Below, in pieces: positions 1-64,000 of a DNA stretch of 64,000 nt. The translations under genes and the position numbers were made by a program. Within the stretch, counting starts at the first letter, position 1; each line of letters begins with the position of its first letter. Source of the stretch: a bacterium. GTDB lineage: Bacteria > Patescibacteriota > UBA1384 > VFKW01. Under the pieces are notes generated by a model that did not search any database, was not told the origin of the DNA, and saw nothing but the letters and a program-made list of their open reading frames with translations. The stretch lies in the NCBI GenBank assembly GCA_030647355.1, contig JAUSIS010000006.1, positions 90,221 to 154,220 on the forward strand. The letters are read 5' to 3'.

Positions 1-196
1 GGGTGGGTTGATTAACCACGATTATTTTGACGCTACCCGAGTTAAACAATTAGCGATGCTTCCGAGTAGAGAGCAATTGAATGGCAAATTGGTGGGTACA
101 CTATCCGGACCGATGTATGGTTTAGTCGGTGTATTAAATGGTAATCTAAGAGGTTTGGTTTCTGTGCTTTCACAGTACCAAGCGATTAAAAAGTAA
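1..196 (+). CDS. rplJ: 50S ribosomal protein L10, C-terminal part (gene starts upstream of the window)
   Basis: The open frame runs off the window start and ends 15 nt before rplL, the canonical L10-L7/L12 order. The C-terminal helix-like sequence ...LVGVLNGNLRGLVSVLSQ is consistent with the L10 tail. Confidence 0.6.
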   Translation, partial: GGLINHDYFDATRVKQLAMLPSREQLNGKLVGTLSGPMYGLVGVLNGNLRGLVSVLSQYQAIKK

Positions 197-211
197 TTAA
201 CTGGAGGACAT

Positions 212-616
212 ATGTCTGAAGAAAAGAAAGAATTAAAGTTCAAGAAACTGGTCGACGAAATAAAAGGTTTATCAGTTATGGAACTTAGCGAACTAGTAAA
301 AAAGCTCGAAGGCGAGCTTGGTGTCAGCGCGGCTATGCCTATGGCTGCGGCCGCTCCGGCTGCAGGTGCTGTAGGAGCCGGGGAAGCTGAAGCGGAAGAG
401 AAATCAGCTTACAATGTTATAATTGCGACTGCCGGCGATCAAAAGATTGCTGTTATTAAGGCAGTCCGCGTGATCCGTCCCGATCTAGGATTGAAAGAAG
501 CCAAAGATCTAGTTGATGGAGCGCCCAAAGAAGTGAAAGCTAATGTTAAGAAAGAAGAAGCTGAAGAAGCTAAGAAAAAATTGGAAGCGGCTGGTGCTAC
601 TGTCGAACTAAAGTAG
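212..616 (+). CDS. rplL: 50S ribosomal protein L7/L12
   Basis: The translation [33 protein letters not shown]..Ala-rich hinge..[38 protein letters not shown] is the unmistakable L7/L12 signature. An SD (GGAGGA) sits 6 nt upstream. Confidence 0.95.
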
Positions 617-622
617 TTTTTT

Positions 623-701
623 GTCATGACCTCGCATTACTCGGGGAGCGTTTTCGCTTCGCTCGCACTAGCAGACTCCCCTCGTAACGCGAGGTCATGA
701 C
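623..701 (+). repeat. Long compound inverted repeat (about 13 bp arms GTCATGACCTCGC / GCGAGGTCATGAC enclosing a second imperfect IR) immediately 3' of rplL
   Basis: Read directly from the sequence: gtcatgacctcgc at 623-635 and gcgaggtcatgac at 689-701. The inner arms are cggggag at 642-648 and ctcccct at 676-682. Confidence 0.7.
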
Positions 702-718
702 TTGAGATAGGTTGGGTA

Positions 719-752
719 CTAAAAGGCCTTCGGTGAACGAAGGCCTTTTGTG
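719..752 (+). terminator. Rho-independent terminator after rplL
   Basis: aaaaggccttcg-gtgaa-cgaaggcctttt forms an 11-bp perfect stem, followed by a T-rich tract. Confidence 0.8.
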
Positions 753-787
753 TAGAATTTTTTGTTATTTTAAGGTATAATTAGGTT

Positions 788-2080
788 ATGAAATTTTCAC
801 TTACTAAAAAAATTAACAATGCGCGGATTGGAAAAATAACAACTCATCACGGCGATATAGACACTCCAGTATTTATGCCAGTGGGAACAATGGGTAGTGT
901 GAGGGCAATGAAAGGCACGGAACTGGTTGGTGTTGGCGCTCAGATTATATTAGGTAATACTTATCATCTTTATTTAAGGCCTGGGGTTGATATTTTAGAA
1001 AGATTTGGTGGTTTGCATAATTTTATGGGTTGGCATGGGCCGATTTTAACAGATAGCGGGGGATACCAAGTTTTTTCGCTTGGAAAGAGAAGTGACAGTT
1101 TCCAATCAGCAGAGGAAGGTGAGGGGTCCATTGATAGTTTTCAGGGTAATCTAGTTAGGATCACTGATGAGGGGGCGGTGTTTAAGTCGCATATTGATGG
1201 AAGCAAGCATTTATTTACCCCTGAGAAAGTAATAGATATACAGCTGGCGATTGGTTCGGATATTATGATGCCGCTGGATCATTGTCCTTCGGCTGACGCT
1301 GATGATAAGGAGATTGAGGCGGCAGTTGATTTGACGTCGAAATGGTTTGAAAGAACATGGAAGTATTTTGATAAAAAAACAAAGGAGATGGAAAAGAAAC
1401 CGGCTTTGTTTGCAATCATTCAAGGCGGAGCCAATGAGAAATTAAGAAAAAGATCGTTTGAATTTCTGTCACAATTCCTAGTGGATGGTTTCTCGATTGG
1501 CGGGGTGGCTAATGCCGGGGAGTCAAAATTAAAGCAGCAGAAAGCGCTGGAATTTACCTTACCTTTAATACCTGAAGATAAACCAAGGTATTTGATGGGG
1601 GTAGGGGAGCCGGCAGATATTATTAATGCTATCAATCAGGGTGTGGATATGTTTGATTGTGTTTTGCCGACAAGGCTGGCGAGGCACGGAGTGGCTTGGG
1701 TGAGTAGTAGTTCGTCAGATCGCTTATTGGAGAGCGTTACGCTTCCTGACGCAGTTGCTCAGGAGCGCTGCACTACGCTTGACTCTCCTCAAAGCAATCT
1801 GACGAACTTGTGGTTAGGGAAAAAGTTTGGGAAGGTTGATTTTAGAAAGAGCAGCCTGAGAGAAGGTAGTGGTCCGATTATGGAAGGTTGCGACTGCTTT
1901 GCTTGCAGGGTGCATTCGCGAGCTTATATACATCACTTAGTAAAATCTAAAGAAATTTTAGGTATTCGTTTGTTAACGGAGCATAATCTAAGGTTTGTTC
2001 TTAGGTTATTTGAGGATATAAGGCGATCTGTCGCTTGGGATAATAAGGAAGTTTTGGCAGTTGATGACAGAAGTATGTAA
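788..2080 (+). CDS. tgt: Queuine tRNA-ribosyltransferase (tRNA-guanine transglycosylase)
   Basis: The N-terminus ...GDIDTPVFMPVGTMGSVRAMKGTELVGVGAQIILGNTYHLYLRPG is typical of Tgt. The C-terminal zinc site CDCFACRVHSRAYIHHL (CxCxxC..H) is present. An unusual Ser-rich insertion precedes the zinc site. Confidence 0.9.
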   Translation: MKFSLTKKINNARIGKITTHHGDIDTPVFMPVGTMGSVRAMKGTELVGVGAQIILGNTYHLYLRPGVDILERFGGLHNFMGWHGPILTDSGGYQVFSLGKRSDSFQSAEEGEGSIDSFQGNLVRITDEGAVFKSHIDGSKHLFTPEKVIDIQLAIGSDIMMPLDHCPSADADDKEIEAAVDLTSKWFERTWKYFDKKTKEMEKKPALFAIIQGGANEKLRKRSFEFLSQFLVDGFSIGGVANAGESKLKQQKALEFTLPLIPEDKPRYLMGVGEPADIINAINQGVDMFDCVLPTRLARHGVAWVSSSSSDRLLESVTLPDAVAQERCTTLDSPQSNLTNLWLGKKFGKVDFRKSSLREGSGPIMEGCDCFACRVHSRAYIHHLVKSKEILGIRLLTEHNLRFVLRLFEDIRRSVAWDNKEVLAVDDRSM

Positions 2081-2115
2081 TTGTTTTATAATATAGGTGG
2101 TTAGGGAGGGGTCTA

Positions 2116-2541
2116 GTGCAGGATGTTTTGGCGCCTCATAATTTAGAAACTGGTGGTGTACCCACCCAGCAAGTTGAAGGTGAGAACCTAATAAAACCAG
2201 AGGGGAATTTTTCTAGTACTTTACAGAAAGAGCAGACAACTGAGCAAGAAGTGAGCCCAGAGGTAAATAAGGTAGAGGAGAGGACAGCCGAGGTCGCCGG
2301 GCAACCGATTGTACCGCCAGAGCTGACTTTGGGTTCCCAAATAGCAAGCCAGGGTGTTGATTCTTCGGAAAATAAGCCGAATCAGCCGTCGTTTTCCTAT
2401 AGTGGAACGAAGGATTTTATTAGTAAACATTATAAGGAACCTGATAAAAAGATGGCGGTTGGACCTCTATCGGTCCTACATACAGAAGTTCAGCGAATAA
2501 GAATTGCATATATACTAGCATCGAAGAAGGAAAAAGTATGA
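2116..2541 (+). CDS. Hypothetical low-complexity (Gln/Glu/Ser-rich) protein, GTG start
   Basis: The ORF lies immediately upstream (10 nt) of the first T4CP-like gene and is probably co-transcribed with it. I recognise no domain. Confidence 0.45.
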   Translation: MQDVLAPHNLETGGVPTQQVEGENLIKPEGNFSSTLQKEQTTEQEVSPEVNKVEERTAEVAGQPIVPPELTLGSQIASQGVDSSENKPNQPSFSYSGTKDFISKHYKEPDKKMAVGPLSVLHTEVQRIRIAYILASKKEKV

Positions 2542-2551
2542 AGGAGATGGA

Positions 2552-5059
2552 ATGTTAGCCACTGGAACACCTTTAATAGTCTATCTTGTTGCGATCGCTT
2601 TACTGCTGGCGGTAGTGTGGTTTGTGGTGTGGCTTGTATTGCATGCCCGTGAGGGGAAAGCTCTTAAAAATGCATTAAGTTTAGTAACGATGCAGGTGAC
2701 TATACCGAAAGAGATGGAAAAATCTTCCGAAGAGGCGGCGGCACCGCCCAAGGATTTCAAGGAACTTTTGTCAGTAGCAGAGCAGATGTTCGCCAGTTTA
2801 CATAGTGTTTTTGAAAATGGATTGAATCCCTGGATTTATGGTCAGGATAGTCTGATTTTTGAAATAATATCTAATGTGGGGCAAATAGTATTTTATGTAT
2901 CTTGTCCAGAAGGCCATCAGAAGTTGGTTGAGAGGCAAATCCATAGTTTTTATCCCGATGCGCAGATTGATATGATTGACGGTCCGAATATTTTCAATAT
3001 GGAGCAGGGGGAAGTGGTAGGGGCTAGTCTGAAGCTTGGTAAGAGGTTCGTTTATCCGATTAAGACTTATAAGATGCTGGAAAGCGATCCCTTGAATGCT
3101 ATCTCGAATGCATTTTCAAAATTAGGGGAGGGCGCTAATGCGGCTTTACAGATTGTAATTCAGCCTGCTAACCAGCGTTGGCAAATTCATACTGCGACTG
3201 CGGCTCAAGCAGTTTCTGAAGGCAAACCGATGCACGCCAGTCTAACTCCGGCGGGTCGGGTGATGTATGGGGCATTTGATGCCGTAGGTTCGGCACTAAG
3301 CAGTGCCGGGAGTGCACAAAACCAAGCGGAGCAAAAGCAGAATGAAAGGGATAACAAAATTCATCGGATCACTCCTCAACAAGAGGAGTTAATGAAGTTA
3401 TTTAATGAGAAAGGAGCAAAGGTTGGCTTCCGGACGATTGTTCGAGTGATTTCCGCAGCTCCGGATAAAAATATGGCTTGGCAGAATTGCGATAATATTT
3501 TGGCGGCATTTTCCCAATATAATCTGCCACAAGGGAATTTTTTCCGAATTATCAAACCGAGGCAGTCGGTACTGCTAACTGATTATGTACTGAAATATTT
3601 TGGTCATTGCCCCAAGATGCTTCTTAATACGGAAGAATTAGCCTCAATGTTTCATTTTCCTAATAGAAATCTGGAGACACCCAATATATTGTGGTCGCAT
3701 TCTAAATTACTCCCACCGCCTGTAACTTTGCCAAAAGAAGGGGTAGTTATTGGAAAGAGCATATATAGAGGGGAGGAAGAATTGGTGAGGATGGGTATTG
3801 AAGATAGAAGAAGGCATTTGTTTATGATTGGAAAGACCGGTGTTGGTAAGACCACTTTCTTTGAGAATATGATTTTACAGGATATTCAAGAAGGAAAGGG
3901 GCTATGCTTCATTGATCCTTTGGGGGATGCAATTGAGAGTATTTTAAAGAAGATTCCCAAGGAAAGGTCAGATGATGTTATTTTGTTTGATCCCGGGGAT
4001 GTAGATTATCCGATGGGGTTGAATCTTTTGGAGTTCAAGAACACTGAAGAACGCGACTTTTTAGTGCAAGAATGCATCGAGATGTTTTATAAATTGTTTG
4101 ATCCCAACCGAACCGGAATGGTGGGACCGCAGTTTGAGCACTGGTTTAGGAATGCTGCTTTGACCGTAATGAGTGACTCGGATGGGGGGACATTGATTGA
4201 AATACCCCGATTGTTTACGGATGACAATTTTCGAAAGCAAAAGATTGCTAAAGTAACAGATCCGATTGTGCGAGCGTTTTGGGATGAGCAATTAGCTAAA
4301 ACTTCCGATTTTCATAAGTCGGAAATGTACAATTATTTTATTTCAAAATTTGGTCGTTTTATGACCAATGATTTAATGCGGAATATTATTGGGCAGAAGA
4401 AAAGCGCTTTTAATATGCGGGAAATTATGGATAGCGGAAAGATTTTACTGATTAATTTAGCTAAAGGCAAGATTGGAGAGATTAACTCTAATTTACTGGG
4501 AATGGTAATGGTTTCAAAGATACAGATTGCGGCGTTTAGCAGGGCTGATATACCTGAAGAGACGAGGAAGGATTTCTTTTTATATGTTGATGAGTTCCAG
4601 AATTTTACAACGGATACTTTTGCCACAATTTTGTCAGAAGCGAGGAAGTATCATCTTAGTTTGAATATTACCAATCAGTATATTGCTCAACTGACTGAAA
4701 AGATACGGGATGCCGTGATCGGTAATGCCGGTACCATTGTAATATATAGAATAGGTGCGGCTGATGCGGAATTTTTGCAAAAAGAGTTGCCAAACGTCAC
4801 AATAAACGATATGGTTAACCTTGACAGATTCCAGGTTTATGTTAAATTATTAATAAATTTGACTCCTTCAAAACCCTTTAGTATGAAAGGGATTAAATCT
4901 GAAGTGGTAGAAAATGAAAGAGTTGGAGAGGTTATTAGACAATTAGTAAGATTCAAGTATGCTAAGGAAAGAACAGAAGTAGAGAGAGTGGTTCTGGGTA
5001 AGAGTTCGCTGGCAGTATCATTTCCCGAGGAACCTGGTATATCTAAGCCGACTCTGTAG
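2552..5059 (+). CDS. Membrane-anchored TrwB/TraD/VirD4-like coupling-protein family ATPase (FtsK/HerA superfamily), paralog 1
   Basis: It has an N-terminal TM helix and the Walker A motif MIGKTGVGKTT, followed about 20 aa later by CFIDPLGDA (compare TrwB VIVDPNGD). The Walker B motif is LYVDEFQNF and an Arg/Gln motif RKYHLSLNITNQ follows. The SD AAGGAGA is 5 nt upstream. Confidence 0.75.
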   Translation: MLATGTPLIVYLVAIALLLAVVWFVVWLVLHAREGKALKNALSLVTMQVTIPKEMEKSSEEAAAPPKDFKELLSVAEQMFASLHSVFENGLNPWIYGQDSLIFEIISNVGQIVFYVSCPEGHQKLVERQIHSFYPDAQIDMIDGPNIFNMEQGEVVGASLKLGKRFVYPIKTYKMLESDPLNAISNAFSKLGEGANAALQIVIQPANQRWQIHTATAAQAVSEGKPMHASLTPAGRVMYGAFDAVGSALSSAGSAQNQAEQKQNERDNKIHRITPQQEELMKLFNEKGAKVGFRTIVRVISAAPDKNMAWQNCDNILAAFSQYNLPQGNFFRIIKPRQSVLLTDYVLKYFGHCPKMLLNTEELASMFHFPNRNLETPNILWSHSKLLPPPVTLPKEGVVIGKSIYRGEEELVRMGIEDRRRHLFMIGKTGVGKTTFFENMILQDIQEGKGLCFIDPLGDAIESILKKIPKERSDDVILFDPGDVDYPMGLNLLEFKNTEERDFLVQECIEMFYKLFDPNRTGMVGPQFEHWFRNAALTVMSDSDGGTLIEIPRLFTDDNFRKQKIAKVTDPIVRAFWDEQLAKTSDFHKSEMYNYFISKFGRFMTNDLMRNIIGQKKSAFNMREIMDSGKILLINLAKGKIGEINSNLLGMVMVSKIQIAAFSRADIPEETRKDFFLYVDEFQNFTTDTFATILSEARKYHLSLNITNQYIAQLTEKIRDAVIGNAGTIVIYRIGAADAEFLQKELPNVTINDMVNLDRFQVYVKLLINLTPSKPFSMKGIKSEVVENERVGEVIRQLVRFKYAKERTEVERVVLGKSSLAVSFPEEPGISKPTL

Positions 5060-5070
5060 GGAAGGAGCAA

Positions 5071-5598
5071 ATGGTAAGTAAAAAAACAACTGGAAACAAG
5101 GCAGTTAAGAAGCCAGAAAGTTTAGTTGACTTAAAGAAGGTCCTGGATAATGCGGAAAAGCAGATACGTATTGCCAAGCAGTTGCTTTTTAAAGAGTTAT
5201 ATTGCGAGAAGGCAAAATCGCTTGAGTCTAGTGATGCTTCGGTTGAGGGTGTATTTGATGGTGTTGATATGGTTGGGTCAGATAGGAAGACCTATAAGGT
5301 GCCATCGAATTATGCCAGTAAATCAAAGTTGGTAGCCGGCGATATAATGAAACTATCAATAGATGATAAGGGAGCATATACGTATAAACAGATTGGTCCA
5401 GTTCAGCGCCAGAGATTAGTTGGTGTCCTTTGTGAGAATGAAACCGGTTATTATGCAGAATGCGAAGGCAGAGTATTTAATGTATTAGCGGCGAGTGTTA
5501 CATATTTGAAGGCAAAGGATGGAGACAGGGTTACATTGTTGGTGGCACGAGATCAAGAATGTAATTGGGCAGCCATAGATAATGTAATTTCCAGTTGA
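5071..5598 (+). CDS. Hypothetical protein sandwiched between the two T4CP-like paralogs
   Basis: The SD GGGAAGGAG precedes the ATG. The stop overlaps the TTG start of the next gene by 4 nt (TTGA), indicating translational coupling. Confidence 0.6.
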   Translation: MVSKKTTGNKAVKKPESLVDLKKVLDNAEKQIRIAKQLLFKELYCEKAKSLESSDASVEGVFDGVDMVGSDRKTYKVPSNYASKSKLVAGDIMKLSIDDKGAYTYKQIGPVQRQRLVGVLCENETGYYAECEGRVFNVLAASVTYLKAKDGDRVTLLVARDQECNWAAIDNVISS

Positions 5599-8540
5599 GT
5601 GCGGAGGTGAATATTAATTTGTTTAATCCAATAATAATATTAATAATTGGTCTTATCTTACTTGTAGTGATTGGCTTTATTATTGCTAAAATTCTACGGG
5701 ATAAGAGAAAAATCGAGGAATTTTTAGAGAAAGAATATGTCATTCTCTCAATTATGGTGCCAAAGAATAATGAAAAAACTCCACTGGCGGCCGAACAGAT
5801 GTTTGCGTCTTTGCATGGGATTTTAAAACCACAGGAGGACAAGCAAGAGCATATTAGTTTTGAGATTGCTTCTCAAGATAAATTCACTCAATTTTATGTC
5901 TGTGTGCGTAAAGAGTTGAAAGATTTTGTAGAAGGACAGATTTATGCTCAATACCCTAGTGTAGAAATAAAAGAAGTTCCGGATTATACGGGTATAGAAT
6001 TAGAAGGGATGTCGTCATATGCGACGGAGCTGACTTTAAGTAAAGAGGGTGTTTATCCGATAAAAACTTTTGAAAGTTTTGAGGTTGATCCACTGGCAGC
6101 TATTACAGGTGTTTTGTCGAAGGTTCAGGGTGATGAGCGTATTTGGATACAGATGTTGACCCGTCCGGTTGACGATAGTTGGCAGGATAAAGGCGTACAG
6201 ATCGTAAAGAATATGCGCGACGGGGTAAAAGCTGGGGGAAGTATCGGTCAGGAAATTGCCAACGCGTTTTTAATGCTTTTTAGGGAGCTTCTGATGGCGG
6301 TAGTTTCACCTCCGAAGCCTGAGGAGAAGAAGAAAGAAGATAAGGAAAAGAAAGAGGATAAAAAGTTGCCGGCACCGGTTGAAACGGCGATGGCGGGAAT
6401 CGAGACAAAGATACAAAAGCTGGGTTTTGAGACTAAAATAAGAATTATGACCGTTGCGCATGATGATGAATCAGCCAAGGCGAAGATGTTAGCTGTGATT
6501 GGAGTTTTTCGGCAATTCAATACAACTAATTTAAATAGTTTTGTTTCAGGTAAAATCGTTGATGGCGAGGAGTTACTACCTGTGTTTCAGATGAGGCCGT
6601 TTGGAGACAGAGGATATATTTTTAATATTGAAGAATTAGCTTCTATTTATCATTTTCCTCATATGTCAGTGGAGACGCCATCTATTGTTTGGGCGGGTGT
6701 AAAGAAGGGAGAACCGCCGGCGCATCTGCCAATACAGGGGATTGTTGATGATGATCATATGACAATTCTAGCCCAGACTAATTTTCGGCATCGCGAGCAG
6801 AAGTTTGGTATTAAGATGATTGACCGTCGGTTGCATATGTATAGTATTGGTAAAACTGGAACAGGGAAGTCAACGTTGATGGAAAATATGATCTATGACG
6901 ATCTTATTCGCGGTAGGGGTCTGGCGGTTGTTGATCCTCATGGTCAGACAATTGATCATATATTGAAATTTATACCAGAAGAAAGAATGAAGGATGTAGT
7001 GTACCTAAATCCGGCTGATCAAAGTTGTCCAATAGGTTTTAATCTATTGGAAAGTGTTGAGGCGGACCAAAAGAACATTATGGCTTCTGGGCTCATGAGT
7101 GTGTTTCTGAAACTATGGGAAGGGACATTCAGTGCCAGAATGGAATATATATTAAGGAATACCATTTTAGCATTAATTGATTATCCTAGAGCGACGATGC
7201 TCGGAATCATGAGGGTTTTGAATGATAAAAATTACCGCAAGATGATTTTATCTTACGTGAAGGATCCTGTAATTCTGGATTTTTTCTATAATGAGTACGA
7301 GAAGTATGATCCTAAATTTCGTACGGAAGCAATTGCGCCTATTCAGAACAAAGTCGGGCAATTCTTGTCATCGAGTACGATCAGAAATATTGTAGGTCAA
7401 GAGAAATCTACGATCAATATCTCTGAAATCATGAATAATGGAAAGATTCTTTTGGTTGATTTATCGGTGGGAAAGATCGGTGAGGATAACTCAACACTAC
7501 TGGGTTCCATGATGATTACTAAAATCCAGCTGGCTGCGATGCAAAGGGCGCATGTGCCGGAAGAAGAGAGGCGTGACTTTTATCTATATGTGGATGAATT
7601 CCAAAATTTTGCCACCGAATCCTTTGCTACTATTCTGTCTGAAGCAAGAAAATATCATTTAAATCTAACTCTGACAAATCAATATACGGCGCAGGTTGAT
7701 GAGAAAGTCATGGATGCAATTATGGGTAATATTGGAACCATGGTGGCATTTAGAGTCGGGGCACCAGATGCCGATCTGCTTGCCAAAGAGTTTGAGCCGG
7801 TATTTGAGACGACAGATTTGATTAACCAGCCCAACAGACATATATATATCAAAATGGCAATTGACGGTGTGACTTGTCCGGCTTTTTCAGCCGATACATT
7901 GCCACCTCGAGTATTGGAAAAGAGTTTTGGGGATGAAGCAATCGAATTTTCCCAGACGACATATGGTAGGCCGCGCGATGAGGTTGAGCAGGAGATTAAT
8001 GATTATATGAGTGAGGATATTGAGGAAGCAGTCAAGGAACTTGATCCAGTTATGGCAGAACTTCGTCAGGAATATAAGGAGATATCTATTAAAGGCGGTT
8101 ATAAGTGGTATCTGGGGGCAGGGGAAGAGGGGACAGATGAGGAGCTTATGGAGGAACCTATTAATGACGACAATAACGCCGGGGCGGATGAAACAGATAG
8201 TTCAAACCTGGTAAGCGATGATACCGAGATGGTTGCTCAAGATAGTGTTGGTCAAGATATGCCACAGGATAGTAGTCACATTATCTCCAGTCAGCTGGCT
8301 AATAAAATTGCCAAGAAGGCTAGGAAGAGAAACAGAAATAAAGAAAAGAAGAAGGCATTATCTGCTCAAGAGCAATTAGCTAATCAGGGTGAACTTTCTC
8401 CAGTTCAGATATCTCCAGATAGTATTAATATGCCCCCAGAGTCTACGCAGTCTACCCATTTACCTCAAACAGGATCTCATCATGGGCACCATACGACTAT
8501 CCTCGAAGAAGGAGAGACCGTAGACCTGAAGAATAACTAA
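5595..8540 (+). CDS. Membrane-anchored TrwB/VirD4-like coupling-protein family ATPase, paralog 2, with a long acidic/basic low-complexity C-terminal tail
   Basis: The motifs are SIGKTGTGKST, AVVDPHGQT, LYVDEFQNF and RKYHLNLTLTNQ. It shares the N-terminal blocks EQMFASLH and YPIKT.E..E.DPL with paralog 1. A KPEEKKKEDKEKKEDKK insert is present. The C-terminal ~190 aa are disordered (DEEL..DDNNAGADETDSS...KKARKRNRNKEKKK). Confidence 0.75.
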   Translation: MSAEVNINLFNPIIILIIGLILLVVIGFIIAKILRDKRKIEEFLEKEYVILSIMVPKNNEKTPLAAEQMFASLHGILKPQEDKQEHISFEIASQDKFTQFYVCVRKELKDFVEGQIYAQYPSVEIKEVPDYTGIELEGMSSYATELTLSKEGVYPIKTFESFEVDPLAAITGVLSKVQGDERIWIQMLTRPVDDSWQDKGVQIVKNMRDGVKAGGSIGQEIANAFLMLFRELLMAVVSPPKPEEKKKEDKEKKEDKKLPAPVETAMAGIETKIQKLGFETKIRIMTVAHDDESAKAKMLAVIGVFRQFNTTNLNSFVSGKIVDGEELLPVFQMRPFGDRGYIFNIEELASIYHFPHMSVETPSIVWAGVKKGEPPAHLPIQGIVDDDHMTILAQTNFRHREQKFGIKMIDRRLHMYSIGKTGTGKSTLMENMIYDDLIRGRGLAVVDPHGQTIDHILKFIPEERMKDVVYLNPADQSCPIGFNLLESVEADQKNIMASGLMSVFLKLWEGTFSARMEYILRNTILALIDYPRATMLGIMRVLNDKNYRKMILSYVKDPVILDFFYNEYEKYDPKFRTEAIAPIQNKVGQFLSSSTIRNIVGQEKSTINISEIMNNGKILLVDLSVGKIGEDNSTLLGSMMITKIQLAAMQRAHVPEEERRDFYLYVDEFQNFATESFATILSEARKYHLNLTLTNQYTAQVDEKVMDAIMGNIGTMVAFRVGAPDADLLAKEFEPVFETTDLINQPNRHIYIKMAIDGVTCPAFSADTLPPRVLEKSFGDEAIEFSQTTYGRPRDEVEQEINDYMSEDIEEAVKELDPVMAELRQEYKEISIKGGYKWYLGAGEEGTDEELMEEPINDDNNAGADETDSSNLVSDDTEMVAQDSVGQDMPQDSSHIISSQLANKIAKKARKRNRNKEKKKALSAQEQLANQGELSPVQISPDSINMPPESTQSTHLPQTGSHHGHHTTILEEGETVDLKNN

Positions 8541-8541
8541 A

Positions 8542-8802
8542 TTATTCTTCGCCGAGGGCTCTTTTTCCAGCCTCAATTAGTTTTTTGACTCTTTGTCCGC
8601 CTAAGCGGCCAACTTTGCCACTACGGATATCTTCGGCGTTAGCACGTATACTGCCGCCTTTTTTACCGATTGCCTCGTAGAATTCTTTGCCATATCTCTT
8701 CTTGACAATGTTGCCGCCTTTTTTACCGGCTTCCTGGACAGTCATCCCGCCTTTGGATGGAGTCTGCCTGGAAGATGTAGTAGGTCTCATATATGCCTCC
8801 AA
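8542..8802 (-). CDS. KGG-repeat general stress protein (YciG/GsiB-like)
   Basis: The protein has repeated KGG-containing units (KKGGNIVKKRYGKEFYEAIGKKGGSI). The DNA carries a matching direct repeat gccgccttttttaccg at 8651-8666 and 8712-8727. Confidence 0.75.
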   Translation of the reverse strand: MEAYMRPTTSSRQTPSKGGMTVQEAGKKGGNIVKKRYGKEFYEAIGKKGGSIRANAEDIRSGKVGRLGGQRVKKLIEAGKRALGEE

Positions 8803-9341
8803 TTACTTATTACAGGGTTAATTATATTAAGCTATTAGTTGAGAAGCATTAGCTAAATTGGCAATTAGGTCAATAGTTATGGGTATATTTATGTAGGAAG
8901 CAATAGGGTTAAAATAATACTCATCAATTTAATATATTATTGTGCGACGTATTAAAAGCCTCTGTGTTAGTTTTTTAGGTAGAGAAGTGTGCTTTTTCAC
9001 CTGTTAATTTTTTTTAAAAAAAAAGTAGGGGAGCGTTAGGCGGGGAGACCCCTATTTGAAAAAATAGGGAATTGTGCGCAACTGGTTTTGGGGTGGGCTT
9101 TGACGGGAAAGTTGGCGGAGAAGTGTGTAAAAGCACATTTTAGTAACTATTTATGTATTGGTTAATTCCTATAATTCAAAAGACCTAACTTACTATAATG
9201 TCGCAAAAGATATATTGTGCGACAATTCAAATCACGAGAATCACTCTATCTTCTGGTTTACTAATGACATCTATAAATTTTGGGACATAGTAAATAGCTT
9301 GGGGGGCTTGCTCTCCCCTGTTCCCTGGTATGATGTGTCAG

Positions 9342-9725
9342 TTATTCGAGTTCTGCTTTGGCTTTTAGTCTCGTTTCAACTTCCTTTTTACCCATAAATC
9401 GGGATAAAAAGAAATACCTAATGATCCCAATATTGTTTAGCATTCTTATAGTAAAGGCAACTATAATGGCAAGATACAGGTCAATTCCTAATCTATCACC
9501 GAGGAATGTAATAATTATAGCTAGGAACATATTAGTAATTAAACCTGAAACAAAGACCGTTGCATTGTAGCGACCTTGTAGATCTCCTCTTATAGCGCCA
9601 AAAACCGAGTCAAGGATTCCCATAATTCCGACAGCGGTATACCTGGCGTATTCAATTGGAATAGTTAAGGGGGTATAAATCCCGAGGATGATACCTATGG
9701 CAAGCCCAATTAACCCATACCACAT
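9342..9725 (-). CDS. Small three-TM basic membrane protein, DUF1290/Sbp-like
   Basis: It is 127 aa with three hydrophobic segments and a central ...IRGDLQGRYNATVFVSGLITN...FLGDRLGIDLYLA..F.IR..NNI.IIR pattern reminiscent of the Sbp family. This family call is from memory only. Confidence 0.5.
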   Translation of the reverse strand: MWYGLIGLAIGIILGIYTPLTIPIEYARYTAVGIMGILDSVFGAIRGDLQGRYNATVFVSGLITNMFLAIIITFLGDRLGIDLYLAIIVAFTIRMLNNIGIIRYFFLSRFMGKKEVETRLKAKAELE

Positions 9726-9903
9726 ATTACTCCTTTCTGCCCGCGGCAGATAATTCCAGACTGCTTTTAATATAACAATTGCTTAGTTATTGTGCAATAA
9801 CAGATAGAAAGCCGTAGAATCGGCTGCAGCGTGTTTTTACTGGTAGTTGCCATATTTTCATCATCCGGACAGCGCGCGTAAGCGGATATTTTTCATTTTT
9901 TAA

Positions 9904-10809
9904 TTAAGTGGCTTTAGCGGCATCGGTTTTTCGATCAATAGCATTTTGCCAAATTACTAGTAGCGGTGTGGCGTTGAATATTGATGAATATGTCCCAATT
10001 ATAATACCAAGTAACAAAGTTAGGACGAATGGTTTAATTGTTTCGCCTCCCAAAAGGAACATGGCAAGCAATACTATTATAACGGTCAAGGACGTGTTGA
10101 GCGATCTGGCCAGAGTCTGGGTGATGCTGTTATTGGCTGTATGTGAAAAGGGATTGGAGGGGGATAGGCGAAGATTCTCTCGAATACGATCAAATACTAC
10201 GATAGTGTCATGTACCGAGAAGCCGATGATTGTCAAGAGAGCGGTTACGAATAGGCTATTTACTTCATATCCAAAGTAGTGACCAAGTATCGCATAGGTG
10301 CCTAGAACAAAAAGTGAATCGTGGATGAGAGCGGCAACTGCACATAGTCCAAAGCGCCAGGAGTTTGCTGGTTTGGGTACTTTTCGAAAAGCGATAGCCA
10401 GGTAGATAATAATACCGAGTGATGCCAATATGATGGATCCGAAAGCTTTTTTAGCTAAGTCTGAACTTATACTTGGTCCGATTGATTCGAAATTTAACAC
10501 TTGATTCTCCCCTACTTTTTTTAGAGAGCTAGAGATTTGTTCATCTAATTTATCATTTGTCGAAGCAGTTCGGATTATGTACTGATTATTCTTTGCGGGT
10601 TGGATATTTATATCTTCTAATTTCAGATTTTTGAGGGAATTTTCGACTTGGGACTTCCCTACTGTTTTATTAAATTTTACTGCCGTGACTGTTCCGCCCT
10701 TGAAATCAATTCCCAAATTTAATCCCCATACGAAAATTGCGATAATACCTGGTATTATCAGTAGAGCTGAAATCGTGAACCATAATTTGTTATATTTTGT
10801 AAATTCCAT
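9904..10809 (-). CDS. secF: Protein-export membrane protein SecF
   Basis: The N-terminus FKGGTV..., a 6-TM profile and a position immediately downstream of secD (26-nt spacer) all fit SecF. Confidence 0.9.
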   Translation of the reverse strand: MEFTKYNKLWFTISALLIIPGIIAIFVWGLNLGIDFKGGTVTAVKFNKTVGKSQVENSLKNLKLEDINIQPAKNNQYIIRTASTNDKLDEQISSSLKKVGENQVLNFESIGPSISSDLAKKAFGSIILASLGIIIYLAIAFRKVPKPANSWRFGLCAVAALIHDSLFVLGTYAILGHYFGYEVNSLFVTALLTIIGFSVHDTIVVFDRIRENLRLSPSNPFSHTANNSITQTLARSLNTSLTVIIVLLAMFLLGGETIKPFVLTLLLGIIIGTYSSIFNATPLLVIWQNAIDRKTDAAKAT

Positions 10810-10835
10810 CTTTCTCCTCTATATGTCGCACAATA

Positions 10836-12128
10836 TTACATTCGGCTAAGTAGTTTTTCATATCTAGTGTTGGTAAATAGGCGTAGGAAAGTTCGTGTGA
10901 CGGTGATTGCGGTAAAGAGCGACACGACTATACCAATAGCTAATGTTAGAGCAAATCCTCGGACAAATCCGGTTGTTAAGATATATAGAATAAAACAAGT
11001 AATTAATGATGAGGCATTGGAATCACGAACGCTGTTCCAGGCGCGATTGAACCCTTCTTCTAGGGATTTATTAATGGGTTTGCCGGAGTGTATTTCTTCT
11101 TTCATTCTTTCAAATATGAGAATGTTCGCATCAACTGCCATACCGATTGAGAGAATAAAGCCGGCTATTCCAGCTAGTGTCAGGGTGACTGGAATATATT
11201 TGAAAATAGCTAAGGCAAATAATGAATAGAAAGTGAGGGCGATGACAGCAAGGAGGCCGGGAAATTTGTAGAAGGAGATCATGAAAATGGCAATAAGAAG
11301 TAAGCCGATAGCGCCGGCTATCAGGCTCTTTTTGACAGATTCGCTGCCTAATGTTGGACCAATAGTATTTTGACCGATTAGCTTGGCGGGAACTGGCAGG
11401 ATACCTTCGTTAAGCCGGTTGGAAAGCTTTTGGGCTTCGTCTTGGCTATCTAACCCTGTTATTTGGGCGTCACCGCTGGTAATTTCGCTTTGAACTGTGG
11501 GAGCGCTGACAATTTTGCCATCCAAGACTATCGCAACTCGCTTGTTGAGATTTTTCTTAGTGATTTCGGAAAATAAGGTAGTGCCCTCGCGGTTGAAGCG
11601 CATGCTTACAATAGGATCTGCACTGAGAGATTGTTGGTCAATATTTACCATGGCACTTTTCAACTGCCTACCAGTTAGCTTGGTGGGTGTCCAAGTACCG
11701 GGATATGGTTGACTTGTATAGTAATCGTTGAGAACGGTTCCATTTGGAGCTTCTTCCATAAATAAGAGTTCATAAGTAGCGCCGATTTTGTTTTTCGCGT
11801 CTTCAATGTTTTTAATTCCCGGCAGTTCGATAATAATTTTATCTTTTCCACTGGTTTGGATGTTTGATTCGGCAACGCCGAGCCCATTAACGCGTTGTTC
11901 AAATACATTTCTAAGGTTTGCCATATCTTTTGAATTGTTCCGGGAGCTTTTAAGATCTGCTTTATAGGTTAGTTGGGTGCCGCCCTTTAAATCGAGACCT
12001 TCATGAATTTTGAATTCTTTATGAAAAGTGCCTAATTTCCAATTGGGAGCTTGCGGTAAGTCTATTAATATGGCAATCGTAGCTAGGGCGATGATTATTG
12101 CAAAAGTAATCCAGATTCTTCTTCGCAT
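10836..12128 (-). CDS. secD: Protein-export membrane protein SecD
   Basis: It has an N-terminal TM, a periplasmic domain and a C-terminal 6-TM block (...AIGIVVSLFTAITVTR). It forms a secD-secF pair. Confidence 0.9.
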   Translation of the reverse strand: MRRRIWITFAIIIALATIAILIDLPQAPNWKLGTFHKEFKIHEGLDLKGGTQLTYKADLKSSRNNSKDMANLRNVFEQRVNGLGVAESNIQTSGKDKIIIELPGIKNIEDAKNKIGATYELLFMEEAPNGTVLNDYYTSQPYPGTWTPTKLTGRQLKSAMVNIDQQSLSADPIVSMRFNREGTTLFSEITKKNLNKRVAIVLDGKIVSAPTVQSEITSGDAQITGLDSQDEAQKLSNRLNEGILPVPAKLIGQNTIGPTLGSESVKKSLIAGAIGLLLIAIFMISFYKFPGLLAVIALTFYSLFALAIFKYIPVTLTLAGIAGFILSIGMAVDANILIFERMKEEIHSGKPINKSLEEGFNRAWNSVRDSNASSLITCFILYILTTGFVRGFALTLAIGIVVSLFTAITVTRTFLRLFTNTRYEKLLSRM

Positions 12129-12152
12129 ATTTCTCCTATATATCCAATTAAT

Positions 12153-13229
12153 TTATAGGTAGAGGTGTTTTCCCTCTTCTTTAAGTTTGTCAATCAGTTT
12201 TTTGATGTCGTGCGCATGCTCTTTTTTACAGATTAATATTACGTCATCGGTGTCCACAACAATAACATCGTCGAGTCCGACAGTGGCGATTAATTTATCT
12301 TTGGCATAGATGAGGCAATTTTTATTATCTATACCGATGTGATTTCCTTTTGTAATTATATTACTTCCTGTATTGGTTGCAAGTATATCGTGTAGCGATG
12401 CCCAACTGCCAATATCGCTCCAACCTAAATCAGCAGGAATAACGAGTACTTTTTTAACTTTTTCCATAATAACTGTATCAAAGGGTTTAGCTGGCATTTT
12501 ATCATATTCTTTGGCGATTATTTGTTTGAGGTTACCTTTTTTGAGAGCCAGTTGGATGTTATTGATTGGATCTCTGAATTCGGGCGCGTATTTATCAAAC
12601 AAATCGAGCAAAGTATCGGCTTGCCAAATAAAATAACTGGCGTTCCATAGATATTCCCAGGAAGAAACATATTTTTTTGCTGTTGGGAGATCGGGTTTTT
12701 CGACAAATTTCTCCACAGAAAAAATTTTAGTACCATCAATTGTTTTTTTGAGATTGTGCATCTTTATATAGCCCAGGCCGGTATCGGGAGATGTCGGGTT
12801 GAGTCCGATAGTGACTATATGATCCGGGTAGTACTCGATTGCTTTTTCGGCGGTTATTATCGCTTTTTTGAATTCTTCGATTTTGGCTATAGAGTGATCC
12901 GAGGCAAAAGTACCGACGATTGATTTAGGATCCTTGGCGGCAAAAAAAGCTGCGATATATGCCAAGGAGGGGCCGGTATTTCTAGCTATTGGCTCGATTA
13001 TGTAATTTTCTTCAGGTAGTTCGGGTAGATGTCTTCGAGTTTCGGTGAGATATTTTTCGGCGGTGGAGATATAAATGTTTTCAACCGGAAGAAAGCTTTT
13101 TAAGCGTTCGAACGTTTCCTGTATAAGCGATTTATCGCTCATTAGTTGATGGAGTTGTTTAGGAAAATTGGTTCGGCTCATTGGCCATAACCGGGTACCG
13201 GATCCTCCTGCCATGATGACTGCATGCAT
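12153..13229 (-). CDS. Mannose-1-phosphate guanylyltransferase (nucleotidyltransferase only, no isomerase domain)
   Basis: The N-terminus is MHAVIMAGGSGTRLWPMSR... The overall 358 aa matches the GDP-mannose pyrophosphorylase family. Confidence 0.8.
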   Translation of the reverse strand: MHAVIMAGGSGTRLWPMSRTNFPKQLHQLMSDKSLIQETFERLKSFLPVENIYISTAEKYLTETRRHLPELPEENYIIEPIARNTGPSLAYIAAFFAAKDPKSIVGTFASDHSIAKIEEFKKAIITAEKAIEYYPDHIVTIGLNPTSPDTGLGYIKMHNLKKTIDGTKIFSVEKFVEKPDLPTAKKYVSSWEYLWNASYFIWQADTLLDLFDKYAPEFRDPINNIQLALKKGNLKQIIAKEYDKMPAKPFDTVIMEKVKKVLVIPADLGWSDIGSWASLHDILATNTGSNIITKGNHIGIDNKNCLIYAKDKLIATVGLDDVIVVDTDDVILICKKEHAHDIKKLIDKLKEEGKHLYL

Positions 13230-13267
13230 TTAAACCTCCAGTTGTAAACTAAATATTATTATACCCG

Positions 13268-13852
13268 TTAAAGTGTTTGTTTAGCAAGGATTTCTTTTAT
13301 TATTTTTTCTATCTCGAGGGCTACGATATGAGGCGATTGACCGTTTATGGTTATAATCTGGTAGTTAAATAAGTGAGCGGATTTCATCTCGGTCCTAGCG
13401 GTTTGGATGCGCCGATTGATTTCTTCTTGGCTCATATCGGGGTGTGTATGCTTGAGTCGAACCAGCATATCTGTCATACTATGGTATTTTAGGAAGAAAG
13501 AAATTATATTGGGAAATTGTTTTTTATACGGGATGAGTCCTTGGACGTCTATTTCAATAATGACATTTTTTCCGTTATGTAAAGCTTTCTTTAGATCTAA
13601 CTTCTTTTTACCATATAATTGACCATGGATTTCAGCCCAATCAGCTAACTCTCGCTTGTTGATAAGTTGATTAAATTTAGCGCGGGAGATGGTTATTCTA
13701 TTTTTGTGCTCATAATCGTCATGTCTTTGCGGGCGTGTGGTGTAGGATAGAACTTCAACTAACCCGGAGTGTTTTGTTACCAGCTCTTTTATAACAGAGT
13801 TTTTTCCTACCCCGCTTGGACCGGCAATTATAAAAATATGACCTTGTTTCAT
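13268..13852 (-). CDS. gmk: Guanylate kinase
   Basis: The P-loop AGPSGVGKNS and the SYTTRPQR motif (guanylate kinase S.TTR..R) are both present. Confidence 0.8.
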   Translation of the reverse strand: MKQGHIFIIAGPSGVGKNSVIKELVTKHSGLVEVLSYTTRPQRHDDYEHKNRITISRAKFNQLINKRELADWAEIHGQLYGKKKLDLKKALHNGKNVIIEIDVQGLIPYKKQFPNIISFFLKYHSMTDMLVRLKHTHPDMSQEEINRRIQTARTEMKSAHLFNYQIITINGQSPHIVALEIEKIIKEILAKQTL

Positions 13853-13892
13853 GGCTTAATTATAACATGGATTACTCTATTTTGACAGAGTG

Positions 13893-14447
13893 TCAGGTGG
13901 TTTTACGGACGATATATTTATTGACGATTTTTATTGCCAATAGGCCGTAAATAATACCGAGAATAATTCCGGCGAGGACATCACTCGGAAAATGCATACC
14001 GTTGTGCATTCTGGCGAAGGCCATTATTAGGGCGATGATGATGGCAAGTGGGATAGCTTTTCGGTAGTAGTATGTAAGTGCGGTTAAGGCGGCTAGAGTG
14101 CTTGACATATGGCTGGATGGAAAGGAAGAGTCAAGATAATGTTTACCAAGTGGAATAATGGAACTTTCAGGTGTTAACCATGGCCTAGTACGGAAGAAAC
14201 TGTCTGATATGGCAGGCAGTAGATGTTTGAATATTCCTTCACTAATTGCAAAATGAATAATTATGGCAAATAGTACAGTTAGAAAAACGTATTCCCCTTT
14301 TTTTTTATCCAAGAGCATGGCGAGGATGCAACAAAACAGCCACAGCGCTATAACAAACCAAGTTTTACTGATAAATACTGTTAGCGAATCAATAAATGTG
14401 CCATGACCTAATTGATTGATATTTTGGACAATTTCTAGTTCAATCAT
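13893..14447 (-). CDS. PAP2-family membrane phosphatase (phosphatidate/undecaprenyl-PP phosphatase-like)
   Basis: The PAP2 motifs FRTRPW, PSSHMS and FARMHNGMHFPSDV are present, with a multi-TM profile. Confidence 0.7.
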   Translation of the reverse strand: MIELEIVQNINQLGHGTFIDSLTVFISKTWFVIALWLFCCILAMLLDKKKGEYVFLTVLFAIIIHFAISEGIFKHLLPAISDSFFRTRPWLTPESSIIPLGKHYLDSSFPSSHMSSTLAALTALTYYYRKAIPLAIIIALIMAFARMHNGMHFPSDVLAGIILGIIYGLLAIKIVNKYIVRKTT

Positions 14448-14469
14448 TCGTGCTCTTATGGTTAGTTTA

Positions 14470-14958
14470 CTATTGGATGCCTGTTGGTGGTTGAGTTATA
14501 CCGGAAACTGGGTTAGCGAGAGGAGGGGCGGGCTTGTGATTTTCGATTTTTATTATATTAGGAAGTTTCAGTTCGGCAAAAGCTATCAATCCGATTAATT
14601 CTATTGAAAAGATAACCAGAAGAATGATGTTAGATGTAGTATTGTCTTGAGTTCCGGAACTCATGGCGATGTAGTTGATGATAGAGATTAAGGTTAGGGT
14701 GAAAATGCCACTGATTATGAGCGGCATACCGATTATGTCATATCTTTTATTGAGATATGCGCCAATTATCACTATGAGAGTGGAAATAATAATTATCGAT
14801 AAAAAGGCGGAGAGAGGACCGGCGAGATTCAGATTATAAATGTAAAAATCGCTGGATCCGTGTCTTTCATCTAGGGATAAAAATACTCGGCTCATGCTTA
14901 ATATGAAAGCAATAACTCCGATACTGATAGCTATTTGGATGAGTCTTTTTGTGAACAT
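14470..14958 (-). CDS. Hypothetical integral membrane protein
   Basis: Four or five hydrophobic helices; no motif recognised. Confidence 0.5.
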   Translation of the reverse strand: MFTKRLIQIAISIGVIAFILSMSRVFLSLDERHGSSDFYIYNLNLAGPLSAFLSIIIISTLIVIIGAYLNKRYDIIGMPLIISGIFTLTLISIINYIAMSSGTQDNTTSNIILLVIFSIELIGLIAFAELKLPNIIKIENHKPAPPLANPVSGITQPPTGIQ

Positions 14959-15324
14959 TTAAACCTCCTTTGGGTGCTGTTCGCTTAGATGACCGAATTT
15001 AATTACGGCTACAATGATAAGCACTAGGACGACGAAGCCGAATATTGCCGGCTTTGCCGTAGCCGATCCGCCATCCCATGATTGGAAGAAGATGAAAAGG
15101 TAGCGGGTAAATCCGGCAGCTAGCAAGGTATAACCGACGACGGTATTTTTAACAACTAAACTGACTATGATTAGCATGGTATCGAGAATTAATTCAGCAA
15201 ACTTCCGTGTCAGACTGTCGTCGGGAAAGAAGGCATTGATTATTTGTTGCAAGACTATGATTGTTAAAATATAGATAGCAATTGATATCAGGGTTCGGGT
15301 GGCGGTGCTATTTGATTTGTCCAT
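14959..15324 (-). CDS. Hypothetical integral membrane protein
   Basis: Three or four TM helices. Its stop abuts the start of the upstream gene. Confidence 0.5.
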   Translation of the reverse strand: MDKSNSTATRTLISIAIYILTIIVLQQIINAFFPDDSLTRKFAELILDTMLIIVSLVVKNTVVGYTLLAAGFTRYLFIFFQSWDGGSATAKPAIFGFVVLVLIIVAVIKFGHLSEQHPKEV

Positions 15325-15343
15325 TTCTACTCCTTTTTAATAT

Positions 15344-16009
15344 CTATTTAACTTCGAAGGTTAGCTCATTACCCCTATAGGTTACTAAATAGGTACCTTC
15401 TTTTTGACCGATTATTTTAAAAGATAAGACTCCTTCGATCGCTTCATTGGCTTGAAGGGTCGAATAGCTGTTGTTAAGTATGCTAGATAGATCCCGTTTT
15501 CCACCGATTTCGGCATAATCAATTTCGGCGATTGATCTTGTTGGCGTGTATAGTTTGAATTTTCCTTGGTCAAAGAGCTCTTCTGAACGGCTTAATTTAT
15601 TGTTGTATTCGTCTTTGTCCTTGTAATATGCTAAGCATACTTCTGGAATTACCGGAGGCGGAGTGGTGGTTTGAGAATTAACGTTGATGTTAATATTATT
15701 GTTATATTGCTGATAATCGTTGTCATAGTTATAGCAAGTTCTGGGTTCTATGGGAGGTGTTGGTGGTTTGGCAAGATAGGCCATGGTATTTCTGGTATTT
15801 TGTACCTCGGCTTTGATTATCATACTCTCGTAGTTTGAGTCACTTGGTCTAAATAACGCTTCATGAAGGGTGATTTTGATTCCTTCAGAGGTTGTCATAG
15901 TCTTATCGATGGTGGTTTTTTGTCCTTTTTGGTAAAAAAATAAGCCAATAAGTATGGCTATGCTGACTATAATAATTCCACTAATAACTAAAAGTTCTTT
16001 ATTTTTCAC
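15344..16009 (-). CDS. Hypothetical membrane-anchored protein (N-terminal TM, Pro/Thr linker)
   Basis: An N-terminal TM helix is followed by a soluble domain containing a TTPPPVIPE linker. Confidence 0.55.
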   Translation of the reverse strand: MKNKELLVISGIIIVSIAILIGLFFYQKGQKTTIDKTMTTSEGIKITLHEALFRPSDSNYESMIIKAEVQNTRNTMAYLAKPPTPPIEPRTCYNYDNDYQQYNNNININVNSQTTTPPPVIPEVCLAYYKDKDEYNNKLSRSEELFDQGKFKLYTPTRSIAEIDYAEIGGKRDLSSILNNSYSTLQANEAIEGVLSFKIIGQKEGTYLVTYRGNELTFEVK

Positions 16010-16033
16010 GGATTCCTCCTTAGCTCAATTGTA

Positions 16034-16795
16034 TTAATATTTAATAAGCTTGTCAATGATATTTTGCAGTTCTGGTGGTAAGGGAGATTCTAGATTTAGT
16101 GTTTTACTGGTGTAGGGATGTTTGAATGTTAATTTTGTGGCGTGAAGAAACTGGCGACTGATACCTAATTCTTTAGATATACGGTGAGAAGGTTTAAAAG
16201 AATATAACTGGTCGCCTATTATTGGGTAACCTAAATGCTTCAGGTGGATACGTATTTGGTGCATACGGCCGGTTTTTGGTTTGGCTAGGACCAAAGTGAG
16301 TAGTTGTTTTTTATAGGAAAAATGTTTGATGGTCTCATAATCGGTTTGGGCAGAACGAATTTTGCCTTTGGCGATTTTTTCGAGAGTGTCTTCATTTATA
16401 TCTTCAGGTACGGCGGTCTGTTTGTCTTTGGATGCATGACGGGCAATTTCGGCGGTGATAGTCCCCTGCTCTGGTTTTATATCTCCATACACTAAAGCAA
16501 TATATTCTTTTCTAACTAAATGGTTCTGAAATTGACTCTGAAGTTCTACTAGAATTTCTGGTGTTTTGGCAATTACTAATAGACCAGATGTGTCCTTATC
16601 TAGGCGATGAACTATTCCCGGGCGAACCATATCCGGCCATTTTAGGGTTGCTATGTTGGGGATGTGGCGAAAGATAAAATCCACGACGCTCAAGTCGTGT
16701 CTTCCGGGCGGATTATGAACGACCAGACCGGCTGGCTTATCAACTACCATCAGGCAATTATCTTCGTAAATTATTTTGATTTCGTCTAATTCCAT
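16034..16795 (-). CDS. RluA-family pseudouridine synthase (no S4 domain)
   Basis: The catalytic motif HRLDKDTSGLLV is present, and the N-terminus ...MVVDKPAGLVVH fits the family. Confidence 0.85.
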   Translation of the reverse strand: MELDEIKIIYEDNCLMVVDKPAGLVVHNPPGRHDLSVVDFIFRHIPNIATLKWPDMVRPGIVHRLDKDTSGLLVIAKTPEILVELQSQFQNHLVRKEYIALVYGDIKPEQGTITAEIARHASKDKQTAVPEDINEDTLEKIAKGKIRSAQTDYETIKHFSYKKQLLTLVLAKPKTGRMHQIRIHLKHLGYPIIGDQLYSFKPSHRISKELGISRQFLHATKLTFKHPYTSKTLNLESPLPPELQNIIDKLIKY

Positions 16796-16896
16796 ACTTC
16801 TTTTAGTTTATCATTAAATAATCTTTCTGTAATTAGCTTCAATGTGTTTGTGATAATGGATATTTTCAAATTATTTTATGAGAGTATGATTTAAGT

Positions 16897-17331
16897 ATGA
16901 AAATCACAAGTCCGGTTTTTGCGAATCAAGAAAATATTCCCTCGAAATATACTTGCGATGGGGAGAATATAAATCCGCCACTAAAGATTGAGGATGTTCC
17001 TAATGTGACGGTGAGTTTGGTGTTGATTATGGATGATCCCGATACACCTAATGGTACATTTGTCCATTGGGTTTTATATAATATTGATCCGCAAGCACGA
17101 GAGATTGTAGAGGATAGTGTTACGGGGGGAGCGATGCTGGGAATAACCAGTACCAAGCAAAAGGGTTATATGGGACCTTGTCCTCCATTTGGTGTACATA
17201 GGTATTTTTTCAAGCTCTATGCGCTAGATTCTTTGCTAAGTGTAGATCATCCAACCGCAGATGATCTTAATTTGGAAATGGACACACATATAATAGATGG
17301 GGCGACGCTGATTGGGTTGTACGCGAGGTAA
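16897..17331 (+). CDS. YbhB/YbcL-family phosphatidylethanolamine-binding protein (PEBP)
   Basis: ...DPDTPNGTFVHWVLYNI...GPCPPFGVHRYFFKLYALD matches the PEBP signature. Confidence 0.85.
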   Translation: MKITSPVFANQENIPSKYTCDGENINPPLKIEDVPNVTVSLVLIMDDPDTPNGTFVHWVLYNIDPQAREIVEDSVTGGAMLGITSTKQKGYMGPCPPFGVHRYFFKLYALDSLLSVDHPTADDLNLEMDTHIIDGATLIGLYAR

Positions 17332-17349
17332 TTTTAGGTTTTATGAATA

Positions 17350-17381
17350 AAAAGAGGCCGGGCGAACCCGGCCTTTTTGAG
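17350..17381. terminator. Bidirectional GC-stem terminator
   Basis: aaaaagaggccgggcgaacccggcctttttga is a perfect stem flanked by A and T runs. Confidence 0.7.
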
Positions 17382-17515
17382 TTACTTCGTTCGGACGAAT
17401 ATCGTCCCGACTTCTGTCGGAACTGGCTGAACGGTCATTTTCTTGGGTCTTGTCTGGATGACGGGAAGGACGAGTGTCAAGAGGAAAACAATGACCGTGA
17501 CGATAGCGCGATTGA

Positions 17516-18397
17516 CTATTTTTTTTGCCATTTGTATTTCCCTTTTGCGTCCGGTCGAATCTTCTGGATAGTTAGCATGACCTCTTCGCTTTTATCCAGG
17601 GAGACTTTGCGGATAGCTTCCCCATTTGTTCCGACTATCAGTTTTTCTGTGATGGTCATCACAAGAACTTTCTGGGAAGCCGGAAACATGATGGATTGGC
17701 CGTCGTCTTTGACCCCGACCTTTAACGAACGTGTTGTTGTTGAGGCCCTGGCTGTTTGAACACTGCCGCCAATCTCGACGACCTCAATTCCGACTTTGGC
17801 ACTGCTTTCCTGGGCGATGGAGACGCTGTCGGCGAGTTGGAATAGGGCTTCTGCGGAGTCGCCCTTGGCAAACATGTTGATCATCCTACTTACCGTGCCG
17901 ACCGGCTTGATCACTTCAGTTTGCTTTTTGGTGACTTTTGGCACGATCTTGAGGTAGTAGTTCCCGGTTCCTGTTGGGTGCCCTTTCTCATACATAGAGA
18001 TATGGATGTGATTGAGACCGATTCGAGAGTTGGTTGTGAACCGATTTTCCACACCAGTCTCACCAGTCAGCGAAGAATACCATTTCAGTGAATAATGGTG
18101 AGACTGGGAAATCACTGTGCCGGTGATTGGCATGAACACCTGAAACGAACGACTTCCAGTCCAGCGGTCCCATGTTCCCTGCCCCGAGACACCATATCCG
18201 GTGCCATTAGAGTTGTAGCGAGAGATGACGCCGATGCATTTGATGAGCAAATGCTGGGAGTTAACCAGTCGTATAGCATCCTCAAAAGTGAGCTTGTATA
18301 CGCTGGGTATTAGATCGACCTTGCGGTCGGCGGCGAATGCCGCGATGTTAAGTTGCGTGGAAACCAGTACTACCAGAATCCAAAATGACTTTCTCAA
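17516..18397 (-). CDS. Hypothetical secreted protein (signal peptide), GC-rich gene, controlled by GEMM-like leader copy 1
   Basis: TTG start with SD AGGAGGA 6 nt upstream. The N-terminus MRKSFWILVVLVSTQLNIAAFA is a signal peptide. GC content is clearly above the local background. Confidence 0.7.
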   Translation of the reverse strand: MRKSFWILVVLVSTQLNIAAFAADRKVDLIPSVYKLTFEDAIRLVNSQHLLIKCIGVISRYNSNGTGYGVSGQGTWDRWTGSRSFQVFMPITGTVISQSHHYSLKWYSSLTGETGVENRFTTNSRIGLNHIHISMYEKGHPTGTGNYYLKIVPKVTKKQTEVIKPVGTVSRMINMFAKGDSAEALFQLADSVSIAQESSAKVGIEVVEIGGSVQTARASTTTRSLKVGVKDDGQSIMFPASQKVLVMTITEKLIVGTNGEAIRKVSLDKSEEVMLTIQKIRPDAKGKYKWQKK

Positions 18398-18453
18398 AAC
18401 GAGATCCTCCTAGAGAGATATTTGTCAACAAATCTAGGAATTATGCCGATATC

Positions 18454-18699
18454 AAAAAAACTTCTTCCGAAGCTTCTTTGTGAGTACGTATTGAAGTTCG
18501 GCAACCCGGCGACCATTCCAGCTCTTTCAATGAAAGGGCTGGATTAGGCCCGTGGTTTTGCCCCGATGTCGGATTTTGTCCGGATCGGAGTCCCTTATCC
18601 TTCCGAAGAAGGGTGATGGGACGTCATCGCCTTTCGACGACTTTGCCTTTATCGACTTGTTAACAGGATTATTTTAGCACTTTTGCGCCTGTTTGTCAA
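18454..18699 (-). promoter_or_regulatory. GEMM (c-di-GMP-I)-like structured 5' leader, copy 1: promoter, conserved domain and intrinsic terminator
   Basis: On the minus strand the -35 TTGACA (18694-18699) is followed by 17 nt and the -10 TAAAAT (18671-18676). A conserved domain (about 18499-18654) is roughly 90% identical to copy 2. The terminator AAGAAGCUUCGGAAGAAG plus U7 lies at 18454-18479. The SD and TTG start of the 17516..18397 gene follow. Confidence 0.5.
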
Positions 18700-18819
18700 G
18701 AGTAAGTGTGGTAATAAAATTGCTGATTTATGGTTGATTTTTTTGTATATATATGTTAACATAGCTGATGGCTTCGAAATATGTGAGGGAGGTACAAGAA
18801 AATTCGAAAAGTAGTTACT

Positions 18820-19269
18820 TTGCTCGTTTGTCTGTTTTTTCTTTGTAGCAACGGTTGGGGCAATCAAGTTTTGGCAGCCAAGATGTCTGCCAGTCAGAAG
18901 GCAAAGGCAGAGGATGCTCAAATACGAGCAAAGCTGGCAAAGGCCGGCTGGCGAGTTGACCGGGTGATTCCGGTCACGATGACTGGTTATTCGTCAGAAA
19001 CTCCAGGTATGTCTGATAAGGGTACTTGCGAGACTAAGCTTGGCAAAGGTTCGGTGTCAGTTGACCCAAAGGTTATCAAGCTCTGGTCTCACCTTTACGT
19101 ATCCGGAGGTTACGGATATGGGCAGGCGTTGGATACTGGTCTTGCGATTCAGGGTGCGAAGATTGATTTGTGGTTCAAAACAGAAGAAGAGGCAATTCAA
19201 TTCGGACGCCGGTCCGGCAATGTCTATCTAATATCACGCGTTAGCCGCAAACGCAGCAACCATCATTAA
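18820..19269 (+). CDS. 3D-domain (MltA/YuiC-like) secreted protein
   Basis: ...VDPKVIKLWSHLYVSGGYGYGQALDTGLAIQGAKIDLWF...A..FG matches the 3D domain with its three conserved Asp. The N-terminus is hydrophobic, and the start is TTG. Confidence 0.7.
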   Translation: MLVCLFFLCSNGWGNQVLAAKMSASQKAKAEDAQIRAKLAKAGWRVDRVIPVTMTGYSSETPGMSDKGTCETKLGKGSVSVDPKVIKLWSHLYVSGGYGYGQALDTGLAIQGAKIDLWFKTEEEAIQFGRRSGNVYLISRVSRKRSNHH

Positions 19270-19270
19270 A

Positions 19271-19296
19271 CCCCCGTACTAGGGGGTCTTTTTTTA
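19271..19296 (+). terminator. Rho-independent terminator
   Basis: acccccgtactagggggtcttttttt. Confidence 0.8.
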
Positions 19297-19336
19297 TAAT
19301 ATTGACAACGTCTAGTGGGAAGACTAGCATTGAATT

Positions 19337-19650
19337 AGCCCCACGTAATTTCTTGAAGCAAAACTAAATAGGTAGTAATGGGAAACGGGGAAACAAAAGG
19401 ATAATTCGATGTTTTGCATGGGAGCGTCTTATTTTGAGTCATAGTCCAGGTGTTTTTTCTTTCGACTCAAAAGTTTCCAGCTCGGGCTAAACCTCCTCTG
19501 GGGTTAAGGAAATAGATTCTGAGAAACAGCAGGGCAATGCTGTCAAGGCACAAAAGTGGTACTCTTGGGCTGAGTACGGAATATAAGATAATCAGAGAAA
19601 AGCAAATCTTATATGGTTGCCACATATAAGATTTCTTTTTTTATTTTTAT
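19337..19650 (+). ncRNA. Candidate small RNA (promoter-to-terminator unit between convergent genes); identity unknown
   Basis: -35 TTGACA at 19302-19307, then 17 nt, then -10 TAGCAT at 19325-19330. The ~310 nt that follow are ORF-free with several hairpins. The unit ends in a strong terminator (AUCUUAUAUG-guugcca-CAUAUAAGAU plus U-run, 19606-19650). An upstream copy AUAUAAGAU (19581-19589) offers an alternative pairing. Confidence 0.3.
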
Positions 19651-20174
19651 TAGTCTCTTTTGTGATGATTGATTTCTTCCCTAAGTAAAGATAATCCTTC
19701 AAGTAAGTCTTGGTAATCCATTACTTTAAGGCGTGTCCGCTCCCATTGGTCGTGCTTTCTTGTGTCAACTTGACCTTCAGTTGCTGCAAATTTCAGTTCA
19801 TCAGCTTCTCGCTGAGTCGCTTCGAGCGATTCTTGGGTTACTTCAATGTCTTTATTGATATCGTCAATGTATTCGGTTGGTGAAAGGTTATTGGAGGTTA
19901 AGTCATCGAAAATTTTTCTGACTGTCTCCTGATATTCAGCGGTGAGTTTGCCATACTCATCTTTAACCCTAGCTAACTCGTCGTCACATAGAGGTTCGGC
20001 TGTGTTGTAGGTTTGATTATGAATTCTAGTAAGCTGCCTTTTAGTCTTTAATAGATTGGAAGCGGGGTTGGGAGGTTTGAGATAGAAATTCTTATCTTTT
20101 TCAGTTGGTGTTGCTTGGTCGGGATTGGGCATTTGATCGAATAAATTCTTTAGTGAGTATTCATCTTCTGGCAT
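19650..20174 (-). CDS. Hypothetical coiled-coil protein
   Basis: Charged and heptad-rich; no domain recognised. Confidence 0.6.
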   Translation of the reverse strand: MPEDEYSLKNLFDQMPNPDQATPTEKDKNFYLKPPNPASNLLKTKRQLTRIHNQTYNTAEPLCDDELARVKDEYGKLTAEYQETVRKIFDDLTSNNLSPTEYIDDINKDIEVTQESLEATQREADELKFAATEGQVDTRKHDQWERTRLKVMDYQDLLEGLSLLREEINHHKRD

Positions 20175-20223
20175 AGTTCTCCTTTTTCTTTACTCTAGTG
20201 TTTGGGATGGAGAAAGGAACGTG

Positions 20224-20691
20224 TTATATGAGAGTTCGAATGTATTGGCCGATGATGAAGCCGACGATGATTACAACTAATCCGATGAGTAAATGCCCGA
20301 GAACCGATTGGGCTCTTTTTTCTTTCGGCGAGACAAAGTAGCTAAGCAGAGCTAATAACAGCATACCCCAAGTAATACTAGCGATCAGTGCCGGTGTTGT
20401 GGATAGAAATATCGCAGGTACTAAAAACGTAAGAGCGATAATTAGCTTAGTAAAGTAAGTACTAAAAGTGGCAGTCCAGATTTCCTTTTTATTGTGGGTG
20501 TCTTCTGATTCTTCAGAGATATGGATGCCGAGTGCATCGGAGAAGGCATCGGCAAAAGCGATGGTTAAGATTCCTCCAATAATCAGAGCTTGCGATGCGT
20601 TACTGGCAGTAAGACCAACAATCAAGCCGAGGGTTGTTATAACTCCAGAAGTTGTGCCAAAGCTGAAGCCGATTTTTGAAGAGTGATTCAT
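20224..20691 (-). CDS. VIT1/CCC1-family-like (DUF125) small membrane protein
   Basis: GTTSGVITTLGLIVG ... AFADAFSDALGIHISEES resembles the VIT-family GANDG/...AGALSMA.GEYVS blocks. It is shorter than typical family members. Confidence 0.45.
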   Translation of the reverse strand: MNHSSKIGFSFGTTSGVITTLGLIVGLTASNASQALIIGGILTIAFADAFSDALGIHISEESEDTHNKKEIWTATFSTYFTKLIIALTFLVPAIFLSTTPALIASITWGMLLLALLSYFVSPKEKRAQSVLGHLLIGLVVIIVGFIIGQYIRTLI

Positions 20692-20728
20692 AGTTTTTCT
20701 CTCCTTTTCTACGCTCTAGTATTTTTTA

Positions 20729-21118
20729 TTACTCTTCTTCTTTTCCTGCTTCGGCGGCTATGGCGTCTTCTTTGGTGGCGTGGATTGTGCCTTCGGGATG
20801 GTGAGCTGGAGAGTAAATAGTATAGAGTTTCATGGGATTTTCTGTATCGGTGTTTATTATGTCGTGCTCGGTGCCGGCAGAAATGACGACTGCCCAGCCA
20901 CTATCTATAACATACTCTTCCCCATCTAAAACGGCTTTGCCGGTGCCTTCTTCGATTCTGATGAATTGATCGTTATCGGGGTGAACTTCCATGCCAATAT
21001 TCTCCGAGGGCTTGAGACTCATTACTACCAATTGGCTATTCGGGGCAGTGAAGATTACTTTTCGAAAGTTATCGTTTGATTCGGAAAGCTCTTCGATATT
21101 TCCTACGAATCCATTCAT
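20729..21118 (-). CDS. Cupin-domain protein
   Basis: ...GMEVHPDNDQFIRIEEGTGKAVLDGEEYVIDSGWAVVISAGTEHDIIN is a two-His/Glu cupin_2-like barrel. Confidence 0.75.
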   Translation of the reverse strand: MNGFVGNIEELSESNDNFRKVIFTAPNSQLVVMSLKPSENIGMEVHPDNDQFIRIEEGTGKAVLDGEEYVIDSGWAVVISAGTEHDIINTDTENPMKLYTIYSPAHHPEGTIHATKEDAIAAEAGKEEE

Positions 21119-21274
21119 GTTTACCTCCGTTTACTTATGTATTTATTTTAAAGTAAATGACGCATTGAATCAATAGAACTAATGTAGACTCGATTTTATA
21201 AAGTCTGATAATTTTTGCATTAAATAGCGGGTGTTGGTGCCAATTTTAGTATCACCGATCTTAATATTATCAAT

Positions 21275-22014
21275 TTAAACCACTGGTACAATACCGCGTG
21301 TTGTTGATGATATAAATGCTTCGGTAGCTTCTTTTAATTCTATAAGATTCACAGGTCGCTCGGCGATTTTGAAATCTTGTGCCAGCTTTAATATTAAATT
21401 TCGCCTCGTGCCCTGAAGAATGTCTTTTTTGGGAGTTATTAATTCGTTACCTCGGAAAATAAAGAAATTGAAAGTTGTGCCTTCGAGAATTTTATCGTGC
21501 CAAGTATAAATAATGTCATAGGCATTTTTCTTTTTTATCAACTTTTGCGGCTTAGCATCGTAAGATAGTTAGTGGATTTTGCTTCTGGCTTTGTGCGTAA
21601 GTACTCGTGGGTGATTAGTTTGACGCCTTTTTGATAGATTTCTGGAGCATGGATGGGCAGTGAAGCGGCGGTGACGAAGAAGGTGGGGGTTTTGCTGTCG
21701 AAGTGTGTGCCGTCCGGGCTTTCGCCCCCGGAAAGAAAGAGTCGAATTCCAGCATCGGGAAGATTATTTTTTTGGATTAATTTTAATATTAAACTTTCGA
21801 TTTGGTGGTTGGTGAGAGGGATTCTCAGGTTTAATTTTTTTGCGGAATTGGCAAAGCGTTTGAGATGTTTGTCCAAGAGCAATGGTTTGCTGTTGTGGCT
21901 TCGCAGGAAATCAAAAACGGCGTAGCCGCGCAGCAAGCCGATATCATTAATTGATATTTGGGCATTATGAACGGGGATGATTTTGCCGTTTGAATAGCAG
22001 TATTGTGGTTTCAT
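21275..22014 (-). pseudogene. Class IV (branched-chain/D-amino-acid) aminotransferase split by a frameshift at an A6/T6 homopolymer
   Basis: The N-terminal fragment (21538..22014) ends ...KSTNYLTMLSRKS*. The C-terminal fragment (21275..21541) continues ...KKKNAYDIIYTWHDKILEGTTFNFFIF...TRGIVPV. Together they cover the full fold-type IV aminotransferase. The two frames overlap 4 nt at the run ttttttatca (21531-21540). Confidence 0.7.
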
Positions 22015-22065
22015 GTATTATATTTTAGCAAAATAATTCCCAGAATTAAATGGTTATAGAGAGAT

Positions 22066-23115
22066 TTAAATATTTGAAGTGCTATCGGCGGACAACTTAT
22101 TTGATGGTACTCTTTTAATGAAATGATCTAAGATGTCATCAAGGATCGGCAAGCTGGTGAGTGTGCCGTTAATAATGATTAGATAGGATAGTTTGTTAAA
22201 TTGGTTGAATATAATTAATAGTAGAATTACTACCATAATAAGAATAGTACCTGTAATTATCTTTATTTTATCTTCATCGACAGGATCTGCTATACACTGG
22301 CCAGTATACACAATGTCTGTTCGGAATTGTTTAATTGCTCGAATAGGATTGAAGTGACGACTAGGTACAAGTTGCCAAAGAAGGTTTAAGAAAGACAGTA
22401 TATTTGTCACCCTCAATGCAATAAATATATTGAATAAAAGATAAGAAGCGGCCATTCCATAAATGAAGAGTTCTTTGTATAAGTTATCTGGTCGGGCTAT
22501 TACATTGAAGTGATTATAAAGGCTGTAGCTTAAATATGAAAGGTATGCGATATTAGCTACCCAGAAAAATATTAGCAGTCTTTTAAGTAAGGCGGGAATC
22601 TGCTTTTGATAGAATCTTGAATAAATCCAAATTGTGCAAATGATGAAAAAAGCTATTATGTCTATTGCTAGTGTCGTCTTCGAGAGAATGGAAATTGTCA
22701 ATGATAATATAGCGAGCTGAAGGATGCTTGTTTTGCTTATATTAGATAGATAATATTGGTAAATAGAGACGGAAAGACCTACGGAAAATGCAAGCAAGAC
22801 GGCGCCAATGAAGTAATATTCTTCGAAGGCAAGGTAGCCTCTTGTATCTATAAAAGTTATTCCCAGGATGGCAGCGAGAAAAATTGCTATTGGATACCAC
22901 CAAGACAATTTTAAATCTTTAACTCCCGGGTTATTCCTCTTTACACTCCAAAAGAGGAGATAACTTGCGAGGAGAGATCCGGCTGCTAAATATATATACT
23001 CAATTCGTTGCTCAAATAATATACTGATTGCCATAGTGGTAGTTAGAAAAATTAGTATCCCTAGTAGCAGTTTGCCTATAAATGTAAAAATATTATTTAC
23101 TTTATTCATTTTCAT
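22066..23115 (-). CDS. Hypothetical polytopic membrane protein (about 10 TM)
   Basis: Continuous hydrophobic helices; no catalytic motif recognised. Confidence 0.65.
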   Translation of the reverse strand: MKMNKVNNIFTFIGKLLLGILIFLTTTMAISILFEQRIEYIYLAAGSLLASYLLFWSVKRNNPGVKDLKLSWWYPIAIFLAAILGITFIDTRGYLAFEEYYFIGAVLLAFSVGLSVSIYQYYLSNISKTSILQLAILSLTISILSKTTLAIDIIAFFIICTIWIYSRFYQKQIPALLKRLLIFFWVANIAYLSYLSYSLYNHFNVIARPDNLYKELFIYGMAASYLLFNIFIALRVTNILSFLNLLWQLVPSRHFNPIRAIKQFRTDIVYTGQCIADPVDEDKIKIITGTILIMVVILLLIIFNQFNKLSYLIIINGTLTSLPILDDILDHFIKRVPSNKLSADSTSNI

Positions 23116-23187
23116 ATTTATATTATACCACCCGAGAGGTGTCCTAGCAAATGCCGAGTTTTACCAGAAAATAATTTAATGAAATAA

Positions 23188-23208
23188 GGGCTGGCAGTGC
23201 CAGCCCTT
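23188..23208 (-). terminator. Terminator hairpin after the 23215..23682 gene
   Basis: gggctggcagtgccagccc is a perfect 8-bp GC stem. Confidence 0.6.
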
Positions 23209-23214
23209 ATGGGG

Positions 23215-23682
23215 TTAATCGATTGCCCAGATATTAACATAGGCTTCGATTATTAGTCGCATAGCGGCGATAGCGGAGTTGCGGGTGTGGAGGCAGAGAT
23301 TGGCAAGCCGAGCTTCAAATTCTTCATAGAACTCGGGCGAGTGCTCCCAGTCAATGTAACGTGCGAGCATGTTTCGCTGAAATTCTGTATCGCAGAGGCG
23401 GTCAAGATATGTATCGTACTGCGCCCACTCGACGGTCGGGATTCTGCCCCCATTTGCTGACCAGAGGGCTAGGGCAAACATGTTGACGACACGCAGGAAG
23501 CTGTCGTGTTCATATTGGCCGCCCGAGCCATCGCTAATCCCGCTTGCACCTATTGCGCATTCTTTTGCTAGGCCCATGAGCCAAGAGTGGAAACGGGGCG
23601 AAGTGCCCTTGATGAGATCGAGGGCATTGAGCCTGCTGTCTTTTGCGGTCTTGGTGTCTTTCTTGTCAATTTTAAGCGACAT
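23215..23682 (-). CDS. Hypothetical protein (GC-rich), controlled by GEMM-like leader copy 2
   Basis: ATG start with SD GGGAGGA upstream; no domain recognised. Confidence 0.6.
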   Translation of the reverse strand: MSLKIDKKDTKTAKDSRLNALDLIKGTSPRFHSWLMGLAKECAIGASGISDGSGGQYEHDSFLRVVNMFALALWSANGGRIPTVEWAQYDTYLDRLCDTEFQRNMLARYIDWEHSPEFYEEFEARLANLCLHTRNSAIAAMRLIIEAYVNIWAID

Positions 23683-23734
23683 GGGAATCCTCCCAATTTG
23701 GATTTGTCAAAAATCCTTAGCCGCAATCGGTTTT

Positions 23735-23963
23735 GAAACAAATACACCAACCGGAGCTGGTGTATTTGCGAGAACCATCCGGCAACCCGGCTGCCATCCA
23801 AGCTTTTTCAACGAAAGAGCTGGATTAGGCCCGTGGCTTTGCCCCGATGTCGGATTTTGTCCGGATCGGAGTCCCCTGAGGAACGTCATCGTCTTTCGAC
23901 GACTTTGCCTTTATCGGGTTTTTAATATAAGCGTATTTTAGCACAAAATATGGGATTTGTCAA
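23735..23963 (-). promoter_or_regulatory. GEMM (c-di-GMP-I)-like structured 5' leader, copy 2: promoter, conserved domain and intrinsic terminator
   Basis: On the minus strand the -35 TTGACA (23958-23963) is followed by 17 nt and TG-n-TAAAAT (23935-23940). The conserved domain is at 23779-23918. The terminator-like hairpin AAAUACACCAGCUCCGGUUGGUGUAUUU plus GUUUC is at 23735-23768. The SD and ATG of 23215..23682 follow. Confidence 0.5.
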
Positions 23964-24067
23964 TCCTCTATGTGATTTTATTTATGCGGGATGGTGGCAT
24001 GAAAAAAGCCCCCGAAGGGGCATGGTGAAATGTCGGATTACTACTTTACCTTAGGGATGCCTGAGGT

Positions 24068-24454
24068 CTAGGGATCCACTAGGACATCGGCCAGCGGTAT
24101 TAGTATGAAGCTGGCAACTAGCGTCACTGGGATCTGTGCCCAGAGACTGTGGGTGAGGGAGAGGGTTATCGCGATAGCGAAGAATGCCGAACAAGCAATA
24201 GTGGCGCAGATGGTTGGCGCCGGCTCGCCATCACGGAACCAACTCACTATCTTCAAGTTCTTGCAGTATTCGGGGTAGCAGGAGAGGCAGATAAGGATGA
24301 TCCAGACGATGCCCACGATGATACCCATAACCACTTCCGCCCAGAACCTGTGAAGGTTGAGGGCTTGGATTGTGCCAATGCATACGAGTGTGCCAATGGC
24401 GACGGTGGTCCAGAATGTCAAATCAGCAGCGAATTTCTGATCTCGGCTTTGCAC
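24068..24454 (-). CDS. Hypothetical small membrane protein (4 TM, GC-rich)
   Basis: Hydrophobic helices and a Cys-rich loop; no motif recognised. Confidence 0.55.
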   Translation of the reverse strand: MQSRDQKFAADLTFWTTVAIGTLVCIGTIQALNLHRFWAEVVMGIIVGIVWIILICLSCYPEYCKNLKIVSWFRDGEPAPTICATIACSAFFAIAITLSLTHSLWAQIPVTLVASFILIPLADVLVDP

Positions 24455-24554
24455 GTGAGTCCCCCTGTGAATTGAGATGGAAGTTGCAAATCTTTGCTTA
24501 GGGCAATAGTAATGTTATTTATTCTTTAGGTCAAGGTACGAGTTGGGTATTACA

Positions 24555-24586
24555 AAAGCGGCGCCTAGGTAGGCGCCGCTTTTGCT
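24555..24586 (-). terminator. Terminator after the Cys-rich protein gene
   Basis: aaagcggcgcctaggtaggcgccgcttt is a perfect stem. Confidence 0.6.
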
Positions 24587-24598
24587 TATTGGTTAGAT

Positions 24599-24808
24599 TT
24601 ATTCTTCCGGTTCTTCGGTTTCCTTTTCCTCTTCACTGTCATCGTTGGCTTCATCATCTGCTTCAGCTTTCGATTTACAGTCACATTCGCATTCTGCTGG
24701 ACATTCGCAGCAATGAATGCATTTAGTCGAGTCGCAGGTGCAGCGGGTTTTATCGTTTAAGGGCATTCCGCAATCACACCTGTCTTGGGTTTGATCTTCG
24801 TTTGGCAT
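24599..24808 (-). CDS. Small Cys-rich (14 Cys in 69 aa) metallothionein-like protein with an acidic C-terminal tail
   Basis: The sequence reads DRCDCGMPLNDKTRCTCDSTKCIHCCECPAECECDCKSK, with CxC/CC/CxC spacing, followed by DDEANDDSEEEKETEEPEE. The SD GGAGG precedes the start. Confidence 0.55.
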   Translation of the reverse strand: MPNEDQTQDRCDCGMPLNDKTRCTCDSTKCIHCCECPAECECDCKSKAEADDEANDDSEEEKETEEPEE

Positions 24809-24848
24809 ATTGCCTCCTATGTTATTATTATAACATTATTGTAAATAG

Positions 24849-26033
24849 TTAGTTTGTTTTTTCATCCTCAACGGCTGGTTTGTTAATTTGGTATTTAGCG
24901 AATACTTCCACGCCTCTTTTATCCTGAGCTCCACCGCATAGCTTTAGAGTGATAAACCCATTTTCGTCAACTTTTCCTCTGTCTACTAATTCTACGCTGC
25001 CAGGAAATAATACACTATGCAGAGTTTTTTTCTTAGGTGTGATTTTGCCTATTAAATCTTCTGCTGTGCCGATGATTTGTATGTTCTCAAGACTTCGTGT
25101 CTCACGGTTAAAAGTGGCGGCGAAAGCGTGATAGTCCATCTGGCCGTTCTCGATATCTTGTGCCACATGACCAACGATCACTACGCGACCGTCGGGTTCA
25201 GGTAAAATCTGAACATCATTAACTCCGAGCCATTCATGCTGAGGGTCGAAGTCTTCTTGTCCTCCGACCAGAGGGGCGCTGCTTAAAATTTCCGGACTGA
25301 ATTCGTCCATGGAATCAATTTCGATATAACCGATTCGTCCTTTGCCGAATTCGGTGGCGTATGGGCGGGTGAAGATGCCAATTTTGCCGTCTAGATATTG
25401 AATGAAACGGATATCTTTCATTTTTTCAGGACCTTTGGTAAAGGGTTCGGTGGCGGTTTCGTCTTTATTGTTTGATAGTTCTGTGAGATTTTTGTCGTAT
25501 TTATAAAAGACAGTCCAGTATTTATCGACCTTGGTGGGGTCTTCCTCGCTTGGCTCAACATGAACGCCTCCGATGTAATGGACATCTTGGCCGTTTTCAA
25601 CAATTTTGAAATGAAAAGGATCCTGAGTTTTGGGAATGAGGGGTGCGTCGGGGTCTATTTCCCATCTTCCAGTTTCTTTATTGTGGCGAAAAAACATGAT
25701 AGTGGAGTTTGTTTCGCTGTCTGTTGTCTCGATACGTCCCATTAATATTTCCCCTTCGGCGGTATCTATTAGTTCGAAGTTATATCCAATCACCTCAGCC
25801 ATCATTAGTTCACCGACTTTAATTTGCGCTAAACGACGGATATGGTCGCTGATTTCCCCTTCAACATTGGCGTCAAATTCGATTAATTGGAGGACAGGGT
25901 AGCCGTGTTTGGCACAAAAATTATCGTAGGCCTCTTTGAGATTTGTAACATTTGCAAGTTTAGCTTCCGTATCTTTTTCGGATGGCGGGTTGATCTCGCT
26001 TGTTGCTAATTCTTTTTCTAATTCGTCAGGCAT
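24849..26033 (-). CDS. Hypothetical protein; start overlaps the stop of the upstream helicase-nuclease gene by 8 nt
   Basis: 394 aa and beta-rich. My guess of a beta-propeller/glycosidase-like fold is unverified. Confidence 0.7.
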   Translation of the reverse strand: MPDELEKELATSEINPPSEKDTEAKLANVTNLKEAYDNFCAKHGYPVLQLIEFDANVEGEISDHIRRLAQIKVGELMMAEVIGYNFELIDTAEGEILMGRIETTDSETNSTIMFFRHNKETGRWEIDPDAPLIPKTQDPFHFKIVENGQDVHYIGGVHVEPSEEDPTKVDKYWTVFYKYDKNLTELSNNKDETATEPFTKGPEKMKDIRFIQYLDGKIGIFTRPYATEFGKGRIGYIEIDSMDEFSPEILSSAPLVGGQEDFDPQHEWLGVNDVQILPEPDGRVVIVGHVAQDIENGQMDYHAFAATFNRETRSLENIQIIGTAEDLIGKITPKKKTLHSVLFPGSVELVDRGKVDENGFITLKLCGGAQDKRGVEVFAKYQINKPAVEDEKTN

Positions 26034-29000
26034 TTTTTCCTCTTAGTTGTTCGTTTTGGTTGGTGTGGCAAATGGGATAGTAAGGACAATCCCCCTCTCG
26101 CTTTTTGCAAGTTTGGGAATTATGGGGAAAGTTTAGTTTTGTAATATTATTGTACACTTCTTTTACTATCTTTTTGAATTCGTCGTAGTCTTTTTGTTCA
26201 ACTGGTATGGTTACTTGTTTGAATTTTCCCTTTTCGGGTGCGACAAAATCGAATGCAATCTCCCCTATTTTCCATTGAAAAGAAGGATCAGACTCTGCAA
26301 GAAGCTTGTAAAAGTAGGCCTGATATAGGTATTTGGTGTCTTGCTCTTTTGTTTTGCCCATCAGAAAATTTAGTGATTTTGGAGCGGCGGTTTTGTAATC
26401 AACGATGCGGACTAGACCAGCATTTTTATCCATTAGTTCTATCTTGTCTATAATACCAGTAATCGGAATCTCGCCAAAATGAATGTTGCGGGATGAAAAA
26501 TTCATTTCGCAGGTAAGTGGTCTCCCCTGTTTTTTCCATATCGGGGTATAGAAATCGTAATAGCTGGATAAAATTTCAGCACCATTTTGTAGGGCTCGAG
26601 CTTGGTCTTTGTCGTCCCAAATTTCATATTGCAAGCTATCTTTTAACCATTTCAGAAGGTTTTCTTTGGGTGGCAACTCTAGTGTTTTGATGTAGTCACG
26701 GAAGAAATGTTCTAAAGCACGGTGTATAGCAGTGCCGTAACATTGGGAGAAGTCTTTGGCTTTAGGAACGCGTAGAATATTGTCGTACAAGAATTGTTGA
26801 GGACAGTCCAAGTAGGAGTTGAGTGCAGTTGGATTTAATTTGAAATCTTCAACTAGTTTTTTAAGAAAGTCATGCATGGCTTGGGTATACTCCCATTTCT
26901 TTGAGCCAAAGGTTAGCTTGAGGCGCTCGTCGAAACTTTTTTCGAATGGTTTAGTGTTAATTTTCTTGAGATATCTTTCCGGCAGTTCTCCAATGAATTT
27001 TGATGGGATAGTAAACATTTGGTTTTCCGCTTCGCCATAGGAAAGAGCATAAGTGATATAGATAGAACGCTTGGTGCGGGTGAGTGCGACATAAAAAAGG
27101 CGGCGCTCTTCTTCATCTCCTTCTTCGCTGGAGGTTCGGGTGATTTTTATTAAAGTTGACGGCAGCTTGATCAGCTCTTTTTTTGTTTTGTTGCCCCAGT
27201 GCTTATCGGTTGCTTTCATAATAAAAACATAGGAGAATTCAAGACCTTTGGCTTTGTGGGCTGTCATAAGGTTCACTCCTTCGTATTCGGCGGTTAGCTC
27301 GCGTTCTTTGATTGGTAGGTTGTTTTCTCGTAGGAGAGCAATATGTTCGAGGAAAGTTTTTAAATTTAAATTCTTTTGTTTGACGTTGAGCTGTTTGATG
27401 TATTCGAATAATGACTGCAGGCGGTTGAAGTGGCGAACATTGTCTTTGAGTGAAATAAGGTATTGCAGGTAGCCGGTTTTGTTGATGATAAATTCGAAGG
27501 AGGTGGCAAAATTATTGCTGTAAGCGAATTTCCGGCATTCAAGAAAATTGGAAACAAATTCTTTAATAGCTTCGGGTATTTCCAGTTCAAGATTGTATTT
27601 TTCTGGATGGGTTATGATGTTAAAAATTCCTGTTTTTTCTTTGCGGGATTTGATGATGACTTTCCAGATGTCTAATGGAGAAATGCCAAGAAATGGATAA
27701 TGCATAATTTCGACAAGCATCTCACTTTCCTGTCCGTTCAATTCGAGGGCTTGAATATATTTCAGGATTTTGCCAATTTCTGGGTCCTCGATGACGTTGT
27801 CGCCGATTTCTAGTTTATATGGGATATCCAATTTGGAGAGAAAATCGATTAATTCTTCGGCGTCACGGTGCTCTTTGTATAACACGGCAATTTCAGAAGG
27901 TGCCATCCCCTGCTTTATGAGTTTTTGAATCTCTTTGGCAATAAAAAAATTTTCAATTGAGCCATTGGAGAATCCGCCAAGATGAATGTCGCTCGTGATA
28001 TTTTTCAGCTGGCTTTTAAGGTTTTTAGAGATATTAAAATGATTGTAGATTTGATTTTGATTGTTTTTTATTAAGGCGCGGGAAGCATCGAGAATTTTCT
28101 GACCGGAGCGATAATTGTGTTCTAAAATCACAATCTTTGTATCGGGATATTTTTTGGTGAAAAAGAGAATGTTTTCCATCGAAGCGCCCTGAAAGCGGTA
28201 GATTGATTGTTCGTCATCTCCGACGGCGAAGATATTGGGAATTTCGTAAAAATTGCCAAGCAGTTCGATGATTTCATTTTGAGCAGAGTTAGTATCTTGG
28301 TATTCGTCTACTAATATATATTGGAATTTTTCTTGAAAATGCGCCAGCAGTTCGCTATCCTCGCGAAAAGCGTTGACGATAAATAGTATCATATCGGCGT
28401 AGTCGTACAGGCCCTTTTCGGTTATATATGCTTGGTATTTTTGGTATATTTTCCCAAGCTCGGCGTTTTTTTCTAGCTGGTCTTTTAGATCTCGATATTT
28501 TGATTTCATCCGCTCCCCTTCCTCCGGAAGAGGAGGGACGGCGCTAGCGCTTGTCTGTCTTGGCTTAGTTCTATGGTATAGATCCTCAATTTTATAAAAG
28601 GCATCCAGTTCGTTTTTAATGTGGTTTTCAAAATCTTTTGGCGAGATATCTTCCTGTTTTAAGGTATTGATGGCATGTCTGATGGAATTTTGATAATGAT
28701 ATGGTGATTTGAAGGGTTTAATTTTTGAGAAATTATTGTTAATAAGTATTTTTTGTATCAGTTGGATCTGTTCTAGGTCGGAGAGTTGGTTGAGTTGATT
28801 GGCGATCAGGAACTTTTCAGGAAATAATTCAATGATTTCATTGCAAAATTGATGGAAGGTATGGACGTGAACTTGGTAGGACGCAGGACCGATAATTTCC
28901 AGTAGACGCTGTTTCATGGCGTGGACACCGGAATTTGTGAAGGTGAGGCAGAGAATGTTCGAGGGATTGATTTGAGTTTGTCTTAAAATATTGGCGATTC

Positions 29001-29127
29001 GCATGGCGAGAATCTGCGTTTTGCCGGTGCCGGGTCCGGCAATTACCATAACTGGGCCTTCGATATTGTCTACCGCTTCTTTTTGTTGGGGGTTTAATTT
29101 GTCGTATTCTTGTTGAAATTTATTCAT
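26026..29127 (-). CDS. UvrD/PcrA-family helicase fused to a C-terminal RecB/Cas4-like PD-(D/E)XK nuclease with an Fe-S Cys cluster (AddA-like helicase-nuclease)
   Basis: Walker A is AGPGTGKTQ; helicase motifs LVDEYQDTN and ...TAHKAKGLEF follow. The C-terminus carries the nuclease motifs GIIDKIE...RIVDYKT and QAYFYKLL, then the Cys cluster CKKREGDCPYYPIC. Confidence 0.85.
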   Translation of the reverse strand: MNKFQQEYDKLNPQQKEAVDNIEGPVMVIAGPGTGKTQILAMRIANILRQTQINPSNILCLTFTNSGVHAMKQRLLEIIGPASYQVHVHTFHQFCNEIIELFPEKFLIANQLNQLSDLEQIQLIQKILINNNFSKIKPFKSPYHYQNSIRHAINTLKQEDISPKDFENHIKNELDAFYKIEDLYHRTKPRQTSASAVPPLPEEGERMKSKYRDLKDQLEKNAELGKIYQKYQAYITEKGLYDYADMILFIVNAFREDSELLAHFQEKFQYILVDEYQDTNSAQNEIIELLGNFYEIPNIFAVGDDEQSIYRFQGASMENILFFTKKYPDTKIVILEHNYRSGQKILDASRALIKNNQNQIYNHFNISKNLKSQLKNITSDIHLGGFSNGSIENFFIAKEIQKLIKQGMAPSEIAVLYKEHRDAEELIDFLSKLDIPYKLEIGDNVIEDPEIGKILKYIQALELNGQESEMLVEIMHYPFLGISPLDIWKVIIKSRKEKTGIFNIITHPEKYNLELEIPEAIKEFVSNFLECRKFAYSNNFATSFEFIINKTGYLQYLISLKDNVRHFNRLQSLFEYIKQLNVKQKNLNLKTFLEHIALLRENNLPIKERELTAEYEGVNLMTAHKAKGLEFSYVFIMKATDKHWGNKTKKELIKLPSTLIKITRTSSEEGDEEERRLFYVALTRTKRSIYITYALSYGEAENQMFTIPSKFIGELPERYLKKINTKPFEKSFDERLKLTFGSKKWEYTQAMHDFLKKLVEDFKLNPTALNSYLDCPQQFLYDNILRVPKAKDFSQCYGTAIHRALEHFFRDYIKTLELPPKENLLKWLKDSLQYEIWDDKDQARALQNGAEILSSYYDFYTPIWKKQGRPLTCEMNFSSRNIHFGEIPITGIIDKIELMDKNAGLVRIVDYKTAAPKSLNFLMGKTKEQDTKYLYQAYFYKLLAESDPSFQWKIGEIAFDFVAPEKGKFKQVTIPVEQKDYDEFKKIVKEVYNNITKLNFPHNSQTCKKREGDCPYYPICHTNQNEQLRGKNA

Positions 29128-29257
29128 ATATTTTTTTGGAAATTATTTAATTGGGGTGATTTCTGGATTTATTGTAGCTTTTTAATTGAAAAATCTCAAA
29201 TCAGACCTTTCGATCTTACAAAGCTTTTATATATAGGACGGATAATCTTTAGGGAGA

Positions 29258-30373
29258 TTAGATAGGAACTTCGGTACTTTCTTCTTTAGCGGATTCTAGT
29301 TCTAGTAAATTAATGGTTGGCAAGGCGGCACCGGCAATACCTTGAATCTGGCCATACATTTTAGCGGTGTTTTCTGCTAATCGCATGATTTGTGTTTCCC
29401 GCTGTGCCCAGTTCTTTACCATTGCGCGTTTCTCACTATCCAGGCATTGTTTCATGTTGTCAAAAGTTTCAACCAGTGCTTGTATTTTTTGGGCAAAACT
29501 GTTGGAGGTCAGATAATTGTAGACTTCTTCCATTTTCTGATCTTTGCCAGTTTCGGCGGTGGTGGCTGACGATACAGCAATTAATTGGCTGCGCATAATG
29601 GAAGCAACTCCCAGGAGGAGCGAATAGTTGCATACCCAAATTCCTTTATAATTTCCGAAGTTCGATATCTCTTTAGGGAGGGTGTCAGACAGGAGAATTG
29701 AGAGGTCGGCGTGGATAGAGCGGGAGTCGTCCTTTAGTTTTTGTACCCATTCTTCAGTCCAGTTTTTTGTGCGTTTGGTTTCCCAAGCAATTTTTCCGGC
29801 TGGTTGATTGGATGGTCCATAGACTATCTGAATAATATCAGCTCCGCTGATTCCTTTGGGTACAGGTTCGATTTTGTCTAAGGGGAAGTTTTGTTTAAGA
29901 GTATCTTCTATGTTGAGTTCCAATACTTCGCCTTGAGTTTGCATTGAGCCCTGATGAGCTTTGCGCTCAGCTTCTCGAACAGCTTTTTGAGTATCTTCCA
30001 GCTTTTTTTGCATTTCTTGGATTTGAATTTCATATTTGAATTGGATGTCTTTTTCCATTTTTTCCAAAATAAGTTTGCGTTCCTCTTGGATTTTACGAGC
30101 AGTTTCCAGTTCTTGAATTTTTAACTTATCTTCGAGCTCAGTTTGTTTTTTAATGGAGTCGAGTTCTTTTTTGCGGGAATCTTCTAATTTCTCTTGGATG
30201 GTTTTGAGGGTTTGCGATTGCTCTTTTTCCATTTCGGATTTGAGTTCAGTATGTAAGCGTGGTCGTTCCTCTTCTAGTGATTTTTGGACTTTAAGATTAA
30301 CCATTTTTTGAACAATGGCTTCATCCACAGTAACTTCGCTGCCGCATTTTGGGCATTTGATTTCGTTTGCCAT
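29258..30373 (-). CDS. DUF2130-like protein: N-terminal zinc ribbon (CPKCG) plus long coiled coil plus C-terminal domain
   Basis: The best start is the ATG giving MANEIKCPKCGSEVTVDEA, with SD GGAAGGAAA 4 nt upstream. The upstream in-frame Met at 30412 lacks an SD. Confidence 0.6.
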   Translation of the reverse strand: MANEIKCPKCGSEVTVDEAIVQKMVNLKVQKSLEEERPRLHTELKSEMEKEQSQTLKTIQEKLEDSRKKELDSIKKQTELEDKLKIQELETARKIQEERKLILEKMEKDIQFKYEIQIQEMQKKLEDTQKAVREAERKAHQGSMQTQGEVLELNIEDTLKQNFPLDKIEPVPKGISGADIIQIVYGPSNQPAGKIAWETKRTKNWTEEWVQKLKDDSRSIHADLSILLSDTLPKEISNFGNYKGIWVCNYSLLLGVASIMRSQLIAVSSATTAETGKDQKMEEVYNYLTSNSFAQKIQALVETFDNMKQCLDSEKRAMVKNWAQRETQIMRLAENTAKMYGQIQGIAGAALPTINLLELESAKEESTEVPI

Positions 30374-30570
30374 AATTTCCTTCCGTGAAGTCATTATAGC
30401 AAGCTTTCGCATATGAGAAAAGAGGGACTATACAAAATTCTAAGAAAAATTTGAATATGTCCATCCTTCTATTCAATCTCTTACAGTATTCTGATTGCAG
30501 AAATCTGTAAATAGATTTCATAGTGGAGGATTATGCAAAATGTATAGTTAAAATTTGTGCATAGCAAAAC

Positions 30571-30649
30571 CGGGAGACAATATCCTGCTCAGGTATAGGC
30601 AAGGAGGGGAAAACCTATATCTGAGGCAGGGTACTGCCTCCCGGTATGC
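30571..30649 (-). other. Compound GC-rich stem-loop (outer ccgggag/ctcccgg enclosing two hairpins), followed on the minus strand by UUUUG
   Basis: ccgggag...ctcaggtatagg-loop-cctatatctgag..gaggcag-ggta-ctgcctc-ccgg. It lies between a minus-strand consensus promoter (-35 at 30707-30712, -10 at 30684-30689) and the DUF2130 gene. Confidence 0.4.
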
Positions 30650-30803
30650 ATAATTAAAAGGTACAAGATATTATCGTAATAAAATTATATCATATAAGTC
30701 ATAATTTGTCAATACCTGTTGCAACCAAGTAAGAATTTAAGAAAGTGCTCCCGCACCAGGGGCTTTGATACCAACCTGGTGCAGGAAAATGGGAATGTGG
30801 ATG

Positions 30804-31154
30804 TTATGCGGCGACCTTGGAGGTTGCGAGTGAGCCGAGAGGAGGTAGTGTCTCCGCACGTTTCGTTCTCGCCTCGTGCTCCTCTAGGAGGGGTCGCACG
30901 ATATCCTCAAGCTCAGACCACAGTCGTCCTCCGTCTTCACATGCCTTCCGATATGCCAGGACTCTACTACTTACTCCAAGCTTGGTGTAGGCAATACCGA
31001 TGTAACCATCAATAGTGCGTTTTGAGTAGCAGGAAACCTGAGCGGCTTCCTTGGCGCTTAGTCCCGACAGGACCAAGCCCAGGGCGATCTTCTCGCCTTC
31101 ATTCAAAGGATCACCGAACTCTGGTTTGGGCCTCTTGCCTTCTTCTTTGATCAT
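30804..31154 (-). CDS. LuxR/GerE-family HTH transcriptional regulator (small, GC-rich)
   Basis: LSAKEAAQVSCYSKRTIDGYIGIAYTKLGVSSRVLA is a LuxR-type HTH. A consensus promoter (TTGACA at 31227-31232, 17 nt, TAAAAT at 31204-31209) lies upstream. Confidence 0.7.
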   Translation of the reverse strand: MIKEEGKRPKPEFGDPLNEGEKIALGLVLSGLSAKEAAQVSCYSKRTIDGYIGIAYTKLGVSSRVLAYRKACEDGGRLWSELEDIVRPLLEEHEARTKRAETLPPLGSLATSKVAA

Positions 31155-31253
31155 CCTTACCCCCTGTTTAGACTAGCGTCTAGAAAACGGACGCAATATT
31201 AAAATTTTACTCTAGTTGAGCGTGTTTGTCAATACTATTAATCAGTTGAGAGA

Positions 31254-32687
31254 TTAATCTCCTACTTGGGTATCGGTTTGTTTGAGTTCTTTGCCCTTAG
31301 CTTCTTCGCTTAGGCGGATGTGAACATCTTTGAGTTGTTGTTGGGAAACTTGAGAAGGGGCGCCCATCATCAAATCTCTGGCGTCGCCATTTTTGGGGAA
31401 AGCGATAACTTCACGAATTACATCCTCGCCGGATAAAATTGCGCAGATGCGATCAATGCCGGGGGCAATACCTCCATGAGGTGGTGCACCATATTCAAAG
31501 GCTTCTAGCATGTGGCCGAAGCGGCGCTTCTTTTCTTCGTCAGAAACCCCTAGTAGTTTGAAAATTTTGTCTTGTAATTCGTGCTGGTGAATTCTGATGG
31601 AGCCGCTGGCAATTTCGTAGCCATTCAATACTAAGTCATAACAATAAGCGTTCACTTTAGTCGGATCGCTTTCAAGTTTATCCATATCTTCCGCTTTTGG
31701 CATGGTGAATGGATGATGAGAGCTGACAAGCTTTTTTTCCGTTTGGGAATATTTGAAAAGTGGAAAATCAATTATCCATGAGAATGCTAGTTCGTCTTTA
31801 TTTTCTTTATCTTTTCGCAAGTCGGGTTTATCATTTTTGTATTTTTCCATTGATTCGGCGTATGAAATGCGAGGGAAAGGAATTTTTGCGATTTTCTTTT
31901 CAGGGCATAACTTCTTGACCATCTCAATCATCATCGGTTCAATCAGGTCGAATATGCCTTCTTGTTTTATAAAACTCATTTCCAAGTCTAGCTGGGTGAA
32001 TTCGGATTGTCTGTCCCCTCTCTGGTCTTCGTCTCGGAAACAACGGGCAATTTGAAAGTAACGTTCTATGCCGCCGACCATTAGCAGTTGCTTGAATTGT
32101 TGAGGGCTTTGTGGTAAGACATAAAATTCACCAGGATAAAGGCGGGCAGGAACAATATATTCTCTGGCTCCTTCTGGTGTAGATTTTGTTAGATAGGGTG
32201 TTTCGATTTCCCGAAAATCTTCTTTGTATAAATATTCACGGATGAATTTGACGACGTTGTGGCGTAGTGTAATATTGTTTGACATGCGTTCTGTGCGCAG
32301 GTCCAGATAGCGATATTTTAATCTTAATTCTTCGTCAATTCCTTTGGTGTCTTTGTCGATTTCAAACGGAGGAGTTTTAGAGGTATTGAGGATCTCCAAT
32401 TCGGCGGCTTCCATCTCGACTTTGCCAGTGGGTAGATTGGGATTTACTAGCTTTTCTGGCCGAGCTTTAACGGTGCCGGTAATTTCAACTACCCACTCAG
32501 GCCGAAGATCTTTTATTTTTTCGTATGCTTTGGAGCCGGGAACAATAACAATTTGAAGGACGCCACTTCTATCTCTTAGATCGATAAAAACAATTTTGCC
32601 GTGATCGCGTCTGTTATTTACCCAGCCGCTGACTGTTACTTCTTTGCCAATATTTTTGGTGGTCTCGGCGATCATTGTTCTTTTCAT
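31254..32687 (-). CDS. Class IIb aminoacyl-tRNA synthetase: aspartyl- (archaeal/non-discriminating type) or asparaginyl-tRNA ligase
   Basis: An N-terminal OB fold is followed by motif 2 FRDEDQRGDRQSEFTQLDLEMSF and motif 3 GGIAPGIDRICAIL. The 477-aa length cannot separate AspRS type 2 from AsnRS without an alignment. Confidence 0.85.
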   Translation of the reverse strand: MKRTMIAETTKNIGKEVTVSGWVNNRRDHGKIVFIDLRDRSGVLQIVIVPGSKAYEKIKDLRPEWVVEITGTVKARPEKLVNPNLPTGKVEMEAAELEILNTSKTPPFEIDKDTKGIDEELRLKYRYLDLRTERMSNNITLRHNVVKFIREYLYKEDFREIETPYLTKSTPEGAREYIVPARLYPGEFYVLPQSPQQFKQLLMVGGIERYFQIARCFRDEDQRGDRQSEFTQLDLEMSFIKQEGIFDLIEPMMIEMVKKLCPEKKIAKIPFPRISYAESMEKYKNDKPDLRKDKENKDELAFSWIIDFPLFKYSQTEKKLVSSHHPFTMPKAEDMDKLESDPTKVNAYCYDLVLNGYEIASGSIRIHQHELQDKIFKLLGVSDEEKKRRFGHMLEAFEYGAPPHGGIAPGIDRICAILSGEDVIREVIAFPKNGDARDLMMGAPSQVSQQQLKDVHIRLSEEAKGKELKQTDTQVGD

Positions 32688-32738
32688 GAGAACCTCACTT
32701 AATAATTATTTTAATAATACTTCAGATTGAAGCTTTTT

Positions 32739-33899
32739 TCAATTGCCTGAAGACTTTTTAATCAGCTCGGCGTAGATTTGGGCGCTGGGACGGGGTTTGC
32801 GGTCGATTGTGTGGAGGCCGAATTTCATTGTGTAGCCGGAGGCCCACTCGAAATTGTCCAATAGTGACCAGTGAAAGTAACCTTTAATTGGGAGATTATC
32901 AGCGATGGCTTTTTGCAGCCAGTCGAAAGTGTCTTTAAGAAATTGCGGCCGAAGTCTGTCTTTGGCATCGGCAAGACCATTCTCGGTGATGTAGATGGGT
33001 TTGCCCCATTTTGTGCATTCTTCGATGGTTTCATAGATTCCTTCAGGATGAACGTGCCAGCCATAATCGTTTTGGACAGAATTATCCTTAACAACTATAG
33101 GATTCTTGGCTTGGAGGGTGGTTTTTAGATAGTAATTGAGTCCAATAAAGTCGCTTTTTTTAGCCATTCTTTTCAGCATGGCATTGTAGAAGAATAATCG
33201 AGCGAGATAACATAATGATCTGTCTAATATATTATTTTTGTACGGTTTGAAAACCATTGTGGAGACAACGGGTCCAATGGGCGTTTGGGGCGAGACTGAT
33301 TTGATAGCGTTGTAAACGAGGTTGTGGGCCTTGATGAAATTGGACCAGGATTTCAAAGCTTTGATTTTATTTTTTTCACCAGGGCACCAACTGCCTTCGA
33401 TATATCCTTTTTGTACATAGACGTTTGGCTCGTTTAGAGTTGCCCAGAAATCTATTGATCCTTTATATTCTTCAGCCATTTTTTGGCAGAAGCGGACGAA
33501 GTATTTGATATTGTCTTTGCTAGCAAAGCCGTCTTTTTTTGCAACCCATTGAGGCAGAGTAAAATGAAAAAGAGTCACCATAATTTTAATATTATTTTTT
33601 TTGAGTAGTTCAAATTGTTTACGACAGTGATTTATTGCTTTTTTGTTAAACATGCCTTCTTCCGGTTCAATTTTTGCCCATTCGATAGACATGCGGTAAG
33701 CGTTTTGGTTGGTATTTAATAGTAATTTAATGTCTTCATTGTATTTATTCCAGCTGTCGCAGGCAATAAGCGAAGTTGAGCCACCTCGAATATGGCCCGG
33801 GATTTGTTCCCAAGCATACCAGTCGCTATTTATATTGCCACCTTCGATTTGGTGGGCGGAAGTGGCGGAGCCGAAAAGAAAATTTTCTGGAAAAGCCAT
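32739..33899 (-). CDS. Glycoside hydrolase family 1 (beta-glucosidase/beta-galactosidase-like)
   Basis: The N-terminus carries the GH1 signature FLFGSATSAHQIEG. The acid/base motif TLNEP and the nucleophile motif YITENG are both present. Confidence 0.85.
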   Translation of the reverse strand: MAFPENFLFGSATSAHQIEGGNINSDWYAWEQIPGHIRGGSTSLIACDSWNKYNEDIKLLLNTNQNAYRMSIEWAKIEPEEGMFNKKAINHCRKQFELLKKNNIKIMVTLFHFTLPQWVAKKDGFASKDNIKYFVRFCQKMAEEYKGSIDFWATLNEPNVYVQKGYIEGSWCPGEKNKIKALKSWSNFIKAHNLVYNAIKSVSPQTPIGPVVSTMVFKPYKNNILDRSLCYLARLFFYNAMLKRMAKKSDFIGLNYYLKTTLQAKNPIVVKDNSVQNDYGWHVHPEGIYETIEECTKWGKPIYITENGLADAKDRLRPQFLKDTFDWLQKAIADNLPIKGYFHWSLLDNFEWASGYTMKFGLHTIDRKPRPSAQIYAELIKKSSGN

Positions 33900-33985
33900 C
33901 TAAACCTCAAAATTAAATTTATTATTGACCTTTTTCGTTAATGCCCAGTCTTGACAATTATATAGTATAAATGTATATTAATACC

Positions 33986-34745
33986 ATAATGATTACTATG
34001 TAAGCCCTTGGATGGTTTTTCCAGATGGTTTGCGTAGCAATCACCTTCACAATTACTATCCCCAGTTCCACATTCTGACGTCCCTAGAGGACGCGGACAG
34101 CAAAGGAGGGCTGGAATCGGTGAATGCTTCCGACGTTACGCCGAAGAATCGGTGAGGGGATGTTGACGCTGGGCAGTTAGGCCAGCCAGTCCCTTAGTCA
34201 TGTCGTGGTCTGAACGTGCAGCATGGGCTGTGAGACCAGTTCCTGAACGGGAGTGCGACTTGGGATCAGGGACTCACTGGAACCATGGAGGGTACGGGTC
34301 GGATGCTTTACAACCATTCCCTGAGTTTCAGTAAGAGTTGACGCTACTACTCGAGCCACTGTAGCAGGTAGCGGGATCGCGCAAGCGATTTTTGGGCACC
34401 AAACAGGGCGAAAAGAATAACGCGTTTTTCACTTGGATTCGGAGAACAAGCTTTAGGCTCCTTTAGCCGGTGGCGATGCTTTACTGCTGTAATGGCAGTA
34501 TCGACACTCGCTGTGAGCCACATTGTGCGGATGCACTTATACTTGACTCGGGATCGAGTGAACCTGGTGATGGCGCGGCCCGTCGTTATGAAACGGGCCG
34601 CGCCCTAGGGATCCATTTTCGTGGGTGATCGCAGAGGTGGTGAGAATCCTCTGCACAGGATTACCCTGCCGGGCAAGCTCTCGCGTTTTACAACGAGAGC
34701 CCCCGGCTACCCTATTTATTAGATGAGTTCGAGAGTAGCTCTTTT
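33986..34745 (+). ncRNA. Candidate large structured non-coding RNA(s): a ~760-nt ORF-free, strongly GC-enriched block (strand tentative)
   Basis: A plus-strand promoter lies upstream: TTGACA at 33951-33956, 17 nt, then TATATT at 33974-33979. The block has no ORF of 60 aa or more except a random-looking 76-aa minus-strand frame. It carries very stable stems, for example GGCGCGGCCCG-ucguuaugaaa-CGGGCCGCGCC at 34573-34606 and GCUCUCG-cguuuuacaa-CGAGAGC nearby. GCAGAGG/CCUCUGC versus AAUCCU/AGGAUU are mutually exclusive pairings. An internal GNRA hairpin plus U-run sits at 34366-34395. Confidence 0.3.
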
Positions 34746-34756
34746 TTTGTATCCAA

Positions 34757-34778
34757 AAATCCTGCAAGTGCAGGGTTC
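34757..34778 (-). terminator. Terminator of trxA (minus strand)
   Basis: On the minus strand the sequence reads ccctgcacttgcagg followed by auuuuugg. Confidence 0.6.
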
Positions 34779-34800
34779 TCGGATACTTATTTTTGGTTTA

Positions 34801-35073
34801 TTACAATGCGGCGTTGATTGCTTCGACGATATTGGCTTTTGGCTGGGCGCCAACGAGTTGATTAATCACTTTATCATCTTTCAAGATCAAAATGGTTGGG
34901 ATGCTCATGACATTGTGTTTACTGGCTTCTTCTTGATTTTCATCAATGTCATATTTGTGTAGGGCAATTTTTCCTTTATATTCTTCTTCAATTTCCTCAA
35001 TGATGGGTTTCATCATGCGGCATGGTCCGCACCAACTGGCAAAGAAATCTAGTAGTTTGACATTAGGCGTCAT
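34801..35073 (-). CDS. trxA: Thioredoxin
   Basis: The active site WCGPC is present; 90 aa. Confidence 0.9.
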   Translation of the reverse strand: MTPNVKLLDFFASWCGPCRMMKPIIEEIEEEYKGKIALHKYDIDENQEEASKHNVMSIPTILILKDDKVINQLVGAQPKANIVEAINAAL

Positions 35074-35654
35074 AAGTCCCTCCTATGATTAATGGTGGTT
35101 ACGTTATTGATATGTAAAATGTTGGGTTTCCTGGCGAAAAATACATTTTCAACAAAGGCATAAATGCCGAAGAAGGCAGTGGTGTAAACAAGATCGCCGA
35201 GAAGGGTGTTACGATAAAAAGGAATAGCTAGGGTGAAGCACGATGCGAGTCCGGTGAGGGTGTGGGGATACATGCCTGATTGTAGCCAAACGCCGAAATT
35301 AGTGATGATGAAGAAGATTAATGAACCAGAAAGAGAGAGAGCGAAAATGTTTCGGAATTTAATATTATTTTTTAGATAAACACCCAATAGGGCAACTATT
35401 AAAAAGCTAGTATAAACATAGGGCATAATAATATGGAAGCCGAGGAAAATGTCACTTATTAGCATGGCGGCAAGAGGGATGATGATGGCATTTCGTCTGG
35501 AAAGATAGGCGCCGGAAAATAATGCCAAAGCGCTGATTGGCGCGAAATTAGCGGGATGTGGTAGTAAGCGCGCGACTACGCCGATTGCGATAAGACCGTA
35601 AATTATATAGTAATTTGGGGTTTTTTCGTTAAGTCGGGATGGTAGTTTGGGCAT
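35070..35654 (-). CDS. Hypothetical 5-6 TM membrane protein (possible small-substrate transporter component)
   Basis: Hydrophobic profile; its stop overlaps the trxA start by 4 nt. Confidence 0.6.
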   Translation of the reverse strand: MPKLPSRLNEKTPNYYIIYGLIAIGVVARLLPHPANFAPISALALFSGAYLSRRNAIIIPLAAMLISDIFLGFHIIMPYVYTSFLIVALLGVYLKNNIKFRNIFALSLSGSLIFFIITNFGVWLQSGMYPHTLTGLASCFTLAIPFYRNTLLGDLVYTTAFFGIYAFVENVFFARKPNILHINNVTTINHRRDL

Positions 35655-35740
35655 TTATTCTCCAATTCTTTGCGACTTTGTTATTAAATCAAAATAAGTA
35701 ATTTTTAGCAATTGTGGATAAACTTTTTAATTTTTTTACT

Positions 35741-36292
35741 TCAGTAATCTATGCCTTTGCGGGCTTGTATACCCTTTTGGTAAGGGTGTTTGGTTTCCTT
35801 CATTTCGGTGACTAGATCCGCAAGCTTGATAAGCTCTCTGGGTGCTTGGCGTCCTGTGACGACTATCTCCATTTTGGGTGGTTTGTTTTTTAAAGTTTTG
35901 ACAATTTCTTTAATATCTAATAGTTCAAAATATAGAGCTGGATTCAATTCGTCTAAAATTAAAACATCGGGTTTTTCTTCTTCAATAATCCTTTGAGTGT
36001 ATTGCCAGCCCTTTTTAGAGCATTCTTTGAATTTGTCTAAGTAGGGATTTTTTGTTTTGCCGTTTACGTCTTTTTCCAACCAGCCGTATTTTTTGTGATC
36101 GAGTCCAAAGCGTTTGTATTGGATTTTTGGATTTTGGTGAATAGTTTTTTGGTCGTAGTTTCCTTTGAGGAATTGGATAATTACTACATTTAGGTTGCTA
36201 GCAATTGCTCGGTTGGCTAAACCAATAGCGGCGGTGGTTTTGCCTTTACCGTTACCGGTGTAGATTTGAATTAGTCCTTGTTTTAGTTTCAT
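35741..36292 (-). CDS. ATP:cob(I)alamin adenosyltransferase (CobA/CobO/BtuR family)
   Basis: The P-loop IYTGNGKGKTTAAIGLA is followed by ...DELN.A......I...L...P...EIVVTGR.AP.ELI..ADLVTEM...KHPY..GI.ARKGIDY. The ATG at 36290-36292 overlaps the nrdJ stop; a GTG at 36301 is an alternative start. Confidence 0.8.
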   Translation of the reverse strand: MKLKQGLIQIYTGNGKGKTTAAIGLANRAIASNLNVVIIQFLKGNYDQKTIHQNPKIQYKRFGLDHKKYGWLEKDVNGKTKNPYLDKFKECSKKGWQYTQRIIEEEKPDVLILDELNPALYFELLDIKEIVKTLKNKPPKMEIVVTGRQAPRELIKLADLVTEMKETKHPYQKGIQARKGIDY

Positions 36293-38757
36293 TATCCACA
36301 CTTACTAAAGCCGCAGGAGGGGCATTTTAAGCATCCTTCACCCATTTCTAAAGTAGTGCCACATTCTGGACAGACTGGTGCATGACCATAATCAGCCATG
36401 CTTTTATGGTTGATGGCGGGAGCTTGCTTGGCCTCGACTATAGTTTCTGGTTTTGCTTCTGTAGCGGGGGCTTGAATATCTAGAGTAAGCTGGGCGTTTT
36501 TGCTTTTAAGGTGTTTTTCTAATAACTGACCGATAGCATCGGGCATGGAAAGTACCATTGAGCCGCCGCTTGCCCAAATCGGTGAGGGGCCACGGATGCC
36601 TTTAAGTTGTTCGATAATTTCTTGGGGATCGATATCCGACCTTAGGGCGAGCGAAGTTAAGCGTCCAATTGCTTCAGCTTTAGCGGCGAAGTAGCCGCCG
36701 GTTTTACCAATCGAAGCGAAAATTTCGAAAGGATTGCCGTTTTCGTCGTCGTTGATGGTGACATAGAGACTACCATACCCTGTTTTGATTTTATAGGTGA
36801 AGCCCTGAACAACTTCCGGTCTTTTGCGCGGTTGTATATATCCCTCGACGATTTGAGCGGATGGTGACGGATTGGATTTATCGCCTGCTTTTTTATCTCC
36901 GACTGTAAGGACTTGAACAGCCCGACTGCCGTCTCGGTAAATGGTAATTCCTTTGCAGTTAAGGTCGTAAGCCATCAGATAGGACTTAGCCACGTCTTCA
37001 CGTGTGGCGGAGTTGGGAAAGTTAATAGTTTTGGAAATGGCGGCATCGGTATGGCGCTGGAAAGCGGCTTGCATTTTAACATGCCACTCGGGAGCAATAT
37101 CTTGAGAAACGACAAAGACTCTTTTGATATCTTCCGGTACCTCTTCGATGTCTTTGAGTGTACCTTTATTCAACACTTTTTTGATCAACTCCTCGGAATA
37201 AAAGCCGCGCTCTTTAGCGATTTTTAGAAAATGCGGATTAACCTCGGGAAGCGGGGTGCCGTCCATGACTGTTTTGACATAGGCGAGGGCAAAAAATGGT
37301 TCAATACCGGAGGAGCAAGAAGCAATTATACTTAAGGTGCCGGTAGGATTGCAGGAGGTGGTGGCGGCATTGTGCATTTTTATGTTGAGTTTGTCCCATT
37401 TACTTCCTTTGTATGCAGGGAATGTTCCGCGAGTTTTGGCTAATTCTTGGGAGACTTTGTGCGATTCCTCTTCGACGATACCCATCGTATGTTCTGCCAT
37501 ATTTATACCCTCGTTGGAATCGTAGGCAATACCAAGCGCGTAGAGTAGATCGGCAAATCCCATAATGGTGATTCCTATCTTTCTGGTTTTGAGGGTTAGG
37601 TCTTCGATTTCTTTAATGGGATATTTATTAGCATCAATAATATTATCTAAAAAGTGGACGACCTTATAGATAGTGCGGCGTAATTTTTCTTCGTCTAGTA
37701 TTGGTTTTCCGTTTTCATCCTCCCCTACCATTTTGGCTAGATTAATAGCACCGAGATTGCAGGATTCGTAGGGCAGGAGGGGTTGCTCACCGCAAGGGTT
37801 AGTGGATTCGATTTCGCCAAGGTGAGGTACGGTATTAGCTTCATTAATATGGTCGAGAAAAATTAAACCGGGTTCACCGTTTTTCCAGGCGTAATCGGTA
37901 ATGAGATCGAAGACTTCTTTGGCTTTCAATTTGCCGGCAGTTTTTTGATTACGGGGATTAATAAGTTCATACTCTTCATTGTTTTTGAGGGCGTTCATGA
38001 ATTCTTTTGTCACACCGACTGAAATATTAAAGTTGGCAAGTGTCCCCTCTTGGGATTTGTATTTTATGAATTCAATTATATCCGGATGGTCAACGCGTAA
38101 GATTCCCATATTGGCACCGCGTCGGGAACCGCCTTGTTTTATTTGCTCAGTGGTGTCGTTGAACATTTGCATAAAACCGATTGGTCCGCAAGAAATGCCG
38201 CCAGTTGAGCCGACGATGTCGTTTTTGGGGCGAAGCCGGGAAAAACTAAAACCTGTGCCCCCGCCTGATTTATGGATAATCCCCATGTTCATTTGGGTGC
38301 GAAGGATTTCTTCCATGTCGTCTTCAACGGGTAGAACGAAGCAAGCAGAAAGCTGGCCAAGTTTTGTACCGGCGCCAGTGAAAGTGGGGCTATTTGGTAA
38401 GAATTCGAGTTTAGCCATTAATTCGAAAAATTCTCTTTCCAATTTTTTGACTCCCCGAGCGTCGGTGCCATATTTTGCATCTACTTTAGCAGTAACACTG
38501 GCGACTCGCTCAAGCATATTTTTGGGAGATTCGAGCGGATTGAGGTTCTCGTCTTTGATTACGTATCGTTTGTTGATTACCTTCAAGGCATTATCGGAAA
38601 ATATAACATTGTTGCTATAATCGGTCCGCCATCCGCCAGCCGGCGGATTGGATTTATCTTTTTGTTTTCCATTTACTTTTTTATTATTAAAAAGATTGAA
38701 GTTGTTATTTTCCGGTTGTATTTTTTCTTTAGTATCAGTTGTGCTCTTTGTGGGCAT
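36292..38757 (-). CDS. nrdJ: Adenosylcobalamin-dependent (class II) ribonucleotide reductase
   Basis: Class II RNR core blocks are present (...LSACFVLPVEDDMEEI..., ...NPCGEQPLLPYESCNLG...). A C-terminal zinc ribbon reads CPECG...CLKCPSCG. Confidence 0.9.
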   Translation of the reverse strand: MPTKSTTDTKEKIQPENNNFNLFNNKKVNGKQKDKSNPPAGGWRTDYSNNVIFSDNALKVINKRYVIKDENLNPLESPKNMLERVASVTAKVDAKYGTDARGVKKLEREFFELMAKLEFLPNSPTFTGAGTKLGQLSACFVLPVEDDMEEILRTQMNMGIIHKSGGGTGFSFSRLRPKNDIVGSTGGISCGPIGFMQMFNDTTEQIKQGGSRRGANMGILRVDHPDIIEFIKYKSQEGTLANFNISVGVTKEFMNALKNNEEYELINPRNQKTAGKLKAKEVFDLITDYAWKNGEPGLIFLDHINEANTVPHLGEIESTNPCGEQPLLPYESCNLGAINLAKMVGEDENGKPILDEEKLRRTIYKVVHFLDNIIDANKYPIKEIEDLTLKTRKIGITIMGFADLLYALGIAYDSNEGINMAEHTMGIVEEESHKVSQELAKTRGTFPAYKGSKWDKLNIKMHNAATTSCNPTGTLSIIASCSSGIEPFFALAYVKTVMDGTPLPEVNPHFLKIAKERGFYSEELIKKVLNKGTLKDIEEVPEDIKRVFVVSQDIAPEWHVKMQAAFQRHTDAAISKTINFPNSATREDVAKSYLMAYDLNCKGITIYRDGSRAVQVLTVGDKKAGDKSNPSPSAQIVEGYIQPRKRPEVVQGFTYKIKTGYGSLYVTINDDENGNPFEIFASIGKTGGYFAAKAEAIGRLTSLALRSDIDPQEIIEQLKGIRGPSPIWASGGSMVLSMPDAIGQLLEKHLKSKNAQLTLDIQAPATEAKPETIVEAKQAPAINHKSMADYGHAPVCPECGTTLEMGEGCLKCPSCGFSKCG

Positions 38758-38783
38758 TTATCCTCCTTGTAAGTTTTTTTAAA

Positions 38784-39236
38784 TTATTTTCTCGGTTTTT
38801 TAAGTTGCTTTAGGGCTTGTTCGTACGCGCCCAGGTTATCAAACGATTGATAGACTGATGCAAAGCGAATGTATGCTACCGGATCAAGTTTTTTGAGTTG
38901 TTTCATTACTAATTCGCCTATATGAACTGACGGTATTTCGCTTTGAAGCTGTTCGGATAATTCTTTTTCTATTATGTGAGTAATATTTTCGGTGGTTTCT
39001 TTTGAGATTGGTCTTTTCTCGCAGGCTTTATTGATGCCGTTTAGTATTTTGTTACGGTCAAATGTTTCACGGCGACCATCCTTTTTGATGACCGAAAAGC
39101 GTCGAATCTCGATGCGCTCAAAGGTCGTGAACCGAAAGCCGCAAGAAAGGCATTCGCGGCGGCGGCGAATTGCTCGTCCGGCGTCGCGGGTATCAGTGAC
39201 TTGTGTTTCGTCCTTCTCACAGCTGGGGCAGTACAT
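38784..39236 (-). CDS. nrdR: Transcriptional repressor NrdR
   Basis: The likely start is at MYCPSC (SD GGAGG 7 nt upstream). A zinc ribbon C..C...C..C and an ATP-cone follow. Confidence 0.85.
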   Translation of the reverse strand: MYCPSCEKDETQVTDTRDAGRAIRRRRECLSCGFRFTTFERIEIRRFSVIKKDGRRETFDRNKILNGINKACEKRPISKETTENITHIIEKELSEQLQSEIPSVHIGELVMKQLKKLDPVAYIRFASVYQSFDNLGAYEQALKQLKKPRK

Positions 39237-39324
39237 GGGCGACCTCCGGTCGCAATTTTCAATCTCCAAGCACTAACATCGCTATATCTTTATATATGGT
39301 CGGACTTGGTTTTTGAGAGCTGCG

Positions 39325-39373
39325 TACTACATTTAGTGTGCCTTACTCACAATAGAGTCTATATATAGTGTGT
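39325..39373 (-). promoter_or_regulatory. Tandem NrdR boxes upstream of nrdR-nrdJ
   Basis: Two near-palindromic 16-mers, gtactacatttagtgt (39325-39340) and agtctatatatagtgt (39358-39373), are centred 33 bp apart. They resemble the published NrdR-box palindrome acaCwAtATaTwGtgt and overlap a TTGACA at 39372-39377 on the minus strand. Confidence 0.55.
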
Positions 39374-39555
39374 GTCAAGCTGGGGACAACTTTTGCTAAG
39401 AAGGTGTTAATTCTTACAGTGTCATTAATATACAGAACAAAAACCGAATCCGCCAGCTGGCGGATCAAGTATGGATAACTTTATGAGTTTGTGGAAAACC
39501 AAACAAATACCGAATATTGAGTTGGTTGTGCTGAATGGTTAATTTATCGTATGAA

Positions 39556-39590
39556 AAAAGCCCCGCTCTTTCTCGGAAAGGTCGGGGCGT
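39556..39590 (-). terminator. Intrinsic terminator (minus strand) after the interrupted ORF
   Basis: In minus sense the sequence is gccccgacc-uuuccgagaaagag-cggggc followed by uuuuuu. Confidence 0.6.
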
Positions 39591-39598
39591 TGGAATGG

Positions 39599-40026
39599 CT
39601 AGTCTAGTCTGTTGGGAAGCGGAGCGCCCGAGAGGAAATGCTCGTAAACCATCATGGTATCGAGCTCCTTGTTGGTAAACTGATCGTCGGCTCCGTCCCT
39701 AGTTATACTGGCTATGGTGAGTGCTGCTTCTTCAAAGTTTGTCTCGTGGCCGATGACCCAGCGGAGGTATCGAGCAGTTCGAGTGATTGCCCTCAGATCG
39801 AGAGGGGTGTAGTAGAAATCCTCCCGGAAGGCAAGATGCCACTTATGCCAGTAGCAACGATTGTGGATAGCCAGTGCTACTGCTCCGGTTATTAGGGTGG
39901 TAATTCCTGCCCGTATGGCAGCTTCTTTTATAGCTGCGGGCGATGCGTGGTGGTTGAGGATGATAGTCAGCGTGACTATGCCGAGTATCGTGGTGCAGTA
40001 GAGTCAGAAGATTGGCAGAATGCCCA
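39599..40026 (-). pseudogene. GC-rich membrane-protein gene interrupted by an in-frame TGA (nonsense codon at 40003-40005)
   Basis: On the minus strand an ATG follows an SD-like GAGAAGA, giving MGILPIF-TGA-LYCTTILGIVTLTIILNHH...(135 more codons)...PNRLD*. The downstream ~135 codons contain no ATG/GTG/TTG, so they are not a stand-alone ORF. The gene has its own terminator. TGA is an ordinary stop in neighbouring genes. Confidence 0.45.
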
Positions 40027-40217
40027 TATTCTTCTCGGGGTAGATATGCTTTTTGGGACTGATGGTATATGCAAAATCATTCAAAGTCGGATTGCCTCCC
40101 GGAAGTAGTAGTCCATCAAGACGATAGACATTGTATAGTTGATATAGTAGCACTTTAGGGGTTTTCAGTCAACCAAAAATCAGCTCTCTGTCTAGTGGAG
40201 CGGGTTTTTGGTATGGA

Positions 40218-40802
40218 TTAATTTTTTCTACAATGAGGGGTCCAATGACTCCACCACCATTTATGGGGGTCTTGAGTTTTTATTTCCTCGGCAATTTTTT
40301 TAGCAGAAACGGTAATTAGTCCTTTTTCCTGGTGGATTAGCCATCGGCAGGCTTCTTTATTGCCCTGTAATTCATATTCTCTGAGTAGAAGTAATTCGTC
40401 GAGTATATCTGCGTCTTTGGCGATTTTTGATTCCAGAGTAATTCTCTGGCTGTATTCAAAAATATTATTAATAATTTCTGTAAATACTGGTGGACATTTA
40501 AATTGGTCGTTAATAATATCTTCATCAAATTTTTTAATATAGCGTTTATTTAGCCAGTTTTGATCACCCGAGCGTGATTCTTCAAAATCATGAAAGAGAC
40601 AAATTTTAATAACTTTATTTACATCAGCTTTTTCTAGTTGAGCCAAAAAATAGCCAATTATAGTTGTTCGGTAGGAATGACTGGCGGTATTGTCAGAGAG
40701 ATCATTGGTCAATAGAAACTGTCGGTGGGCGCGAGAGATTTTACGTAAACTTCCTGCCTCATATAGCAGGGAAACGATTTTCTCAAGATGTTTTTTAGTC
40801 AT
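40218..40802 (-). CDS. HD-domain phosphohydrolase (YfbR/HD_3-like)
   Basis: The metal-binding residues H..., HD (CLFHDFEESRSGD) and D (AKDADILDELL) are all present. Confidence 0.8.
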   Translation of the reverse strand: MTKKHLEKIVSLLYEAGSLRKISRAHRQFLLTNDLSDNTASHSYRTTIIGYFLAQLEKADVNKVIKICLFHDFEESRSGDQNWLNKRYIKKFDEDIINDQFKCPPVFTEIINNIFEYSQRITLESKIAKDADILDELLLLREYELQGNKEACRWLIHQEKGLITVSAKKIAEEIKTQDPHKWWWSHWTPHCRKN

Positions 40803-40810
40803 AGATTATT

Positions 40811-41980
40811 TTATCTTAGTTTTCGGCGGATGAAAGCGGGAACGTCTAGTTGGTCATCATTGTCATCGTCTTTTTTGCTCTCGGATTCGTCCTCTTCCGG
40901 TTTGAGATCTATCATGGGCTCGGTAGGTTGATTGAATCCGGTTGTAAACGGAGAACGCGGAATACCCATGCTGCTGACTGACGGTTCTTCGCTGTGGACT
41001 GGAGGAGGTGTGACCGGTTTCTTCTTTCCCTCGCCTTCAAAGCCGGTAGCGATGACGGTGATTTTTATTTCGCCGGACATTGCATCGTCAATTAAGGCGC
41101 CGAATATGATATTAGCATCAGGATCAGCGGCTTCGGTTATGGCTTTGGCTGCTTCATCAACTTCATACATTCCCATGTCAGGACCACCAGTAACGTTGAA
41201 CAAAACGCCTTTGGCGCCATCAATGGAAAGTTCCAGAAGTGGGCTATCTATTGCGGCGCGAGCGGCTTCAACGGCTCGATTATCTCCAGAGGCGCGGCCA
41301 ATGCCCATAAGGGCAGAGCCGGCTTCGGACATGATTGTTCTGACATCGGCAAAGTCTACATTAATTACACCATGCAGGGTGATCAGATCTGAAATTCCTT
41401 GGACGCCTTGCCTTAGAATTTCATCTACAATGCTAAAGGCATCGGAAAGTGATGTCTTTTTATCTATGACCTGGAGCAAACGATCGTTGGGGATAACTAT
41501 TAGGGTGTCAACTTTTTCTTTTAGTTCATCTATGCCAAGTTCGGCGACTTTTTTGCGGCGTAAACCTTCGAAGCTGAAAGGTTTTGTCACAACGCCGACT
41601 GTCAGAGAGCCGAGTTCTCTGGCGATTTGAGCGACAACCGGTGCGGCGCCGGTACCAGTGCCACCTCCCATGCCGCATGTAACAAAAACCATGTCCGCAC
41701 CCTTGAGGACTTCATAAACTTCGTCCTTATCTTCTTCAATGGCTTTTCGTCCTTTATCAATATCGGCTCCAGCGCCAAGTCCGCGTGTGGTTTCTTTGCC
41801 GATCTGGACTTTTATTGGAGCTTCGTTATGCAAAAGAGCTTGAGCATCGCTATTTATGGCGATAAATTCTACACCTTTGACTTTGGCGGCGATCATTCGG
41901 TTCAGGGCATTATTTCCAGAGCCACCAACCCCACAAACTTTGATTGTTGCGAATGTTTCAAGTTGCGCGCTTTTTTCCAT
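40811..41980 (-). CDS. ftsZ: Cell division GTPase FtsZ
   Basis: The motifs GVGGSGNNA and [13 protein letters not shown] are present. The C-terminal tail is acidic with ...DVPAFIRRK. Confidence 0.95.
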
Positions 41981-41992
41981 TAACCCTCATTT

Positions 41993-43228
41993 CTACGCCG
42001 AAAATTGGCGGAATATTCCCTTCACTTTATCGAATACCCCTCCCATTTTTCCAATGTCGAATTTGGATTGACTTAGGTCGTTGTAGTGGTTCATTCCCCA
42101 TAACATCAGACCCACACTGGTAGAATACATGGGATTATCTAGCTTGTCAATCATTCCGGAAATTTCCATGTGAGGATAGCCAATTTGTGCCGGCAATCTT
42201 AATTCTTCCTTGGCGGCTTCAAGGAGCCCTTGGATTTTACTGCCCCCACCGGTAAAGACAATGCCGGCAGGCAGCATGCCGTCTTTGCCGACTTTTTTTA
42301 ACTCGGAACGTACCATAGCAAAGATTTCACTCAAGCGTGCCTCAACAATCTCGGCAATATATTTTTTTGATATTTTTTCTTCTTCTGAAGAGTCAAAGTC
42401 TTTAAGATCAACCATTTCGGTTTCTTTAAATTTAGTTGGTGTAGCACTGCCGTATTTGATTTTTATCTTCTCGGCGACATCCAAGCTGGTACGTAAGCCG
42501 ATAGCAATATCATTAGTGATGTGAAGACTGCCAATACTAAGTATTCCCGCATAGAGAAGATCGCCGTCTTCGAAGATAGCTACGCTGGTAGTGGAGGCTC
42601 CGATGTCAACCAGGGCGACTCCGGCTTCTTTTTGTTTTTTAGTTAAAATGGCGTAAGAGCTTGCTAGGGGCGAAAAAGTCAGATCGGAAATGCCAAGACT
42701 GGATTGCTCAATACATTTGGATAATGTTTTAATAGCGGGGATAGATGCTCCTATGACATGGGCTTCTACTTCAAGGCGTATGCCAGTCATGCCGATCGGG
42801 TCATTGATGTCTGTTTGCCCATCTATGATAAACGAACGAGGGATAACATCAATTATTTGATAATTTGGGGGTAGAGCGATAGCTCGGGCTGCTTCAATAA
42901 CACGCTGAACGTCCGTTTCGGTTATTTCGCCATCGGCACGGGAAATTGCTATGACACCTTTGGATATAGTGCAGGTGATTTGCGGGTTTGAGATACCGAC
43001 GAAAGCGTCGGTAATAGGAGAGCCGCTCATTCTTTCGGCTTCTTCTAGGGCGGCGGTGACCGCACTAACTGTCTCTTCGATGTCAATAATGATGCCTTTA
43101 CGTACTCCACTGGCGGGCGAGCTGCCAAAGCCGATAATATTGATTATTCCTTCTTGAATTGTGCCAGCGCAAACTGCAACTTTGGTTGTGCCGATGTCGA
43201 GCCCTACGGTTACTTGTAATTTTTGCAT
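41993..43228 (-). CDS. ftsA: Cell division protein FtsA
   Basis: Actin-like ATPase fold (VGLDIGTTKV..., ...VDIGASTTSVAIF...). It sits immediately upstream of ftsZ. Confidence 0.9.
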   Translation of the reverse strand: MQKLQVTVGLDIGTTKVAVCAGTIQEGIINIIGFGSSPASGVRKGIIIDIEETVSAVTAALEEAERMSGSPITDAFVGISNPQITCTISKGVIAISRADGEITETDVQRVIEAARAIALPPNYQIIDVIPRSFIIDGQTDINDPIGMTGIRLEVEAHVIGASIPAIKTLSKCIEQSSLGISDLTFSPLASSYAILTKKQKEAGVALVDIGASTTSVAIFEDGDLLYAGILSIGSLHITNDIAIGLRTSLDVAEKIKIKYGSATPTKFKETEMVDLKDFDSSEEEKISKKYIAEIVEARLSEIFAMVRSELKKVGKDGMLPAGIVFTGGGSKIQGLLEAAKEELRLPAQIGYPHMEISGMIDKLDNPMYSTSVGLMLWGMNHYNDLSQSKFDIGKMGGVFDKVKGIFRQFSA

Positions 43229-43315
43229 AAATATCCCTCCAGAGAAATTCTAAATCCGAAATCCTAAACTCAAAACGAATTTTAGGGTTTAGAAATTTGT
43301 ATTTAGAATTTTAAA

Positions 43316-43729
43316 TTACTTATGATGGAAACCTACCAAGTGTCTTAGTCCGTGCTGAAATAAATTGTTAATTTCTTTGTTGATGGTAATGTTGTTTTCT
43401 TTCGCTTGTCGTATTGCGGCAGGATAGCAGATAGCTATATCTCCCAGAAGTAGAGGTATATCGGTAGGCGAAGGAAAGGTTTTGCGAGTCTTACGACCTT
43501 TTTCTATCTGACTAAGGGGAAAACTTAGAACATCAGTTACACTATCAATACTGCGATATTTATTATTTAATCTACGCATAAATATACTACCGCAAAAAAT
43601 TAGGTCTAGCTCCACTATACCGCTTAACTTTGTATCTTGCAAGATAGATTGGGCGGTTTTTGTAAAAACAGCCTTGACGATCTTGTATTTCGTCAAATTA
43701 CTAATATTAATAATTACTTTGAGGTTCAT
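43316..43729 (-). CDS. ybeY: rRNA maturation RNase YbeY
   Basis: SVTDVLSFPL is conserved, and the zinc-binding motif HGLRHLVGFHHK (H..HL.G..H) is present. The likely start is MNLKV; the listed longer ORF overlaps the upstream gene. Confidence 0.8.
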   Translation of the reverse strand: MNLKVIINISNLTKYKIVKAVFTKTAQSILQDTKLSGIVELDLIFCGSIFMRRLNNKYRSIDSVTDVLSFPLSQIEKGRKTRKTFPSPTDIPLLLGDIAICYPAAIRQAKENNITINKEINNLFQHGLRHLVGFHHK

Positions 43730-43733
43730 AGAA

Positions 43734-44654
43734 TTATTTAGTATTTTCTTTGGGGTACTGGATTCGCTGATGAAATATAGCATTTAAACTCTCAATGAAT
43801 GAGCGGCGAAGTTTAGAGATTTGTTTCGCAGATAGGGCGGCGTTATCTAGTTGGCCTTCATTAGTTTTTTGCTCAATAGCTTGGTTGACGATTTCTCGTA
43901 TATCGGTGAGGGTCGGATCAGATTCCGAGCGGACTGCTGCTTCTAAAGTGTCTGCTAACATGACGATAGCTATTTCTGCAGACTGAGGTTTGGGTCCTGG
44001 ATATTTGAAATCGGCTTTTTTGGTCTTTTGACTGTCTTGCTTACTCTTTTCGTAAAAATAAGATACCGTTGAGGTCCCATGGTGTTGTTGGATGAAGTTA
44101 ATGACTTCTTGGGGTAGATGGTTTTCTTTGGCGATCTCGACGCCATTTGTAACATGATTGATAATTATTTGGGCGCTTTCCTCGGGGTTTTCAATCTGAT
44201 CATGGATATTTTGGGAAGAAGATTGGTTTTCGACAAAAAAATCAGGCTGGACAATTTTTCCTATGTCGTGGTAATATGCTCCAACTCGCGTAAGAAGGGA
44301 ATCGGCATTAATTGTCTTGGCGGCGCGAGAAGAAATATTGGCGACCGTTAAAGTGTGATGATAAGTGCCGGGTGCTTCGTGAGAAAAGCGAACCATAAGT
44401 GGATGGCTTAAGCTTTCCAATCGAAGAAGGCGGCGGAATGTTGTGAGATACTCGCGGAAGATCGGTGATGAGGAGACGATAAAGTAAGCAATTAGTCCTC
44501 CGGATAAAATGGCGGGGAAAACAATTAAAATAATTCTTGTTGTTATGTTTTCAACTAGAAATAGATTTATTGCAAAAGCAATAGAGTAAAAGACGAGATT
44601 AATACCTGTGATTATAGCTGTTAAGATTAGCCCATAACGCAGAGTTTTATTCAT
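43734..44654 (-). CDS. Membrane-anchored HD/HDIG-domain protein (PgpH/YqfF-like)
   Basis: N-terminal TM helices are followed by the HD motifs HTLTVANIS..., YYHDIGK and QQHHGTS. The gene order PgpH-like then YbeY is as in Firmicutes. Confidence 0.7.
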   Translation of the reverse strand: MNKTLRYGLILTAIITGINLVFYSIAFAINLFLVENITTRIILIVFPAILSGGLIAYFIVSSSPIFREYLTTFRRLLRLESLSHPLMVRFSHEAPGTYHHTLTVANISSRAAKTINADSLLTRVGAYYHDIGKIVQPDFFVENQSSSQNIHDQIENPEESAQIIINHVTNGVEIAKENHLPQEVINFIQQHHGTSTVSYFYEKSKQDSQKTKKADFKYPGPKPQSAEIAIVMLADTLEAAVRSESDPTLTDIREIVNQAIEQKTNEGQLDNAALSAKQISKLRRSFIESLNAIFHQRIQYPKENTK

Positions 44655-45093
44655 GACTCAAAAGCTCCTTAGTTAGCTTAGAGACTCGGGATCCGTCCGC
44701 TTTACCTTGAACTTGGGGCATAACTTGGCTCATTATCTTACCCATATCTTTCATCTCTGTGGCGCCGGTATTTTTAATAGCTTGGTCTATAATTTCTTTT
44801 AACTGGTCGTCTGTAAGTTGTGCGGGCAGATAGACTTCGATAATAGATATCTCTTGTTCTTCTTTAGCGGCTAGTTCGGGGCGAGTTGAGCGGTATTGTA
44901 GGACGGCATCTTTTCTTTGCCTAATTTCTTTTTGTATTACCGAAACAATTTCTTGTTCGGTTAGTTCAGCTTGTTTTTGTATAGAGGCGTTTTTGAATGC
45001 GGATTTTAAATACCTAAGAGTATCTCGGACTTGCTCATTTTTTTCTTTTTGAGCTTGAATGAGATCGCTATCAATTTTATTTTGCAGGTCCAT
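44647..45093 (-). CDS. GatB/YqeY-domain protein
   Basis: 148 aa with a YqeY-like helical pattern (...LKSAFKNASIQKQAELTEQEIVSVIQKEIRQRKDA...). Confidence 0.75.
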   Translation of the reverse strand: MDLQNKIDSDLIQAQKEKNEQVRDTLRYLKSAFKNASIQKQAELTEQEIVSVIQKEIRQRKDAVLQYRSTRPELAAKEEQEISIIEVYLPAQLTDDQLKEIIDQAIKNTGATEMKDMGKIMSQVMPQVQGKADGSRVSKLTKELLSHE

Positions 45094-45169
45094 GTAACTC
45101 CTTAGGAATTATTTTCGATCCTCAATTTTTTAACTGCGAAAATTTCCTCCGAGAATATAGAAGGGTAAA

Positions 45170-45370
45170 TTAATAACCTTGTTTGATTTTCTTTCTAATT
45201 GCCTTGCGGCGAGCAGTTTCTCGTTTTTTTACACGAGAGGCATCTTTTGTGAAATATCTTCTTTTTTTAATTTCAGTTAAAACTCCGCTTTGCTGAACAT
45301 CGCGGAAGAAACGGCGAAGAAGGACTTCGAATCCTTCTTTATCTTTTCTTTTGACCTCCACTACAATCAC
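45170..45370 (-). CDS. rpsU: 30S ribosomal protein S21
   Basis: MIVVEVKRKDKEGFEVLLRRFFRDVQQSGVLTEIKKRRYFTKDASRVKKRETARRK is the classic S21 sequence. Confidence 0.9.
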   Translation of the reverse strand: MIVVEVKRKDKEGFEVLLRRFFRDVQQSGVLTEIKKRRYFTKDASRVKKRETARRKAIRKKIKQGY

Positions 45371-45442
45371 CTGCCTTTCAGATACCTACAATTGTAGGTT
45401 TGTTTACTATAGTTTAGCAGATTTCCAGATGTTTGTCCAGTT

Positions 45443-45892
45443 TTAACAGTGGAGGTTTTTCCAGTTAGTTTTCAACCATTTTTTGTGGACATTAAGCTGA
45501 TCCTTGAGCCCCCTTTTGATGAGTTCTTTTGTGACTATGCTGCCGGAATGGGGATATCTATAGAGTTGCGGATGGGGCGAAGAGAACCCATGGGCATAAT
45601 GCACAAGTTCGTGGGCGATAGTGATATCAATTACTTCGTTGGGTATTTGGGGATTTTTGAATAGACTGTTCATGGTGATGATAGAGAATGATTCCGGTAG
45701 CCACCAAGAAGGTTTGGGGAATCTGCCGGGTTTTCTAAAAAGTCGCTTTGGTCCTTTGGCGACTATTGAACCAAGTTGATTTCGGTTGGCTCTACCAAAA
45801 CGGATATAGACCCGGTTGATTTTTTCGATGTCTTGGAAGTGTTTCTTCCAGATTTCATAAAGGCGATCTTCGAGCCATTTGTTGTCTCTCAT
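45443..45892 (-). CDS. DUF45/YgjP-like (SprT/M48-related) HExxH metal-dependent hydrolase
   Basis: ...GRANRNQLGSI..., ...IDITIAHELVHYAHGFSS... and ...HKKWLK follow the YgjP-family order. Confidence 0.5.
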   Translation of the reverse strand: MRDNKWLEDRLYEIWKKHFQDIEKINRVYIRFGRANRNQLGSIVAKGPKRLFRKPGRFPKPSWWLPESFSIITMNSLFKNPQIPNEVIDITIAHELVHYAHGFSSPHPQLYRYPHSGSIVTKELIKRGLKDQLNVHKKWLKTNWKNLHC

Positions 45893-45913
45893 AGGTTTGT
45901 TATAGAGGATTTG

Positions 45914-46846
45914 TTATGGTTTGTCGAGTTTATCGCTGAGAATCGCCATAATTTCTTTACGCAAAATTAATTTAGGGTAAACGGCAGTGTTTCCTTGGAA
46001 TTGCACATTGAATATTTTTGTTAGTATTTGTTTAGTTAATGGGTCGCTGGTGAAAAAATAAGTTTTCTCTTCTTCTAGGTCAATATTATTAGAAAAAATA
46101 TATTTCAAATTAAGACCAGTTTGTATGTGCTCGAGAATCTTAATAATTTCATTGCCACGTTCGGATAATAATTTATTAACGCCGATTATTTCTAATTGAA
46201 TAATGCTGATCCTATTTTCATTGACTATAAAATGTGCTGTTTCACCTTTTATTCTTTGTTTTAATTTTTCACCGGAAAGGTCCGATTTTGCGAGGAAAAG
46301 TGTTTTTATGAAATCTTTTGGTAATTGTGCGATTTGATTAAGATATTTGGCAGCTTTTATGTCACGCTTTGCTGTTACGTTTCCTTTGAAATTCAGAGTA
46401 TTTGAAACTATAGCTCCGTATAATAAAATCGCTGAGCTTTTGGATATCTCTATATTAGCATTGATAAATTTCTCTATGATTAGCGTTGCTGCGGCGCCAA
46501 CGTATTCGATTTGAACTTTTGCTTTTGGGAATTTATCTGCTTCGTTGAATTTTCTGTGATCGATGATTTCAATAACTCTTTCCGGGGGTATATTTCCTTT
46601 GAGACCACCTAGATCGCTGGCGTCTACCAAGATAATTTCATTGAATGCTTTTGTTTCTTGTATTATAGGTGGGCGTTAGGGTTTAATAAGATTAAATATA
46701 TATTTTGATTCTTCGTTGATATTGCCAATGATCCCTGCTTTAATATGAATGTTATTTTTTTGTAAAAATTCCGAGTAAGCAATAACTGAGGCGGTTCCAT
46801 CTAGATCGGGATCGACATAGCAGGTGACTAATATTGGAGGATTCAT
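45914..46846 (-). pseudogene. DHH-family phosphoesterase (NrnA-like) interrupted by an in-frame TAA
   Basis: The N-terminal 56 codons (MNPPILVTCYVDPDLDGTASVIAYSEFL..NLIKP) carry DHH motifs I and II, then an in-frame TAA (plus 46676-46678). The same frame continues RPPIIQETKAFNEIILVDASDLGG...IIDHRKF (motif III, a DHR variant) through the DHHA1-like C-terminus. Confidence 0.6.
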
Positions 46847-47538
46847 TATTTTGCTTCTCTCACAATAACAATCGGAGTTAATTCGTTGCTTTGTCCGAGC
46901 GGGTTATCAAGAAGTATTTTTCTAGCTATTTCTTTGGTGATCGGGAATCCTTTACTGAAACCTAAAACTTCGCAGTCTATATTGTTGGCGTCTACTATTA
47001 TAGATGGAAGGCCGTATTTTTCCTCGATTTGTTGGCAAAAGCCATCGGGGTCTTCGGGTGCGAGTTTGGCAAATTCATTATATGGCGCCATAGTTGGCGG
47101 ATTGAAGCCGTCTATTTGGGCGATATTATTGCCGGCAATGCGGTAGAAATCCCCTCTTCTACCAAAGAGACGAGTGATAGCGCCAACTATAGAAGCAAAT
47201 ATTATTCTGGCGGTTCCTGCTTGCATAATGGCTACCTGCATTTTACGCGGGTGGGAAAAACCCAGATCATCTGGGAATTTTGTGACTCCTTTGACGATTA
47301 TTTTTGCTAACCAGCTTGGTTTAACGACTGATTCATGCACAACTCTGCCTTGTGAATAGGCGATAACTCTTTCAGAAAGAGCCAGCCAGTCCCCTTTTTT
47401 AGTTTTTGGCAGAACATACTTTTCAAGCAAAGGAAAATAAGGTTCTTTTATATGAATCATGTGGGTGGCAACTGGGATGCGTTCATATTTTTTGCCATCA
47501 ACCTCAATTATTGGTTCTAGTTTTTTCTTTTCGGCCAT
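46846..47538 (-). CDS. F420-0:gamma-glutamyl ligase (CofE)-like protein
   Basis: ...GDWLALSERVIAYSQGR... and ...NNIDCEV....PIVIVRE resemble the CofE family. Assignment by memory only. Confidence 0.45.
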   Translation of the reverse strand: MAEKKKLEPIIEVDGKKYERIPVATHMIHIKEPYFPLLEKYVLPKTKKGDWLALSERVIAYSQGRVVHESVVKPSWLAKIIVKGVTKFPDDLGFSHPRKMQVAIMQAGTARIIFASIVGAITRLFGRRGDFYRIAGNNIAQIDGFNPPTMAPYNEFAKLAPEDPDGFCQQIEEKYGLPSIIVDANNIDCEVLGFSKGFPITKEIARKILLDNPLGQSNELTPIVIVREAK

Positions 47539-47614
47539 GAGAGCTCCTTTAAGGTTATTTGGTTTTATTATAGAGTATTCTTAGACTTTATTCTATATGA
47601 AAAAGATACTAAAA

Positions 47615-47640
47615 AAAGCCGCGCGGAGCGCGGCGTGGGA
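47615..47640 (-). terminator. Terminator after the 47649..48305 gene
   Basis: In minus sense: gccgcgcuccgcgcggc followed by uuuuuuu. Confidence 0.6.
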
Positions 47641-47648
47641 GTCGAGAG

Positions 47649-48305
47649 TTATTCCTTGGGTGTATTTCGGATAGTTCGGGTGCGATCCTCGATGCGCTTC
47701 ATCATTGAACCTGAGTAGATAATGCACCTACAATCGCTCACATGCCAACCACCGGGTAAGTAAGAGAAATATGGCAGCTTGTCTAGGTTCTCATTCATAT
47801 TCGCCTTCACGCGGGCGACCCACTCGGTGAATTCGCAGTTGATTAACCTGATGTGGTGTGCCACCCCACCGAAACTATATTGATAGGCTCGCCAGTCGCC
47901 GATGGAACTCCACTTTACGGGTATGTCGTTGGTATCTATGATAACGGGAGTTCGGGGACCAGGGAGAAGTCCTATGCCTCGATCGGTGAAGGGCGTGGCA
48001 ATACCTTCCCAGGGATCGCTGCTTGTGCAGGCTGCCTGATAGACGAGAGCCTCAAGCCCACTCTGCACTTCTTTGATCATTGGCTGATCGGGATAGATGA
48101 GAGAAGCCCCAATGAAGGCTACATTGTGCTTCGTCTTGTAGCGAGCGATAGTGACGGTGATGCCCGTGTATAGGTCCTCACCACCAACATGGTATTCGCA
48201 GAACTTGACTTGGAAGGATACCTCAATGGCGTCCGGCAGCACGCGAGCTTTGTCTATGGCTCGTTCTTTCAATGTTCCACCTCCTGCCATATATTGCCCG
48301 ACCAA
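47649..48305 (-). CDS. Hypothetical protein (GC-rich)
   Basis: 218 aa; no motif recognised; GC above background. Confidence 0.6.
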   Translation of the reverse strand: MVGQYMAGGGTLKERAIDKARVLPDAIEVSFQVKFCEYHVGGEDLYTGITVTIARYKTKHNVAFIGASLIYPDQPMIKEVQSGLEALVYQAACTSSDPWEGIATPFTDRGIGLLPGPRTPVIIDTNDIPVKWSSIGDWRAYQYSFGGVAHHIRLINCEFTEWVARVKANMNENLDKLPYFSYLPGGWHVSDCRCIIYSGSMMKRIEDRTRTIRNTPKE

Positions 48306-48408
48306 TGGTCTTTAGGCGGTTAGTCTAGTACTAACACTTTTGGATGGCAGATTGGATTGTGGTTATTGTGTCATTTAATTGTTGATTGGTCAAGTAATAA
48401 AGAGATTG

Positions 48409-49638
48409 TTATTTGAACTCTTCTGGCCTAAAGTAGCGGCGGTCTTGGAGTTCTTCGGGGAGGTACATTTGGTCTTTATGCTTTTCAGGGTCAATCCATT
48501 GGTATCGAATATGGCCTTTGCCGGCGCCGATTTCTTTCATGACCTTATTGGAAGCATTTCTTAAATGTAGAGGAACGGGAGGGATGTGTTCGATTTCGAT
48601 ATCGCGGGATGCTTCCATGTAGGCGGCATAGGTAGCGATAGTCTTGGGACATTTGGCCAGATAGACGGCAACATGGGCGAGGATTATTTGAGCTTCCGGC
48701 ATGCCGATCATTTTGACGGCAGTCATAGCTTCAGTAGCCAAAACCAAAGCGGTGTTATTGGCTAAGTTAATGTCTTCCGAGGCGAAAATAACCATGCGCC
48801 GGGCGATAAAAACCGGATCTTCTCCGCTTTTAAGCATGCGAGCTAACCAATATAAAGTAGCGTCGGGGTCGCCGCCGCGCATGGATTTGATGAAAGCGGA
48901 AATTGTGTCGTAGTGCCAATCCCCTTTTTTGTCATAATAGATGGCTTTTCGCTGAACGGCTTTCTCGGCAGTTTCAAGATCAATATTTTTTGACAATTGA
49001 GCGGCTAGTTCGGCGGCATTGATAGCGCTTCGGGCATCGCCATTGGCGGATTTGGCAATGAACTGAAGAGATTTTTGGTCAAATTTAGTTTTTGGAAAAG
49101 ATAAAATGGCTTTTTTTAGGATTGATAAAATATTTTCTTGGGTAAGTTCGTGTAAATTGAAAACTCTCGAACGGGAGATTAAGGGAGCATTAATAGAAAA
49201 TCCCGGGTTTTCGGTTGTGGCGCCGATTAGAATAATCGTGCCTTTTTCGACATGCGGAAGAAAAGCGTCTTGCTGGGCTTTGTTGAAGCGATGAATTTCG
49301 TCTATGAAAAGAATAGTTTTTTGGTTTTTATCTTCAAGACGTTCTTTGGCTTCGGCGATGACTTTTCTAACCTCCGCTACACCAGAGGTGACAGCGGAGA
49401 ATTCTATATAGTAGCTTTTTGTATAATTTGCGATCAGGCGAGCAATAGTTGTCTTGCCGCACCCAGGAGGTCCCCAAAGGATTAAGGAAGATATTTCTCC
49501 CGATTCGATAAGATGTCGCAGAGGTTTACCCTCGCCTAGTAAATGTTCTTGGCCGGCAACTTCATCCAGTGTAGTGGGGCGAAGCCTTTCAGCTAAGGGG
49601 GTATTAGTATTATTTGAATTTTCTTGAAATTTGTTCAT
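48409..49638 (-). CDS. rarA: Replication-associated recombination protein A (AAA+ ATPase RarA/MgsA)
   Basis: The Walker [13 protein letters not shown] is present. ...[15 protein letters not shown]... follows, and the C-terminal MgsA helical domain is present. Confidence 0.9.
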
Positions 49639-49736
49639 ATGGTTGGATTATAGCACAATTGGGTTAATTTTGATGTATTTTGTTGAGAATTTAATAGGAG
49701 TTACAAAATTATACCTGATGGATTTACCCTCGAGGT

Positions 49737-49765
49737 ATTGACAGGTTATCTTGGCTATGGTATAA
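49737..49765 (+). promoter_or_regulatory. Consensus sigma70-type promoter
   Basis: TTGACA-ggttatcttggctatgg(17)-TATAAT is a perfect consensus promoter. Confidence 0.6.
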
Positions 49766-49843
49766 TTCTCATTGTTCTTGTGTATAGCAGGAGCTTTTTA
49801 TTTAGCTCATGCTGCGTGAGGACTGAAAGGACTTTTAACTATT

Positions 49844-50548
49844 ATGTTAACTCAACTCTTAAGGAGGGTTGAGGGGACGATAATTAAACAATACAGAGGT
49901 ATTGTTAAAGTAACGAAAAATTTCTACAAAACATCAAATAAGAGAATTAAAAAGGTTAATAGAAAATATGTTCAAAAAATTGTTTCTAGTTCATTAGCCA
50001 TAAAAATGGTTGGTTATGTCACTCTATTTATAGCTATGTCTTCCAGTATGCAGGTTGCCGGGGGTGAAAGTCAGATATGGGCTTCTAACTTGCGTTTCGA
50101 TAAAACACAAGTTATTCCTATCTCTTTGCCGGCAAAACAGATTGATATTAAAATCGAACCTATACCGGTTCCTCAGCCTGTAAAGAAAGTTAGTATATCT
50201 AGGGTTGAAGTAGCTCGTGAGCGTGCCGTTGTACCTGCGTTATCGGCTCCAGCTTCTAATATTGATGTTAAGGCATATGCTAGAGCGAGAAGTGATGAGA
50301 TGTTTGGTGTGGGGCATTGGTCTTCTCTTGAGGCATTGTGGGCAAGAGAGTCGGGCTGGAATTATAGGGCTTATAACCGTTATTCCGGTGCATGTGGTAT
50401 TCCTCAGGCTATGCCTTGTAGCAAGGGTGGTGCTAACTTTAGAAATGATCCTAAGCAACAGATTGAATGGGGCTTAAGGTATATCTCTGGTAGGTATGGT
50501 AATCCTTCTAGGGCATGGGGTTTCTGGTTAAGCCGTCATTGGTACTAA
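49844..50548 (+). CDS. Secreted protein with an Apf-like C-terminal domain (aggregation-promoting factor / cell-wall-associated)
   Basis: An N-terminal TM/signal segment is followed by a C-terminus ending ...WARESGWNYRAYNRYSGACGIPQA...RYGNPSRAWGFWLSRHWY. That C-terminus resembles the Lactobacillus Apf C-terminal domain. Confidence 0.6.
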   Translation: MLTQLLRRVEGTIIKQYRGIVKVTKNFYKTSNKRIKKVNRKYVQKIVSSSLAIKMVGYVTLFIAMSSSMQVAGGESQIWASNLRFDKTQVIPISLPAKQIDIKIEPIPVPQPVKKVSISRVEVARERAVVPALSAPASNIDVKAYARARSDEMFGVGHWSSLEALWARESGWNYRAYNRYSGACGIPQAMPCSKGGANFRNDPKQQIEWGLRYISGRYGNPSRAWGFWLSRHWY

Positions 50549-50555
50549 TAGGAAA

Positions 50556-50582
50556 ACAAAAAACCGCCGAGAGGCGGTTTTT
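50556..50582. terminator. Bidirectional terminator between convergent genes
   Basis: aaaaccgccgagaggcggttttttg. Confidence 0.75.
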
Positions 50583-50599
50583 TGTAACAGCTCTAATTA

Positions 50600-51676
50600 C
50601 TATGGAGTGAATGTAACTGGCGCTGTTGGTCGAACGACGGCTATCCAGGTTTGCCCGCGGTTGAAAGTGATTAGGTTGCCTGCGCTGTCTTTAAATTCGG
50701 TGCGAGATTTTGATGAAGATTTTGACCAAGTTGTGAGCGTCATTTTTCCGTCTATAAAGGATTTGGCATTACCGGAGCCGATAGTTTGGGCATCGTGATC
50801 TTTTTTGCCGGATTTGTATATCTCGCTGACATATTGGACTACGATGTTTTTAGGGGCTATCTGAACGCCTGATACACGGTCTTTGTGCGGAGAACCGGCT
50901 TGGAACCGCAAGAATGAGTTTGTTGAAGGATTGTAGGTGAATTTTACGGCATATGTTGAATTGCCGGAGAAATCTATTGAAAGAGTTCCGCTAGCTGGTC
51001 TTTCGGCAACAGGCGCATCATCTTTAAACTTGTAGGCAGTGAAACTGCCGGTTTGCGGCCAACCCCTTTTGACACTATATTCATATAGTTTAGCGGTTGT
51101 TGTATAGCCGTTATGTGGTGCTGAACGGCTAGAATCCCTCCAAAAATAGGGCTGGCCGATTTTCATGGCATCAATATCTTTTACGGAGTTATTGGCGATT
51201 TTATGGAGTGCATCGTTTGCCCCGCCCCAGTGAGCGTAGAATGCATCATATTCCTCTGCCCAGTCTACATAATATGTGCGGGCAGATCTGACTGGCCCGA
51301 CTTTAGCAGGAATTACCGGTCCGTATATTGCCATAAATCTAGTTATACCACCCTCTACTAATGTTTCATAAACGATAGAAGCATCGGTTAATCCGGTTTG
51401 GGGGCGGGCTTGTGGGTGATTTTCTATTATTATAGCAAGAGGATGCCGGTTCGCTATTGAGGGATCTACCATAGTTCCATCGAGCGGAGCTTCGGCAAGA
51501 ATCGGCTTAGGCGGTTCCGCTGGTTTTGCGGCAGCCGGTGATTCTTTTTTGGGAGTTTCTTTTTTGGTGGTTTGTTTTTGAGACGGGTAATATCTTAGAT
51601 AGGCAAGAATACTGATGGCGATAAGCATTGCAGCAATGCCTACGATCAGTAGGATTTTTTTCTGCTTGGGGCTCAT
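50600..51676 (-). CDS. DUF3048-like membrane-anchored/lipoprotein-like protein
   Basis: An N-terminal TM helix and Pro/Lys-rich linker precede a soluble domain (...GITRFMAIYGP...RSARTYYVDWA...). Family call from memory only. Confidence 0.55.
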   Translation of the reverse strand: MSPKQKKILLIVGIAAMLIAISILAYLRYYPSQKQTTKKETPKKESPAAAKPAEPPKPILAEAPLDGTMVDPSIANRHPLAIIIENHPQARPQTGLTDASIVYETLVEGGITRFMAIYGPVIPAKVGPVRSARTYYVDWAEEYDAFYAHWGGANDALHKIANNSVKDIDAMKIGQPYFWRDSSRSAPHNGYTTTAKLYEYSVKRGWPQTGSFTAYKFKDDAPVAERPASGTLSIDFSGNSTYAVKFTYNPSTNSFLRFQAGSPHKDRVSGVQIAPKNIVVQYVSEIYKSGKKDHDAQTIGSGNAKSFIDGKMTLTTWSKSSSKSRTEFKDSAGNLITFNRGQTWIAVVRPTAPVTFTP

Positions 51677-51692
51677 ATAGCTCCTTAATTAT

Positions 51693-54422
51693 TTATATTT
51701 TATATTTTTCTTTGCGATTACGAAAGTACTTCTCGATTTCGACTACAAGTATTACTGTTAAGGAAACCAAAATAATACTTATCCATTGAGTCAGGCTTAG
51801 AGCAGTCGTGTAGAAAATTTTCTGGAAAAATGGCGAATAAACGGCGAAAATTGTCAGGATAAATGCTGCGAAGAAAGATATGGCAACATAAGCATTGTGA
51901 AAAATTTTAGTATCAATGACTGATCGGGTGAGAGAGCGGCAGTTAAACATATTGATGAGCTGGAATAAAATCATAGTAACGAAAGCGACAGTTCTGGCTT
52001 GTTCGTACCCTGAGTTATGGAGTTCGCGATTAAATAGATATGTAGTGCCGAGCGCCATAGTTAGAGATACTAGTAAGATTCGCCAGCGGATAACGTTATC
52101 TAGTATTGGTGTGTTTGGTTTTCGCGGAGGAGATTTCATTATATTGTCATGCTTGGGTTCTAAGGCGAGCGGAATAACGGCAAAACCGTCGGTGATTAAA
52201 TTTATCCAGAGAATTTGCAAAGGTAAGACTGGTAAGACGTATTCGCCTGGCTTACCGGGTAGACTTATGCCGATTATTAAAGGGAGCATGATGACAAAAA
52301 TTTCTCCTATATTAGTAGAGAGAAGGTATAGCAAAACTCTTTTTATATTATTATAAATTGCCCTTCCTTCGCTGATAGCTGCTATGATGGTTGCGAAATT
52401 ATCATTGGCAAGTACCATACTAGCGGCTTCACGGGAAACATCCGTGCCTGTTTTTCCCATTGCGATACCTATATCAGCTTGTTTGAGGGCGGCTGAGTCA
52501 TTAATGCCATCTCCGGTGACGGCTACAATATGACCTTGTTTTTGAAATTGTTTGACTAATTGTAATTTTTGCAGTGGAGAGATTCTGGAATAGACATTGC
52601 AATACTTCGTCACCTTATTTAGTTCAGCTACTGACATTTTTTCTAAGATATCACCTGTGATAACCGAATTACTACTATCTACAATCGGTTCGTTTGAAAT
52701 ATCGATATTGGATGCGACGCTTTGGGCGGTTAGGGCGTGGTCGCCAGTTACCATTGCAACTCGAATTCCGGCACGATGGGCTTGTTGAATTGCCAAGGGC
52801 ACTTCTCTTCGAGGTGAATCTTTCATTGCGCATATTCCGAGCAGTGTTGCTCCGATGAGGTCCTTTTCAGATACTTTCTCTGAAGTCTCGATATTTTTTT
52901 CGGCGAGCATAAGAACACGGTATCCTTGCGAGGACAATTCGCGGGCTTTTCCCATGATTGTTTTTTTATTTTTAGCCGGCAGACTGATTTTCCTATTATT
53001 GCAGTAATACGAACTACACAAGGTAATAATTTTTTCAGCTGCCCCCTTTATTGCAACAATATCGCCGTCACCAGGATATTTATGTAGGGTAGCCATAAAG
53101 CGTTTAGTGGTGTGAAATGGTATTTCGTCAATTCTTGGGTATATTTCTTCGATTTCCGATTTGATTATATTCATTTTGGCAGCGGCGACGGTAATTGATC
53201 CTTCAGTGGGATCACCAATTATTTTCCATTCGTCTTTCTCTTTAATTAAATTAGAATCATTGCATAAAACGCCCGCAGTTAGCAATTTTGCCAGAGCTTT
53301 ATGTTCGTCTTGTTTAATTTTTTCGCCATTGAGTTCAATGTTGCCGATTGGGGTATAGCCATCTCCTTCTATATTGTACTGGCTATCGGGAATGAATATT
53401 TTTTCGATAGACATCTCACCTCTAGTTAATGTGCCGGTTTTGTCAGTGGCTACCAGTGTCACGGCGCCTAAGGTTTCGACAGCTGGTAGATAGCGAATAA
53501 TAGCTTTTTTTTGCGCCATAGCTCGAACGCCTAAGGCAAGAGTGATTGTCATGACGGCCGGTAGGCCTTCGGGGATTGCTGAAACGGCTAAATTTATCGC
53601 AGTGAGGAACATATCCACGGCATCTAATTTTCTCCAAAAACCGATGATTAAGAGGACGACCATTGTGGCGAGAATAACGTAGATTAGTTGTTTTGAGAGG
53701 TCTTTCAGCTCTTTTTCCAGTGGAGATTCTGGTGGATCGGCTAGTTGAATTGATTTAGCTATTTTACCAAATTCGGTATTTTCTCCAATTGCCACAACTA
53801 CTCCCCTGCCGCGGCCAGAAACGACAAATGTTCCTGAATAGGCGATGTTGCGGCGATCGGATATTACGGTATCTTTTGGTAGAGTTTTTGTGTTTTTTGT
53901 CGGGGGGATTGACTCACCTGTTAGAATAGATTCGTCAATTCTAAGATCAACGCTTTCTATGATACGCAGATCTGCAGGGATCTTGGCGCCCGGTTCTATT
54001 ATTACAATATCACCCAACGCTAAGTTAGTGGCAGGGATTTCGGTGAGCTCTTTGTCGCGCAGGACTTTGCAGTTTGTTATAAGGAATGTATCCAGTTTAG
54101 TAAGGGATTTTGAGGCTTTAATCTCTTGGAAATATCCAATGAGACCGTTGGAGATGACAATGAAAAGAATAACAAGAGTATCAACATAATGACCGATGAC
54201 CAGAGTAATAAGGGCGACAATAATTAATATATATATAAGGGGGTTGGCAAACTGCTCCAGTAATATCTGGGTGTTTGTTTTGGGTTGGGCTTTCGATATT
54301 TCATTGGCCCCGTGTTTTTTTAGATTCTCTGACGCCGACTTAGAAGTAAGCCCATTTTGCGATGTTTCAAGAACATTAAAAATTTGGTCTATTTCTAGAT
54401 CGTGCCACTCATAATCCAACAT
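51693..54422 (-). CDS. P-type cation-transporting ATPase (P2-type, Ca2+/Mg2+-like)
   Basis: The phosphorylation motif DKTGTLT and the hinge motif VTGDGINDSAALKQADIGIAMG are present. It has 10 TM helices and 909 aa. Confidence 0.9.
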   Translation of the reverse strand: MLDYEWHDLEIDQIFNVLETSQNGLTSKSASENLKKHGANEISKAQPKTNTQILLEQFANPLIYILIIVALITLVIGHYVDTLVILFIVISNGLIGYFQEIKASKSLTKLDTFLITNCKVLRDKELTEIPATNLALGDIVIIEPGAKIPADLRIIESVDLRIDESILTGESIPPTKNTKTLPKDTVISDRRNIAYSGTFVVSGRGRGVVVAIGENTEFGKIAKSIQLADPPESPLEKELKDLSKQLIYVILATMVVLLIIGFWRKLDAVDMFLTAINLAVSAIPEGLPAVMTITLALGVRAMAQKKAIIRYLPAVETLGAVTLVATDKTGTLTRGEMSIEKIFIPDSQYNIEGDGYTPIGNIELNGEKIKQDEHKALAKLLTAGVLCNDSNLIKEKDEWKIIGDPTEGSITVAAAKMNIIKSEIEEIYPRIDEIPFHTTKRFMATLHKYPGDGDIVAIKGAAEKIITLCSSYYCNNRKISLPAKNKKTIMGKARELSSQGYRVLMLAEKNIETSEKVSEKDLIGATLLGICAMKDSPRREVPLAIQQAHRAGIRVAMVTGDHALTAQSVASNIDISNEPIVDSSNSVITGDILEKMSVAELNKVTKYCNVYSRISPLQKLQLVKQFQKQGHIVAVTGDGINDSAALKQADIGIAMGKTGTDVSREAASMVLANDNFATIIAAISEGRAIYNNIKRVLLYLLSTNIGEIFVIMLPLIIGISLPGKPGEYVLPVLPLQILWINLITDGFAVIPLALEPKHDNIMKSPPRKPNTPILDNVIRWRILLVSLTMALGTTYLFNRELHNSGYEQARTVAFVTMILFQLINMFNCRSLTRSVIDTKIFHNAYVAISFFAAFILTIFAVYSPFFQKIFYTTALSLTQWISIILVSLTVILVVEIEKYFRNRKEKYKI

Positions 54423-54626
54423 ACTCCCCTCTCGTACGTCTATGGTTAAACTATCTAATAATATTTTAACATAAGATATATATAATGAGAACTCTTTTTT
54501 TATATTGTTATTACTTTGTGGGAAGCTATCAAGCTTGACTTATATGGTTGAATGTGGTATAAATTCAGTACAATACCCAAATCCCACGAAGGGTAAATCA
54601 GTTTCGGGCAAGGAGGATCCAGTAGG

Positions 54627-55583
54627 ATGGGTGTGCAGAATGGCAAGGGTGTAGGAAGTGTAAATGAGGGGATTGTGGAGATTACGCTTCCGGTTGCTAC
54701 GGCTACTTTGTTTGAGGGGATGCTGGGCTATGCCGTGGAGTTTGATAACGGCGTAGGAACGGAACAGCGCTATCCTCTCAGTAATGGAGCCGAATCGGGC
54801 GATGAAGACTATGTTCCGACGGTCCATGAACTAGCTCGAGTTCTCGGAATCGATCGGCCAGAGTGGAAGATGTTCGCTCTTATCCGCTCGGGTATAGTTG
54901 CTCCGCTGCATGATAGTCGAGTAGCGAGTGATGAATCTATTCTGAGTGCCTTCCCCGGTAATCGGGTATTTATCAAGGGGATGGTCGAGCCAACGATCTT
55001 TAGGTTGGCAAGGGCCAAGGTGGTCAAGATAGAGAGAGGCGGCGGCAAATCGTTTGGAGACTGTTTCGCGACCAGTAGTTGGGGTGGATACGATGAGATC
55101 AGTCCAAGGCTGGCGACGATCTTCTCCTATCTCGAACGGGACATACCTAAGGATGCTAATGGATGGTTTGATCCGCAAGGTAAGCTCTATCGGGCGATAG
55201 CTGCAAATCGCAATGTAAGTGAGAACTTCGCTGCGGCAACTTTGCGGTATTTCGCCGACGTAGGAGTTCTGGAAGCAAAGGGGAATTCGCATTGCTTCTA
55301 CCGAATCTACCCTGCTTTGACTGAACAGGAGGCTGGATATAAGTTGCCGTACGATATCCCACTGGGGTATTTCTGCGATCTGACTATGACAGAGATACAC
55401 AGCGATCCACTACTCCTGAAGTGCTGGGAGGACACAGTTGCGGCTACTCGCCGACTGAATAGGTTGGTTATCGAGAAGCAGGCTTTGGAGCAACTGATTG
55501 TTGATCGTACTGGTCGGGCGCAGCGAGTCCATCGGGCAAACGAGGCGCGGCAGAAAGCCGCCGAGGGGCTGGATATCGCGTAA
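54627..55583 (+). CDS. Hypothetical protein (GC-rich), immediately adjacent to the IS element
   Basis: 318 aa with GC clearly above background; no motif recognised. Confidence 0.55.
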   Translation: MGVQNGKGVGSVNEGIVEITLPVATATLFEGMLGYAVEFDNGVGTEQRYPLSNGAESGDEDYVPTVHELARVLGIDRPEWKMFALIRSGIVAPLHDSRVASDESILSAFPGNRVFIKGMVEPTIFRLARAKVVKIERGGGKSFGDCFATSSWGGYDEISPRLATIFSYLERDIPKDANGWFDPQGKLYRAIAANRNVSENFAAATLRYFADVGVLEAKGNSHCFYRIYPALTEQEAGYKLPYDIPLGYFCDLTMTEIHSDPLLLKCWEDTVAATRRLNRLVIEKQALEQLIVDRTGRAQRVHRANEARQKAAEGLDIA

Positions 55584-55638
55584 GTCTTAGAAAGTCCGAA
55601 GCTGGAAGGCGGAGGACTTATTTTTTTACCTCAGTGAC

Positions 55639-57044
55639 TGTTAGCGCAATATAGTAATGTCCGCTTTTAGCAATTTAGAAATGTCCCTTTTTTGGTGCAC
55701 AATGACAAACTTTTTCCATGGATGATTTGCTTTCGGCGTCCAGGGAATTTGCGGATTTTCTTTCTCCTTTCTTTTTACAATTATTAGTTTTTGCGGTCTT
55801 TGGGCTATTTCTTTAAAGTTCAGAGTGCTCTTGCCTTGGTGGATGGTTATTGTTCCGTCTAGGTGTTGCCAGACTTCAACTGTTTCTTTGGGATAGAGGA
55901 TGGTCGGTTGTTTTGGAAGTAGTTGTAACCATCTGGTTTTGTAGGCAGTGGTGTAGTCGTGATTAATCTTCCGCTCCTCTTTGATGCAGAAAATACTATT
56001 AAGATCGTATCCTTCAATACTTTGATGCAGATTAGTTTTACTTTGGGGCTCTTCGGCGAATCTGGCATTATGCAAGGCAATATATTGTTCATTTAAGTAC
56101 TTGTTAGCCTCCTCAATTGACGAGATACCCTTAAGTCTTAATTCTTTCACCAGACGATCCTGGAGAGTGCCAAAGAGACGTTCTACCCGTCCTTTGGCCT
56201 GAGGGCTTCTGGCATAGATCGGAGCAATATCCAGCTCTTCTAGTGCTCGGCCATACTGGGTTAATTTGTCATCGTTAGGGTTATTGAGATTTACTTTGTA
56301 AACTCCGCCACGATCCATATAGAAGGCCGCCGGCTTACCATGAGTTTCTAGATAAGTCCTAGTTGTTCTCATTAGATTTTCCGTCGTCTCCCCGGTCGTG
56401 AATTCCAGATAAACTATCCGGCTGGTGGCATCATCGATGAAGGCAATTAGGGTGCATTTAGACGCCTTGTTTTCAAACCAGGCATGAACAGAGCCATCTA
56501 GCTGGACTAGCTCGCCATAGCATTCCTTGCGCTCGCGCATTTGCCGTGCTTGGGCTTTTCTTTTTTTAAATGTCCATAGTGATTCGTTGATCATTTTTAA
56601 TCTCAAAGATTCGTGATTGACCAGTATATGGTGGTTTTCTTGCAATTTCTCCGAGGCAAAGGTTGGCCCGAAGTCGGCGTATTTATCTTTGACCAAGGTA
56701 ATTATTTCTGTCCAGAACTCATCGGCAAAACGATGGTTGCTTGGTTTCCCCCGGCTTTTATTAACCAGGCTTATTTCTCCGGATAGGCGATAGCTCTTTA
56801 ATTTTCGTCTTATCTGACGGGTACTTAGATTTAATATCTTAGCGGCTTCATGTTGTTTCATTTGTTTTTCCTTTAATTTCTCAAATACATTAATCTGTCC
56901 TATTTCCCTACGGCTCATATTGAATGTCTCCACTTTACCTTTCATCCCACCATTTAAGTTAACTAAACATCATAACCTAAAAGCCGGAGAAAGAGGACAT
57001 TCCTATGTTGCTCATTAATAGGACATTACTATATTGCGCTAACA
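55639..57044 (-). mobile_element. Complete insertion sequence (~1.4 kb) with perfect 24-bp terminal inverted repeats
   Basis: IRL is tgttagcgcaatatagtaatgtcc (55639-55662) and IRR is ggacattactatattgcgctaaca (57021-57044), an exact reverse complement. Subterminal (t/a)aatgtcc repeats are present. A single DDE transposase ORF fills the element. Confidence 0.8.
55641..56945 (-). CDS. DDE transposase (N-terminal HTH plus rve/integrase core; IS481- or ISNCY-like)
   Basis: The catalytic residues lie in ...VQLDGSVHAWF..., ...FIDDATSR... and ...QAKGRVERLFGTLQDRL (D, D, E). The N-terminal HTH reads ...AAKILNLSTRQIRRKL. Confidence 0.85.
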   Translation of the reverse strand: MKGKVETFNMSRREIGQINVFEKLKEKQMKQHEAAKILNLSTRQIRRKLKSYRLSGEISLVNKSRGKPSNHRFADEFWTEIITLVKDKYADFGPTFASEKLQENHHILVNHESLRLKMINESLWTFKKRKAQARQMRERKECYGELVQLDGSVHAWFENKASKCTLIAFIDDATSRIVYLEFTTGETTENLMRTTRTYLETHGKPAAFYMDRGGVYKVNLNNPNDDKLTQYGRALEELDIAPIYARSPQAKGRVERLFGTLQDRLVKELRLKGISSIEEANKYLNEQYIALHNARFAEEPQSKTNLHQSIEGYDLNSIFCIKEERKINHDYTTAYKTRWLQLLPKQPTILYPKETVEVWQHLDGTITIHQGKSTLNFKEIAQRPQKLIIVKRKEKENPQIPWTPKANHPWKKFVIVHQKRDISKLLKADITILR

Positions 57045-57060
57045 AACCAAGCAGGCGGTA

Positions 57061-57277
57061 TTGACAAATCGGATTTTTTATGCTATTATACACAAGCTGG
57101 CATCGAGGTGATACGGGCGGAAGCCAAAGGTAAGGTAACCGTCAGGTCACCTATTACGATGCTTACAAGGCCTAAGTGAATTTCCAGCGATTCGCTTGGG
57201 ACTGGACGGCTAACGAGCCGTACAGAAATCAATCCCCGCAAGGGGTTAATGAGTCCGCCGTCAGGCGGACTTTTCGC
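57061..57277 (+). promoter_or_regulatory. Promoter plus ~180-nt structured leader ending in an intrinsic terminator, upstream of the 57340 gene (riboswitch/attenuator-like)
   Basis: -35 TTGACA (57061-57066), 17 nt, then -10 TATTAT (57084-57089). The GC-rich leader has hairpins ACGGCU-AACG-AGCCGU and CCCC-GCAA-GGGG, and a CCUAAG motif. The terminator GUCCGCC-GUCA-GGCGGAC plus UUUU is at 57242-57266. The SD AAGGAGGG and ATG follow at 57340. Confidence 0.4.
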
Positions 57278-57339
57278 GTTATAATTGAATGGCTCGATCA
57301 AACATGTTAGAGTATAGATGTAATGAATAAGGAGGGAAA

Positions 57340-58419
57340 ATGGATCAGAATCCATCACCTATTTTAAACCAAAATGAGTCTGGACAGCAACAGCAAGCGG
57401 TCAATCAAGACCAGTCCCAAAACAGTAATAAGGCACTTCATACAGCAATTGCGATAATATTGCTGATATTTGTCTTTCCTATCGGTCTAATTTTTATGTG
57501 GATGGCAACCTCCTGGAGTAAAGGGTTTAAGTGGTTCTTAACTTTATTTTTCCCTATAGCTATCGCTTTGCCGATAGTATTAATAATAGTCAGATCTGCT
57601 GTAAATAAAAATGCAATTTCAGCACCAGTAGTAGTTACGAGTTATACGACCTATAACTCGAGGGCTAATAAAATACAATTTAGCTATCCAAAAGGATGGG
57701 TTGTAGAGGAAAGGTTGCCAGGAATTACTGACATTTATATTTGTAAAACGGGGACTAAATCATGCAAAAGCAATACTAACTACAACATTGGTATCGCTAA
57801 TCAAGGAACTAAGACCACAGGGGTAAGCCTACTTGCATATGCCCAAAGCAAGAATATTGCTGGTAGCCAGTATAATATAAGTAATGATACTAATGAATCC
57901 AAAACCAGCAATGGGTATGAGGTTGTTAGCTCAGCGAAAGCCCATTACTACTACATATCCGATGGTGTAAATATATTTACGGTACAGGGAGACAAGGTAA
58001 TCCCTACTTCTAAAATAGAAATTGACCCAGCGATTATAAACCGGATTGTAGATTCGCTTAAAATAAATATACAAGCAAGTGCAGCTAACGCGAATTCTAG
58101 TGATGCTCCCCCATCGATCAATAATTCCACTCAGGCCTCAACTACAAACACCTACAACATTCAGAATTCTACTGATTATCAAAAACAAACTGGCTATGCG
58201 CCAGCTAAAGCATCTGGAACCGTTCAATCATTGTCGTCCTCATCATCTGAGGTTGTAATATTGGAAACATCGTCTCAACAAGCTCTTACCTTTAAAATAA
58301 CTACTAATACTATTATAACTGATGGAACCAAGTCAACTTTCTTAGCCGCCGACAAAAACGTACAAATTGAATATGAAGGTTTTAGCCCCTCAAATGCATT
58401 GAGGATTTGGGTTAAGTAA
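57340..58419 (+). CDS. Hypothetical membrane-anchored/secreted Ser/Thr/Asn/Gln-rich protein
   Basis: A Gln-rich N-terminus, two TM helices and a low-complexity extracellular region. Confidence 0.6.
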   Translation: MDQNPSPILNQNESGQQQQAVNQDQSQNSNKALHTAIAIILLIFVFPIGLIFMWMATSWSKGFKWFLTLFFPIAIALPIVLIIVRSAVNKNAISAPVVVTSYTTYNSRANKIQFSYPKGWVVEERLPGITDIYICKTGTKSCKSNTNYNIGIANQGTKTTGVSLLAYAQSKNIAGSQYNISNDTNESKTSNGYEVVSSAKAHYYYISDGVNIFTVQGDKVIPTSKIEIDPAIINRIVDSLKINIQASAANANSSDAPPSINNSTQASTTNTYNIQNSTDYQKQTGYAPAKASGTVQSLSSSSSEVVILETSSQQALTFKITTNTIITDGTKSTFLAADKNVQIEYEGFSPSNALRIWVK

Positions 58420-58429
58420 CAGTCGAGCC

Positions 58430-59188
58430 CTAATCCACCCCATTCACATTGAATGTACCAAACCAGTTTTTATAAAATTCTGCAGCAGCCGCACTATCTA
58501 CATCCGTCATGGTAATCGAGAATAATTTATTATCCCAAATGTAATATATTTGCCTTGACGAATATGCTTGGGGAGATTTTGGAACCGTTAAATCGATTAT
58601 CCCAACCAGATGACCGTCATCGCGCGTCATATAAGTCCATTCCTTTGGCATGTAAGCCGTGTAAGAAGGAAAGTACTGCGGAATCCATTTCATTAGATCT
58701 GTCCCGACTGGAGGATTGTAAAATTCAGTGTCATAATGAGCGATCTCAATATTTGGCCATCCTTTTGCCGATAAGTCTCCCATCAGAGCTACTGAATCAC
58801 CGCCTTGCTGTTCGGATAAGCATGAAGTTGATTTACAATTATTCGTTAATACATAATCAGCCGGATATTTGAAACCATAACTGTATTTTGTATTATTATA
58901 GGTCTTCCAACTCGCCGTTGGGGAAGTTGTGGTTGGAGTGGCGGCAGCCGGTGTCGTTGTCGCTGGTGTAGTAGCGGTCGTGTTTGATGACTGCGTTGCT
59001 GTACCTGCATTGTCAGATACTTTTTTTATACTCTTCGTTTGCATTGTTAAAGAAATTTCTAATCCGGCCAAGTTGAGCATATTACTTAACCCAAGATAAT
59101 ATCCCACGCTTCCGGCCATCAGCAAAACCGCTATGCCAATAATTATTAAACTTACTTTACTAAAAAGTTTTTTATGTTCTTTTTCCAT
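58430..59188 (-). CDS. Hypothetical membrane-anchored protein with a Thr/Pro-rich linker
   Basis: N-terminal TM; TTATTPATTTPAAATPTTTSP linker; no domain recognised. Confidence 0.6.
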   Translation of the reverse strand: MEKEHKKLFSKVSLIIIGIAVLLMAGSVGYYLGLSNMLNLAGLEISLTMQTKSIKKVSDNAGTATQSSNTTATTPATTTPAAATPTTTSPTASWKTYNNTKYSYGFKYPADYVLTNNCKSTSCLSEQQGGDSVALMGDLSAKGWPNIEIAHYDTEFYNPPVGTDLMKWIPQYFPSYTAYMPKEWTYMTRDDGHLVGIIDLTVPKSPQAYSSRQIYYIWDNKLFSITMTDVDSAAAAEFYKNWFGTFNVNGVD

Positions 59189-59300
59189 TATTCCCTCCCG
59201 AAAATTATTTATATTATATTAATTGTACCACTTGGACATTATCTTTCAACCGTTTATCTTTTACTAAAAATAACGTATAATAAATAACCGAGAGTACCAA

Positions 59301-61058
59301 ATGAACAAAAACAAAAAGAAAAGTCAATCGCTTGTCAATTTCTGGCAATATTTCCGGCCATACAAGGCGCCGATTGTTGTTGCCCTCATTTTTCTTATAA
59401 TCAGTCAAATTGCAATTCTTGCCCAGCCGATTTTCTTGCGAAACATTATAAACGCTCTCGTCAGTCACAAAGCGCTTGGCAGCGTGGCTATTCTGCTGGT
59501 CTTTTATTTTGCCAGCCGCTTGGTTGATATATTATTTGAGTTATTGCGTGACTATGTTATTTCACCTGTCGTCATGGGAGTGCCGCGCGATTTTGAAAAA
59601 GATGTTTTCAAGCGCCTCCTAGCTTTGCCGGTTGCCTATCATGCCAACAATAAAACCGGTGCATCAGCTCGCGCTATAACCCGTGGATCGCAAGCCACCA
59701 GTTTTATGCTCGATTTCTCGGTTTCTTCTTTAATCCCTCCAATACTTCAGCTGATTTTTGTTACAGTACTGCTTCTGAATCTATATACTTGGCAATATGG
59801 AGTGATCACTTTTGTTACTGTCGTAGTATATGCCATATTCACAATCTGGGGCACAGAAAAAAGGAATATCTACCGCGAAAGAGGCAACAAACAAGATGAT
59901 CAAGCTGGCGGAATACTTGTTGATTCTGTAACCAATATTGAAACAGTTAAGTATTTTAATAACCAAAACATTCTCTTTGGACGTTTTAGTAAAATTAAAT
60001 TTGAATGGTTCCGCTTAATGGTTCGCAACAACCGCCTCTTTGCTTTGATTTACGCTCTGCAGGGCATAATTTTACTAACTGGATTAGGATCGATCTTAAT
60101 TATTGCGGTCAGGCAAGCCACTGCCGGCATAATCACTGTCGGTGATCTTGTATTACTCTCCACGTATATTGTCCAATTATCAATTCCCATAACCACTTTG
60201 GGGTTTGTGTATGGGCGTTTCAAAAACAGCATTATCGATTTACAGGCCATGGATAAAATCCTAGATGAACCAGTAACTATCATCGAGCCAAAACATCCGG
60301 TTGCACTTAAAAAACGGCACGGATCGCTTGAGTTTGATCATGTTTCCTTCAGTTACGAACCCGCCCGCCCGATAATCAAAGACTTGGATTTTAATGTAAA
60401 ACCCGGCCTAAAAGCCGCATTTGTTGGTCCTTCCGGAGCTGGAAAATCGACAATTGCCAAACTCATTTTTCGTCTCTATGATGTCAGCTCGGGGAGCATA
60501 AAAATCGACGGCATAGATGTCAGGCAATTATCACTAGACAATTTGAGTAATCTTGTATCTGTCGTACCTCAAGACCCTGCTCTCTTCAATGACACCATTG
60601 CGGCAAATATTCGTTTTGGCAAAATGGATGCTACTGATGACCAAGTAATCGAAGCGGCAAAAATCGCTCAAATCCACGATTTCATTACCGGCTTGCCCAA
60701 TGGCTACGAAACACCGGTTGGCGAGCGTGGAATAAAAATTAGCGGCGGTGAACGCCAAAGAGTTGCCATTGCCAGGGCAATTATTAGAAACCCGAAAATA
60801 CTAGTCTTCGACGAAGCAACTAGTAGTTTGGACTCGGTAAATGAGCAGGCGGTTTTGGCGACCATTGATCGAGTTGCAATTGGCAGAACTTCAATATCTA
60901 TCGCCCACCGGCTCTCGACAATTGTTAAGAGCGACATTATTTTCGTTATTCAAAAAGGCAAAATAGTTGAGCAGGGGACTCATCAAGAATTACTCAAACA
61001 AAATAAGGTTTATGCTCGTCTTTGGTATTTGCAAACTGAAGCGCATAAATCAGAGTAA
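59301..61058 (+). CDS. ABC transporter, fused permease/ATP-binding protein (MsbA-like exporter)
   Basis: A 6-TM domain is followed by Walker A GPSGAGKST, the signature LSGGERQRVAIARA and Walker B ILVFDEATSSLD. Confidence 0.9.
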   Translation: MNKNKKKSQSLVNFWQYFRPYKAPIVVALIFLIISQIAILAQPIFLRNIINALVSHKALGSVAILLVFYFASRLVDILFELLRDYVISPVVMGVPRDFEKDVFKRLLALPVAYHANNKTGASARAITRGSQATSFMLDFSVSSLIPPILQLIFVTVLLLNLYTWQYGVITFVTVVVYAIFTIWGTEKRNIYRERGNKQDDQAGGILVDSVTNIETVKYFNNQNILFGRFSKIKFEWFRLMVRNNRLFALIYALQGIILLTGLGSILIIAVRQATAGIITVGDLVLLSTYIVQLSIPITTLGFVYGRFKNSIIDLQAMDKILDEPVTIIEPKHPVALKKRHGSLEFDHVSFSYEPARPIIKDLDFNVKPGLKAAFVGPSGAGKSTIAKLIFRLYDVSSGSIKIDGIDVRQLSLDNLSNLVSVVPQDPALFNDTIAANIRFGKMDATDDQVIEAAKIAQIHDFITGLPNGYETPVGERGIKISGGERQRVAIARAIIRNPKILVFDEATSSLDSVNEQAVLATIDRVAIGRTSISIAHRLSTIVKSDIIFVIQKGKIVEQGTHQELLKQNKVYARLWYLQTEAHKSE

Positions 61059-62156
61059 AACTTTAACCGTGCCCTCTGTCGCATTGACTTCGACTAGATC
61101 GCCATTTTTTAATATTCTTGTAGCATTCTTAGTTCCGACAATGCATGGTTTTTTTAGCTCGCGGGCAATAATTGCGGCATGGCTCAATAGTCCACCTTTA
61201 TCAGTAATAATTGCGCCGGCAATCTTCATGAGCGGCAAATACCGCGTATCTGTATTTTCGCAAACTAAAATTTCGCCGTTATTAAATTTAATATTAAAAA
61301 TATCGTCCGGCTTGACGACAACCACACTACCTTTGTAAGTGCCCGAAGTAGTTGCAATTCCTCTAATTATGCTTCGATCATTTGCCTCGGGAAGTCTGGA
61401 AATCCGTGGATTATTGTTCAAGTATTTTGGCAAAAAACGATTGTAATCAATATAATAAACTCTGTCATCAGGCCAAACTACTGTCTCAAAATAACCCTCC
61501 AAATAATTATTTACAAATCTGCCATCAAGCTGCTCTCTGATCTGTTTTTGTGCCACCTTATTATTAACTTGGATCATATTAATCATTTTATTAACAACAT
61601 CTTTTGCTTCGGGATAGTCAAAAGACCATTCCCAGTCCATAAAATCAAAACTAAAAAAAAGCGAAGTATTGTAAGTTCGACCATGTGTTAATTGATAATG
61701 TTGCCCTTTTATTATCTCTCCGAAAATTCCTTTTTTATTTATTACAAAAATTGCCGACCAAAGCAATTTATCCGTATGTGGACAGATATAAGCCCAGTAA
61801 TCTTCTGCATTAATTTTTTGTTTGAGATACCAACCCTTATAGCATTCCTTAATTGTCATTCCTCGATCGCGCAATTTTGGCAGACCATCCTTCTTAGGAA
61901 CCAACCGAATAGCGCATAACTCATCGCCCCTCGTTTTGAGAATCTTTCCAAAAACTGGCGTCATGTTTGTCAGATCGGTTGCAGATAACTTTTCCGGCCG
62001 TTCGTAGGGCAGGTTTATAATTTGATATAACTGTTCAAGTCTTTGAGCTTTAGTATTATCTTCTTTACGCAACTCGTCTGAGTCTTGTTTCTTTCCGATC
62101 GTTGCCAACCACTCGGTTATGGAAGGTTGATGCTCATTTATTACTGATTTCGCCAT
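61050..62156 (-). CDS. Protein with a C-terminal PEP-utilizing-enzyme mobile (phosphohistidine swivel) domain
   Basis: The C-terminus ...TDKGGLLSHAAIIARELKKPCIVGTKNAT...GDLVEVNATEGTV is the PEP-utilizers motif. The N-terminal ~270 aa are unassigned. Confidence 0.7.
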   Translation of the reverse strand: MAKSVINEHQPSITEWLATIGKKQDSDELRKEDNTKAQRLEQLYQIINLPYERPEKLSATDLTNMTPVFGKILKTRGDELCAIRLVPKKDGLPKLRDRGMTIKECYKGWYLKQKINAEDYWAYICPHTDKLLWSAIFVINKKGIFGEIIKGQHYQLTHGRTYNTSLFFSFDFMDWEWSFDYPEAKDVVNKMINMIQVNNKVAQKQIREQLDGRFVNNYLEGYFETVVWPDDRVYYIDYNRFLPKYLNNNPRISRLPEANDRSIIRGIATTSGTYKGSVVVVKPDDIFNIKFNNGEILVCENTDTRYLPLMKIAGAIITDKGGLLSHAAIIARELKKPCIVGTKNATRILKNGDLVEVNATEGTVKVLL

Positions 62157-62231
62157 ATTGCCTCTTTACTACTATCCTATCCTAAATTTTTCTAAGCTAC
62201 ATGTCTAGTGAAGGCTTCTTCGGCAAATTAG

Positions 62232-62954
62232 CTAGTAAATATTTTGAGTATATTGTTCTTCTATATAAAATAATGAGATTAGTTTTTCATCAACTTCGTG
62301 AAGTTGCTTCAGTATCTCACCGAATTTTTTGCTTCCATAAGGAGCGGTCATTTCAATTCTTATAGCATTATCGAGCGGCATCCAATAATTCTCGCCAAAT
62401 TCATTTTCCCCAATTAAAATCCCTCGATATTCGGTACTCAAACAAACGTGATACAAAATATCGCTATATAAACGATGGTCATCCGAAAAACGCATCTTTC
62501 TCAGCAATCCAAAAATTCTAAAATCTGCCTCTAATCCTGCCTCTTCTTTTAGTCTCCTCTTGGCGGCTGTAACTACGCTTTCGCCTCGCCTAATTCCACC
62601 ACCGATAATCTCCTGACGTCCCATAAATGGCTGGCGTGTGCGGGTTTGATATAAAATTTCCGCGTTTCCGGCAGTTTTACTGAGTATCATGGTAATCACT
62701 GCTAGTTTAAATTTATGGCTGCTTGCAGTCTTACTATCGATTGGATGGAGTTCTAATAGCAATTCCTTCCCTGATTCACACAAAAAATATTTACCTTGTA
62801 TTTTGGTTATACAACCTTTCTTTACGAGCTGTTGAAGATGGTAGTTATACAGGTCGTTTTCCAAATCAGGCGGTTTGATATCGCTATAGTGAAAGCCTGT
62901 TGATGAAGCGCGCAGGTAATTTAGGATCTCTAATTGGGTGGAATGTATTGACAT
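62232..62954 (-). CDS. NUDIX hydrolase with an N-terminal winged-helix domain
   Basis: The Nudix box reads GGGIRRGESVVTAAKRRLKEEAGLEA. An N-terminal wHTH-like segment ...LEILNYLRASSTGFHYSDI...QQLVKKGCITK precedes it. Confidence 0.75.
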   Translation of the reverse strand: MSIHSTQLEILNYLRASSTGFHYSDIKPPDLENDLYNYHLQQLVKKGCITKIQGKYFLCESGKELLLELHPIDSKTASSHKFKLAVITMILSKTAGNAEILYQTRTRQPFMGRQEIIGGGIRRGESVVTAAKRRLKEEAGLEADFRIFGLLRKMRFSDDHRLYSDILYHVCLSTEYRGILIGENEFGENYWMPLDNAIRIEMTAPYGSKKFGEILKQLHEVDEKLISLFYIEEQYTQNIY

Positions 62955-63039
62955 GCTTGGATTGTAACAAAATAAATTCTAATCACAAAAAATAAGCGTC
63001 TCATCCAGTCCATTCAATCCAGTCCATTCGATACAGTCT

Positions 63040-63068
63040 TGACAAACGCCCGAATTGATGGTATAGTA
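63040..63068 (+). promoter_or_regulatory. Sigma70-type promoter upstream of a ~250-nt ORF-free stretch
   Basis: TTGACA-aacgcccgaattgatgg(17)-TATAGT. Confidence 0.45.
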
Positions 63069-63323
63069 TCTATACTCGTTTAGAAAGTTCTCTACTGATA
63101 CTAAAAATCTTTATTGGACTCCACTGCGCCTAGAGCCATCTGCTCTAACTACGCTTTGGCAATTTCTTTTCGAACATAGCTGGTTTTGGTAATTTAGGTT
63201 TATAATCTCGCATACAATTCGGTATATAAGATTGCCGATTGCGGGCACTTCAAGGCCAACCACAAACTAGCTTGCTTGAATGGAAACTTAACTCAATTCT
63301 TCCCGCACTCTCCCTCGATAAGA

Positions 63324-63352
63324 TTGACAAATGCCCAGAAAACGTGTAAAAT
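63324..63352 (+). promoter_or_regulatory. Consensus promoter of typA/bipA
   Basis: TTGACA-aatgcccagaaaacgtg(17)-TAAAAT, 22 nt before the ATG region. Confidence 0.6.
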
Positions 63353-63374
63353 ATACAGGTTAGGCGGATGACCC

Positions 63375-64000
63375 ATGAATATAAGAAACGTCGCCATCAT
63401 CGCCCATGTTGATCATGGGAAAACTACTTTAGTTGATGGTTTGCTAAAACAATCGCATACTTTTCGAGACAACGAAGCGGCCATGTCGCAGACTTTGATT
63501 ATGGACTCAAACGACCAAGAGCGTGAGCGAGGCATCACAATTTTGGCAAAAAATACTGCAGTTATAAATAATAATACAAAGATTAATATTATTGATACTC
63601 CCGGCCATGCCGACTTTGCCGGTGAGGTTGAACGCACTTTAAATATGGCAGACGGAGCAATTCTCGTCGTAGATGCTCAAGAAGGTCCCATGCCCCAGAC
63701 CAAATTTGTTCTCAAAAAAGCGCTGGATATCGGTCTTCGCTTAATTGTTGTTATCAATAAAATAGACAAACGAGACGCCCGAATTGAAGAAGTCATCAGC
63801 CGTACCAATGATCTTTTCCTTGATTTAGCCACACATGATTCTCACTTGGATTTCCCTATTTATTATGCTATTAGTCGTGAAGGCAAGGCCTGGAGCGAAC
63901 CACCTGCTGATTTTAACACTCCGGCCGATCTCTCACCGATCTTTGATGCAATAATTGAATATGTCCCTGCTCCCGAAGCTGACAACACCAAACCTTTCCA
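63375..64000 (+). CDS. typA: Translational GTPase TypA/BipA, N-terminal part (continues beyond the window)
   Basis: The translation reads [24 protein letters not shown]...[14 protein letters not shown]...VVINKIDK, through the G1-G4 motifs. The frame is open to the window end. Confidence 0.9.

Follow-up and report, generated by a model that had tools for sequence, protein, structure and literature searches.

A candidate long non-coding RNA gene with conserved ends and a diverged body between trx and a GH1 glycosidase gene in a CPR bacterium

The block between GH1 and trx and its predicted transcript

In a tiny uncultured Berkelbacteria-like bacterium of the Candidate Phyla Radiation (CPR), the window studied here (the whole stretch of DNA analyzed, 64 kb in length) contains a block at positions 33900-34800, flanked by a GH1 glycosidase gene (32739-33899) and the thioredoxin gene trx (34801-35073), both on the minus strand. 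The longest ORF within it is a minus-strand frame of 76 aa (34537-34767), in line with an earlier note that saw no credible ORF there. The same note called the block GC-enriched, which our measurements bear out: GC content is 49.1% in the gap and averages 41.5% over the window, 200-nt windows across 34000-34800 lie at 0.49-0.58 with flanks at 0.33-0.44, and the block core is at 52-58%. The genome baseline of 35-40% GC assumed at that time was too low, since the window averages about 41.5% and coding ORFs reach 51-54%. Because five protein-coding ORFs in the window (51-54%) are just as GC-rich, GC-richness alone is no marker of RNA in this genome, contrary to the earlier assumption that a GC-rich island nearly always means a structural RNA. 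No second copy of the block was found within the 64-kb window. The block adjoins a B12-dependent RNR operon.

The predicted features are collected in Table 1. Consensus −35 and −10 hexamers at their 17-nt spacing and an intrinsic terminator on the same strand would, judged from the sequence, make up a sigma-70 transcription unit with a predicted start at about 33985-33988; the plus-strand promoter had already been recognized in the earlier note, and it is kept in three relatives.

Table 1. Features of the block, in window coordinates
Feature	Coordinates	Strand	Basis or remark
Sigma-70-type promoter, TTGACA-17 nt-TATATT	33951-33979	+	11 of 12 consensus matches; counterpart in L002, L043 and L044
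Conserved 5′ motif RTG-RTT-N6-TAA (here ATG ATT ACT ATG TAA)	33989-34003	+	register identical in four genomes
5′-terminal stem-loop, 54 nt, 21 bp, with the conserved motif as its 5′ arm	33990-34043	+	predicted helices, pairing probabilities
Central GC-rich body, 55-58% GC	34044-34342	+	predicted domains weakly determined; helix P mostly 0.4-0.9
3′ domain, about 400 nt, multi-hairpin	34343-34739	+	closing helix P = 1.00, most internal helices P > 0.9
U-run UCUUUUUUUG directly 3′ of the domain-closing helix	34740-34749	+	read from sequence
Bidirectional terminator common to the block and the convergent trx operon	34749-34796	both	hairpin with U-runs on each strand

Folded as a whole, the block is more stable than shuffled sequences (z of −7.25, with a repeat estimate of −5.2), and this excess is uneven, being carried by the 5′ hairpin and by 34343-34751. 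Three helices are predicted in the 5′ stem-loop (33990-94/34039-43, P 0.84; 33996-34006/34027-37, P 1.00; 34008-12/34020-24, P 0.91), and the local z of a 160-nt window there is −2.9 to −4.0. The region 34343-34751 has a z of −6.72, with none of 100 shuffles as stable, and the 3′ domain within it is predicted to be closed by a 13-bp long-range helix (34343-34356/34727-34739, P = 1.00). The middle region (34044-34342), although it is the GC-richest stretch of about 300 nt, has a stability at chance level (z = −0.46, 200 shuffles), which again speaks against equating GC-rich islands with structured RNA. The interpretation of the block as a candidate large structured RNA is partly supported: folding beyond chance holds for the block as a whole, its 5′ hairpin and its 3′ domain, but not for its middle 300 nt.

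The individual stems described previously were found at or near the positions given for them, with pairing probabilities of 0.90-0.99. They include a stem first counted as 11 bp that has 12 (GGCGCGGCCCGU/ACGGGCCGCGCC, 34572-34583/34593-34604), GCUCUCG/CGAGAGC (34677-83/34694-700, part of the hairpin 34668-34707), and a GCAA-capped GAUCGC/GCGAUU hairpin (34375-80/34385-90). A switch between mutually exclusive pairings is not required, as GCAGAGG/CCUCUGC (P = 1.00) is stacked inside GGGUGAUC/GAUUACCC (P = 0.97) in one extended hairpin (34623-34666), in both the MFE structure and the ensemble. The direct repeat is present as two copies of GAATCGGTGA, at 34114 and 34146 rather than at the positions 3-6 nt away noted before, and may be a chance match. 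An apparent internal duplication of about 174 nt is not significant (z 1.4), and a scan for repeat arrays of CRISPR, TIGR or type III antitoxin type with Tandem Repeats Finder gave 0 arrays, leaving short two-copy direct repeats only.

At the 3′ side, a U7 run (34742-34748) follows the P = 1.00 helix and is the probable primary 3′ end, which would give an RNA of about 760-765 nt. Immediately beyond it, the bidirectional terminator hairpin (GUAUCC..CCUGCA-AGUG-UGCAGG..GGAUAC) is formed by helices 34749-54/34781-86 (P 1.00) and 34758-65/34770-77 (P 0.98). Our simple terminator scan called only its minus-strand side (34774-34761 plus ATTTTTGG) and no plus-strand terminator of the block.

The patchy local structure, strong at either end and weak in between, might also be expected if the block encoded several shorter RNAs, either an RNA of about 400 nt that ends at the GCAA hairpin and its U-run (34375-34398) and is followed by a second one, or a precursor processed into small RNAs. 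UUUUGGG does lie directly after GAUCGC-GCAA-GCGAUU, and internal hairpin-plus-U-run sites occur in two of the relatives described below (L043 and L044) too. However, this U-run is itself paired (34391-95/34399-403) and the site was not called by the terminator scan, no second promoter is predicted within the block, and the whole segment is enclosed by the 13-bp closing helix. We therefore regard several RNAs as rather unlikely, and two adjacent RNAs, as once suggested, as less likely than one.

Coding potential and known families

No long frame appears in the block when TGA, TAG or TAA is reassigned, Pfam gave no credible match in any of the six frames, and a search of 5.8 billion proteins with all six frames concatenated into one query returned no match at E≤0.01. 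An exhaustive HMMER search of 1.84 billion representatives with the 76-aa ORF found only two matches, both highly repetitive sequences; these are artefacts, since they consist of stacked weak matches of 25-28 bits to perfect-repeat sequences. A protein-coding gene or pseudogene was rejected on ORF length, stop reassignment, Pfam and the six-frame protein search, which also tell against the decayed gene that the earlier note had named as a possible refutation.

Likewise, the absence of a known RNA family, first suggested by eye, was upheld by covariance-model searches. Rfam 15 gave no match for the block at gathering score or at E≤0.05 across the whole 64-kb window, and at E≤10 over 33800-34900 it gave noise only (Fungi_SRP at 18 bits against a gathering score of 65, a miRNA and a lncRNA); the relatives' blocks had no Rfam match, and ARAGORN found 0 tRNA or tmRNA genes in the block. 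RNase P RNA, tmRNA, SRP RNA, 6S RNA, rRNA and tRNA were rejected on these negatives. Group I and group II introns and small self-cleaving ribozymes were rejected, as there is no Rfam match and the block sits between intact genes; so was a cobalamin riboswitch, for which no Cobalamin/AdoCbl model matches at E≤10 and there is, next along the plus strand, only the 3′ side of a gene running the opposite way. A mobile element (MITE, IS or prophage fragment) is disfavored by the lack of a second copy in the window and by blastn searches of phage and plasmid collections, in which nothing matched the block. Complementarity to potential antisense targets within the 64-kb window is at chance level (longest match 14 nt), and our literature search found no description of such an RNA for CPR or Berkelbacteria.

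Alternatively, the block might belong to a known family but have diverged too far for the models to recognize, be it RNase P, a cobalamin riboswitch, a group II intron without an ORF or an ornate large RNA. This would fit the ROOL/GOLLD/OLE-like size and GC-richness of the block and its partial GCCACUG at 34355-34361, near the B12-dependent RNR operon. We consider it extremely unlikely, given that even the permissive Rfam search yielded noise, that the relatives' blocks are negative as well, and that no plus-strand gene lies downstream for a riboswitch to control.

Conserved ends and diverged interiors in syntenic relatives

The order trx-spacer-GH1 occurs in four genomes, those of the window and of three related Berkelbacteria contigs (L002, L043 and L044; L045 is the same contig as L044), with ORF-poor spacers of 0.9-1.5 kb overall and 1.2-1.5 kb in the three relatives. 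Across Trx and DUF6580, these four group together, sharing 62-70% identity among themselves, as compared to 39-53% with L042, the closest GH1 relative, which is without the block. Since trx and GH1 are only 15 nt apart in L042, the block is dispensable or lineage-specific. In L125, a gene for a small membrane protein of 85 aa lies at the position of the block under a similar divergent promoter. Besides L045, a GH1-synteny search of JGI metagenomes and GTDB genomes recovered only distant GH1 genes (≤52%) and no block, and AspRS-anchored relatives at 77-78% identity had other synteny and no block.

A promoter of the form TTGACAA-N16-TAnnnT, oriented divergently from GH1, was found at the equivalent position in all four block-bearing genomes, and in each of them exactly 9 nt separate the −10 hexamer from the motif RTG-RTT-N6-TAA. 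The composite pattern TTGACAA-N16-TAnnnT-N9-RTGRTT-N6-TAA has a single match in the 64-kb window when up to 2 mismatches are allowed (0.01 expected), and across the retrieved loci other than viral ones (about 1.1 Mb) it matches only the syntenic site of L002, L043 and L044/L045. Viral contigs contain 17 matches, nearly all followed by ORFs (two stretches are truncated and L137 is ORF-poor), and none has a strong 5′ hairpin like those of the window and L002 (≤ −23 kcal/mol); for both reasons these viral matches look like chance. An equivalent 5′ hairpin is predicted in all three relatives, and its basal stem differs between genomes by A-U to G-C and wobble changes; a scripted tabulation of the 7 basal pairs across the four genomes shows a single A-U/G-C double change besides several wobble changes.

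Because RTG-RTT-N6-TAA is readable as a 4-codon mini-ORF, is kept in register and lies close to the predicted start, where it could be leaderless, the transcript might instead be an mRNA for a very small protein, through this or another short ORF, perhaps of a type I toxin-like kind; the 85-aa membrane protein at the same site in L125 would be in keeping with this. We judge such an mRNA very improbable. The motif is base-paired, and in every one of the four genomes the 5′ stem sequesters its start codon; the four RNAs have no ORF with an upstream Shine-Dalgarno sequence in common; and a tetrapeptide would leave 0.75-1.25 kb of downstream RNA unexplained.

The blocks also resemble one another at their 3′ ends, where a hairpin plus U-run is found in 4 of 4 genomes and TTTTTTG(A/T) terminates the L043 and L044 blocks as well. 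The only long exact match between the window and L002 blocks is a 15-mer, GTAGCTCTTTTTTTG (25 nt at 88%). Interior similarity among the four is at chance level, whether measured by blastn and nhmmer, by Smith-Waterman scores relative to shuffled sequences, or by counting k-mers in common and chaining them colinearly; TACGCCGAAG and ACTCACTGG, shared by the window and L002, and an GCACCGUG...CGGUGC hairpin shared by L043 and L044 are without statistical support. With four syntenic interiors that are unalignable, no conserved core or covariation can be shown in the RNA body. Thus, conservation in related genomes, which the earlier note had named as a check, holds for the promoter, 5′ hairpin and terminator of three relatives but does not extend to the interiors. 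Unalignable interiors are also expected of a neutral spacer or of independent interior replacement.

Predicted RNA lengths range over 0.75-1.25 kb across the four genomes, and whole-transcript z values are −6.0 for L002, −9.5 for L043 and −8.9 for L044, as compared to −0.9 to +1.2 for coding controls. Other intergenic regions of this genome are also strongly negative (for example, −8.9 to −10.7 at 30413-30803). The promoter (sense) strand has G>C and U>A in 4 of 4 blocks, G-U pairs make up 13-19% on the sense against 4-9% on the antisense strand, and the sense strand is 35-141 kcal/mol more stable. GC enrichment is seen at the window locus and in L002 only and is absent from L043 and L044. None of the k-mers stands out as over-represented throughout the four RNAs; CGGGA, at 3-4 copies per RNA, is marginally enriched (z 1.9-3.3) and its structural context is inconsistent.

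These strand statistics bear on whether the block acts on the minus strand, controlling GH1 as a long structured 5′ UTR or intercistronic segment transcribed from the trx operon or a weak promoter. In L042, where the two genes are 15 nt apart, they are presumably co-transcribed, and the minus strand of the window block also beats its shuffles (antisense z of −7.05/−4.7/−7.2, about equal to the sense values of −7.25/−5.2). However, the trx terminator lies at 34761-34774, no minus-strand promoter is predicted in the block, the conserved promoter and 5′ motif point the opposite way, G-U content and folding energy favor the plus strand in four genomes, and no riboswitch or leader family matches, all of which make a minus-strand leader improbable.

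A further alternative is that the block is a non-functional variable spacer, in which trx-GH1 would be a hotspot where mobile-element debris or decayed genes pile up, the promoter and the nucleotides just after it would serve the divergent GH1 promoter region or be the remnant of a lost gene, and the hairpins would be terminator remnants and palindromes. Interiors that are unalignable in all pairs, the missing block in L042, the membrane-protein gene in its place in L125, the z of −0.46 for the central 300 nt, the tendency of perfect hairpins to score on either strand and the restriction of GC enrichment to the window and L002 would all suit such a spacer. Against it, no protein remnant was found in any frame and there is no second window copy of the kind a repeat element would give, while four diverged genomes keep an invariant promoter-motif spacing, a 5′ hairpin with compensatory changes, a length of 0.9-1.5 kb, and a G+U-rich strand bias with z of −5 to −9.5. 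CPR genomes are generally compact. We take the spacer seriously, though we think it unlikely.

Interpretation and comparison with known systems

The reading we favor, with our belief in it evenly balanced, is that the block is a stand-alone, lineage-restricted and fast-diverging long ncRNA gene without known family, encoding an RNA of about 760-810 nt. Transcription would run rightward from the promoter, and the RNA would end at the U7 run or at the bidirectional terminator that it has in common with the convergent trx operon. The conserved 5′ stem-loop would open the RNA and probably shield it from 5′-end-dependent decay, and the compact 400-nt multi-hairpin domain would close it. The window would then carry the local version of a locus-specific RNA of a small Berkelbacteria-like CPR clade, in which conservation is confined to the promoter, the first 20 nt or so with the hairpin, and the terminator, and in which the body has diverged beyond recognition yet remained long (0.75-1.25 kb), ORF-free, G+U-rich and furnished with stable hairpins.

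As CPR genomes are very small, non-coding DNA that is kept at a length of a kilobase behind a consensus promoter probably does something. We infer that the RNA is transcribed and stable, and that it works through a property tolerant of sequence change. Our guess is that it is abundant, resists nucleases and Rho, and serves as a structural or decoy RNA by binding or titrating a structure-recognizing protein, rather than acting through a conserved catalytic or ligand-binding core or through sequence-specific antisense pairing. More tentatively still, and with considerable doubt, the block may represent a new class of long CPR/Patescibacteria RNAs set by position, promoter and a short 5′ hairpin, whose bodies are free in sequence and selected to be long, G+U-rich and base-paired, acting as an architecture-dependent scaffold, decoy or nuclease-resistant RNA. 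A link of such a class to an arms race or to the episymbiotic lifestyle is conceivable and would account for the rapid turnover of the RNA body.

If the gene is real, bacteria too would have positionally conserved, sequence-labile long ncRNAs, a category of RNA that homology-based tools (Rfam, CMfinder-style pipelines) are by design unable to see, and the composite promoter-motif pattern would offer a concrete handle for finding further members. If it is a decaying spacer, it cautions that GC-richness and negative folding z alone identify no structured RNA family.

Among known systems, ROOL, GOLLD, OLE, raiA and HEARO, all of which are in Rfam, are similar to the block in size class (hundreds of nucleotides), lack of ORFs, GC enrichment relative to an AT-rich genome, possession of their own promoter and terminator, and multi-hairpin structure. 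What defines these families, however, is a set of nucleotides and covarying helices that many species conserve, and the block matches no such covariance model; its positional homologues have no common interior sequence, motif or demonstrable fold, so that the ROOL/GOLLD/OLE-like ornate RNA proposed earlier is not supported.

CsrB/RsmZ and 6S RNA are strongly promoted, intrinsically terminated and full of stem-loops, and they combine fast sequence drift with persistent architecture and position. The block RNAs are alike in promoter, terminator, stem-loops and sequence drift with kept position, but their length is 5-10 times greater, a recurrent loop motif like the GGA of CsrB/RsmZ was not found in them, and they are without the open-promoter mimic of 6S and without an Rfam match.

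In positionally conserved eukaryotic lncRNAs and yeast telomerase RNA, synteny, promoter and short ends are kept around a body that cannot be aligned and varies in length. The block shares the conserved position and ends and the variable body, a likeness of evolutionary behavior rather than mechanism, as it is bacterial, lies in a compact genome and is without a known partner protein or template motif.

Finally, the ompA leader carries a 5′-terminal stabilizer hairpin, and the stem-loop of the block likewise starts only a few nucleotides from where the RNA is predicted to begin, with its pairing conserved. Unlike the ompA-type hairpin, it heads an ncRNA and its 5′ arm is conserved in sequence too, so that it may double as a recognition element for a protein or the polymerase.

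A GC-rich, ORF-poor spacer of no known family

The block is flanked by a GH1 glycoside hydrolase gene and by a thioredoxin gene (trx), which is the last gene of the operon nrdR / class II RNR / cobO / DUF6580 / trx (see table). Its longest open frame has 76 aa, in keeping with the earlier note's statement that it holds no credible ORF, and the promoter proposed there was recovered at its position. The reported GC enrichment is real, at 49% for the gap overall and 0.49-0.58 in 200-nt windows across 34000-34800 versus 0.33-0.44 in the flanks, but the baseline of the window is about 41.5% GC rather than 35-40%. Because five protein-coding ORFs in the window have 51-54% GC, GC-richness, which had been taken as the mark of an RNA gene, is not diagnostic here; the only one of the five compared with Pfam belongs to the GerE family. 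From position 1 onwards the cumulative GC skew climbs steadily until ~56-57 kb (about 56000-58000 in the window), where it reverses; the turn may mark a replication origin or terminus.

Features of the window and compared loci of relatives
Feature	Coordinates	Strand	Remarks
GH1 gene	32739-33899	minus	one flank of block
Promoter	33951-33979	plus	TTGACA-17 nt-TATATT, 11/12 consensus matches
trx gene	34801-35073	minus	other flank of block
GC-rich ORF	30804-31154		GerE family
GC-rich ORFs	24068-24454, 54627-55583, 23215-23682, 47649-48305
c-di-GMP-I riboswitch	18497-18657	minus	47-48 bits; adjoins small ORFs 17516-18397
c-di-GMP-I riboswitch	23778-23919	minus	47-48 bits; adjoins small ORFs 23215-23682
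Gap beside DUF2130 gene (29258-30412)	30413-30803	minus	391 nt
Gap upstream of nrdR operon	39270-40217		948 nt
L002 spacer	466-1664		1199 nt, 48.5% GC
L044 spacer	4566-6108		1543 nt, 40.6% GC
L042 locus	610-2058		compared with window 32739-35073
L125 locus	793-1335		85-aa membrane-protein gene

That the block hides a known family is a less likely reading: Rfam 15 matched nothing in it, its sole matches in the window being two c-di-GMP-I riboswitches, each beside GC-rich small ORFs. A permissive scan of 33800-34900 gave only noise (18-bit fungal SRP, plant miRNA, human lncRNA), the same scan of the entire window added nothing, and ARAGORN found no tRNA or tmRNA. A decayed protein-coding gene, which the earlier note had named as a refutation, was not found either, as six-frame translations yielded no credible Pfam family, a concatenated six-frame query of 5.8 billion proteins gave no match at E<=0.01, and reading through any single stop codon opened no long frame. 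An exhaustive search with the 76-aa ORF matched two sequences, both built of perfect tandem repeats, and since their scores sum 25-28-bit matches over these repeats, both are artefacts. The protein P0241 (643 aa) consists of ten perfect 62-aa repeats and probably arose by translation of a 186-nt repeat, tandem or circular; its match to the antisense translation of 34561-34752 is repeat-inflated and was judged spurious. The block contains no repeat arrays, has no second copy within the window, and shows no phage or plasmid similarity.

Conserved ends and unalignable interiors in relatives

For the aspartyl-tRNA synthetase (AspRS) encoded beside the block, the best relatives with a name come from MAGs of Candidatus Berkelbacteria and Patescibacteria. 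Among contigs that encode close homologues of the neighbouring genes, three carry a long trx-GH1 spacer: L002 (AspRS 83% to the window), L043 (AspRS 78%; spacer of 1178 nt, 41.6% GC) and L044 (GCA_009885355.1, Berkelbacteria Bin_65_7; GH1 62%). The corresponding gap in the relative L042 is just 15 nt, with no block, and in the more distant L125 (GH1 57%) a similar promoter divergent from GH1 (TTGACA-N17-TAGAAT) drives, in place of the long RNA, a gene that has a terminator and a strong Shine-Dalgarno sequence and encodes an 85-aa predicted membrane protein with no Pfam match. More distant GH1 loci have other gene contexts and no long trx-GH1 spacer. Identities in Trx and DUF6580 unite the four block-bearing genomes (62-70% with one another) and leave L042 outside (39-53%), so that a single origin of the block in their ancestor is the simplest reading of these sequences, if not a proven one. 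By GH1 alone, L042 is the nearest to the window (68%), but in Trx (53%) and DUF6580 (44%) no member of the set is more distant, a discordance that may point to an exchange of GH1 or to unequal rates of evolution.

All four spacers carry TTGACAA-N16-TAnnnT on the strand opposite GH1 and, exactly 9 nt later, RTG-RTT-N6-TAA (window, ATG ATT ACT ATG TAA; L002, ATG GTT GCC ACA TAA; L043, ATG GTT GCG GCG TAA; L044, GTG GTT GTT ATC TAA). The composite pattern has a single match in the window, where 0.01 would be expected at <=2 mismatches, and is limited to syntenic sites among the ~1.1 Mb of non-viral loci compared; IMG/VR gave 17 matches, mostly with ORFs after them, that seem to be promoters matched by chance. 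In each of the four genomes the motif supplies the 5′ arm of a hairpin that starts within a few nucleotides of the predicted transcription start and whose basal seven pairs are maintained, with a double change from A-U to G-C and several wobbles. Reading the motif as a mini-ORF is unlikely because its start codon is buried in the stem. An mRNA for a small protein is likewise among the less likely readings. Every spacer ends in a hairpin and TTTTTTG(A/T), where the window and L002 also have the 15-mer GTAGCTCTTTTTTTG in common.

Between the interiors, neither blastn nor nhmmer found similarity for any pair, Smith-Waterman scores stayed inside the dinucleotide-shuffle range, common 6- to 9-mers and colinear k-mer chains were at chance level, and the few oligomers in common had no statistical support. 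We found no repeated loop motif or conserved core in the four RNAs, and no antisense target within the window. The L002 and L044 spacers each hold an internal 50-nt direct repeat (82% identical at 324-nt spacing and 86% identical at 235-nt spacing, respectively), and each L044 copy contains a hairpin, then an AAAGGA(G/A) Shine-Dalgarno-like element and AUG; these RNAs may grow by internal duplication.

Folding of the promoter-defined strand

Measured against dinucleotide shuffles, the minimum free energies of the whole transcripts gave sense-strand z-scores of -7.25 and -5.2 for the window RNA, -6.0 for L002, -9.5 for L043 and -8.9 for L044; 800-nt coding controls from the same loci gave -0.9 to +1.2. 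In all four, the promoter-defined strand has G>C and U>A, more G-U pairs than its complement (13-19% versus 4-9%), and a fold more stable by 35-141 kcal/mol, which together support predicted RNA-level structure on that strand. In the window, z is similar on both strands. A minus-strand leader for GH1 is a less likely reading.

The strong signal comes from the 5′ hairpin and 34343-34751 (z -6.72; 13-bp closing helix, P=1.00), and the GC-richest middle, 34044-34342, has none (z -0.46). Blocks of the relatives are likewise patchy, with a third to 60% of 160-nt windows at z <= -2. Several shorter RNAs are less likely than one long transcript. All stems named in the earlier note are present with high ensemble probabilities, and its short direct repeat exists, at 34114 and 34146 rather than 34118 and 34153, but the switch-like pairing it proposed is unnecessary, both helices occurring together in one extended hairpin (P 0.97-1.00).

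Strong structure is not confined to the block but is also seen in other intergenic regions of the genome. The gap between the DUF2130 gene and the GerE/LuxR-type gene (z -8.9 to -10.7, no Rfam match) begins its series of elements with a terminator hairpin and a perfect TTGACA-N17-TATAAT promoter, which are followed by a near-perfect hairpin of ~85 nt that bears a U-run and by more hairpins; L002 and L042 have a comparable gap ahead of DUF2130, and it may be a structured leader of no known family. The ORF-poor gap upstream of the nrdR and B12-dependent RNR operon reaches 0.51 GC, with minus-strand z of about -3.6 to -4.1 and no cobalamin riboswitch or other Rfam match.

A candidate long non-coding RNA and its known counterparts

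The main alternative, a neutral, decaying spacer, agrees with interiors that cannot be aligned, with the lack of a block in L042 and with the unstructured middle segment, but leaves unexplained the invariant promoter-to-motif geometry, the maintained 5′ hairpin, the strand bias common to all four and the retention of ~1 kb. The reading that the sequences support best is a long non-coding RNA with its own transcription unit, passed down within a small clade of Berkelbacteria (n=4 genomes). Its promoter, 5′-terminal hairpin and terminators would be under constraint, and its body would be constrained only in general character, staying long, non-coding and rich in both G+U and hairpins. The most plausible role of the 5′ hairpin is to stabilize the transcript, and its conserved arm could double as a recognition element; extensive pairing and a scarcity of C would shield an untranslated RNA from Rho and single-strand nucleases. 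As a committed but weakly supported guess, its function would be one that withstands changes of sequence, for example scaffolding, or the titration of a structure-recognizing protein.

Literature searches on CPR or Berkelbacteria yielded no RNA like it, and the pattern, unusual as it is, offers a searchable handle based on four genomes. We class the block with the known kind of orphan long bacterial ncRNAs. Its size, composition and autonomy recall ROOL, GOLLD and OLE, but it matches none of their models and shows none of the conserved, covarying cores by which they are defined. The way it evolves is nearer to that of fast-drifting RNAs, CsrB or 6S for instance, or of positionally conserved eukaryotic lncRNAs.
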